Below, piece after piece: positions 1 through 64,000 of a stretch of DNA of 64,000 bases; position 1 is the stretch's first letter, and each line of letters begins with the position of its first letter. Origin of the DNA: Bugula neritina. Its lineage: Eukaryota; Animalia; Bryozoa. The notes beneath the pieces are model-generated. The model ran no database searches. It saw only the letters and a list, made by a program, of their open reading frames with translations, and was not told the DNA's origin. The position numbers were made by a program, and so were the translations under genes. The stretch is taken from positions 8,526,741 through 8,590,740 of the forward strand of contig OZ037768.1 in the NCBI GenBank assembly GCA_964035545.1. The letters are read 5' to 3'.

Positions 1-142
1 TTATTGAGACCTAGTTGAAGGATCTTAGTCTAATTATACAAGGCATCTCTTTCAGTAGGTGCCTGACCAATAAAATGCAACGCTTTAGAATATTCATTTG
101 TGAAATCAATAGAGTCATAAGTTATGCCCACCCAAAACTTAC

Positions 143-195
143 CATGAGTTATAGACACCAGGTACTCGACCTTTTTTAACAGCGTAGAATTGCAT
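143..195 (-). CDS. RNASEH1: RNase H1-like protein, first coding exon (hybrid-binding / caulimovirus viroplasmin-type N-terminal domain); gene continues off the left edge
   Basis: Minus strand reads MQFYAVKKGRVPGVYNSW then a GTAAGT donor at 142. This matches the RNase H1 motif FYAVxxGRxxGVyxxW, with the intron inside the Trp codon as I recall for human RNASEH1. Only 18 codons are visible, so other proteins with this domain are not excluded. Confidence 0.72.
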
Positions 196-2260
196 AATCA
201 ATCTTTTACTTTGCTAAATAGGCTAATCTAATCACTAATGAGCTGATACCAGAACAGAATGAAAGTCAGGTGGCCAAATTTCTTTCAGAAAGATCAAGCT
301 GTAAACATTACCACAACAGCAGTACACATCTGATATTAATATTTTAAAAGTTCAATTAGATATAGTTACTTACTGGGATTTTGTGATTTTCAGTTTAAAG
401 GCCAGTCGTGATAGTGATAGTTGAATATGAATACGTTGAAATGCTGTCCAAAGATTATTATAATAACAATTACAAAGCCAATAGAGTTTCATCGGAAAAG
501 GTAACTAGAAAATAGTACAGAAATAGGATAATAATCACTCCTATAAACTATAATAGCATGATAATTTACAACATCTTTACCACATCACCAGCAATTTTAT
601 TAATTAGCCAGTTTAAATATTTCTTTTAACTTCCTGTGGTCATTTTCTAAAAGGGGATCTTAATTATATTAATATAATAGTAAAATTATAATAATAAAAT
701 AAATAGCTAGTCGAAGAGTTTTAAGTTTGCTCCCGCAAAATTGTGCGAACGCCCATCATTATATTTACTAATTTTCACTGAAAGTACAAGTAAAAATAAT
801 ACTAAAACTAAATCAAGGTGTAACTCAAGCTGTTACTTATACTGTGAAGTGTGAGTAACTGCAAGTCAATAACTGTTGCACTTACTTTTAGCCACTGACT
901 TATATTTACTACCTTTAGTTAGTGTTACTTTTACTAACAGTCGCTGTAATTTAAAGTTAACACAATAACTAATAACACTAACAGTAACAGTAACACAAAG
1001 TCTAACACTAGCAATATTTGAATATTTCAATTTCAACTTGTAAGACCAACAGCAAACGTAAGACTATGACTATGAGTATCACTATAACATTATCTATAAT
1101 TATCAGTATTATGACTAATAGTATAATTATAACTAACAGTAAATGGCTTACTAATGACTAAACAGACTAATACTCATAGTCATACTGATACTAATATCGT
1201 GTCACTAGCTGCAAGTGCAACAGTAATGGCAAAACGCAGTTGTACACTCACACTCAGTCTGAGTCACTGTGACTGTAGTCCATAACTGTTAGTGTTACTC
1301 TTACACTTACTGTAACAGTGTAAGTATAACTATGATTAACAGTAACTAAGTGTAAGTGTAACAATAACATTTATTGTTAATTTTAGTCAGTAAGTTATTT
1401 AGTTAGTGTAATTCAAATAACATGGTGATGGTGAAACTCAAAGTCAAACTGAAAGTGAAACATAAATTTTAAAACAAAAGCCAGAAAAGCCAAAAGAAAA
1501 GGCAAATTGAAATTGGCAAAATAAAATTACCAATAATAATACTAATAGTAATACTAAGAATAATACTTCATAAGTTGATAGTTGAAATAATAACCATAAT
1601 GGCAATTATAATAATTATGGTTGTTATAATTATTTAATATTAATAATAATATTAATATCAAAGTCGCAAACTGATGCAACGCACTGAAACAGGACTCGCA
1701 TGCGACTGCCATTAGCCTTAGGCTACGTTCTATTCTCTACTCGTATAACGTATAACGAGCTGCAAAGAGTTCAAGTTGATGAATGATGAAAGCCGCGTCC
1801 TTGAGTTCAAGGTCGTTTCTGGTCTAGTACTAAACTACAATAATAATTATCTTTCAATCAATGTTAATCATCGAAAGATTGAACAATTAAAAGTTGTCTC
1901 CCATAAGCAATAAAACTGGATTAGCTGGATTATAGTCCTGTAGGATATACTTTTATAATCTATAATATTAGTTTAATAAACTCAAGAGACATCCAATATG
2001 AAGTCATCTACTTCTAGTAGGTAGATAAATCTAATCTAATAATTCTGCAGACTTGGACTAAATCAAAGTGAAAGAATTTCTGTGGGTAAAATTTCTTCAG
2101 TTTTTCAGTAATTTCAGTAAGCTACTAGCAGATATATTCAATCGGTCTTGTACTTGTACTAACCATAACTATAGTTGCAACATTAACTAAGTATAAGAAT
2201 AAGTACAATTATAAATTTTTACTTTTGGTTTTATTTATTGATAGCGAGTGTGGAATGCAA

Positions 2261-2361
2261 CACAAAGTATGGGGTCACTGGGTGCAGTAACTCGTTCGGT
2301 TAGGAGTTTCAACAGTTGTGTTTAAATTTAAACACTGCACCCAACAACCCCAAACTTTGTG
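2261..2361. repeat. Imperfect inverted repeat (28-bp arms) enclosing an 18-bp perfect palindrome; possible degenerate MITE or hairpin
   Basis: CACAAAGTATGGGGTCACTGGGTGCAGT (2261-2288) matches the reverse complement of 2334-2361 (CACAAAGTTTGGGGTTGTTGGGTGCAGT) with 4 mismatches. GTGTTTAAATTTAAACAC at 2318-2335. Confidence 0.75.
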
Positions 2362-2836
2362 CCGTTTCTGGCGAATCCTTTTGTAAGCAGTATACTTTCT
2401 GTAGAAAGCAATCTGTGTTGTTAATTTTTTAAAACCGAATTTAGGTCCGCTAAACTGATCTGGGAAGCAATAAAAACATTGTGATGAAGACTAAGTAAAA
2501 TACCGACAGTATTAGAGTGCTAAGGAGGATTGTGTACATTTCAAACAATTATTTGCTGAAACAGTTGCCACTGCAAGACACGATTTGTCTATTGACATCA
2601 AAAAGTATTCTGCTATGTGGGAAATCCCATTAATCTCGCAGACTATTTGGGAGTAGGGATTGCATTGTTGCAGTGATCTAGATTCTGCTCCATTTCAAAG
2701 CTTATCTCGTCTTGTTATTGGCTTAAAGCCAGTTCAAACCAGTTTACTCAAGTTCTTCTGCAGCGCGTAACGTCATGACTGTCGCGTGTTATTTGTTTCT
2801 AGGGTAGTGGGCAGAGGTAGACTGCCTGGCTGCATT

Positions 2837-5800
2837 ATGTATAGACTGGTAGGCAATCTGGGTTTGTTGAAACAAACCCTCAGGTCTGGTAAATACACGC
2901 AAGCAAGGTTTGTTGCTGCTGAAAAGAAAGAAGTCCCTTACAAGTAAGTCCAGGATTCTGCTAGTCTTACTGTAGTCTATACTGTATGAGTATACTCATA
3001 CTGAAAGTGAGTGACAAAGCTACCAGTACCTGCATGTCATCTTAAGATTAATGGATTCATACGTTATTAGCACTGTGATGTAGGCTAGGCTAGTGTGGGC
3101 ATGTAGAAAGTTTATAACTGCTCAGAGCTTCAAAATATTTTTCTAATTCTTGCTTTGCTAATCTGTTTGGTCATTATATATAGTCATATATATCTGTAGC
3201 TACCAGCAATATAGAATTCCTTAACATTTTTATGCAATGCTATATTTGACAGAACTCTCAAAGATGCAAACTCGGATAATGTAGCCTCAGTTCCAAGTAG
3301 AGCAGATGCTGTAGTAGTTGGGGGAGGTGCTGTGGGCTGCAGTACTGTCTACCACTTGAGTAAACTTGGGTTATCAAATTCTGTGTTGATTGAGAAGGAC
3401 CAACTCACAGCTGGCACATCATGGCACACAGCAGGTATTTCTTTACAAATCAGACTAGGCTTAATATATCATCAAATATTGCTTGCACCTATTATATATG
3501 CCATACAGCTTGACCCTCTTTTACTACATAATTGTTGGTGCATATAAACCAGTTACTAAGTATTCATGGAGTAATGCTATTCACAAACCACAGAGTAAAC
3601 ATTTGGTAGCTGTTATTGACAAACCTTTTACCTTATTTATTTGCCTTTGAGTTGGGGCTGTAGTATGCATGCTGTGTAAGTAAGGTAGTGCACTGTGAAT
3701 ATAAGGTAGTAGCTTGTAAGCTGAACATCAAGTTTGTACTAGACTTGGCCTGGCTGTGATAGGTTAGGTGCTAGAGCCACAACTTAGCACAGCTATTATT
3801 CAAAGGTTGTGTAGAGCCAATCAGCTAATATATAATAGTCTTAATAGCGTCTTTCTCTGACTGCATTTTGATTGCTAGCATCTGCATTATGATATAATAG
3901 AAAATTATAGTAGCCATGTAATATTTCCTACCTTTTCACATATTTTTTCAATTTATTCCATTTGATATAGTTTTCATGTCACCATTTATGGCATCAGTCT
4001 AATGGCATCAGTTAGGACTCATGTTCACATACCGCTAAAACTATAAAACACAGCTGCTGCTATACAATACTTTATTATTTATTTAATGATATATTTTTAT
4101 TAACAGCCTTAAGTTAGTTTCCACTTTCCATTACTAGTATAATCTGATGTGTTATAACTATTTCCAAGATAGTTTAGTTTAAATTTATTGATGCAACTGA
4201 AGAATCTTTTACCAAAGCTAGGGTTGTGTCACATACAGTACAATACTGCACACCCTTGTAACTTATGGAATTGTGCTCTCTCTTGTTAGAAATGAATTAG
4301 TATAAAAATTAATTATGAATATCGTAGTTGGCTTCTGAAAGCTCCACATTGATATTTACAGCCCCTAATAAAAGCATTGATCTTTAAAAAGTATTATTTT
4401 GATATGCACCAGCATATTATATGGATAGATTTGTATTGTGTAACCTACTATTTAGGGTTGCTGTGGAGGTTGCGACCCAACGAAACAGAAATGCTGCTCA
4501 ACAACATTACCAGAAGGTTGATGGACACTTTGGAAGAAGAAACTGGTGTTCATGCAGGCTTTCATATGAATGGAGGTCTTTTTATAGCTTCTTCTAAGGA
4601 AAGATTAGATGAATATAAAAGACTGAAGACCGTTAGTATATTATTTAACTAGACCATTTTTTTAAATTTACTAATTAATTTTATCTTATTCAAACCAGCC
4701 GTTTCTAATTTAACAAAAAAGTTATTTTGTTATGCTTACATAACAAGCAGGCTGCCATGCTCTTTACATATTGTAGTTTCTGTGTGTTTCAGTTTGGTGA
4801 GTGCATGGGGATTGAGTCACACATTCTAACTCCAGACGAGGCACAGAAACTCTACCCAATAATGAATAAAGATGATCTAGTCGGAGCCCTTTACTCTCCA
4901 ACTGACGGTCACATTGACCCTGCTGGGTACTGTACTGCTCTCTCTAGAGCTGCTAAACTCAACGGTGCTCAGGTGACCGTCTTTCCACCATATTTATTCT
5001 TCGCCTCTTTCTTTGTGCACAGCTTCACCTGTAATCTCATATAAATACTGAATGTTTACAATAATTCTTTCTGCAGATAATTACTGATTGCGAAGTAATA
5101 GAAATTGAAACCCATGTTGACTCGGTGGGTAGAAGAAGAGTGAAAGCTGTAAATACATCAAAAGGGAGAATTGAAACGGATAATGTTGTAGTTTGTGGAG
5201 GTAAACCATACACATTTACTCATTGTTGCTTTGTTTTACGGTTTTAGATTCACCGGCTTTCCATGTACTGATCTCAGATCGATCTCGGCGAGATCGATCC
5301 ATGGAAAGACTTCAAAGATTGATCTCAGTCGTTCTGAGCTGGTCGGTCTGTAGAGCTCGAACTCAGATCGATCTCAAGGCAATAAGACCATGGAAAGACA
5401 AAAGATCGATCCGAGAAGTAGAAAAATGACTGCTCGCTAAAATGTCGTCTGCTAATAAAAATGATAACTTATTGTTAATTACTAAGCAAAGTACTTAATA
5501 ATTAAGATAGCCACCTTTTCAAGTGGCAAAACTTTGACTTCCAGTAAAATGATTAAGAAAACTTAATTATGTAAAATTATAGACGGTAGAAGATGCGAAA
5601 AGTGAGAGCATTTAAATTGAATTTAAATGACTAGTATAACGCACTGTCATTAGTTATTTGCTGCGTAATTTTAAGCCTAATAGTCTCGTAAGTTTATGAA
5701 TAAGCTGCACAACAGCTATTAATTTTATATAAGCTGTCAAGCTAAAATATTAAAATCAATTATCTTAAATTGGCCAAATTACTTCATATTAAAAGCTTTA

Positions 5801-8800
5801 CTGCGTAGAGTTTATAGCTGACGTTAAATTTTAGACTATGAAAATTTTGGTTTTCAACAGCAGTAGCTTTTATCACTCAGGTGGGTGAAAAAATTATACT
5901 ATTAAAGTAGTCTTCACCTAAGAGGAGGCAACTCCCAGAGATCGATCTGACACTTTCATGGAAAAACGATCGATCTGAGCACATTACTCAGATCGATCTC
6001 AGCGAGATCGATCTGAGATCGGTACATGGAAAGCCCGTGATATTGTGGTGTCTTTTGATAAGATAGTAAGTTAACTGAAATTAAGTGTGTTTCTTCACAT
6101 ATTTTATGTTATGTTCTTTTTATTTTGGTTAAGAAGAATTAGCAGTAAGATTACGTAGTATAGAGTAGATTATATGTAGCTGTATCACACTGAAGCTCCC
6201 TAGTAACTAACCAGTGAAAATGATTGAATATCGGACATGATGGGCATGACTGTATGTTATTGGTTTAACAGACTGACAGCTTAATAAGGAGTGACAGCAG
6301 TTGACTGATGTAATAGACTAATAGTAATTGTAGATGCCATCATAGCTCATGATATATTAACAAGTCTAGTTCAATACACAGTATATTTTTTTTATAATGT
6401 GATAGTATAGTTTAAATATTATTCAAATCGTTGAATATTTGGCATTGTTATCACTCATTCACTTGAGTTTATACTCACTATCCCTGTGAGCACTGCTCAT
6501 TAAAGGGGGTTTCTTAAATCAGACTAAGACTTGTTCATATGTGGCACTGGGGCCATTATGACTGAATGCTTTTCCTAACAACTCTGAAGGTGTTTGGACT
6601 TTGTGTTGGTATTACTAGGCCAGCTCTCTAACCACTACATTACAGCTGCTCTCTAAAATATCAATGCTATCCTCCTGTAAATATTGGTTTCCTCTATTTC
6701 TCTGCAGGATGTTGGGCTCCCCACATTCTAGAGTCAGTTGGTGTTAAACTTCCCCAGTACACATTCAAGCACTCGTATATAGTTACCGAGACTATCGAAG
6801 GCGTGAAAGGTATGCCCAGTATACGAGATCATGATTTGTCTATCTATTTGAAAGTACAAGGAGACGTCATACAAGTGGGAGGGTACGAGCCTAGACCTGT
6901 CATCATGGACGAAGGGGTGAGTATGGAGGCTTATGTGTTGATAGATTGCTCAGGGTGCAGGGATTGGTCAGTTCCGACAATTAGTATATAGCAGAAAGAT
7001 GAATAAACAGTGGCTAATAGACAACAACTATTGTTTTTGGAGTTTACTTTAATATTTTGCTGCACACTTGCGGTATTTTATTGGTTGTGTTTAGTGAGTT
7101 ACAATTTTATTTGTTAATAAATGGTAAAGCTTATCTGTTGTAATTGTAACATTGAAGGTGTTTTAGGTTATAATCAATATAGATTTTTTTCCAATTTGAC
7201 TGTTACTCAGCATTAGTGTTTTTCACAGTTTTATTGGGCAGTTGGTTCTGAAGTTGTATGTCTGAATATTACTTTTTTTCATGCTCTAACTGACTACTTT
7301 TTTAAATTCTAGTGATTGCGTAAATAAGTAAGTTTAATAATATCTGCTAAACCTTGACGTGTATATTTATTTGCATTAGGTGCCAAAAGATTTTGCATTT
7401 AGTCTTTTTGAACTTGACTGGGATTCATTTGGGGTACATATTGAGAGTGCATGTAAAAGAATTCCTGAAATAGCTGAGACTGGAATTAGATCCACAGTTT
7501 CAGGACCTGGTGAGTGTCTGCTGCTACACTCTGTAGTTTCACCTTCTATCTATAAACCTGCACTAAAGGTCTTGGTTTCGTACTGTAAATCTTACAAACT
7601 TCTCTCACTTGTACACGCAAATCTTGTGTAGAGCATATTAAATATATAATAATAGTTATATATTATATCATTCTTATATTATTATTATATAATAAATTTG
7701 ATATATAGTAGTAATTATTTAATATAGAATAATAAAGCATAGTATTTAAAAATATTAATATGCTGTTGTATGTTTTGGAATGAACTTTAGTTATCAAAAC
7801 TATATTTTGTTAGAGTCATTTACTCCTGACGGGAGTCCCCTGATGGGCCCCAACCCTCATATATCAGGACTGTTCCATGCTCATGGCTACAACAGTGGGG
7901 GGCTTATGCTGTCAGGTGGAAGTGGTAAGATGCTTGCTCAGTGGGTAATCAACGGGGAACCAGAGCTGGATATGTTCGACTATGACATCAGGTGGACATA
8001 ACTCCCTGTTGCTAAACCTGTGACATCAGGTGGAAACACCTTGTACAAATAAAACATTTTATTTTGTTAATAAGAACATTAGCAAGTTTTATTTATTTAT
8101 TTAAAAAAATAACATCTATTCAAAGCTTACATTGGTATCTGTAGAAATATTATGCGTATTAAGCAATGAGTAGTAAGATATTCGAGTTCTAAACACATGG
8201 TGCAAAGTGACTTAGCAATGTAAAGACTGTTATTCTTGTGCTACCAGACCAACTATAAGAAGGTAAGGCTGAGTAGCAAGCTTTATAGGAACTCAATTTA
8301 CTCTCAAAATATTGCATTATTCATGGAGTACAGGGTGAATACTCCTTCTAGTTCTCACGATTATTTTAGTTACTACACAGAATTTTCAGTTGGGAAGTAG
8401 TTTATCTAGTTGGAATCTAGTTTGAATAAATAAATTGAAATCCTGTCAATTTAATGGCAAATATTGTAAACCTATTTGGTGTGAATTGATGTATGCCACT
8501 GCCATAGAAGTCAATTGGGTTTTCTTGTGGATGGCTCAGTGGTGTGGTTAATAAGGGTTCACTGTTAGGTCTTTGTATGCCCAAACTGTGTTTTTATTGT
8601 ATTTCTTTTGTTTTGGAATTCAAATCTTAAAAGCTGGGAATATTTTTGAGCACTTGATGTTGTAAACTGTTATTGTGGCTGGTGCCATCATTACAGCTGA
8701 TTTCGTCAATATCATCACCATAATAATTAGCTAACCCTGAGTATAGCTGGTTTCTATGTAATCTATAGGCGATTCAACGAGAAGCTACTGGATAATAAGA

Positions 8801-11800
8801 CATGGCTTAGAGAGCAATGTCATGAGCATTACGCCAAGCACTACTCTATACACTACCATTTTGATGAACCTCTTGGTGGACGCCTGGCGATTAAAGATGC
8901 TCTTTATCAGGTATACATACCTCCTCTCAGTTATAATAATATTGTGTACATGTAACCATCAGATTTCACAGGTTTGTTCTTAAACTGTCTAATTCAACTT
9001 TTTTAAATGTGTTTTTGCAAATAAGAAGATACGAAATTATATAACTGATTTTTCACCTGATTAACAGTTGAACTATTTAGATAGCAGAAGAATGTGTTAT
9101 TAGAAACTTCCAGTTTTTGTAAAATTGATGTTATTTCTTTTTAAACTATTCCGAATCTCCTACGTTTTTTATCATATAAAAGGGTCAGCTACTCTGGTAC
9201 TAAAACGTGGCAGATTTTATTGTTTTATTATAGCATTTTTCGTCTTGTCTAGGTCACACTGAGGGGGTATGAAATGATAATCAAATGATATACTGCCATT
9301 ATATTGTTATGTCATATTTGTTAAATTGTATTTACTATCCTTTATGTTGTATGAAATGTTATAAATATTTCACCAGAGCCTAATATTATCATTCTTACAG
9401 ACCTTATTGGATGATGGTTGCTTCTACCAGTTTAAAGGTGGATGGGAGCGCCCAGGATGGTATGATAAGGACAACATAGCACCTGTAAGTTCTACAGAAT
9501 CTGCTTTTATAATAAATATTAACAGCTCAAAATGATAAACTAACATTCGAATTTCAGTGCAATAACCACGTGCATAGATAATTGTATGTATCACAAAATA
9601 ATATAGAGCAATTCTACTAATTATTATAATAAAACTTGTCTAGTCTTATTTTAATGACTATATAATATTATATTTTCATAGTTATTTTTAGCCATTGCCA
9701 TATGATTACTATGGTGAATATGGATATCCTAAAAATGACCCTGATCCATACACAGACAGACTGGTTATGGACTATACATTTGACCACCCTAAACAGCATG
9801 CTATGGTAAGCTTATCTACTGTTTATAAATATATGTATACACCTAAATTCAAGCACATCCACAAATATTTAATTTAATATATAAAGCAATTTGTAGTTGA
9901 CACTTGAATACATGCTTTCTATAGATAGAAATAAGTTTGCTACTTGTTATTCATTTCCTTGTTCATGTGTAGATTGGTGAAGAGTGTTTAAACGCACGAA
10001 ATAGTGTGAACATGTTCAACATGTCCTACTTTGGGAAATTCTACTTGTGTGGACCTGATGCTACAAAGGCTGCGGAATGGATATTTAGTAACAACATGGA
10101 TAAGCATCCAGGTACAGCTTCTGTGTTATAAGTGATCGTAAGATAATTATTTCTCAAGACAAATAGGGCAACTTATTAACTCTAGCTGCTTATTTATTTA
10201 ATTTATGTTTTTCACAAAGTGTAATGATTGAAGCTGGAAATATTTTGATTTTAGGAACTACCACCTATACTTGTATGCTTAACAAGTTGGGTGGTATTGA
10301 AAGTGACCTCACAGTTAGTGTGGTTGAAGATGATGGTCCTCAGGCTGCTTTTGGAGTTGAAGGTAAAATAGCTTCTTTATGTGCTATGACTCTAAAAATG
10401 CTTCTTACACATTTTACGTTTGAACTTCACACTGTGATAGTTTAGCCTATGCTTGTTGTATGAGAGGAAGTATTGGAACAAGCAGTTGAACCTACCATAT
10501 CAACTCAGCTGTCATTTGTGGAAATTCAATAAAAATATTTCTTACACTTTTAAAATCATTGCTGTGATGCAATATAATTATTCAGCAATTCTGGCCAAAC
10601 TATTTACCGCAATACTTCACATGTCAAAAGATGTAACTTTTTTCTAAATGGAATAAATTCTGCTGGGTAAATTCATTACTTGTACTTTACAGTAGCACTC
10701 GAAGTATTAGGTCTCACTAAATTTCAGTAGCACGTTTTATCAGGTGTGCTTATATATTGATATGTAAACATGTAAACATATTATGTATATCATCAACTGT
10801 GTATGCAGAGGTGGGATTGGTTTCTTTTTGTAGGTAGAAGTTATTATGCAGCAGTAGGTGGCGGTTTCTCCCCATATGTTAAATCTAGAATAGCGGATAT
10901 TATTGCACAAGAAAAGTTTGACTGTCAAGTAAAAGATTTGTCTCATGATATGATACTGTTGAGTATTCAAGGACCAAAGAGGTACGCCCTGCTAGTATCA
11001 TATGTTTCTATTTCTTGTGCTTCAAGTAGTATAAACTGTAAACTAGGGGATTTGTGGATTTTCCCATCTCGACCATTCACTCTGCAACAGTCATTTGTTT
11101 CAAGCTTTCATTATTAATCTCATTAAATTTTGCAGTTGTTTTTGTTGCAATGAAGTTTTGATGGGTCTAGTTAGTGGAAATAATCACTTTGCTCACATTT
11201 ATTCTAAGCTCTCTTTTTCATGTCCTTGTTTTCTATTTAATTAAGAAATAGCATTAGAAAATTTATTATATATGATTATTTATACAAAACAGCCTTGAGT
11301 AAATTGTAATGTTCAATTTCAACTAAACTTATTTCTTGGAAATATTGAGTAAATTTTTGAAATCATTCATGGTTCTGTATCAAAGTGATTTCTGAGACTT
11401 AGTATCTCTTGATTGTGTTTTAGCCGTGATATTCTATCCAAGCTTTGCCCTCAAACTGACTTCTCCAATGAATCCTTTCCTTTCTCAAGTCATCAGGTAA
11501 ACAAATGAGAGGCAGTGAATGTCCACATTATATTTCTAAATATACTGTTTATTAGTAATTATATTTCTTTTCTACAGCAATACTTATGCAAAAGATATCA
11601 TTACAAATACGTATTAAAATGTTCAATAAGATAGGGTTTTTATTCGGAATATTTTCATTTTAATTTATGGCTTAAGTCTAATATTTTTAATAAAATATTA
11701 TGATATGCTGTGTGTAGTAAATTTTATTGGTAGTAGGTATATACTGTGTTTTTTACAGCTTGTAACTATTGGTGGGCATGTAGTGAGAGCAATGAGAGTT

Positions 11801-13476
11801 AGTTTTATTGGAGAGTTGGGGTGGGAACTGCACGCCTCAAACTCTGCAGCACTGGATGTTTACAACACAGTAATGGAAGCTGGTAAAGAATTTGGGCTAA
11901 GAAATTCTGGATATCGCGCATTAGATTCACTTAGCATGGAAAAAGGTTAGTGTAGAAACTCTCAAGGGTTAACTATATCAGATGTTTACAGTTCTCACTG
12001 TTGCTTATTTTAAAAGAGCAGCAACTGCAGCCATGTAACACTATTAGGACTGATTCACTGTGTAACTTTGTAGCTGGTGCTATCGGGCTGAAGCTGTAAT
12101 GTGTGTTATACTTGTTGTATTATATAATTATTCTAACCATGGGTGTCTATTGAAACCCTTGCAATTACAGTTAACTGCTGGGAAACAGTATTATTATTCA
12201 CATACTCTTTAATACTTTTCTCACTAACTTTAGTAGAATAAAAGGTCTCCCATAAATTTATTTCTGTGTTTTAGCCATGTAAACATTTTACATGGCAACA
12301 TGTAAAACGTTTACATTTTACATGTAAGCATTTTATATTTTACATTTTACATGTGGTGAATTACTATTTATTATTTTATTTATTAACAATTTATGAGTAT
12401 TTTTAGACATTAAACCTCTTACAATGTTGCAATGACATATTATATCTTCTAGGATATCGCATGTGGCACTCTGATATCAGATCAGACGACTCCCCACTAG
12501 AGGCTGACTTGACCTTCACATGTAAACTTAAAACAGATATACCATTCGTTGGAAGGCAAGCAGTTGAAGAGTATAAGGCTAGCGGTATACAGAAACGTCT
12601 TGTGTGTTTCACACTTGATCAGTGAGTCTGTCAACTTTATATTATTCTAGCACATTCTATACATTGCTGTGTTTAGTTTTTATGCACCATATAGATGCAA
12701 ATTTGCTTTTTTTAGTTTTTTTTTGTAAATTAAGCTTTAAGTAAAAAAGCCTGCGTGTTCCCTTAGTTGCTGATGTAAAATATATTTGATGCAGAAACTT
12801 GGCTCTACACGGACTAGAAACAATATATAGAAATGGGGAAGCAGTTGGTTATATTCGGAGGGCGGAGTTTGCATTTGCCTTGGGTAAAGAGGTTGCTTGG
12901 GGTTATGTAAAAAATACAGCAGGTGGTCCTGTAAATAAAGATTTTATCTTGTCTGGTAGGTTTTAGGATTTCCTATGCAACTCTTTTTTACACGTTTTAA
13001 TTTATGAATGCTGCAAGAAGCATAAAGCTAATAACTGCACAATATGTAAATGAAAAAAATAACATCTACAAGTTGTTTTTTTAATTATTATAAATATATG
13101 CATGTATATGCGTGTAGTATAGTTTTCATTTTAGTTAAACCATGGCACCTGACAAGTTCAGTTTGCTGCACAAAACTGTAGTTTAGTGCTAAAGATCTTT
13201 TACTAAATTTCAAAATATGAAATGTGTTGTTGTGTTTACACTTATGAACACTTCATGGTGATGCTATGTATTTTTTTAATCCTAAATATATATGCAATTT
13301 TTTATAAAACCTTTTAGCCTATGGTACATTATTTTTTTTTGGTTTTGATTAATGCATTCAATATTTTAGGAAGCTATCAAATAGATAGGATGGGACAACT
13401 CCTAGATGCTACCGTACACATGAAGAGTCCCTTTGATCCTAAAAATAGGCGATTGATGGGGTTTTATGATGAGTGA
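2837..13476 (+). CDS. SARDH: Sarcosine dehydrogenase, mitochondrial (copy A), about 19 exons
   Basis: Approximate exons 2837-2943, 3253-3434, 4456-4631, 4793-4972, 5077-5200, 6708-6916, 7380-7509, 7814-7991, 8769-8910, 9401-9484, 9692-9805, 9973-10111, 10255-10362, 10833-10981, 11424-11496, 11759-11945, 12453-12621, 12795-12955, 13370-13476 join in frame through GT-AG introns. Basic MTS-like N-terminus; [12 protein letters not shown] motif; [14 protein letters not shown] (covalent-FAD His); RDHD; GPESFTPD; NSGG; YDYYG insert typical of SARDH rather than DMGDH; GcvT-like domain [11 protein letters not shown]; C-terminal SPFDPKNRR. Confidence 0.93.
5250..6040. mobile_element. Non-autonomous DNA transposon (MITE) with about 50-bp TIRs in SARDH-A intron 5
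   Basis: Left end TCACCGGCTTTCCATGTACTGATCTCAGATCGATCTCGGCGAGATCGATC; right end reverse complement TCACGGGCTTTCCATGTACCGATCTCAGATCGATCTCGCTGAGATCGATC. Subterminal AGATCGATC repeats, no coding capacity. The equivalent intron in copy B is short and lacks it. TSD not clear. Confidence 0.85.
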
Positions 13477-14143
13477 AGAAGCTGAATTTTTGCTGTTAGA
13501 TTAATATGATGAGGCTATCATTTTTATGCTATTTGTAAATTTCCGTAAAACATGCAGTTTTTAGATCTACATTTTATTTTGATACATTTTTTATATAAAA
13601 CTTATGCATTATCATTATGACAAGTCCAACCCTATTCTCAGTAAAAACTTGTTTTCACTTTTTTGTTACTGCATTGCGTTTTGTTATTCAAGTTGTTAGT
13701 ATTTTAAAACAATACAATTATGTTTACTATGAAATCAAGTGGTTTTTACATCTAAATTTTGCCAAGTGTATTAAATCAGTCTTTCTTTGAGAAAATAAAA
13801 TAGTTGCTGTAAAATTTAAAAATATTAGCTGTTAGAAAACAACATAGATCAAAGACAGCGAAAGTGTCATTTAGTGTTTGTATATTAAATACAAATATCA
13901 ATTAATCTTGTGCAATCGCACCATGAGATGAGTGTTGAATACCATAAAGTAGCAGTATTGGAAAACTAATATACTCTGCTCATTTACATAATATTGATAG
14001 TCAATATTTAGAGCTGCTCTATCGCTTTTGTGGATTTATCATTCTGGGAAAAGACTTCGGTTAATTTAGTGTTAATTAATTGCTAATGATTGATATATAA
14101 CTTCTGGCTCGCTGTGTACAATCACTTCTCTACCGGTCTTACA

Positions 14144-17100
14144 ATGGCGGAACCATCCGATTTCAAAGCTTTGGCTGGACAAATTGGTAGCATAGTGACT
14201 CGCCTGCGAAGGAATGTGGCCAAGAACACAACCGGTGGTGCGGAGACAGGCACATCCGTCAAGTCTACTATTGGCTACGTCCGATGGTCTGCTCAAAATG
14301 ATGAAGCATCTAATGATAATGTACCGACTCAAGAGCCAGAGATAAGTTTAAACCCAGCTGAGACGGAGAAAGATTGCGCCACTGACAGCTCGGTCTCAAG
14401 CGATGACGCTGTGCACGAAAGTCTCATGTCTGACTCTGAACATCCGAGTTGCAGTTCCTCCATGAATATTGAAATGCCTGAAGAGCCACCTACTAATAAG
14501 GTGGACACCATAACCGAATGGCAAGCAGGCTGGAACGTCACCAATGCTATTCAGGTGAGTCATGCATCCTCTTTAAAACTGTGATGGTTTTACTGCTTTT
14601 AATACATGCAGGGATGCGGCGAGAGGTGTAATTCTAATAATTCATAACTTATCTGGTGAATTTTATATAAATGAAAGCCCGGCCATTTCATCAAATGGCT
14701 AATTGGCTAATTAATATTAATTCATTTAAGCTAACAAGTTCTCACAGTTGAGTTTTATAATAAAATACTGACTGGCTAAGTGACACCTCTTACATGAAAG
14801 CTTCTTGGTACTTAATGCAAGTATACTTTACACCTACTTTTACATTTTCCAGCTTAATGGTTACTTAATTAAATTATGACAGTTTTAATTTAGAAAATCA
14901 TTTAAATGTAGACGATCTCCCAATTGTTTCAGCAGTCCACGACACTAATCCTAAATTGTGTAAATAGTTTATTTAAACATTTGGTACAGTATAGGATATG
15001 TTGTGTTGGTGCTTAGGCTTTTAACTAAATTGTCAATATTTTGATTGTTTATCTGTCTTTCCGTTTCTTGCAAATACATCAGAGTTAGAATATTAATTAT
15101 TGTAAAAAGTATAAAAATAAAATTAATATATGCATATCTTCTCTTTGTGAAGTTATAAAATCCTATCAGCTCATATAAATTTCAAAGCTTAACAATAATT
15201 TCCTAAATAACTTCTTCAATGCATATGAATTCTTATATCTAATCACCAATAGCTATAGAGTCTAGACTTGAACTCTACAATAATGTAGCCCTTTGCAACC
15301 ACTAGAAAAATCAATAGCATGTTAAAATTGGAAAAATCATTTTGTATAATAAATAATGTGTTATTAACTCTAGCTGACGTTAATGGTTATCTTAGTGTGT
15401 GGCATGTTAGAAATTGGCATGAAATGATATAGAGGCTTTCTTTTAATATGAAATGGCAGGCCTTAGTAGTCTTCTTGTGTTGGCTATATTGCTGCTACTT
15501 TTCATGTACGAGATATTTGTAAATGTAGGAATGTAAATTTATTAACCAACTATATTATTATTATGAGCATAAAATCTTCCTTAAAAAACTCTACATATTT
15601 AAATACAAAAGTACTACATTTATATATAAAATTAAAAAGATGTTTATTATTCATATATGAAGTAGATAAATAAATTTACACAAAATTTTTAGTAGTAATA
15701 TTGCTTTTCGATTGTCTGACCAGAGCTGCATATTGTAAATTAGTCTTATGGCACACCAATATGTAATGTTTAGTTCTTTTCAGAAGACGAAGTCAAAATG
15801 GGATTATTAAAAATAATGTATTTTGTAAACATAATGAGCTCAAATGAAGAAGTAGTAGCACTATTTTACTTAAATTTATTATTTTATAGCTATTTACAAG
15901 AAAGATGTGGTTCTATGCATAATTAAGCTGTATTTGTTAGTAATAAAATCAAGTGTAAAAGCAGTTTACATTAAAATAAACTGAAATTGGTCGATAATTG
16001 TCCTAGTGGGCTACTCATAGGGATTCCAAAAACCCCCAAAATTAAATGAAGCCAACCATTTTAAGCCTTCTCTAAAATTACGTTGATCCAAGCCAATGAC
16101 TGTATGCTGCAGTTCCCAGGTGCTTTGCTATGACATTCTTTTGTGAAAGTTACTATTACGTGAATTAGCTTTGTGAGCATCTATTTTTGTTACTTATTTA
16201 TTGCCATTTCTAGAAATAATCACTGCTGCCTTGTAAGTAATTAATTAGCTCTCTCAGCAGCACTTAGTATTATTCACACACCTACAGTCAATCAATCATA
16301 ATTATATGGGTCAAGTTGCAGTCCGCAGCTAATCTTGATAAATAACTTCAAGCACAAATGGCTGCTGTTTGATTAGCTACTTTTTAAATGCTGTCTTCTA
16401 AGAAGTCAAGAGAAAAGTTATGATTTAATGTCACTAGTTAGGGTTGCAGCACATGTAGTTTTACTATGCTGTGAAGTTCAGTTAGTGTAGAAAGTCAGCT
16501 ATCATAGAGTAATAATGATATGGTGTCCTCCGTTAAAAGCCTAGTACATTGCTAGTCCTAAATCGCCTTTAAATGTCTCGTGTTTATGTTTGATGATTGC
16601 GATGGTATGACATTTACACACAATGTAGCCAAGAATGTGGAGGTGTAGGCCTGCAGGTCCTAACAAACATAAAGCCATTTATACTTGGCACAAACAGCAA
16701 CTATGTTATCACAATACAGACATGCAAGCGCACACACACAAGCACACACACACACAAGCACACACGCACACACACACACACAAGCACACACACACACACA
16801 AGCACACACACACACACAAGCACACACACACAAGCAAACAAACTTTAGGTAATGAGCTACTAATACTTTACAAATTTGCAGATATGAATTATAGTTATCT
16901 TAAACTTTCCATTCTATGGTTTACAATAACGAGCTTACATTTAGGGCCAAATTGTTTATTTTATTTTAAAACAAATGATAGATTTTAAAAGTATGTTTTG
17001 GTGCATTACCAAAAGTAGATCTCATACATGCTCTTTTCTGTGAATAATAAACTTTGTTTTAAAAAATAGCAGATTTAACTTGTTTCTGATACAAGTATCT

Positions 17101-18550
17101 CATTGTGCCCTCACATATGTCTGTTTGACTTTCACTAAGCAATTTTTTTTAAAAAAATCTAGTAGAAGAAATTGAAAGTTATACTAAGTTTCCAGGTGAC
17201 AATTTTCTTACCTCTAATCACTTAGCACTCTTTGCTTGATGTAAGATACAATAAATAAGTCGGGCAGAATATGCAGTTATTTATCTTCATGGATGTTTTT
17301 TGTAGGGTATGTTTATTGTGAGCTTCCCATATGCTGTGCATCAAGGTGGATACTGGGCAATATTTGCTATGATCTTCGTTGCCATAATATGCTGCTATAC
17401 TGGAAAAATTCTAGTCGACTGTCTGTATGAAGATGGGAAGGAAGGAGAAAGAGTGAGAGTAAGAACTAGTTATGGAGATATTGCTGAAAGAGTGTTTGGT
17501 AAAAGAATAGGTAAACCCCTTGTAAGTTCAGCCCAGGTGATGGAATTGCTCATGACTTGCATTCTTTATGTCTTACTCTGCGGTGATCTACTCAAAGGAA
17601 GCTTTCCTACAAAAGTAGTGCCGCTTAGTGTTTGGATATGCCTAAGTACAATTCCATTGCTTTTCTGTGCCTTTCTAAAGACGATGAGAAGAGTGTCATG
17701 GTTAAGCTTGTGGTGCTCAGTTGCACACATGCTCATTAACATCATCATTCTAATTTATTGCTTCACCCTAATAAAGCAATGGCAGCCTCGAGCAGTGAAG
17801 ATCAAGCCAGACATCTGGACTGTTCCCATATCATTAGGGATAATAGTATTTAGCTACACATCTCAGATATTTTTGCCTAGCCTTGAGGGCAAGATGGTAA
17901 AGAGAGAAAGATTCGGTTGTATGATGTACTGGACTCACTTAGCTGCTGCTGTATTCAAGGCTGTCTTTTCCTATATTGGTTACGTAACTTGGGGGGAAGA
18001 GACAGAAGAGGTGATAACCAATAATTTGCCAACAACTTTGAAAATTATAGTAAATATAATACTAGTAATTAAAGCTTTATTTAGTTATCCTTTGCCATAC
18101 TTTGCTGCTGTAGAAATTATCGAAAATTCTTTTTTTCAAGATCAAGCTAAAACATTTTTCCCTTCCTGTTATCGTGACAATTTGTCAATCAAATGGTGGG
18201 GGATAGCCTTACGAATGTTGCTTGTTGTAGTTACTATGTTACTAGCAATTTTTATTCCACACTTTGCTCTTTTAATGGGTTTGATAGGTAGCTTTACTGG
18301 TACCATGCTCTCCTTTGTATGGCCTTGTATTTTTCATTTATACTTGAAGCGCGATACTTCTCCACTTTATATGAAAATATGTGACATTGTAATAATAATC
18401 CTAGGCGTTTTGTGTGGTGCTATGGGAATGTATTACTCAGCCAGGGCTTTAGTTTTAGCCTTTCAAGGTAAAAGTGTTGTGCCTTGGTATCACACTGTAG
18501 CTGTATCGCATGAAATTCAACATTTTACTTCGAATGAAACTCTAAACTGA
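14144..18550 (+). CDS. SLC32A1: Vesicular inhibitory amino acid (GABA/glycine) transporter VGAT/VIAAT/unc-47; exons 14144-14554 and 17306-18550
   Basis: The splice junction joins ITEWQAGWNVTNAIQ to GMFIVSFPYAV..GGY, the VGAT TM1 signature. Also CCYTGKILVDCLY, ELLMTCILY, FSYTSQIFLPSLEG, KALFSYPLPYFAA and PHFALLMGLIGSFTG, with a multi-TM profile. Confidence 0.95.
16729..16838. repeat. Compound (CA)n/CAAG microsatellite in the VGAT intron
   Basis: CACACACACAAG units repeated. Confidence 0.9.
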
Positions 18551-19006
18551 AGGTTAAATTGTTTAGAGTGAACATATTTATTAAAGTATCACATTTATGT
18601 AGCCATGGTTAATATAAAAAGTGAAACTTTTATAACTATTGCTGTAGCTAAAAATATTAATAAGTTATTTGATATTGTGAACAAATAAGACGGATATTGT
18701 TAGATTTAGTGAATATATAACTATTTATGTATTGTATTGGTTTTATTATTTAGAATAGTTTAATAAATGCAATTTATGCTAGAAGCTATTGAAATATACG
18801 GATATGAAATATAAATTGAAATTTTGTGACGCAAATTATTTTCTAAATTTAAACGTCATAAGTAATTTATGCAAAATAATTAATACAAATGCTATCAAAA
18901 TATTGTATTAGGCTAGTATTCTTATTACATCAATGATATTTTTGATGCAATCATTTAATTTAAATTCTGTTCTATGAATAGATTAGAAAGTTTAGTATCA
19001 CTTGAG

Positions 19007-27691
<8,685 letters not shown>

Positions 27692-28779
27692 GGTAATGAT
27701 ACTAGAGACGTAGTTACGACTGTGTGTGTGTATGTACCTACGATAGCGCACTATCTGATGTATTAAAATGCAAAATATTGCATTAAGTCATGAGAAAGCT
27801 AATTTACTGTCACCATACTAAGATTGTATTTTAAAGTTCCAAGTGTGAAGTGGGTGGACACATTATGTATCACAATTGGGTAATCTTAGGAATAATGCTT
27901 TGTCCTACACATAAAAAGAGTAAAGAATGTAATTAGCTAGATGAAGCAGCTTAGTATTAGTAATTTAATTGGCTCTTGGACTTTTGTTGACTCTTGTTTT
28001 CAAAACTTGTCATTATTAAAGGCCTGAACACACTTTGTGAAAATGCTAAAGCAGGGCAAAATTATATTATGATATTTTTGAGCGACTAAAGCAGGCAGAC
28101 CTAGATTCTGTTAATTTGCTGCAAAATAGAAGAGATAAAATAGCATCAAGAATTGTATTTATATCATGACTAAATAAATGTTATTTGTTTGGCAATTTAT
28201 TCAAAAATGTTTTTCATGATGCCATAAGAAAAATGTGCACTGCTGTTATCTAGTACTTGGTTTTTAAGTTGCTTCTATAGTGGGTCATCAGCATTTGTTC
28301 ATACTCTAGCCATTTCTCAACTTATTTATAGCATAGGAGTTTTATTTAGTGTACTAGAATTTAAAGCGTAATATAGTCTATGATCTGTTCTAAATGAACA
28401 TGTTGTAAAGTTAAAAATAGAATAAATAAGTTATGTTGAAGTCAATGTTGAAATAAATACCAATTATCTGCAAGTTTATTGAAAAGAAAATTGCTGAGCA
28501 GGGTCTGAATTATAATAAATATTCTCAAGTTTGTAAATAAGCTTACGTATAACTAAATAATATGATTACACAATTCCCAATCTATATTAGATTCTAAGCT
28601 AGTATTTTGTAAATGGAATATTTATATGATAATAAATTTTTAGTAGTAAAATTATTTTACAAAATCTATAAAATAATTTGATTTCTAATACAGAAGAGGA
28701 GCAGTTTATCTTGCAAGCAACTGAGTAAGGGGGGGGGGGAAGCTCAGAAAATAGCCACAAAAACAACTTAGTGGGTGCC

Positions 28780-28787
28780 TTTATATA
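28780..28787 (-). promoter_or_regulatory. Candidate TATA box for the Ig gene
   Basis: TATATAAAGG on the minus strand, followed by a plausible non-coding exon ending at a GTAAGC donor (about 28546) and an acceptor (about 27755) upstream of the ATG. Confidence 0.45.
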
Positions 28788-29369
28788 GTCAGTCACAGAA
28801 ATATCCACAACTCTAGTCAAGTATTATCACACTGCATGGTCTGATATTGCCTTGCGTGTGAAACATGTTCATACCAGACACATACATGCAGGCTCTATAT
28901 ATAAAGGCTACACCACAGCTCCATAATTATTTGAAGGGCATTATAGGTTGCGATATACTGTATTATATGTCTCACACATGACAAACTAATGAGCAATAGT
29001 TTCTTATTCTTTTATTAGCTATTATAGATAATAATGAGTCATTGGTCAATTACTGGAAGTGACTAAGTAGTGGAAAAATGTTGCTCTATAAAACAAAAAT
29101 TAGAACAATTACAAGTCAATGTTGAGACCTGATTCATCATTAATTAAAATAAAACAAAACTTTCAGACTAGAAAACTGTTCGATCAAAAAAACAATTAAA
29201 ACATGATAAATGAAATAAAGTTATATTAAAAAGTGTTAAAATGCAAAATATAACAATCGCATATCTACAACCTAGCAATTTTCTATGGACATAAACTAAG
29301 TTTTAAAGGTCACATTATTTCTCCAACAACGTATTGAAGACGAAGGCAACTGCTAATTTACTCAAGTGA

Positions 29370-32300
29370 TTAGCTATAAAATCCCATCAACCTCTTGTCG
29401 TGAGGATCAAATGGACTCTTCAAGTGTGCTGTGGCATCTAGGAGTTGTCCCATCCTATCTATTTGGTAGTTGCCTGCAAAATAGCACAAAATCTTAGGTA
29501 TTAAAATAGCAGAATACAAAATGAAACAAATTTATGTATTTAAGGAAATAGAATCAGGTGCCCAAAACTGGACATGTCTTGCATTGGTTTAAAGTCGTAT
29601 TCTTCTAAAACCATTAGCTCTTCATGACACGACAGAACGCCTTAAGCATAGGAGATATTAGCAACTGCTCCTATTATTGATAAAATACTTACATGACGAC
29701 TTTGAAGTGGACAATGTTCAACAACTCATGCATTGCTGAAATTTATTACTTCCTTGTTTTTCAACACAAAACTGAGCTTTCTAGTTTTATCAGTAATAAG
29801 AGACATAAGCTAGTAACACAAAAAAATTAATCATAGGTAAACTTTTGATAAACTATCTTCTGTTTGTGGTTAAATGATGACATTATGCAATCTATGGATG
29901 AACTTATTTCTGTTTTGTTTAACAAAATTTCATGGAAGAGAAAATTTTTAGTGAATACCTAGACACCTGTATGAACATCCGAAGGCTTTCTTTGGCAGCA
30001 AGAAAAGTTTGCTTCATTATGTTAAGATGCTTCAACCATTTGCAAATAAAAATATGTGACAAGTCTAAATACCTACCAGACATGATGAACTCTTTATCTA
30101 CAGGACCACCAGCTGGATTCTTTACATATCCAACCGCAATCTCTTTATCCAAAGCAAATGCAAACTCCGCCCTCCGAATATAACCAACTGCTTCCCCATT
30201 TCTATATATTGTTTCTAGTCCGTGCAGAGCCAAGTTTCTACATCAAATATATTTTACATCAGCAACCAATGAAAACACACAGACTTGTTTACTTTGAACT
30301 AAATATGCAACATGAACTACACGGTACATCAAAACTAAACACAACAATGTATAGAATGTGCTAGAAGAATATAAAGTTGACAGACTTACTGATCAAGTGT
30401 GAAACACACAAGACGTTTCTGTATACCACTAGCCTTATACTCTTCAACTGCTTGTCTTCCAACGAATGGTATATCTGTTTTAAGTTTACATGTGAAGGTC
30501 AAGTCAGCCTCTAGTGGGGAGTCGTCTGATCTGATATCAGAGTGCCACAAATGGTAGCCTAGAATTCCAATAAATAGCTTGAGGTCAAAAATATTTATAT
30601 AAATATAAGGTAATGAAGCAAATGAAGCAAAGATTTTTTTTTGAAATGAATTTTTAATCAATACAGTAGTCTATTTCCCAGCTAATTTAATTTAATTTAG
30701 TTTCAATCTTTTCTATCTGATGTTCTCCATAATACATTTAACTAAAAAAATAAATGTCAACAAAATAGAAGCATATATTTAAATACTGAATTTACAAGTG
30801 ACGTGAAAATTTGCATTACTACAATGATAATCTTACCTTTTTCTATGCTAAGTGAATCTAATGCACGGTAGCCAGAGTTTCTTAGCCCGAATTCTTTACC
30901 AACTTCTCTTACGACATTATAGATGTCTTGCGCTGCAGAGTTTGAGGCATGCAGTTCCCACCCCAACTCTCCAATAAAACTAACTCTCATTGCTCTCACT
31001 ACATGCCCACCAATAGTTACGAGCTGCAAAAACACACAGTTTTTACAACCAGTTGCTTCAGATCAGAAATAGTCTCACGAATCATCAGTAACAGTGCAAT
31101 AGAAGAGATGTGTTCATTGTCATTCAATTGTTTATTACCTGGTGTGTTGAGAATGGAAAAGATTCGTTAGAGAAATCAGTTTGAGGGCAAAGCTTGGATA
31201 GAAGTCCGCGGCTACAAGTATATTTAATAAAATAATTTTTATATAAACACAACACCCATACCAACACACACCCATACCAACACACACGCACACACCCATA
31301 CCAACACACACGCACACACCCATACCAACACACACCCATACCAACACACACGCACACACCCATACCAACACACACGCACACACCCATACCAACACACACC
31401 CATACCAACACACACGCACACACCCATACCAACACACACGCACACACTCATACCCACGCATGCACGCATATATTTAACTGATGACACTACAGTTGTTGAT
31501 CTGTTTTAGCAATGTGTTCAGATGGTCAGCACATCACACCTATTTTTTGTGTTCAGCTGTGAATTGATTTCATTGGCTATTGCCCGAGTGTTGATTGGCT
31601 AAGTTTCTTTACATGTTGCGTGTGAGCGCTACTAACCAGGAATATTTTATTAATGTCTTGATCTCAAATAGTACTTTATATATTTGGCTAAATAGTGTTA
31701 GTAAATTATACTATTTGTATCACAAGAAAAGCAGAAAATACTGAACTGCATTCTCATCAGTTAGGACATTAAATTCTTATCAGCACACTTCTTAGAGCTA
31801 ATAGTAATGCTTAATAGTATGAGCTTCATACCTCTTTGGTCCTTGAATACTCAACAGAATCATATCATGAGACAAATCTTTTACTTGACAGTCCAACTTT
31901 TCTTGTGCAATAATATTCGTTATTCTAGATTTGAAATATGGGGCATATCTTCCACCAGTAGCTGCATAGTAACTTCTACCTTTGAAAACAGATTAGGCAA
32001 ACAGCTGCAAAATTGTATAATAATAATGGTTTATGGGTTTGAGAAAACCAAATATTATATTTCTGAAATATGCTTGAAACACCTAATGCAAAATTTGGTT
32101 TGTTGCATAAAAACTAAAAATCAATTATTATGATCTCAATAGTACAATGGAGGTTTTTCATGAATGAAATAGCTGACCAGCAAAGGTTTTCCAACATTGG
32201 GAATTTTCAGTCTATTTAAAAAATAATCAGTATATGACTACAACAATGAATATATGCATACAATGGCTGAAATTGAAGGTGAGCAGAAAATAATGACACA

Positions 32301-35300
32301 ATAATCAGTTTTAATTTTAGGTATACACAGAAAAGTTACTTACCTTCAACACCACACAAAGCCTGAGGACCATCATCTTCAACTACACTAACTGTGAGGT
32401 CACTCTCAATACCACCCAACTTGTTAAGCATACAAGTATAGGTGGTACTTCCTAAAATCAAAACATTCCAATTTCAATCATTACATTCTCAAAGAGAAAT
32501 AAATGAGAAGAACGTAAATTCCATAAATAAACAGGGTTAATAAGTTGCCCCACTTGCCATAAGAAATAATTATCTTACAATCACTTATAACACACAAGTT
32601 ATACCTGGATGTTTGTCCATGTTGTTACTAAATATCCATTCCGCAGCCTTTGTAGCATCAGGTCCACACAAGTAAAGTTTTCCAAAGTAGGACATGTTAA
32701 ACATGTTCACATTATTCCGTGCATTTAAACACTCTTCACCAATCTATATATGGACAAGGGGAAACAATCTGCCTTTAAACAATTGGTACACAACAAGTGG
32801 CAAGGACAATGTCTAATTTCTTACATTTTATTTTTAAGAAACCTTCTCAGATAGGCTAGTGCATGAAAAGTAAAGGGCTTACATCTCTAGTGAATAATTA
32901 TACTCTAAACTAAACCCTGGTTGAATCATGAATGACCGAAAGATTTTAAAGTTTTACCAAAAAACCTATGTTTAGCCACTGATCATATTTAAAACTGCCA
33001 TGGACTCAAATTGAAAACTCTAAATCTGAAAATCAATTTCGCAATTTACCAGAACCTACTAGATGTCAACTCACTATGTTATGATGTGCAGGGTGATCAA
33101 AAGTATAATCCATGGTTAGCTTTTCTGCATACGGATGTGGGTTGTTTTTGACATGCCCGTATTCTCCTTCATAATCGTATAGAAGAGGCTATAACATAAT
33201 GTTAATAGCCTGTAAAAACAACTATATAAAAGCATGATGTAAAATAAATATAAAAAAGCTCAACGAAGCGTTTTCAGGAAGAGAAAAGCCTTGAAGCCTG
33301 CAGTACTTTTTTGTATTTAAAAAACTTTGTGGTTCTACACTGCAAGATAAAATTCCACAAAGAAAATAGACAAGAGTGCTAAAAATAGTAATATCATGTT
33401 TTTATACTCTTTCATATTTCTTGTTTGATGCCAACATTTCTGCATTCCATCTTTAATAGCTATCAAATGTTATAACAGGAGAAATTTGATGCCACAATCT
33501 AAAAAGAAACTACCAAAACTGCCAATAACTAAAAATACAAATTCTACGGTTACTGAATTTTAGTCCGCAAAGCATAGTACTTTGAATATTTTAAGACAGA
33601 TTGTAACTTATACTCACAGATGTAACATTTCCAACATCAAACCAGCCAGGCCTTTCCCAACCACCCTTTGACTGATACACGCATCCATCTTTCAATAACG
33701 TCTAAAAATTTATAGTTTTATTAACTATTAGATACTAAATTTAAATTTACAATAATTTTCAAAAGAATTTCCAGATATTAATGGCGCCCTACCTCATACA
33801 AGGCGTCTCTTACACCAGGTCGTCCAGCTAAAGATTCATCATGCCGGTAAAGCATTGAGTATTTTTTAACAAAACTTTCATGCGCTGTTTCTCTCAGCCA
33901 CTTCTTGTTTCCTAAAAGTTTTTCATTAAACCTCCTGAAACAGAAATTGTGACCTCTCTAATAAAATCAAAATGAAGTCAATACAGTTGCAAATAGTTTG
34001 CAAAAGGTGGCTTGCCTATCGAACACATACAGGTATTCATATACATTATACAACAAAGGTATTTGTGTCGCACTTAGCTCAGGGTAACACGCGTTTCCCT
34101 GAAGTTTTATGCAACATGTACAGCAAAAATTTTACTGTAACAAACAAATTTAAATACACATACTCAAATCTGTCAATGCACTAGTAAAAACACTGAATCA
34201 AGCTCAAAGTTAAAAGTCTTGAAAAGATGGGTGTATGTGAATTGTGAATTAACATACCACTTTCAGTCTTTAAAACCAAAACATACTAAATCATTCCTCA
34301 TGCAATGCACACAGCTTGAATGAACTACACCTAAGACTTTCCATCTTTTCTTTTCTGTAGCCCACTCAAGTATCTAAATTATATTTAAAAAGAAACCCCT
34401 GACTGAGGAATTTGAAACTTGCCTTGCATCGTATGTAACCATATCCAGCTCTGGTTCTCCTCTGATAACCCATTGAGCTATCATCTTACCACACCCACCT
34501 GATAACATGGCTCCTCCGCTGTTCATGGTGTGACCATGAAACAGTCCAGATATGTAAGGATCTGGACCAATGATCGGCTTGCCATCAGCACTGAATGACT
34601 CTGCAATAGAAAAACAAACCACCCTGTCAAAGCTTTATATATATATTTGAATGGCAACAATAAATATTTTTTGATAAAATACTTTGTGGTTAATGATATC
34701 AACTTAATTTTTATGAAATGTTTAGACTTCCCTTTCTTTACTAAAATTGAAGAAGTCAAAATCTGGTAGGATTACACAACTCCAAAGTATATGAAATATT
34801 TTAGAGTATACTTTTGATTTTTATTAATATTTTAATGATGTTTAGATTTGTTTCTAAACTGTTAGCCCTGAAAATTTGTTACTGAAAACTGCCTGAGTAT
34901 ACTTCTGAATGCTTTAAATACTGAAGCATCACTTTTATATATAAGACTATAAGCTGAATTATTGTATTAGTAGAAGATAAATTAATTAGAGACTTGTTTA
35001 CTACATACCAGGTCCAGAAACTGTTGACCTTATTCCAACCTTCGAAATGTCAGGGACTCGCTTACAAGCATTTTCAACGATATCACTTATAGCCTCCCAG
35101 TTTAAATCAAAAAGTCCAAAAGAAAAATCTTTCGCCACCTAAAATTAAAAACTAATTTTCAACGCAATGAAGACTTTCAATCACATTGAATAATAAATCT
35201 CTAAGAAAATCACAGACAAACTTATATCATGACTAAAGCAAGTTTTGTCAACAAAAACAACATCAAAATTGTTGAAAAAACAAGTTGAGAATTGTGTTTT

Positions 35301-38300
35301 ATCTACATAACATTAATTTCTCATAGCATCTCACTAAATGCATCTCTATTTTACACATATTATAATCAGTTTGTGGAGAATATTAAATTACAAAACCAAC
35401 ATTTGGCAACTCTCCAAAATATGCTCTGGGAATATGACCAATGACTTAGCTTGAACATTTTACTGCTGCTATGAACTAATGCTTATATAACACAGAATCA
35501 AAAACTGCTGCTATGAACTGCACCACTCTTATGTAACACAGAAATATAAACTTGAATTGCTCACTCCGTTCTCTAAGAAAACAGGTCGTGTCTCAAATCC
35601 CCCGACTTGAAGAACGTCTCCTTGCGCCTTCAGATAAAAAGAATGTTCGTGATCTCTAACATTAGGCATACCTCTCACACCTTCTATAGCCTCAGTTACT
35701 ACATAGGAGTGTTCAAACGACAGCTGGGGTATGTTCATTTCAAAAGACTTCAGTATGTGAGGAGTCCAGCAACCTATCAGAAAAGAATATTTAGAATCAC
35801 TGTTATAACAAATGCAACGAATTCAATTTTTGCTCAATATTTTGCTCTGAAGGTGACACCTTTCATCCTGAAATGCAGTATCAAAATTTACAACTTTTTT
35901 ACAGCAGTAAGTTTGTAGAGGCATTGACTAATGTCTGGACATAGAACCCTTACTAAACTAAAGAACTACGCCATGTATAAAGCATATTTTCAGACAGACA
36001 ACATGTGTTTTGAATTTTTTTACAGTTATATGCCCAAAGTTGAACTTGCATGTTGCTGGTATGGCATGAGTTCTCAACTAGGTGAGTTAATTGTACTATA
36101 AACACATTTTTGAGTTTATGATGAATATTTTAGTATAATTATAACATATTATTATAATATAAACCTCCACAAATGACAACATTGTCCGTCTCAATTCTTC
36201 CTTTTGATGTATTTACTGCTTTGACCCGTTTTCTCCCCATGGAATCAACACCAGTTTCAATTTCTATTACTTCACAATTTGTGATTGTCTGCAAGAGAAT
36301 ATAAGTATTTCATTTAATACTAGCTGAGTTTGTATAAATGTATGTACAGCTGCTAGCAGGGATAGCAAAACACAGTGTTCCCTTCATAGCTTACGGATTC
36401 CATAGGTCATGAGAAGGGCTTGGGCCCAGTTTGTGGCTTATTTATGTGTATATGGGGACAAAATCTAATGGATCCATGAGTTAAATCTAGTATTATACCA
36501 TGTCACGAGTTGAAGGTTCAGGACCCGTAGCTTAGTGAGATACGGATAGAGCACTGTAAAAATATAAAGTATAGATATTGAAATATTCATTAATAACTAA
36601 TTTTGTTTAATTATTCCTAAACTAAAATAAGTAAACACCACACTTTTTTATTCGTAGCCAGCTTTGATTTATTAAGATATATTTTGCAAAGCCTGGAACT
36701 TCAGTAAGAACGGTATACCACCACAGTAACAATAATTCATGTATAAAGGCAGTTATCTGAGCAGAAAATTAGAATTACAAGCAAAGCTGTGAACAAAGAA
36801 AAAAATGAAGAATAAATATGGTGGAAAGACGGTCACCTGAGCACCGTTGAGTTTAGCAGCTCTAGAGAGAGCAGTACAGTACCCAGCAGGGTCAATGTGA
36901 CCGTCAGTTGGAGAGTAAAGGGCTCCGACTAGATCATCCTTATTCATTATTGGGTAGAGTTTCTGTGCCTCGTCTGGAGTTAGAATGTGTGACTCAATCC
37001 CCATGCACTCACCAAACTGAAACATACAAACACAGACAGTCAAACAAAGCTAACCATTGAGCTTGGTATATAAATTTTCAGCTATGTATTTGCTCTAAAC
37101 TCTAATAAATAATCCTAGCTTGACCTATCAAACAAAACAGTTACACTAAACCCAAAGAATAAATGAATTAAAAACCTAAACCAAGTCAAAAGTTTTCATT
37201 GCATCAACAACAAAATAGCTATTCATTGTGGCTATAAGTTTACAATATTCAACGATATACATTAGATTGCAACTTGGTAATATAGTTAATCATTTTTAAA
37301 GACATGACGTAATAATTAGCCTTTGTACAAGACACTTGCAGCTTTCAGTCTTTTAAACTCTTCTATCCTCTGTTTGGTACATCCTAAGAAAAGTCCCCCA
37401 TTCATTGTAAACCCAGAGTTGACACCTGTTTCTTCTTCTATGGTAAACATGATGTCTCTGGTGATATTACTCAGCCACAAGTCTGTCTCGTCTGCTCTCA
37501 GTCTCCATAGCATACCTACAGACAGGAACAGCCTCTGAACCAGGAAATACTAAAGGAACTCTGCTACCTGGCAAATTGCTACACAAATACTATTACAGTT
37601 ATGAACTGCATATTGTAAAATTATAGTAAAATCATCTTATTTGTTCACTTCACTGTAGGCACTTTGGCACAGCGTGTCATAATTTTAACCATCATCTTAA
37701 TAAAATCAATAGACTGAAATATACAGACAGCTGAAAAAACTCTGCCAGACAAAATTTATACATTAAAGAGTAGGTATAAAAGAAAAGGCTAAAAATCTAC
37801 TCAAATTAATCAGCTAGCGCTAAGCTATTCCAAATAAAAAATAAAACTGTAAAATATTGTATAAGCAGTCGACCAAAAATCTATAAAAGTGACTAAATAG
37901 CCTTTGGTTGACATTTACTAAACCAGTTTAGATATTGAAAAGTTTCATATATTGAAAAATTCAAAATTCATCAAGTTCTAATTTATAACCTACCAGCTGT
38001 GTGCCATGATGTGCCAGCTGTGAGTTGGTCCTTCTCAACCAACACAGAGTTCGGCAACCCAAGTTTACTCAAGTGGTAGATGGTACTACAGCCCACAGTA
38101 CCACCTCCAACTACTACAGCATCTGCTCTGCTTGGAACTGAGGCTACATTATCTGAGTTTACATCTTTCAGAGTTCTGTCAAACAGAAATGAATTCTAAA
38201 GGCGTAACACTAAAGGACTTAAAGTTGAGTTGGAGTTGTTTTTTCTATTATAAGCACTTTTTGGTGAGTATATCATATCTTCCAGGAAAAATATATAATC

Positions 38301-40413
38301 TGTATAGTTTACTTTAAAGCATAAGCAAATTTTTCTAAATTCTACAAGTTCAATCATAAGGCGACACAACATTGTTGGATGGAGCTTTTCTGAACTTTCA
38401 CAGTGGTAGTTAAGTGAGAACTATTATTCCGTGACAGGATTACTACCAGGAAAATGGGCCTACTAATGCCACAGCTTGTCACACCACCACATCTTTATAT
38501 TAAACTTTTACAGTATTATCTTGCAAGTTGCTACATACTTACTACTAAACTAAACAGCTCGCAGCAAAAATAAAATATAAAATCCTTGATACTGCGTTCA
38601 GCAACCCGCTTCCATGCAGTACTGAAGTCTGCTTATATAGGTGACCTAGAAGGAGCTCAGTCATTATTCATGGGTCATGCTTCGGTGCACATCCCAGGCA
38701 AGCGATGCGCAGTAAACGACCGGAAACAATATTATAGCTAGGCTATGCAAGCCATCTAAGATTCAAAGGTTCATTGCTGAAAGATTCGAGTTTATAGAAA
38801 TATTCAAATAAAGGTTGGGGAATAAGGAAAAGCTGTCAGCTTATATAAAAATATATTTATTTGACTAGCCTACACATGCATTGTGCTGCCTGTTTGACAA
38901 TGATCTTTTATCTCTAATCTAACTTCTTAATAAATATAACCATGCTTCTATCACACAGAGCCCCTTTTTATAATAAGAAGATAAGTAAAACAGAAAGGGA
39001 GAAAAACCACATTAATGATTACAATCCCAGTTTGTCATTTATGTTTAGTTAAAGTTATAGCCTATAGGCCATAGGGCATGTAAAATAGATACTTCACAAA
39101 TTTAATCATTTCTGTCAAAAAATTTAATTACTGCTAAAAGCTTCATTTCCATTTATTGGGTTAGCTTATCTATAAAATGGGAGAGGTGAGGTCTTTTGTA
39201 GACCCTATAAATTATAAAAACAAGACCTAGCACTCTCATATAATATAATATGCAGGGGCCGATTTACCACACATAACATAGACTATAGACTATAGAATGT
39301 AACAATGGACAATTACCTTTAGTAACTGCGCATATAAAAACACTGGATATAAAAAAAACAGACAGACCTATAACTAGCAGACCTTGCTAAACATAAAATC
39401 CTATTTCCAAATTTAAAATAGTTGGTAGAAAGTTGATTGGGTCAGTAATGAGTAGTAGGCCTATACTGGAGCTTATCAATGGTCTACTGCATGCTACTTA
39501 ACAGTATCAAAATGATCACTAAACTAACAAACTAGCTTGCAGTAATATAGTAGCTGACCGTAGTTGTACAACATACATATAACAGCTTAGAGCAGCATCT
39601 GATTTTATTTATTCTGGCTCTAAAATAGTAATGTTGCAATAGGTAGTAATCATTTAGTTTAAAAATGCGATCTTTAAATCTTTAAATGAACTTGCAGTAA
39701 AACCCATAATTATTATATCTCTGCACATCTTGCAAAATTAAATTCAGCAAACTGTTCAAAAAGGGATGTTTTTTGGAACTGAAGCTGACATCTTCAATCA
39801 TGCACAATATTGATATTGAATCTCAGCTTTCTGAATATTAAGCAGGACACTAGTTACTAGTTAGGTACTTTAGATAATAATATATTATACTAATAGTAAT
39901 TTATGAATGATGTTTTATCCTTAAGACTAACTATGAATATAGAGTAACATTTTAAAATATAATACTAAGAGTTACATTCAGCAACCTACTCAATATCAAG
40001 TCTATAATTATAGTAAGATAAAGTCATTTATCTGTACGGATTGATTACATAATAATATAAAGAGACTTATGAGTATAAAGTTAAACTATAAATAAGTACA
40101 ATGCTGAATAATAATCATAGTGTCAGTGTGGATAACTGGAACTATACTATTATTAATGTTAGTAACAACTAATGTGGCAAGCCCGCGTATAAACAGGCAG
40201 CACCAAGTACCATTAAAACATAGTTACATGTGATACTCAGACTATGGGTGTGAGTTGTGACAGTCACAGTTGATGTTGACACAGAAATTGAAAGTGGATG
40301 ACTTACTTGTAAGGGACTTCTCGCTTCTCAACTGCCACAAACCTTGCTTGAGTAAATTTATTAGATTTGATTGTCTGCTTCAATAAATTTAGATTACTTG
40401 TTAACCGATGCAT
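29370..40413 (-). CDS. SARDH: Sarcosine dehydrogenase-like, mitochondrial (copy B), inverted paralog, about 19 exons
   Basis: ATG at 40413 ([36 protein letters not shown]). Same intron positions and phases as copy A (approximate exons 40413-40307, 38177-37996, 37515-37340, 37016-36837, 36288-36165, 35774-35566, 35138-35009, 34600-34423, 33934-33793, 33701-33618, 33188-33075, 32743-32605, 32451-32344, 31979-31831, 31211-31139, 31024-30838, 30558-30390, 30237-30077, 29473-29370). GTSWHTAG retained; ends [15 protein letters not shown]. No stops or frameshifts seen. Confidence 0.9.
31249..31460. repeat. Minisatellite of ACACCCATACCAACAC units with optional ACGCACAC spacers, in a SARDH-B intron
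   Basis: About 9-10 copies of the CCCATACCAAC core in alternating long and short units. Confidence 0.92.
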
Positions 40414-40577
40414 AATACAGGTAAAGTCACTGATGTCTTTCCTAGTCAAACTAAAATTTAAGCATGAACTCTGCAAAGCACGTTTTGCCGAGGGTAGCTG
40501 TTTCTCCAACTGAATGAGCACATGTTCTGAGCATCCGAAATTATTGCAAAATCATTATTGGTTGCATTCAACCGTCC

Positions 40578-40613
40578 TGACGTCGTGACGTCAAGAGAGG
40601 CAAAGTTCACGTG
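40578..40613. promoter_or_regulatory. Tandem CRE sites and an E-box upstream of SARDH-B
   Basis: TGACGTCG followed directly by a perfect TGACGTCA (40586-40593), and CACGTG (40608-40613), about 170-200 bp upstream of the ATG. Confidence 0.45.
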
Positions 40614-40968
40614 TATAATATTATTACGCTGGTTGCTTGACTGATTATAATTTATATGGAATCATTGCGAATTCCTTGTGACAGCATCAAATTTAATAGT
40701 CATAGACTCATGCTGATTCTTCATTGCCCTGATGATGGTCACCAGTATCAGTTATCATGATTATGATACTGAGACTGAAATTATCATTATGTTAATACTT
40801 TTAGCCATACTTATAGCTATAATACTTAGTCATTACAGCTATAATTGAAAATGTTTACTATCATGATTGTGGTATTGCTAAACCCCCAATAATATAATTA
40901 TTATAATAATGATGAACCCCAGCATTGGTAGAACAGGGTACTAAGACCCACACAAAAGTACAAGGTAA

Positions 40969-42187
<1,219 letters not shown>

Positions 42188-44268
42188 TGCGAGCATATAC
42201 AAAGATAAAGTTTAAATTTACAAACACAACTCCATAATATAGTTCTACTAGTTAATTGTAATTATGCCAGTGTTGGGAGGACCTAACTATGAATGCAAGT
42301 TCACACAGGCATCTTTATCTTGTTAACCAAAATAAACTAGAAAATAGTTGAAAATAAACCTTGCCCAATATCATAACTCCTGTGCATGCTACAATACTGC
42401 AGGTTTATCTGGCCTTCAGTCAATAATGCAACTAGGCACTTCACATGCATAATAGTAGAGTAGTAGACTGTTGCTGTGATAAAACTATGATTGATATTGC
42501 TTTTCCTGCGATGTTAATATGTGCATAGTCCTAGTTTATACCAGATGAGAATTCAAGACATAAGTATTAAAGTCTTGTTGTGCACCATTATGTCATTATT
42601 TTGGTGGAGAGTGTTAAATCTGTTTGCAAAAAGGTTGATACAGAGTAATTATATGTGACTTTGACATTGTTTAAACTTTAGAGGATTTGATAAAGCTACC
42701 AGCAACAAAGTTTTTTCCTTTTTTCTAATTACTAAAATGTTTTTTGTTACCATGAACATTTTGAACTTAAATTAGCATGAGTGATTATCGGGCTGAATGT
42801 GATGACATAAAATTATTAACTTATCCAATCATATTGCTTCTAAATTTCTATACTTTCCACTGAAAAATTGCATTCAGTGAAAAGTAAGTCTAGGAGTTGA
42901 ATGCCATGTTTTGAGTCAAGTTATTTTACATAAATTTTGCATTGTGGAAGAAATGCAATGTTGAGCACCATAATTATGGTTGGTTAAATAGTAAAGTAGA
43001 TAGTTCTGTTTTTAATCTGTGGGAACACTTGAAATCGATGCTTTGCTAGTTTCAAATTTGTGATGATCCTGCGATGCATGTTCCAGTTATTAGTCTGGTT
43101 ACAGAGCATACCATTTTTTAAATATACAAAATGCAATGTTCAGAAAAGTCTTTTATTGTAGGTATCTATATCAGTTCCTTTTGTGTAAGCTTTTATGCTC
43201 CTAAAAGTTTCTCAATTTAGCTTGCCAGCTGTGTCTTTTGGCTATTTCCTGCTTAGCAGTTTGCAAAAGTTGTATAAATAAAAATTTGTCATTTGATGCA
43301 AGAAGTTTAACTTTATAACTTGTACATTTCCTCCACAGAATTAAATCACAACCTGTAAAACCTCCTCGAGTGGAATTTGAAGAGTGCAAGAAAGGGGTAA
43401 TTTACAGAGTTATCTTTTCTGAAACTTAGATGGGATAACTCTAGGGTTAAAAAATCTAGCGTTTCCTGCAAAGTGAAAGTTCATAGCGGGCAAAGTGAAA
43501 GCTAGCTTTCAGCATATTGACAATATTAAAATGCTTTACTATTAAATTAGGTTTATATATCATTTATATTTATATTTGTGCAATATAATGATCGTGAAAA
43601 TAAAGGCAGATTTAGTCATTCTGATTCCTAGTGGTATCGTTATGATCGGTTATCAATATGAATAGTCAATAGTCATTCAGTTTCACAGTCATAGTCATAG
43701 TGATAGTGGTACTCTTACTGATAGTGATAGTCACACTCATACTGATACTCAGCCTTATGTTTCATAGTCATACTCATAGTGGTCATAGTGGTAGTAATAG
43801 TCTATATGAGTGTAACTCTAAATTTATAAGTAGCAATATTATAATAATGCTTATAGTTATAGTAATAACTATACCAAGTATAAGACTAAGTAGTTAGGCA
43901 GCATGACTATAGGTATTAGTATAAGCATCACCACTACTAGTACTAGCAGTAATAGCAGCAGTAACAGTAGTACTAGTAGTACATTTAGTAAGAGTAGTTT
44001 AGAGTTATATTTGTATAGCCCTAACTTGTAGTTTGTATTACTAGTATAGCAACGCTACTACTTAATTTATTATATTTATATTAAGTCTAACATTTTTTAC
44101 TAATGCTATTGCTAATGAGTGATGAGTACATACCAGTCATAGAGTAAATTTGATGACCAAATCGTGTTCCGTGTTGTTTATTCATTATAATTTATATCTA
44201 TGTAATAATCATTACTTGTGTTGGCATTAGAAATAGATTAGTATTTGTTTTTAGAATAAGACTAAAAG

Positions 44269-45830
44269 ATGGCAAATGTGTTTCTTCGATTTAACCAGTT
44301 GGCAAAGTGTTTAAGAGTTCACAGACCTATCAGTTATACTTTTGAGGCTCTCAAGCTGACTACAAGTTATTGTATTTCACATCAACACTTCTTATTTAGC
44401 ACCACAATAAGGTAAATTTTAGGGTCTGGTAATCTATTCAAAATTGCTTTGACATTGTATTTTATATTTTAGTTTTAGCCATCTAGTTATTTTAACTTTA
44501 AATGTTAGATGTGTTTACAATATGGAGATGGCTATATATGCATAACTTACATGTACTAGTTGCCTATATTTTAAATTGTATTTAAGTTTTTTTTTATTGT
44601 AATCTAAGCAAATTGTGAATATGTTTTACAGAAACTGTGGTGACAATAAACCAAAATATCCTCCTCTTGATGAGAAAGAGTTGGAAGAGAAGTTTACAAG
44701 AGGCAGTGGACCTGGTGGCCAAGCTACAAATACAACTAGCAATTGTGTTCTTTTAAAGCACACCCCGACAGGTTTAATTATAAAAGTATGAATGTTTGGT
44801 ATATAATAATTTAAAGGTCACTTCAAAGGCATAATCTGATTATGAAAAAATGATAATTATAACCCTTTCAAAATTATAGTGCTGAAGTTTAATAATGTTT
44901 TGCAATTTATTAAAAATGTTATATGATTGAAAAGTTTAAATTCAGACTACTAAATATACTTGAAGTTTTCTATGATATGGTATGGGGAGGCTCTATATTT
45001 TTTACCGACGGGCCACACTTGCAGCAGGACCATTATATTGGTTGTAAATGGCATAACCCAGAACTAAAGGCTAAAACAAAATCAATATTATTGCTGAAAA
45101 ATTTTTTTTTCTTAGCCTCTCACTATTTAACACTACAAACAAAACGTTTCAAAATAAGACATAACATACAGTTATAGTAAGCAAGTATTCAGTGTCAGTG
45201 TAATGAATGGTACTTATTTCTGTCCATCTGATAGTAGTGATGGAGAATGCAGTTTTTATGAGCAGTAGGCTATTTCGAGAAGTTATTGGAAATGAGCTTG
45301 AATTAGTAATGAGTGCTGTTTGCCCTTTATGTGACCTTTATTTAATAATGCTGAATCAAGTAAGCTAGTTGCTTTGAGGTCATTAATGCTTATTTAAAGT
45401 AATTCTATGACTTTTTTACTGTTGTCCAATAAAGGAGCTAATTGGTCATTATAGGTGTTGAGACTCAATTTGTATAATATATAATTAATTTGCTTATGTG
45501 GGTACTTGATTTTAGTGCCATGCTGAAAGAAGCTTAGAAGTTAATAGAAAGATAGCAAGGCGTCGTATGCAGGAGCGACTCGATGACCATTATAATGGTG
45601 AAAACAGTATAAAAGCCCAAGAAAAACGTAGAGCCAAGGCTAAACATCTGAGCAAAAAAGCTAAAACAAAAAGAAAATTAGAGAGACTGGCAGCTGAACG
45701 TGAGGCAGCACTGTCTACTGAAGATGCTGCTACAGCCAACACTATCGAGATACCAGCTAATGATACAACTGGTGTACCAATAGATAGTATCGTGGACAAG
45801 CAGATACCAGATAAAGACAATAGTGACTGA
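44269..45830 (+). CDS. MTRFR: Mitochondrial translation release factor in rescue (C12orf65); exons 44269-44411, 44632-44785, 45516-45830; about 203 aa
   Basis: [40 protein letters not shown]|[31 protein letters not shown] carries the GGQ motif and the C12orf65-specific GGQATN..SNCV and YNGENS. MTS-like N-terminus and basic tail. Confidence 0.93.
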
Positions 45831-47013
45831 ACAATGCAATAGGACTAGCCTATTCAAATCATTAACAAGGTGATGATGCCTCTAATTGATGGTGACTCTG
45901 CCAAGTCATTAGCTAATTGAGGATCCTACCTTTAGTGCCCTAATCAAACAATTTGAAAATTATGTTTTCTGAGAATATAGAGAAGAGAAGTAAGAGTGTT
46001 GTCTTTAGCTGAACATATATGTACAGCAGTAATGCTGACTATTTGACTAAATCGATGCTGCCAGGAGATGTCTTATAACCTCTACTAGTGTTGCAACGAA
46101 CAAGCTAAGAGTAGACTATAATGCTTCTTTCTTGAAGATGAGGTTGCAATGTATAAAGATAACTAACTCTACTACAATATTAACTGCTGAAAAATTTCTA
46201 GTCAATAACAGACTTTTGAGGGGCACCGCACTGCAGATAACAGTCCAGCCCTAATACTTGAAGCTGAGGACACTGGGCTCAACTATTTATGTAAGAGCTA
46301 TGAAATCATGATTACCTAGAATACTATTATGTTTTTAATGGAGTTACAATGAGAATATAATATATATTTTTTTGTAATTTTTCGATAATAATTCTTCATC
46401 CTTTGCTTTTCATCCTTTGCTTCTATTAATAAAGTGTTTGGAGGAGGGAAGAGGTTTAATGTAAAAAATCTGTAATATAAAAGCATATTTTAATTTACTA
46501 TCATTTTGCCAAATAAAACTAAACTTGTAGTACAACTCTTTTGAACATTCTTTGATATATTAATGGACTGTTCTGATTTTTTTACTACAGCTTTTATGCT
46601 CTTTGTTACTGTACTGTTAGATTGATGGACAAAAAGCAAACAAGTCATAAGGATACTAAACTCTAAAGGTACATCGTAAATATATTTGTGCCTGATATTC
46701 GAATATAGGATAATTTGGGTATTCAAGATTGTAATTGAACATTGTAATTTCGAAACAATAGATATTGTCAAAAATTCATCAAAGATTGTGGTAATTAACC
46801 TAGCATAAAATTAACAAAAATCTATTAATGAAAAATAATAATTTAAATGCAATAAATATATTATCATTTATGTTGTATAACAGAAATATACATGTAAAAT
46901 AATTTATATGCTACCAAGTATAAACCAGTTACTTTTGTGGTCAGACAACTGTATGCATTATTACCCAACGTGATCACTAAGCTAGCTTTCAATGACAAGT
47001 ATGTATTCCCCAT

Positions 47014-50000
47014 CTAGTTGCAAGTATTTCCCTGATGTCCAATTACATTTTTTCTTATATTTATGTCATTTCGTCTATAAAACTCTGTGTTTACTTTAGC
47101 TACTCTCACATGTTTTCGATCTGGATGATCCACATGCATATGAATTTTCTGGCCATATATTGAAGATGCCAATGTAGGTACGTCCTTCACTTTTTCCTAA
47201 AATAATTGATGAAATATGTAATTTTTCATCACTAAACATGACAAATGAATGCAAGCAACAAGAGTATATTAATTTTTAGCCTATTAATCACCTCATCATG
47301 CACATGCAATCCTCTTGATTTAGCATGTTCTCTGTCGCACCTGTGCACATACTGATTGTATCCTTGCTCTTGATTAAATATCCTGTCAAATTCACAAGTA
47401 CCATATTTCTCCTGAAACAAATTTTAAGTAATACTGCATTAGAATATTATATAACCTTGCAAATGGCTAAATTACAAACTGTATGCAGGCAAAAGATATG
47501 AATAGCTCAAGCAATTTTTAGCTTGATTACCACAAATCTACATGTGGACAATACCAACTATGTTATTTTCAATTGCATATGCCAGTTTTATAAAATACAT
47601 TGGAACAAAAATTCAAACTAAAGCCTTTTCAAAAGGTATAAATTATAGGTGCCCTTTAGCAAATTAAATTAGCAATTAAACATGTTGCATCTATAGAAAA
47701 TAACTAATTACAAAATGAAAAGCATGTACACAGATGGTATGAATTTAGCGTAATTACAGTATTGACTTTACAGGGAAAATATATATCCACATAGAAAAAG
47801 TTTCAATATTATCATATAAATATTGTGGTGGCTCGTGGAGCTACCAGCAACACAATACGCAAGGTTGCGTATTGACCCGGAACAATGTATTAGCCAATTA
47901 GCTAGGCTGTTTTATGAGAGTAGTAGCAGCTTCGCGCTACTAGCTCAGTTGAGGATAGTGCTGTAAATTAAATAGACGTGCGTATCATTGCTGTTGTACA
48001 TTAGATTTTATTATGTATTCTTGTATTAAAATATAACGATATCTACTCGACTTATCTCGGTGAAGTTTCTCTAGCGATAAATAGACTCTCTTGGTGGCAC
48101 ATCAACCCTAAATCTGAAAATCATAACAGTGGTGGCAGCAGTGGGATAGTGTACATCAAAGATGGAGACTGAAAATGCTAGAATGCAACCACCCCCAGTA
48201 GAAGGTGAGCGTAGAAATGCTGTTAATCCTGTAAATCGTGAGGCAGAAGAAGCTTATAGACATTGCTTGAAAGCTCCCACCTTTACTGGGTCGGAAGATG
48301 TCGAACAATTTATACAAGAATTTAGAGAGGTAATGGAGGTTGCTCAATGGCCGCATAGAGTGGCCCTTATCCAATTGCGGAGAGCGGTGACGGAACAAGC
48401 CAAGCCGTACGGAGTGGGAACGGACGTAAACGGAATACTGGCTGCGCTGCGGGCCCGTTTTGGCATCTCCGCAATAGACGCCAGGACCAAGCTGGAGAGA
48501 TTGTGCCGCAACCCGCGGACCTCGCTGCAAGAACATGCCGCGACGGTGAAGAAGTTGGCGCAGATTGCATACAGCGATCTGCCAGCGCAACACCAAGAGC
48601 GTTACACCTACGACGCCTTTGTCCAGTCACTAAACGACCTGGGCTTACACCATCAACTACGAGTTAAAGGGATAACCAGAATAGAGGATGCCCTGAAGGC
48701 TGGAGAAGCTTACCTGTTGGCTACCCAAATGCATCAAGCACGACGGAACCCACCAGTAGTTGGAGTCAGCGCTGCCAGGGCTACAACAAGCCCCGAAGCC
48801 CCCCCGCTAGAAGCCGAAGTGGACCGCATGGTAGAGATGCTGGGACAGCTGGTAACAATTCTGGCTGGCGCCGGCCCCAGTCAGGCCCTGCGGTTGCCCT
48901 CAACACCTGCGGGGCCAAACTGGAGTAGTGCTGGTCGAGACCATGGACAGCAAGGACGACCCCAATACCAGGGGGCGTTAAACTGTCACGGCCCGCGGAC
49001 GCTCTCCCTCCCCGCGGGCCGCAACTAAAGGAGTATGGTGGGAAACGCCGTCGTCTGTCCGTACGGACACGACGGAACACTCCACCCGAGTGGCAGGTAC
49101 CACGCAGGACTAGTAGGCCCGCACAACGGCCAAGTACCTTCTCCCTGCCACTCGCTAACCGGTTTCACCGGTTACCTCGGGAAGAGGAGCCCGCCACTGA
49201 AATGGAGCCAGAAGGCCCAGTGGAGAGGCCCGAACCCCGCCGGCACCAACCTCGCCGCCGGAAGCCCCGTAAACCACGGGTGAAACCCCCGCCGTCCTGT
49301 CAACCCAGGACAACACATGCGGGGGGGGGTGAAAGTACAACCACATGGAGAGAGCTATTTCCTACCCGGAAAGGTGGCCGGCAACGCCGTCACTTTCCTG
49401 CTCGACTCCGGTTGTACTACCAACCTTCTCAGTCGTAGAGTATTTGAGGCACTGCCCCGCCGGGACAGGGATAGAGTACGACCGTATACTGGAGAACATG
49501 GCACCCTGGCAGACGGGTCATGTATCCCCTTTTATGGTATTATCGAGCTCCCTGGGCGTGTCCGAGATCAGGCTGTACAAGAGACCTTTATCATAGGTCA
49601 ACTGGAGGAAGATGCTATCCTCGGCATGCCCTTCTTGAAGCAACACCAGTGCCGAATCGACTTTAGTAAGTCGGTGGTGCTGATGGGCGGGCGAGAACTC
49701 GCCTGTGTGGATAAGTTTGGGCGTCCTCTGGTGGGCGGTGTTCAGGTAGTTCGAAACTGCACCGTACCCGGACGCTCCAGAGCTACTATCCACTGCCGAG
49801 TGAACAGCAACCGGATAGCCAGGCTCGGGGTCGTTGAAGGCGCGCACGAAAGGATCCAACTCGCCAGTAGTTTAAACCGACTAACTGAGCGAGGGGAGGT
49901 CTTAGTGCAGTGTGTCAACCCCTTTACCGAGCCCATTGAGCTCCCAGCTGGGTCAATGCTGGGCCGGTTCCACTCCGTCCAGGAAGAGGACGTGGGCCCG

Positions 50001-53000
50001 TCGCTGGGTGACGCGACGGAGGCACCCCCTCGACACCCTATTCAGGGACGAGGGGCAGTCCCAACACATCTCCGGGAGTTATACGAAACAGCCAGTGGCG
50101 GCTGCGCGAGTAACAGAGAACGCCAAGCTATGGCTAAGTTACTACGCGACTACGGTGATGTGTTCAGCAGCGGAGAGCATGACGTGGGGCTGACTGGAAT
50201 TGTCAGACACGAAATACCGCTGACTGCAGGGACAGTTCCTGTCCGGCAGCCCACACGCAGGCTGGGGCCGGAGAAAGAGAAGGAGGTTAGCCGACAAGTA
50301 CGGGATCTTCTGGACCGGGGACTGATAGAGCCCGCCCATAGTGCGTGGAGCTCGCCAGTCGTACTGGTCCGGAAGAAAGACGGCAGTTGGCGGTTCTGTG
50401 TGGATTACCGCAAACTCAATAGCGTAACCATACAGGACGCCTACCCTCTACCTCGTATTGACGAGTCATTGGACGCCCTAGCCGGCAGCAAGTACTTCAG
50501 TACGTTAGACTTGCTAAGCGGCTATTGGCAGGTTCCTCTGAGTCCCGACGCCCAAGAGAAAGCGACGTTTATCACACGGGACGGTTTGTGGAAGTGGAAG
50601 GTGCTGCCCTTCGGGTTAACCTCCGCCCCAGCCACCTTCCAGAGGCTGATGGAACAAGTCCTTAGCGGACTCCATTGGAAGACACTGCTGGTCTACCTCG
50701 ATGATGTCATCGTAATCTCTCCAGACTTCGAGACACATGTCAGTCGTCTGCAGGAGGTTTTCGAGAGACTCCGAGGTGCCGGTCTCAAGCTCAAACCTTC
50801 CAAGTGCGCTCTATTGCAGCCGGAGGTCAAGTACCTGGGGCACGTTGTCGGTCGAAACGGCGTGGCAACGGATCCCGAAAAGGTACGGGCGGTAGAAGAC
50901 TGGGTCACCCCCCAAGACTTGACCGGACTCCGAGCTTTCTTGGGGCTGGTAGGGTATTACAGACAATACATACCAGACTTTGCGGGCATAGCCCAGCCGT
51001 TAAACCGGCTCACCGCAAAGGGAGTGACGTGGCAGTGGACCCCAGTCGAACAAGAAGCGTTCGACCGCCTCAAGGGTTGCCTACTAACGGCGCCCATCTT
51101 GGCCTACCCAGACCCCACTCTGGAGTACATCCTCGACACGGACGCCAGTGACCAAAATGTTGGCGCTGTGCTGTCACAAGTGCAGGAAGGCCGAGAGGTA
51201 GTAGTAGCCTACTACAGCAAGTCTCTCTCACCCGCTGAACGAAATTACTGCACTACCCGCAAGGAGCTGCTGGCAGTAATCAAGTCAGTGAAGCACTTCA
51301 GACCATACCTATACGGCAGGAAGTTCCGGCTGCGTACGGACCATGCCTCGCTGATCTGGTTGTGCAAGAGAGCAGAGCCCTCTAGTCAGGTCGCCCGGTG
51401 GCTCGAAATCCTAGCTGAATTCTCATACCGGATCGAACATCGACCGGGCAAGAGACACAGCAACGCGGATGGGCTGAGTCGCCGACCTGACGGAGGTTGC
51501 AAACAGTGTCTCAACATCGAGAGGAGGGATGGAGGTCCCCCGCGATGCGAGTTGGAGACGCTGGCTCACCACGGAGCACCGTTTGACTGGGACCAGGGTC
51601 AACTCAGGCAGGGAGTTGATGAGTCCCCGGAGGATGTGAAAAACCTCCGCGCCAACCCTGTACTGGCCGGTAATGTTCGCGAGCTGAAGAAGCTCCAAGA
51701 AGAACTGCCTGGAGTCGTGGCAGACATATATCGGGCCAAAAGGGAAGGGCGACGACCCAGCGAGGAACGCATACGACAGGGATGCGCCGAGTTCCGGCTA
51801 TACTGTCAGCGTTGGGACTCGCTGCGGATCGGGCAGGATGGGTTACTAACCATCTGCCTAGCTGCCAGCGGCAGACACCCGGAAAGGAAGAGGGTAGTCT
51901 GCCCCACGGTCATCCGCCGTGAGTTGATTTGGGATACTCACAAACAGGCCCACGCAGGGGTCAAGCGAGTGATATCCAAATTACGACTCCGGTGGTATTG
52001 GCCGCAGATGGAGCGTGACGTCCGGCTCAGAGTCAAACAGTGTGAGATCTGCCAGGCCAGTAAGCATAGCCGCCCCCCTGGTGAAGCAGGACGGCGGAGG
52101 CTATACGCTGGTAGGCCCTGGCAAGTAGTCGCTGTAGACCTGGTCGGACCCATGCCCCTGACCCCCAGAGGCAATAATTGGATCCTAGTACTAACCGACC
52201 ACTTTACTAGGTGGGCGGATGCTCTGGCTATCCCAGATGCATCAGCCCCAACAGTGGCCAGGGCGCTAGACCAACATGTATTCTGTTATTTTGGGCTTCC
52301 CGAACAGATACACTCTGATCAAGGCGCTCAATTCCAGTCTCAACTGATGAGCGACCTTTGCCACCTCTGGGGAGTAAATCAGAGCAGGACCACCCCCTAC
52401 CACCCTCAAGGTAACGGGGTGGTGGAGCGCAACAACCGGATGCTAGGTGATGCGCTCCGGAGTCTCCTCCTTGGACGAGGTCAAGAGGAATGGGATACGG
52501 TGTTGCCGCAAGTCATGCGTGCATATCGTAGCACCCCACACACCAGTACTGGTGAGACCCCAAACCTCTTGATGCTCGGGAGAGAGACTCGTGTCCCTGA
52601 CCATCTCACCTATCACGTTCCAGAGCAAGACAACTCGGTTCACGAGTATGCCAATGAACTAGTGGAACGGATGAAGGCCGCACACGACATACTGCGTCAA
52701 CAGCAGTGGAAGGTGCGGCACGAAGATTCCGATGAACCACCTCTCTATCAAACGGGAGATAAGGTGTGGATGGTCAATTACCGTAGGCGTCGCGGACAGG
52801 CTGATAAACTGAAGCCTAAGTTCGTAGGCCCCTACGTGGTCGTCGAGGCTATGCCCAATCATACGTACAAGATTGAGCGCTCAGGACAGGTGTCTATCCA
52901 GAATGAGTCTCGCTTGAAACCGTATTGGGCTAGCCCCGACGGAGTGGGAGAAGCCCCCCCGTTGTTAGAGCCCAGGAGGCAGACAACGACGCGCGGGCGA

Positions 53001-55568
53001 CGGCGGCATGGACCTGAATACGAAGTGGTCATACCGCGGGAGGAAAACTTGGTGAGAGAGGAGCGGCAGCTTTTGTCAACAGAAGCATGTCCGCCACTGC
53101 CGAGTCTAATTCCATCACTTCCAGAAACCGAGCCGGTTCCGGAAGTGCAAACCCCCACGGAGGGAGGGGCTCCATCCGGAGAACAAGAAGAGGTGACCGC
53201 TAACGGTGAAGTAGAGACGCCATTAGAGGCCCCTACTAACGAACCGGTAAGCGTGTCACCCCCCCTAGAAAGGGGACAGCGTACGAGGAAACCCCCGCCA
53301 TATTTAAAAGACTTCGTATGTGACTGCATTAGAAGCGGCGCACATGAAAGTCTAGGGGAAAACCGTACGATAAAATGTTGGAGTTGTGAACCCCACGCAA
53401 ATATCAACTTTTGCGAGGGCGGAATAGTGGGAGGAATTAATGCGCGTAAAGCAAATAGTTCCGACCTCGTGCCTCAGAAACGATGCTCAGCCTTTTCTTA
53501 TGCTGACATCGCCAAAGGCAGACGTATCTCACAACCAGCTCCAACCTTACCAAGAACGTTGAGTATGGACATTAATACCGAGTTCCCAGGTAAGCCAGTA
53601 TAAGTCTTGTATTCCTATTCATGGAAACGGGCTCGATGCCAGTAAATTCTGAACTAATTCAGCAGATTGAATCAGAATTACTGGGAACCACGTTTCATGT
53701 GAATGACGATGAAGACACTGTAATGGCCGACGGTCTGTTAGACCTGGAGCTAGACACTGTTCTTGGTCAGTCCACACATGATTCATCGGTTCCTCGAGTG
53801 CATTCTAAAAGCTGTGACTCTCAGGCTAGCAACGGTCGGCAGTCACTAGAATTATGTTGTAAAGATCCACCGCGATCTAACAATAATTCTACTTTTGTAG
53901 ACACACTCGCGCCCGTCTCTCCGGGCATGCCTTCTCTAGAGATGGCGTGGGACCCAGAGCCGGCCCCAACAACTTCTACAACCAGGCAACTGCCACCCCA
54001 GTTGGAAGCAACCTCCAACTGGATTACCCCTGCCACAGAGAGAGAAATCAGGACCCATCAAGGAGGTGAGAGTAATCGTGAATGCAACCTCTGCCAGCAG
54101 CGATTCACAACCCACCGTAGACTAAAAGTACACTTGCCGCAGCACTACATCACCACTTTCTGCCCTTGCGGAGAATATAGCTACAATCGTGATTACCTAT
54201 TGCGGCACCAACGTACTATGCAGTGTTATCAAGGGCGTGTCTATGAAGTAGACGAATCATCCTATCCTGCCTTTCTCAACGCCATCAAACCACTCATCAC
54301 TGACTCAGCTCGGCTATCTCGCCTGGAGCAAGGCTTCCCTTCCCCGCGACCCATCATCTCTGGAGCCGCAGATAAACCTACACAGTCTACTAACTCTCCA
54401 CCTCACAGTCCTCTACGCATGCCGCATACCTTTCCTCGTGTCGTACTACAGAGGGTAGACACAAATGCGTATACACTCCCTCCTCCCCTTCCATCCTCAG
54501 AGCGGAAAAGACACAGACAGCCGACTTCCTCTCGCTCGTCCCCCTGGGCCCGCAACCTACGTGAAGTAAAAGCTAGGGCACACGACTTGGAGCAAGAAGT
54601 GTACAGACTGGCCCCACGGGTGCAGGCTGCATCCAGTGAACTCAAATATTTACAGGAGTCTATTAAACGCATGAAGCGTGCGGCCCGCAGTTAACTTGAG
54701 TCTACCTACAACTCCATACTACTCAATCCCCTACCTCTCTGTGGCATTCCCTACCGTAATGGTGGCACGTACTCTACATGTAGATAGGACCTTCTCTTGC
54801 TTATTACTTAGTGTGCACGTTATATATACCTGTATATTTTTATCAGTTGTTGTTTTTTTTGTATATACTTTTATACTGTTCTCTTACCCCCCCACAACGA
54901 AGTATACGTTTTTTTATGTGAATTTTATTTTATCAGAAAGTGGGCTTTCTGCTGGAGGGGGCAGTGTGGTGGCTCGTGGAGCTACCAGCAACACAATATG
55001 CAAGGTTGCGTATTGACCCGGAACAATGTATTAGCCAATTAGCTAGGCTGTTTTATGAGAGTAGTAGCAGCTTCGCGCTACTAGCTCAGTTGAGGATAGT
55101 GCTGTAAATTAAATAGACGTGCGTATCATTGCTGTTGTACATTAGATTTTATTATGTATTCTTGTATTAAAATATAACGATATCTACTCGACTTATCTCG
55201 GTGAAGTTTCTCTAGCGATAAATAGACTCTCTTGGTGGCACATCAACCCTAAATCTGAAAATCATAACAATATACAGGTTTTATTTAGGCTGCCTAAAAT
55301 TGCATAATTTTAACTATTAGCTAATAAATTAAAACAGTTTTAATTTCTTGACATCACTAAAAACAAAATTACAATATTTCTTTTTATTTTAAAGTTTTGT
55401 AATACTTACTTGTCTCTCTACATTGAATGCATTTCTGTTTTTATCGATAGGCCTACTTGGTGGTACAAATGCATTTGCAGATACCTCACAAGGCCTTCCA
55501 TGCAAAAGAAACTCATCTGTATCAGTTTTAACATAAATAATATCTTCTAGTTGAGCTCCTCGTGCCAT
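47014..55568 (-). CDS. CFAP90: Cilia- and flagella-associated protein 90 (C5orf49); exons 55568-55410, 47411-47292, 47196-47014; 153 aa
   Basis: FDRIF..EQGYNQYVHRCDREHAKSRGLHVHDEE..VPTLASSIYG..EFYRRNDI matches the C5orf49 family pattern (HRDDREHAKSLGLHV..SSVYG..FYRKNDI). Canonical phase-0 GT-AG introns; X-box upstream. Confidence 0.88.
47824..48128 (+). repeat. 5' LTR (305 bp)
   Basis: TGTGGTGGCTC...TCATAACA; identical to the 3' LTR except C47858 versus T54999. Confidence 0.97.
48130..48147 (+). other. Primer binding site complementary to the tRNA-Leu 3' end
   Basis: TGGTGGCAGCAGTGGGAT lies 1 nt after the LTR and complements the animal tRNA-Leu(AAG/UAG) 3' end ATCCCAC(C/T)GCTGCCA-CCA. Confidence 0.8.
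48162..49028 (+). CDS. gag: Gag (288 aa)
   Basis: First ORF after the PBS; capsid-like segments APTFTGSEDVEQFIQEF, ALRARFG, AFVQSL; no intact CCHC knuckle. Confidence 0.85.
   Translation: METENARMQPPPVEGERRNAVNPVNREAEEAYRHCLKAPTFTGSEDVEQFIQEFREVMEVAQWPHRVALIQLRRAVTEQAKPYGVGTDVNGILAALRARFGISAIDARTKLERLCRNPRTSLQEHAATVKKLAQIAYSDLPAQHQERYTYDAFVQSLNDLGLHHQLRVKGITRIEDALKAGEAYLLATQMHQARRNPPVVGVSAARATTSPEAPPLEAEVDRMVEMLGQLVTILAGAGPSQALRLPSTPAGPNWSSAGRDHGQQGRPQYQGALNCHGPRTLSLPAGRN
49317..53603 (+). CDS. pol: Pol polyprotein (protease, RT, RNase H, integrase); true entry probably via a frameshift at about 48977
   Basis: FLLDSG protease; WRFCVDYRKLN, LPFGL and YLDD RT; TDAS and ELLA RNase H; H..AH...CEIC zinc motif, DLVGP/DQG/VVER DDE core and GPY integrase. 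Confidence 0.96.
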   Translation: MRGGVKVQPHGESYFLPGKVAGNAVTFLLDSGCTTNLLSRRVFEALPRRDRDRVRPYTGEHGTLADGSCIPFYGIIELPGRVRDQAVQETFIIGQLEEDAILGMPFLKQHQCRIDFSKSVVLMGGRELACVDKFGRPLVGGVQVVRNCTVPGRSRATIHCRVNSNRIARLGVVEGAHERIQLASSLNRLTERGEVLVQCVNPFTEPIELPAGSMLGRFHSVQEEDVGPSLGDATEAPPRHPIQGRGAVPTHLRELYETASGGCASNRERQAMAKLLRDYGDVFSSGEHDVGLTGIVRHEIPLTAGTVPVRQPTRRLGPEKEKEVSRQVRDLLDRGLIEPAHSAWSSPVVLVRKKDGSWRFCVDYRKLNSVTIQDAYPLPRIDESLDALAGSKYFSTLDLLSGYWQVPLSPDAQEKATFITRDGLWKWKVLPFGLTSAPATFQRLMEQVLSGLHWKTLLVYLDDVIVISPDFETHVSRLQEVFERLRGAGLKLKPSKCALLQPEVKYLGHVVGRNGVATDPEKVRAVEDWVTPQDLTGLRAFLGLVGYYRQYIPDFAGIAQPLNRLTAKGVTWQWTPVEQEAFDRLKGCLLTAPILAYPDPTLEYILDTDASDQNVGAVLSQVQEGREVVVAYYSKSLSPAERNYCTTRKELLAVIKSVKHFRPYLYGRKFRLRTDHASLIWLCKRAEPSSQVARWLEILAEFSYRIEHRPGKRHSNADGLSRRPDGGCKQCLNIERRDGGPPRCELETLAHHGAPFDWDQGQLRQGVDESPEDVKNLRANPVLAGNVRELKKLQEELPGVVADIYRAKREGRRPSEERIRQGCAEFRLYCQRWDSLRIGQDGLLTICLAASGRHPERKRVVCPTVIRRELIWDTHKQAHAGVKRVISKLRLRWYWPQMERDVRLRVKQCEICQASKHSRPPGEAGRRRLYAGRPWQVVAVDLVGPMPLTPRGNNWILVLTDHFTRWADALAIPDASAPTVARALDQHVFCYFGLPEQIHSDQGAQFQSQLMSDLCHLWGVNQSRTTPYHPQGNGVVERNNRMLGDALRSLLLGRGQEEWDTVLPQVMRAYRSTPHTSTGETPNLLMLGRETRVPDHLTYHVPEQDNSVHEYANELVERMKAAHDILRQQQWKVRHEDSDEPPLYQTGDKVWMVNYRRRRGQADKLKPKFVGPYVVVEAMPNHTYKIERSGQVSIQNESRLKPYWASPDGVGEAPPLLEPRRQTTTRGRRRHGPEYEVVIPREENLVREERQLLSTEACPPLPSLIPSLPETEPVPEVQTPTEGGAPSGEQEEVTANGEVETPLEAPTNEPVSVSPPLERGQRTRKPPPYLKDFVCDCIRSGAHESLGENRTIKCWSCEPHANINFCEGGIVGGINARKANSSDLVPQKRCSAFSYADIAKGRRISQPAPTLPRTLSMDINTEFPGKPV
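53621..54694 (+). CDS. Retrotransposon accessory ORF3 (357 aa): zinc-finger plus coiled-coil protein, not env
   Basis: Intact ORF 17 nt after the pol stop and inside the LTRs. CNLC-x12-H-x3-H C2H2 finger; second finger CPC-x12-H-x5-C; C-terminal heptad region; no signal peptide or TM. Confidence 0.82.
   Translation: METGSMPVNSELIQQIESELLGTTFHVNDDEDTVMADGLLDLELDTVLGQSTHDSSVPRVHSKSCDSQASNGRQSLELCCKDPPRSNNNSTFVDTLAPVSPGMPSLEMAWDPEPAPTTSTTRQLPPQLEATSNWITPATEREIRTHQGGESNRECNLCQQRFTTHRRLKVHLPQHYITTFCPCGEYSYNRDYLLRHQRTMQCYQGRVYEVDESSYPAFLNAIKPLITDSARLSRLEQGFPSPRPIISGAADKPTQSTNSPPHSPLRMPHTFPRVVLQRVDTNAYTLPPPLPSSERKRHRQPTSSRSSPWARNLREVKARAHDLEQEVYRLAPRVQAASSELKYLQESIKRMKRAARS
54954..54964 (+). other. 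Polypurine tract
   Basis: GGAGGGGGCAG immediately before the TG of the 3' LTR. Confidence 0.8.
54965..55269 (+). repeat. 3' LTR (305 bp)
   Basis: Direct repeat of 47824-48128. Confidence 0.97.
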
Positions 55569-56215
55569 TCTAAAACAAACTAAAATTAATAACCTAGAAT
55601 AAAAAAAAAATTATAACTTATAATGCAAAGTTAACAGTGTATTATAAGTGCTCATAATTAAATTAAAATTTTAATAAACGAATTTTAAATAATTAAATCA
55701 ATTAAGTATTTGTAATGTATAGCTGAACAGAAATATTATTTAAAATGGACATCAACAATTACAAACTTTTGCAAAGATGATTAAAACTACTATTAAAAAT
55801 AAATCACATGACCATCTACTGTACTTTTTGCAATTCCAGTGACTTATACGTATACAGCTATATATGTTGCTACTTTAAATGATAATCATATTCACAATTA
55901 CTAAATAGTATTATTAACGTTGAAAATGACAATGAGTATGACTATGAGAGTCAATAAGAGTATGACAAAACTATCAAGTTCAACGAGAAGTATCATAATG
56001 ATAATGATAATTAGACCAATTAGAAATTGAGCCTTTAAATCTATAAGTTTAATTGTTTAAGAATAGTATATACTGCACAGTACCACCCATAAAAACTGTA
56101 AAAATAAAAAAAATTAGATAAAATCAAGTACAAAATAACATACATTCTATTGTAATTGTTAACTATCTGCCTAGCTAGACTCTCTTGCACGTGAAAATCA
56201 GGACGCAGAAATGTT

Positions 56216-56228
56216 GTTGCTAGGCGAC
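56216..56228. promoter_or_regulatory. RFX X-box in the CFAP90 promoter
   Basis: GTTGCTAGGCGAC, one mismatch from the ciliary X-box GTTGCTAGGCAAC, in a locally GC-rich patch about 650 bp upstream of the ATG and just upstream of a probable 5'UTR exon (GTATGT donor near 56143). Confidence 0.7.
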
Positions 56229-59200
56229 CACAAAAGGCCGAACGGTTTTGCTGAAGTAGTAAAAAGAGTGGATAAATCTAAAAGGTAAATTATTCGTCTG
56301 CTCCGGCTGTTGTGGATGAGGGTTTTGTTTCAAGGCTTGTCCCCTCATCAGCACAGAATGGAGTATTATGGTCTATACAATTGAAATAGAAAAAACTGAT
56401 TTTTCTCTTAAAACGTATCTCTAAGATGTGTTAATTCGAGTTAAAGTGCTAATTACTGAGTACAAAATATAGGCATTATAAAAGCAATGCAATTCCATTG
56501 CTGTTATTATTACAATTTTTCCCCATGTTTTGTTTAAACATCGTAGGCATCCAGGTTATTTTGATAAAATCAATTACTGTTAATTAAAAGATCATACTTT
56601 TTTAGTTGCATTCACAAAATATATACAAAAAATCTCAACTCAATATACCAGAAAAAATGAATTAAAATATATGTGTTAATAGCACTGATATTGACGTGAC
56701 CGTGGCACATGAAAAATCTGAAAGAAGAGTTGTCTTCTATTTTTCTATATTAATATATAGAGCTTGTCGTGAAAATAAAGATTTTTTTAAAAAAATATTG
56801 TGACCCTCTGGTAATTCCCTGAATTTAGAAAATTAGCTCATATATTTCTTTCCATGTGGCCAACAGCTCACTTTTTTTTAAATTAATTTTGAAGCTCTTT
56901 TCGTAAAAAAATAATCAAAAGTAAAAAATCCAAAATTTTTACAAATTGGTTCGGGGCTTGACGTGAAAGGCATTTGGACGAAGATGTCAAGGTCACCATT
57001 AGGAAATTTATTTCATCACAATTCACAATACTGCACGGAAAGTTAATGAAGTGAGCTGAAAATTAGATTGCTAGCATATTGATATACATTATATTGATTG
57101 TTGCAGTATTATTTTTTAAATTTGTTTTGTTATCAGTTATGTTTAACTTCTTCATAGAGCTGCTGTTAGACTAAGAGTAAGACATAATATTAGCAACAAT
57201 GATAATATTAAATTAAAATCATTATGATTATTAAATTCACGGTGAAGTATCACTATCACTATGAGTATGAGTATCGTATAAATTAATTATGAGTATGAGT
57301 ATCACTATGACATTAACTCAATCAGTGATTGACTATTACTATGAATATGACTATGCATAACTCAATGAGAATATCAATACGAATATCAATATGGCTTCTA
57401 ATTCCTGTAACTTTTGACTATCACTATGACGATGCTTATAGTGATAATCACTGCCAGCCCAAGTATCATACTCATAGTGATACTACTACTATTGTCTTTT
57501 AGTATTAATAATTAGTATTACTATTAGTACAACTACTAGTATTACTCATAGTTCTGATAATGATGCAGATGATAGTTTTAAAAGTTCTACTTCTACTTTT
57601 ATAGTATTACTATTAGTAAGCTAGATTGTATATGTTGAACTCTACTCGTTTTTTACTACTTATGCTAATACTAATACTTGCAATGATAGAAAATTAATTA
57701 GTTGCTTGAGGAACATTGAGCTACAGGTCTAAAATGATTTAGTTTTGTGATCCCTTATATAACAAAATAATTTTTTTAAACTGGTTTGATACTTTTATTA
57801 TAAACACGCTTATCAAAGTAACATGTTTTTGATGTATATTCTATTAAAAAAGCAATCACACCAGGTTTTCAATTTGTATGTTGTACAAAGATTATTATAG
57901 TGACAAGTTACTAAATTATATGGTTCAGCTTTGTAAAGTAAAGCTGATAAAATAAATACAATTATGTGATTGTTTTACTGCTATATATTAATTTTAAATG
58001 AGTTGAATAATATCCTAGTGCAGTGAATTAGATATTTTTTTAGCTTTGGTACACCTGTTTGTTATAGGCTAACATTCCACCAATAGAAGAATGGTGCAAG
58101 TAGAAGAAATTTCAGGCGCAGAAAGCTAAGGAGCAGTCAGAATGCTGCCAGAGTTGTGAAGAGGCACTTGAAAAAGCTGAATTTCAATAATGACATGAAA
58201 TTCGTAACAGATCACCCTGGTGTAATTGAACTGACATGGCCAGCAGAGTTCTCGAAGTCACATACAACAGCTATTTACATCATCATGGTTAGCTTAAATT
58301 TAATTCCTATATCAGTCTCTTATATATAGTTTGATATCTGCTGTAAATTCGCTTAAGGAGCATACTTATAACCAAAACTGAGTTACACTATAGTATTTGT
58401 TCTTGAATATATTTACCAAGATAAGTAGATTTGCTAATTCATTAACAGTAAAATTATAATGATACAACAATTTTTCTTTTAGATGATTCAACCAATAACA
58501 CAAGACACTACAACATGGTTTTGCAGTTATAGAGTATTAATTTTCTGGCTCTTTCCAAATCTTCATAGAAGGCAAAGAAAACCACTGTCAGCTTGCCTTT
58601 ATAACTGAGTGCACGCGTCTTCCACCTACAGATGATGATAAACAATTTGCTGGTGTGGAACTTTCTAATTTTGTTTACAATGAAGATAGATTATAGGACA
58701 TTATTCTTTATGTAAAGATTGTCAAGTTTTGTTATAATTAAGAACAGTTTTAGTTTCAATAAATCAGTTCAACATTATGGACATCATTGCACAAACATTT
58801 TAATCTTTACTATCTACAAAGGTATCTGATGACTACTTGAAAATAAAAAACTATGCTCCAGATACACAATGAACTGACCAGCAAAGTTAAAATGAGTTGG
58901 AGATGTAGAACATAATATCTTGTTCAAGGCTTTTCCCTGCTGTTGGAACCTTCTACTTCAGAACACTGAATTGAACAAACATATGTAGATATATGAAACT
59001 TTGCAAACAATAATAATGTGAAATTAGTTGCTAAGTATCACATTGCTAATAAATACAGCATTGTGTAATGTTTTATTTAATTTTTTAATTTTACTATATT
59101 ATAACTAATAAATTGCAAACACATTATGTCAGACCAGTTTCCATTTAAATAGAATAGTGTAGGCTATCACATTTGTAGAAGTAAAAAACCGCATTCTTAT

Positions 59201-61660
59201 TGAGTAAAATACTTGCCTTTTTTACATGATGCCTCTACTGCTAAAAAGAGAAGTTTTTATCAATACAGCTCCATCAATCTGTATCCTGATGAAACTAGTA
59301 GTTTAGGAACATTTGTGGCGGGGAGTGTAGGCTGAGCTGCAGTATAGGAAGAACCCCAACATATGTAATCTATTCAGCACATTATATGTATATTTATTCA
59401 AAAAAGAATTTAGAAAATGCTTTATGAAGCATGAACAAAGTAAAAATTAATGCTGGTGAAAGTAATATTACACCCATTAGAATTACTAGCAGCTATAACA
59501 TTAAAATTATGTATTTTCATAAAAATGTGTCTAATTTATGCTACAAAGTTATTACTGCCAAAGGTTACAAAATTTACCAGTCACATTCATGCAGCTGGCG
59601 GAGAATAACTAACCTTCACATGCAATAAATACAATTAGTAGCTCAATCTAAAACTAATGCGCTATTAAATGTTAGGAGTATAAGTTATAGTTATTCTAAG
59701 GAATAATTGCAAAAAAAGTTACTTAGAGGAATTTAACTCTTATTATAATGTAACAATCTTCCAAGATATATTACAACATCACTACTTGGATGCATACAAT
59801 GTCATGTTTATATTGGCATTAACATAATTTTTAATAATTTCCAATCTATTAACTTGAGCATTATGATTGTGATTATTTTATAAATAAGGTGATGATTAGG
59901 CACTGTTGGTATTTTGGTTCAATTTAATAGCTGTAACAGGCAGAGCTGTAAATATAATGGATATATCAAAATTCCAATGGGTATAGTACTCTAACACAAC
60001 ATTGATACTAATAATTGTAGTCACTTACTCTTAGAGTTAGTAAATAATGATACAGTCATAACAATCTGAATATCAATCAGCATTAGAGATAGACTGACTG
60101 CTTTATAATATTATAGTTATTATGTCAAATTGAATTTATTCACTTTAACTATAAAAATTATGATTATAATTATAAATTAAAATAATTTAAATATTATATA
60201 ATATATTGATAATTATTGGAATCATAATTATATTTATTGTTATGATCATTATGATTATAATTATTTAATATTATCTTTATGTTTGTATTTAAAGTTGTTC
60301 CTTAAATTTAAAGTTGTTTAAGTTTTATAAATTTATTATAATTATATTACTGTATAAGTATTGCTATTGGCATTAGTATAATTAAATTATTATAATTTAT
60401 ATTTTATTATTTACATTTATTTTACTTTTTATTTTAAGACCAGCAGTTCAAATTAATACTTGTTTCGTTTGCTTTATACTATAACTTACAAGTACAACTA
60501 TTAACATAATATTACATTTGCCATTACTATAAATATAAATATTTATATAGCTATGACTATCAGTATCACTTATAACTAATACTATAACTATAAGTATTAC
60601 TATTACGTATTAGTATTAGTTTCGAAACCTATCCTGCTCCGTAACATACTGATACGGTCATATGATTATCATTATGATTAATAATAGTATTAATAAATAG
60701 GACCATTAAATATTATTAATAATACTAATAGTCATAGACAATAGACAATAGTCAATAAACATAGTCATAGTCATAGTGATAGACTGATACTCACACTGAT
60801 ACTCACACTGATACTCACATTGTGATACTGATAGTCATTCACTGATTCAGTTACAAATTTTAAACTTGGTTTTCAAGGAGACAACTAGTACTACTAACCT
60901 ATAATTCATCACAAAACCGTTGAAAGTCATTTACTGCATATTTAAGAGTAATTTTTTGGTAGTGTGGTCGACATGATAATTGAAATTAAAATAGTGAGGA
61001 TCATTATTTTGTGATTTACAGCAAGTTACAAACTAGCGAAATGGAATAGTCCATTTGAAAACAGTCAAATTAGTTATCTTTCTTGCTGTTGCGTAGCTAA
61101 CGTTAGTTATTAGTAGCCGCCCGAAGAGTAACATTCATGTGATTTGAGCTACGAATGACGATGATCTGAGACAAACCCGCCTTTAATAACTTTACGCGGT
61201 ATAAACTCACGCTACAATAGGGCTATTTTGCCATCCCCACGTCAGAATAGGACACGGAGGGCAAGCTCGCGGGCAAGTCTGGGCAAGTCTAAGACACCTA
61301 ATATGACCACTTTTACTTGCATTTCTGTAGTGTTTTCGTCTAAGAAATTGGATGAAATGCTGATAAAACAGTTGAAAAGCATGCAAACTTTTGCTCAAAT
61401 GTAATAGATAACCTGGAAGCTTACGGCCTTTAACAGAATAGACACAGTTCTACTGTTATAGTATTTTAAAAGCAAATAACATATTATATGTTGTTGCTCA
61501 GTAGCTCAAAATTTGAAAAATTGTTGATATATTGTTTTTTAAAATAACTTTCCAACATGTATCCTTACATATTATTGCATAAATTATATACACCATGTTA
61601 GTCATTAGTATTAAAAATTATTTATTGTGGTCATCTGTACCACATTATGCAACATGAAAT

Positions 61661-61740
61661 CATCATCATCATCATTAGCTGTCCTTCGTGTCCGAAGATG
61701 ACTTCCGGTGAATCATGGTCCTCCAACATCCAACATCCTC
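61661..61740 (-). mobile_element. 5'-truncated non-LTR retroelement fragment (RTE-like 3' tail) with 11-bp TSD
   Basis: CAACATGAAAT direct repeats at 61650-61660 and 61741-61751. The minus strand ends ...TCGGACACGAAGGACAGCTAA(TGA)n, a simple-repeat tail with TCGGACACGA as in RTE/BovB-type 3' ends. Confidence 0.6.
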
Positions 61741-64000
61741 CAACATGAAATATTACAGTAAATATAAATGAAAAGGAGATAAAACTGAAAGTAATTGTCG
61801 GCAAGTAGCAATATTATAAAAATAAATGAAGGATTTTCTAAATAATACCCATTGAAGGTTTTTTGGCATTTCTTTTTGCAAAGTTGAATTCTAGATTTGC
61901 TATGAACTAGCCTGCATAAAGACAGGCCAGAAGACTAATGAAGGTAACTGTTATATGTTGATTTATGCAAATGTAAATTAGTAGGAAGTAGGAGTTTATG
62001 TGGGTCTTTGTTATAGCACTTACTCATTGCTAGTTGATGGAAAACCAAATGGAATCTCAACACAACAGCTGATAGAAATGTGTTAGTGAAGGAGTTGGAG
62101 ATAATTTTAAACAATCTGTGGGCAGAAATTTGTAGTGTTCAACAATTTAGCAAGCAAGCATACACCATTTGTAATGGAGGGGTAGGTAGTGTTTGAAGGT
62201 TGTAGATTTCAGCAATAGCTTATGTTCAATTATAAAAGAGGTTTTAACATGCAAGGGCATTTTTGCAGGGTATTTTTTGCATAACATAAAAATTATTTAT
62301 ATTATAGAAAAATGGCTGTTAGAGTTGGAAGATACAGTTAAACTGTAATAGGAGTGAATTCAGCTGCAGTAGCGCAGTTTGAAAGTTTAAACAATAACCT
62401 AAATTGTGTGATGGTCGTAGGACGTGGATGACATAATTAATTGTAAAGCAATATTGTTAAAAATATAAACAGTCTAATAAATAACATTCCACTATCTAAT
62501 TCTGGTGTGATAAAGTGCAAGTTTTAAATAACTAAACAAAATTTACAAAAACACACACCAGAAAAAATCTGTTAACACAAATGGAAAATGGGAAACTTTT
62601 ATTAGCATTTATTTAATGAAACCCAAGTTCTAACAAATAATTGCTGCTGCTCTGTAAGAGCACTAGTCTGCTCCCAACCAACACTAGCATATGAGATCAA
62701 GTAAATGCAATGAACTGAAATATTTTATTTCAATGAGTAAAATATATGCCACAGTTCAGTATTTCCCATTAGAATAATGTCTATAAATAATTAGCAATAG
62801 TAAAAATTGAATAGATAATCTTAAATTTATTTCAATGATAATTTTAAAACTACCTAGTGCATAGATTTGTTTATTAGTTTGGAAAAAAAAGAAATTTGGA
62901 TGAGCACGGCTATTCTGAGTTTCTCATGTGATCACATTTTAAAGCAAAATAAATTTTTCCTCTGAGCTGGTTCTTGACTCACTTGAGATATAACCAGGTC
63001 TGCTTAATAACATATTAAGTACTATAAACTTTTGACCTAAATTGTTACAGCTTTTAATTTATGTTTAGGAAGCAGGGTTTTGTTGTGTAAATAAACGAAA
63101 ATTAAAAATAACTTGGGAATTCCTCCTGTTTACAGTCTATTTCAAAACCTTCGTATCTTATCAATACAATTTACCCTAGACCTAGAGCTTTCATCGCGAA
63201 TCCATTATTACGCAAAACATACGCGCATGCGTTTATTAACTAGGCCGGAAATCAAGGCTACAAACAAATCAAATTCTTTGGATTTCCAAGGATACATAAA
63301 TTTAATTTTTATGAACTCACATTTACTTTGGTAAGTATAAATAATAATGAGTTTGTTTAAACAAGGTTGCTAATACTTGACCCATTTTTTAGTATCATAC
63401 TTCATATTATTAATAATGACATTATATTCATTATGATTATAAATAAAATAAAAATGCAATTAATTATTAAATTAAAATTAAAAATAAATAAAATATAAAT
63501 ATTTAAATTAAAATTAATATTATATGATAATAATTATAATATTTGAATGATAGCAATAATATATTATTATTTATAATAACATAAATAAAAATGAAAATGT
63601 TTAACAGTTTGATTTTACTGTAATAAGTTTAATACTAATACTAATAGTAATAGTAATACTAATAACTAATAAGTAATAGTAATATAGATACTCACTACTC
63701 AGGCTATCACCATCACTATGAGTATGACTATCAGTATCAGCATAACTTATAAAACTAAAATAAACTGTATAATTATAATAATATTATTAATAAATTCAAA
63801 TTGCAAATTTAACCTTAGCAATATGAATATTAATTATGCATAGTTAATCAATGCTATCAATGTCTTAGTGCTGTTTAACACTAACTGTATTACTATTATT
63901 CATTTTGTTGTATAATCATATTGATATTCATATTGATCTTCATAGTGTTACTCATGCTGTTAGCAGTAGTAACAGCAACACTAATAGTATTTCAAACTGT

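Follow-up and report, generated by a model that had tools for sequence, protein, structure and literature searches.

What does a zinc-finger protein do in a Gypsy retrotransposon, encoded in the slot of env? This question is raised by an element in the window, i.e., the whole stretch of 64,000 nucleotides of Bugula neritina DNA that was analysed, in which a third open reading frame, ORF3, lies between pol and the polypurine tract (PPT). To our knowledge, simple LTR retrotransposons are thought to take all their transcription factors from the host. We examined the structure of the element, the relatives and predicted fold of ORF3, and the readings of its function that these data suggest.

Structure of the element

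Paired TG...CA LTRs, a target-site duplication, a primer-binding site (PBS) and a PPT, together with the Pol order protease, reverse transcriptase, RNase H and integrase (Pfam), identify the element as Ty3/Gypsy (Table 1). The PBS is presumably of the tRNA-Leu type. The two LTRs differ by 1 mismatch in 305 bases, and hence the element is young. An earlier note on this DNA had called the element nearly mutation-free. The description fits pol, ORF3 and the LTRs, whereas the gag-pol junction of this copy is not simple. The gag stop at 49028 is followed by a second in-frame stop at 49281-49283, and gag and pol are connected only via a third frame, open over 48929-49435. The similarity of this frame to the N-terminal pol segment of L008, a distant related locus, was not significant (E 0.9).

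No Pfam family matched gag above the cut-off. The chromodomain family was absent from the Pfam matches of pol and ORF3 at E<=1, and membership of the chromoviruses was rejected for lack of a chromodomain at the integrase C-terminus at this threshold.

Table 1. Features of the Gypsy element in window coordinates; predicted, putative and candidate features are worded as such.
Feature	Position	Strand	Basis
Left target-site duplication, ATAT	47820-47823	+	sequence
5' LTR, 305 bp, TG...CA	47824-48128	+	single mismatch with 3' LTR
Perfect 10-bp inverted repeat, 2-nt spacer, 5' part of LTR; candidate dyad binding site	47853-47874
PBS	48130-48147	+	sequence
gag, 288 aa	48162-49028	+	ORF call; 39% identity over 150 aa with L008 gag
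Predicted splice donor in gag; intron start 48205, phase 1, after 14 codons	48202-48210	+	consensus match only
pol frame: protease, RT, RNase H, integrase, then long tail; first ATG 49317	49284-53603	+	ORF call, Pfam
Predicted splice donor just 5' of pol stop; intron start 53590, phase 1	53587-53595	+	consensus match only
ORF3, 357 aa: acidic N-terminus, two-finger domain, Pro/Ser/basic linker, coiled coil	53621-54694	+
Acidic-hydrophobic N-terminal segment, residues 8-50, putatively activation-domain-like	53642-53770	+	net charge -12 over residues 1-50
Predicted branch point, pyrimidine tract and splice acceptor within ORF3; phase 1, codon 94	53877-53900	+
Compact core domain, residues 121-245: Trp helix, finger 1, finger 2, VD strand, closing helices	53981-54355	+	AlphaFold2
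Finger 1, C-x2-C-x12-H-x3-H	54083-54145	+	sequence
Finger 2, C-x-C-x12-H-x5-C	54161-54226	+	sequence
Basic patch, putative nuclear localisation signal	54500-54517	+	sequence
49-residue C-terminal helix, heptad pattern, predicted coiled coil	54542-54688	+
PPT	54954-54964	+	sequence
3' LTR	54965-55269	+	LTR pair comparison
Right target-site duplication, ATAT	55270-55273	+	sequence

The ORF3 protein

ORF3 is the intact 357-aa frame between pol and the PPT that the earlier note had reported. It is uninterrupted, lies in a different frame from pol and starts 17 nt past the pol stop; inspection by eye of the 10-nt overlap of the two frames revealed no programmed frameshift signal. The motifs quoted in the note lie where it had placed them (VNDDEDTV 53699, CNLC 54083, HLPQH 54131, CPC 54161, H196 54206, C202 54224-54226, ERKRHR 54500, LREVKA 54557), and its two C2H2-type fingers, C-terminal coiled-coil helix and acidic N-terminus are supported by the sequence and the predicted model. 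Within the N-terminal segment (the first 93 codons), an LLD...VPYK motif is kept across the wider clade.

The AlphaFold2 model of the core domain has a pLDDT of 93 and a pTM of 0.83. Its finger pair superposes on the DNA-bound pairs of Kaiso, ZBTB38, ZBTB20 and SALL4, with a best Z of 3.5 and an rmsd of 2.7 A over 57 residues, which is a weak match; none of the 48,161 chains compared reached Z>=5. Foldseek returned no match in PDB or BFVD at E<=0.001, a full-length structure search (VIA) found generic long helices only, and matches in the ESM Atlas were unnamed or generic C2H2 clusters. In the model, the fingers are predicted to lie like a DNA-bound C2H2 pair, and a fold shared with DNA-binding pairs does not itself show function. 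Most of 67 domains carry Arg/Lys at +2, +3 and +5 of the finger-1 helix. Position +6 is mostly hydrophobic and the 5-residue linker between the fingers is not TGEKP-like, and therefore canonical base reading is not assured.

Residues C158, H171, C181 and C183 are invariant across 44 diverse family members, and the fourth ligand of finger 2 is Cys or His in relatives, at varying spacing. The C2H2 score of the window protein (15.6 bits) is below the Pfam cut-off of 25.2, and zf-C2H2_4 was matched by 18 of 61 family members, at E<=0.1 only. Homodimer predictions, in which the alignment was not used, scored 0.02 and 0.03 and bear neither way on dimer formation.

In agreement with the earlier note, an env reading was rejected. 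The maximum over 19-residue Kyte-Doolittle windows is 0.58, so that none of them marks a hydrophobic segment; no Pfam env family matched, and the predicted fold consists of zinc fingers and a helix. The note had also stated that a signal peptide, transmembrane segment and furin site are lacking. The hydropathy is in line with the first two, but an R-X-K-R string does exist (RMKR, residues 350-353). Since it sits at the far C-terminus of a protein without a hydrophobic segment, we do not regard it as an env-type site. A third ORF found at the position of env is not necessarily an env gene.

Selection and relatives of ORF3

ORF3 is present in sibling copies of the element. In run X1, 17 of the 20 sibling variants listed for ORF3 were synonymous, against an expected 24-31% (pN/pS about 0.07); 15 of the 20 fall within codons 289-344, with probable linkage inside subfamilies, and the significance of this excess therefore overstates their independence. 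Indels within ORF3 at a 10% share were not listed in this run, the only one listed falling past the stop. Judging from these variants, ORF3 is under purifying selection, and the neutral decay or absence in siblings that would have spoken against the earlier note was not found.

Among 1,880 candidates we found 59 homologues of ORF3, and 26 of 58 close homologues share the same start Met. The family comprises 301 clusters (50% identity) at E<=1e-3 and 126 at E<=1e-10. It has no Pfam model of its own. A search of Pfam, PDB, BFVD and the literature found no described family that matches, and the note's proviso that ORF3 might belong to a known accessory family does not apply within these sources. 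The sequence comparisons support ORF3 as a genuine, selected and old accessory gene of a Gypsy lineage. An accessory gene under selection besides gag, pol and env, which this element has, is one of the features of a complex retroelement with its own transactivator.

A pattern search based on the close alignment confirmed no locus among metagenome contigs (169 pattern matches) or viral contigs (50). With a degenerate motif, prokaryote genomes gave 0 loci and viral sequences 7, none of which scored on the family profile (best E 0.11). Among metagenome contigs the same motif found a single locus, L008, and this one is truly related. L008 carries the domain in the same slot, before the PPT and LTR, and the PBS after its LTR differs from that of the window element at one base. 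Runs X2 and X3 contained scattered pieces only (7 and 18 contigs).

Integrase fusion and origin of the module

Of 120 related Pol proteins, 36 carry the two-finger domain as an in-frame fusion behind integrase, and these occur throughout the domain tree. A heptad segment ends 22 of these 36 fused forms, compared to 1 of 36 control segments. Integrase and finger distances are correlated (Mantel r 0.67, reached by 0 of 2000 permutations, n=37). Similarity to the pol tail in N-terminally extended ORF3 relatives is weak, with 1 match (P0130, E 0.017). From the fusion and the co-divergence with integrase we conclude that the module is an old part of this Gypsy lineage, which in the window element has separated into an ORF of its own, and not a fresh host capture.

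A recent capture would make ORF3 a fragment of a host gene that the element transports as cargo but does not use. It might explain why host genes with the domain and without integrase are annotated in Watersipora subatra (two) and Bugula neritina (one), and one Watersipora gene is indeed sister to the wider clade of the window element (SH-aLRT 96). Yet, the three bryozoan genes, XP_067940964.1, XP_067944745.1 and KAF6040922.1, nest at three separate places among element-borne forms, which span the entire tree. Moreover, between the window and L008 the domain is about as diverged as gag (34% versus 39% identity). Together with the purifying selection and the co-divergence described above, this tree placement led us to reject recent host capture, which had been a caveat of the earlier note and now seems highly improbable. 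Transposons are a likely source of some bryozoan host nuclear proteins.

Predicted splicing and LTR palindromes

Splicing at the predicted sites would place ORF3 in frame with Pol or with the 14 leading codons of Gag. Of the 28 YAG sites within 53330-54090, the acceptor at 53900 has the highest T content and alone carries a CTAAC branch motif, and residues compatible with it are kept in 43 of 44 homologues. We searched for an acceptor upstream of the ORF3 ATG that joins the gag leader in frame, and found none. RNA run X4 gave 22 contigs on gag, pol, ORF3 and LTR at a depth <10 and none on the flanks, a pattern in which transcription is inseparable from the DNA of a multicopy element.

The arm length of the inverted repeat in the 5' part of the LTR was reached in 7 of 1000 shuffles, and the sole mismatch between the two LTRs falls within this repeat. 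The L008 LTR also carries 10-bp palindromes (15 of 1000 shuffles). It has four; two of these are composed of a six-base half-site, of which the LTR contains seven copies. The palindromes of these two LTRs, the only two examined, differ in sequence. LTR hairpins serve other uses too, which counts against reading the palindromes as binding sites.

Function of ORF3

The most likely role of ORF3 is that of an element-encoded nuclear DNA-binding regulator that would keep the LTR promoter of the element active, a reading to which we give slightly less than an even chance. In its favour stand the finger pair, the Arg/Lys positions of the finger-1 helix, the LTR palindromes and, in fused forms, the acidic linkers and terminal heptad segments. 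The protein would be made from its own ATG, from an RNA in which the gag donor at 48205 is spliced in frame to the acceptor at 53900, or from both. The basic patch would take it into the nucleus and the coiled coil would pair it; the pair might then bind the LTR at the palindromes of its 5' part, where the acidic-hydrophobic patches could recruit co-activators or oppose silencing. In fused forms, and in the window element if a predicted 311-nt intron removes the pol stop, the module may also reach the new insertion with integrase.

The integrase fusion fits a targeting tail as well as or better than an LTR regulator, and makes chromodomain-like targeting a serious rival, even if we consider it somewhat unlikely. 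The module would then tether integrase as an analogue of the chromodomain, binding DNA or chromatin and steering the integration complex to favoured sites; in the window clade, removal of 53590-53900 by splicing would restore the fusion, or ORF3 would dock on integrase as a free protein. The spacing between integrase and fingers agrees with this, at 335 codons in the window element and a median of 324 in the fused Pol proteins. It would also explain why the pol frame stays open for ~90 codons beyond its usual end motif, as far as a strong predicted donor with the phase of the best acceptor. Chromoviruses have as their hallmark a chromodomain at the integrase C-terminus (PMC3605345). Conversely, the linkers in fused forms are long (171-698 aa) and mostly acidic (net acidic before the domain in 29 of 36), and the seven Pol proteins closest to the window lack the fused domain. 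The spliced joint 53589-53901 was not listed in run X1, whose contigs lose rare forms, and the lone insertion site (ATAT, AT-rich flank) shows no preference. In the window clade, ORF3 has also retained an ATG of its own and a conserved N-terminal segment, which would be lost with the predicted intron; a free-standing ORF whose start is conserved speaks for a role separate from that of integrase.

Alternatively, ORF3 might act on the RNA of the element, like CERV of Cer1 or retroviral Rev, by binding unspliced genomic RNA and securing its export or balancing spliced and unspliced forms. Strong predicted donors and an acceptor would create the problem that Rev-type proteins solve, and in close relatives the basic run is followed by an Arg/Ser/Pro-rich stretch containing a Trp. 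CERV is described as a nuclear product of a spliced message with a basic localisation signal, leucine zipper and Cys finger (PMC10309623). However, by that description its H, M and G domains and C4-type finger differ from the two-finger domain, and the predicted finger pair of ORF3 is similar to pairs in complex with DNA. In the window protein the Arg/Ser stretch is weak, and this reading leaves the acidic N-terminus unexplained. We consider this role improbable.

The regulator reading can be extended to an animal Gypsy lineage with its own sequence-specific transcription factor, composed of a new two-finger domain and a coiled coil. This factor would be delivered to each new insertion as an integrase tail and also act as a free spliced protein, binding its own LTR palindromes to switch the new copy on, and would have been domesticated more than once into bryozoan genes. 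In this full form the proposal is doubtful. A widespread, selected module that shifts between the tail of integrase and a third ORF of its own would illustrate how a retroelement can acquire a Tat/Tas-like regulator or, besides the chromodomain, another type of targeting tail.

Comparison with known systems

Foamy virus Tas and HIV Tat are transactivators of complex retroviruses, and plant VANC proteins are anti-silencers. ORF3 resembles them in its proposed role only, as an element-encoded factor acting on its own promoter or chromatin; no match in sequence or fold was found in BFVD or PDB. Kaiso/ZBTB33, ZBTB38 and SALL4 share the canonical spacing of finger 1, and the predicted pair fits theirs at 2.4-2.9 A over 50-57 residues. 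In contrast to these proteins, ORF3 has only two fingers, with C-x-C and a variable fourth ligand in finger 2. Unlike classical tandem C2H2 fingers, those of ORF3 are wrapped by extra helices into a single 125-residue domain, without a full-length match and under the Pfam cut-offs.

The chromodomain of chromoviruses has a targeting role. It is likewise a module facing chromatin or DNA at the end of Pol and inherited with the element lineage (PMC3605345). The ORF3 module differs in its fold, its acidic linker of 171-698 aa, its added coiled coil and its separate ORF in the window clade.

LTR retrotransposons of bdelloid rotifers also have family-specific third ORFs behind pol that are not env (GDSL, DEDDy, CC and TM types), and according to the paper describing them, ORF3s are typically expressed via spliced messages (PMC5408684). 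These differ from ORF3 of the window in being enzymes, membrane proteins or coiled-coil proteins, and the word 'zinc' is absent from the main text of that paper (PMC5408684).

A further parallel is CERV of the Ty3/Gypsy element Cer1 of C. elegans, which is a precedent for the 'complex' invertebrate retrotransposon proposed in the earlier note (PMC10309623). Both are non-env proteins of regulatory type from invertebrate LTR retrotransposons, with a nuclear signal that is putative in ORF3, a zipper or coiled coil and a Cys-rich finger; CERV comes from a spliced message, which for ORF3 is only predicted. CERV has exons in common with gag, contains a C4-type finger besides its domains H, M and G, and is required for export of genomic RNA, not for transcription (PMC10309623). 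In contrast, ORF3 has a tandem C2H2/C2HC pair and an acidic N-terminus, and is fused to integrase in many relatives.

A conserved third gene behind pol

The earlier note described a 357-aa open reading frame, ORF3, behind pol of a Gypsy element. This observation is confirmed, including all named motifs at their positions; its interpretation as a dimeric transactivator or anti-silencing factor is partly supported. In the window pol, Pfam identifies protease, RT, RNase H and integrase, arranged as is usual for Gypsy. No Pfam family exceeded its cut-off in ORF3 (zf-C2H2 scored 15.6 bits against 25.2). ORF3 was also said to lack a signal peptide, transmembrane segment and furin site. A hydrophobic segment was looked for and not found in ORF3, yet an RMKR string lies at its extreme C-terminus. 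The description of the element as nearly mutation-free holds for the LTRs, pol and ORF3, but this copy has a gag-pol junction that is not simple and may reflect a lesion, an assembly error or unusual recoding.

Features of the window (window positions)
Feature	Position	Description
LTR element	47824-55269	Complete; LTRs 305 bp each, 1 base different, TG...CA ends; ATAT target duplication; PBS (presumably tRNA-Leu type); PPT
LTR inverted repeat	47853-47874	Perfect, 10 bp
Predicted donor	48205	Past 14 gag codons
Gag-pol junction	49026-49435	Gag and pol in one frame, two stops between (gag stop 49028; second in-frame stop 49281-49283); only the third frame, open 48929-49435, overlaps both
G run	near 49321	By gag-pol junction
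Predicted donor	53590	Near-perfect; just 5' of pol stop
ORF3	53621-54694 (+)	357 aa; starts 17 nt past pol stop, in a different frame from pol
Predicted acceptor	53900	ORF3 codon 94
T-rich AG sites	54835-54940	Two, in 3' untranslated region; resemble further acceptors (by eye)
Inverted duplication	2855-13467 vs 29376-40395	12 matching blocks, 96-522 bp, 69-96% identity, mirror order
ORF piece	10803-11114	In inverted duplication; no Pfam match at E<=0.01
Short element	5250-5399, 5984-6040	Inverted ends of 50 bp, 92% complementary, at a distance of 691 nt; repeats inside; a probable MITE
Upstream exon	14144	Probable, of the Aa_trans gene
Open frame	17309-18550	413 codons, between inverted paralogues; amino-acid transporter (Pfam Aa_trans, E 3e-85), which we take to resemble the vesicular GABA transporter
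(CA)n microsatellites	21334-21729, 40901-42196	Very long; one ~1.2 kb

Outside the element, the inverted duplication probably represents two paralogous genes that face one another, with the matching blocks as their exons.

Our results show that ORF3 is a real gene. Neither neutral decay nor absence from sibling copies, both considered in the earlier note, was found. When the sequencing run X1 was aligned to the window, summed depth, which does not equal copy number, was ~28,000-174,000 over the whole element versus 88-119 on the flanks. Depth bins over ORF3 (27,926-39,259) matched those over gag (31,119-38,045), and hence sibling copies retain ORF3. Among the variants listed at 10% share, 17 of the 20 in ORF3 were synonymous, versus 24-31% expected (pN/pS 0.06-0.08; binomial p 2e-8 to 1e-6, values that are optimistic because 15 of the 20 fall within codons 289-344, with linkage among them probable). 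The only indel listed sits past the ORF3 stop, and one 399-nt deletion occurs at flank-level depth. A protein search of 1,880 candidates yielded 59 homologues with 35-74% identity; 26 of the 58 closest share the same start Met. The fingers are the most conserved part (0.74), the Pro/Ser linker the least (0.34).

An unnamed domain family

A profile search of 1.84 billion representatives points to a large unnamed family: 301 clusters pass E<=1e-3, of which 126 also pass E<=1e-10. Four residues (C158, H171, C181, C183) do not vary across 44 diverse members, and seven more (W134, C155, H175, G184, H196, V210, P244) are nearly invariant. Only 2 of 73 scanned members had a Pfam match at E<=0.001, both mainly C2H2. 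AlphaFold2 predicted a single compact domain at residues 113-249 (pLDDT 93, pTM 0.83) and a 49-residue C-terminal helix, the remainder being mostly disordered. Structure searches found no counterpart of the whole domain among solved or viral structures; the predicted finger pair alone gives a weak superposition (Z 3.5, 2.7 A over 57 residues) on finger pairs in complex with DNA, for example that of Kaiso. Literature searches covering main texts found no description of the domain, although it may sit as an unnamed ORF in supplements, Repbase, Dfam or GyDB.

The module as an integrase tail

Judging from protein sequences, the main new result is that many related Pol proteins bear the module (finger core plus coiled coil) as the tail of their integrase. 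Using the integrase half of the window pol as query, we compared the best 120 of 153 Pol proteins, and in 36 of these 120 the C-terminal part carried the same finger domain in frame, with E from 2e-33 to 2e-9. Two further proteins, P0285 and P0303, with a similar finger pair by eye, were left out of this count. The comparison covered protein sequences, in which a separate ORF3 would not show. The linker between integrase and fingers spans 171-698 aa (median 324; the equivalent distance in the window is 335) and is net acidic in 29 of the 36 fused forms. A heptad segment ends 22 of the 36, versus 1 of 36 control segments. Integrase and finger distances were correlated (Spearman 0.67, 37 sequences, 0/2000 permutations), which indicates that the module has long been inherited together with the element. 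The fused domain is missing from the seven Pol proteins nearest the window, in keeping with a putative split of the module in the window's clade. The module is an unnamed, ancient zinc-finger/coiled-coil unit, occurring either as integrase tail or as free third ORF.

Four other Pol relatives (P0219, P0238, P0251, P0255) have a coiled-coil-like helix at the tail end without the finger domain; they may have lost the fingers and retained the helix.

Related locus and host genes

The sole related DNA locus found, L008 on a metagenome contig, encodes the domain (94 aa at 34% identity) in an ORF that is open at its 5' end and stops just before a PPT and LTR. Next come a PBS almost the same as in the window and a gag with 39% identity to the window gag. 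The order within L008 1-4530 (ORF3, PPT, one LTR, PBS, gag, pol start) could arise from two tandem elements with a common LTR, from a circle with one LTR or from collapse during assembly.

Look-ups of 20 family members gave an organism name at NCBI for three clusters: two from Watersipora subatra (XP_067940964.1, XP_067944745.1) and one from Bugula neritina (KAF6040922.1). In an unrooted 82-row domain tree (quick method, 127 columns, near-duplicates and domains <85 profile positions left out), fused forms are spread over the whole tree and the three host genes occupy three separate places; an earlier 71-row tree had them in two. This scatter inside an element-borne tree fits domestication from elements better than the recent host-gene capture raised in the earlier note, although it does not prove the direction, and the bryozoan gene models may in turn be remnants of elements. 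By eye, P0162 (W. subatra) and P0205 (B. neritina) appear to have in common an extra segment N-terminal to the finger domain, a hint of an old host gene with orthologues in both species.

Predicted expression

Of the 28 YAG sites between 53330 and 54090, the predicted acceptor within ORF3 is richest in T, and it alone has a CTAAC branch motif. Both predicted donors and this acceptor are in phase 1 (chance of both phases agreeing ~1 in 9), and therefore either predicted splice would be in frame and retain fingers and coiled coil. The peptide across the acceptor is conserved despite predicted disorder, with YAG-compatible residues in 43 of 44 homologues, which are related sequences and not independent. 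Conservation in the wider clade extends to codons 1-93, which makes a full-length form that starts at ORF3's own ATG likely as well. Among the joints listed for X1 none was a spliced one, and the RNA run X4 covers the element only sparsely. Splicing from the donor at the pol end to the AG sites in the 3' untranslated region would skip ORF3 entirely.

Possible functions and known systems

The best reading, which we hold tentatively at somewhat less than even chances, is that the ORF3 protein regulates the LTR of its own element from within the nucleus. Its acidic-hydrophobic N-terminus, basic finger helix, basic patch and coiled coil point to this, as do the stand-alone ORF, the stand-alone host genes and the LTR dyads. 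These dyads are a possible target. The inverted repeat of the window LTR was equalled in 7 of 1000 dinucleotide shuffles and in 3 of 183 flank windows. In the L008 LTR there are four inverted repeats, a count reached in 2 of 1000 shuffles, and the six-base half-site of two of them is present seven times in that LTR. Such dyads would suit a dimeric binder as candidate site, though the sample is two LTRs and hairpins have other roles.

Alternatively, the module might be a tail that targets the integrase. The fusion behind integrase in relatives and the predicted donor at the pol end argue for this somewhat unlikely explanation, which is not mutually exclusive with LTR regulation. Tat, Tas and VANC are the comparison proteins for LTR regulation. 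RNA export in the manner of CERV or Rev seems improbable. That ORF3 is cargo is disfavoured and very improbable.

A survey of Gypsy elements with env, Bryozoa among the groups covered, contains neither 'zinc' nor 'ORF3' in its main text (PMC13524379). A bryozoan genome paper, which notes that repeat libraries for bryozoans are scarce, contains neither 'zinc finger' nor 'Ty3' (PMC13326412). Chromodomains and other accessory Pol domains have been reviewed (PMC6338049, PMC3605345), and elements of rotifers have several kinds of ORF3 other than env (PMC5408684). A precedent for an invertebrate Gypsy element with its own nuclear regulator is Cer1, whose CERV is produced from a spliced message (PMC10309623).
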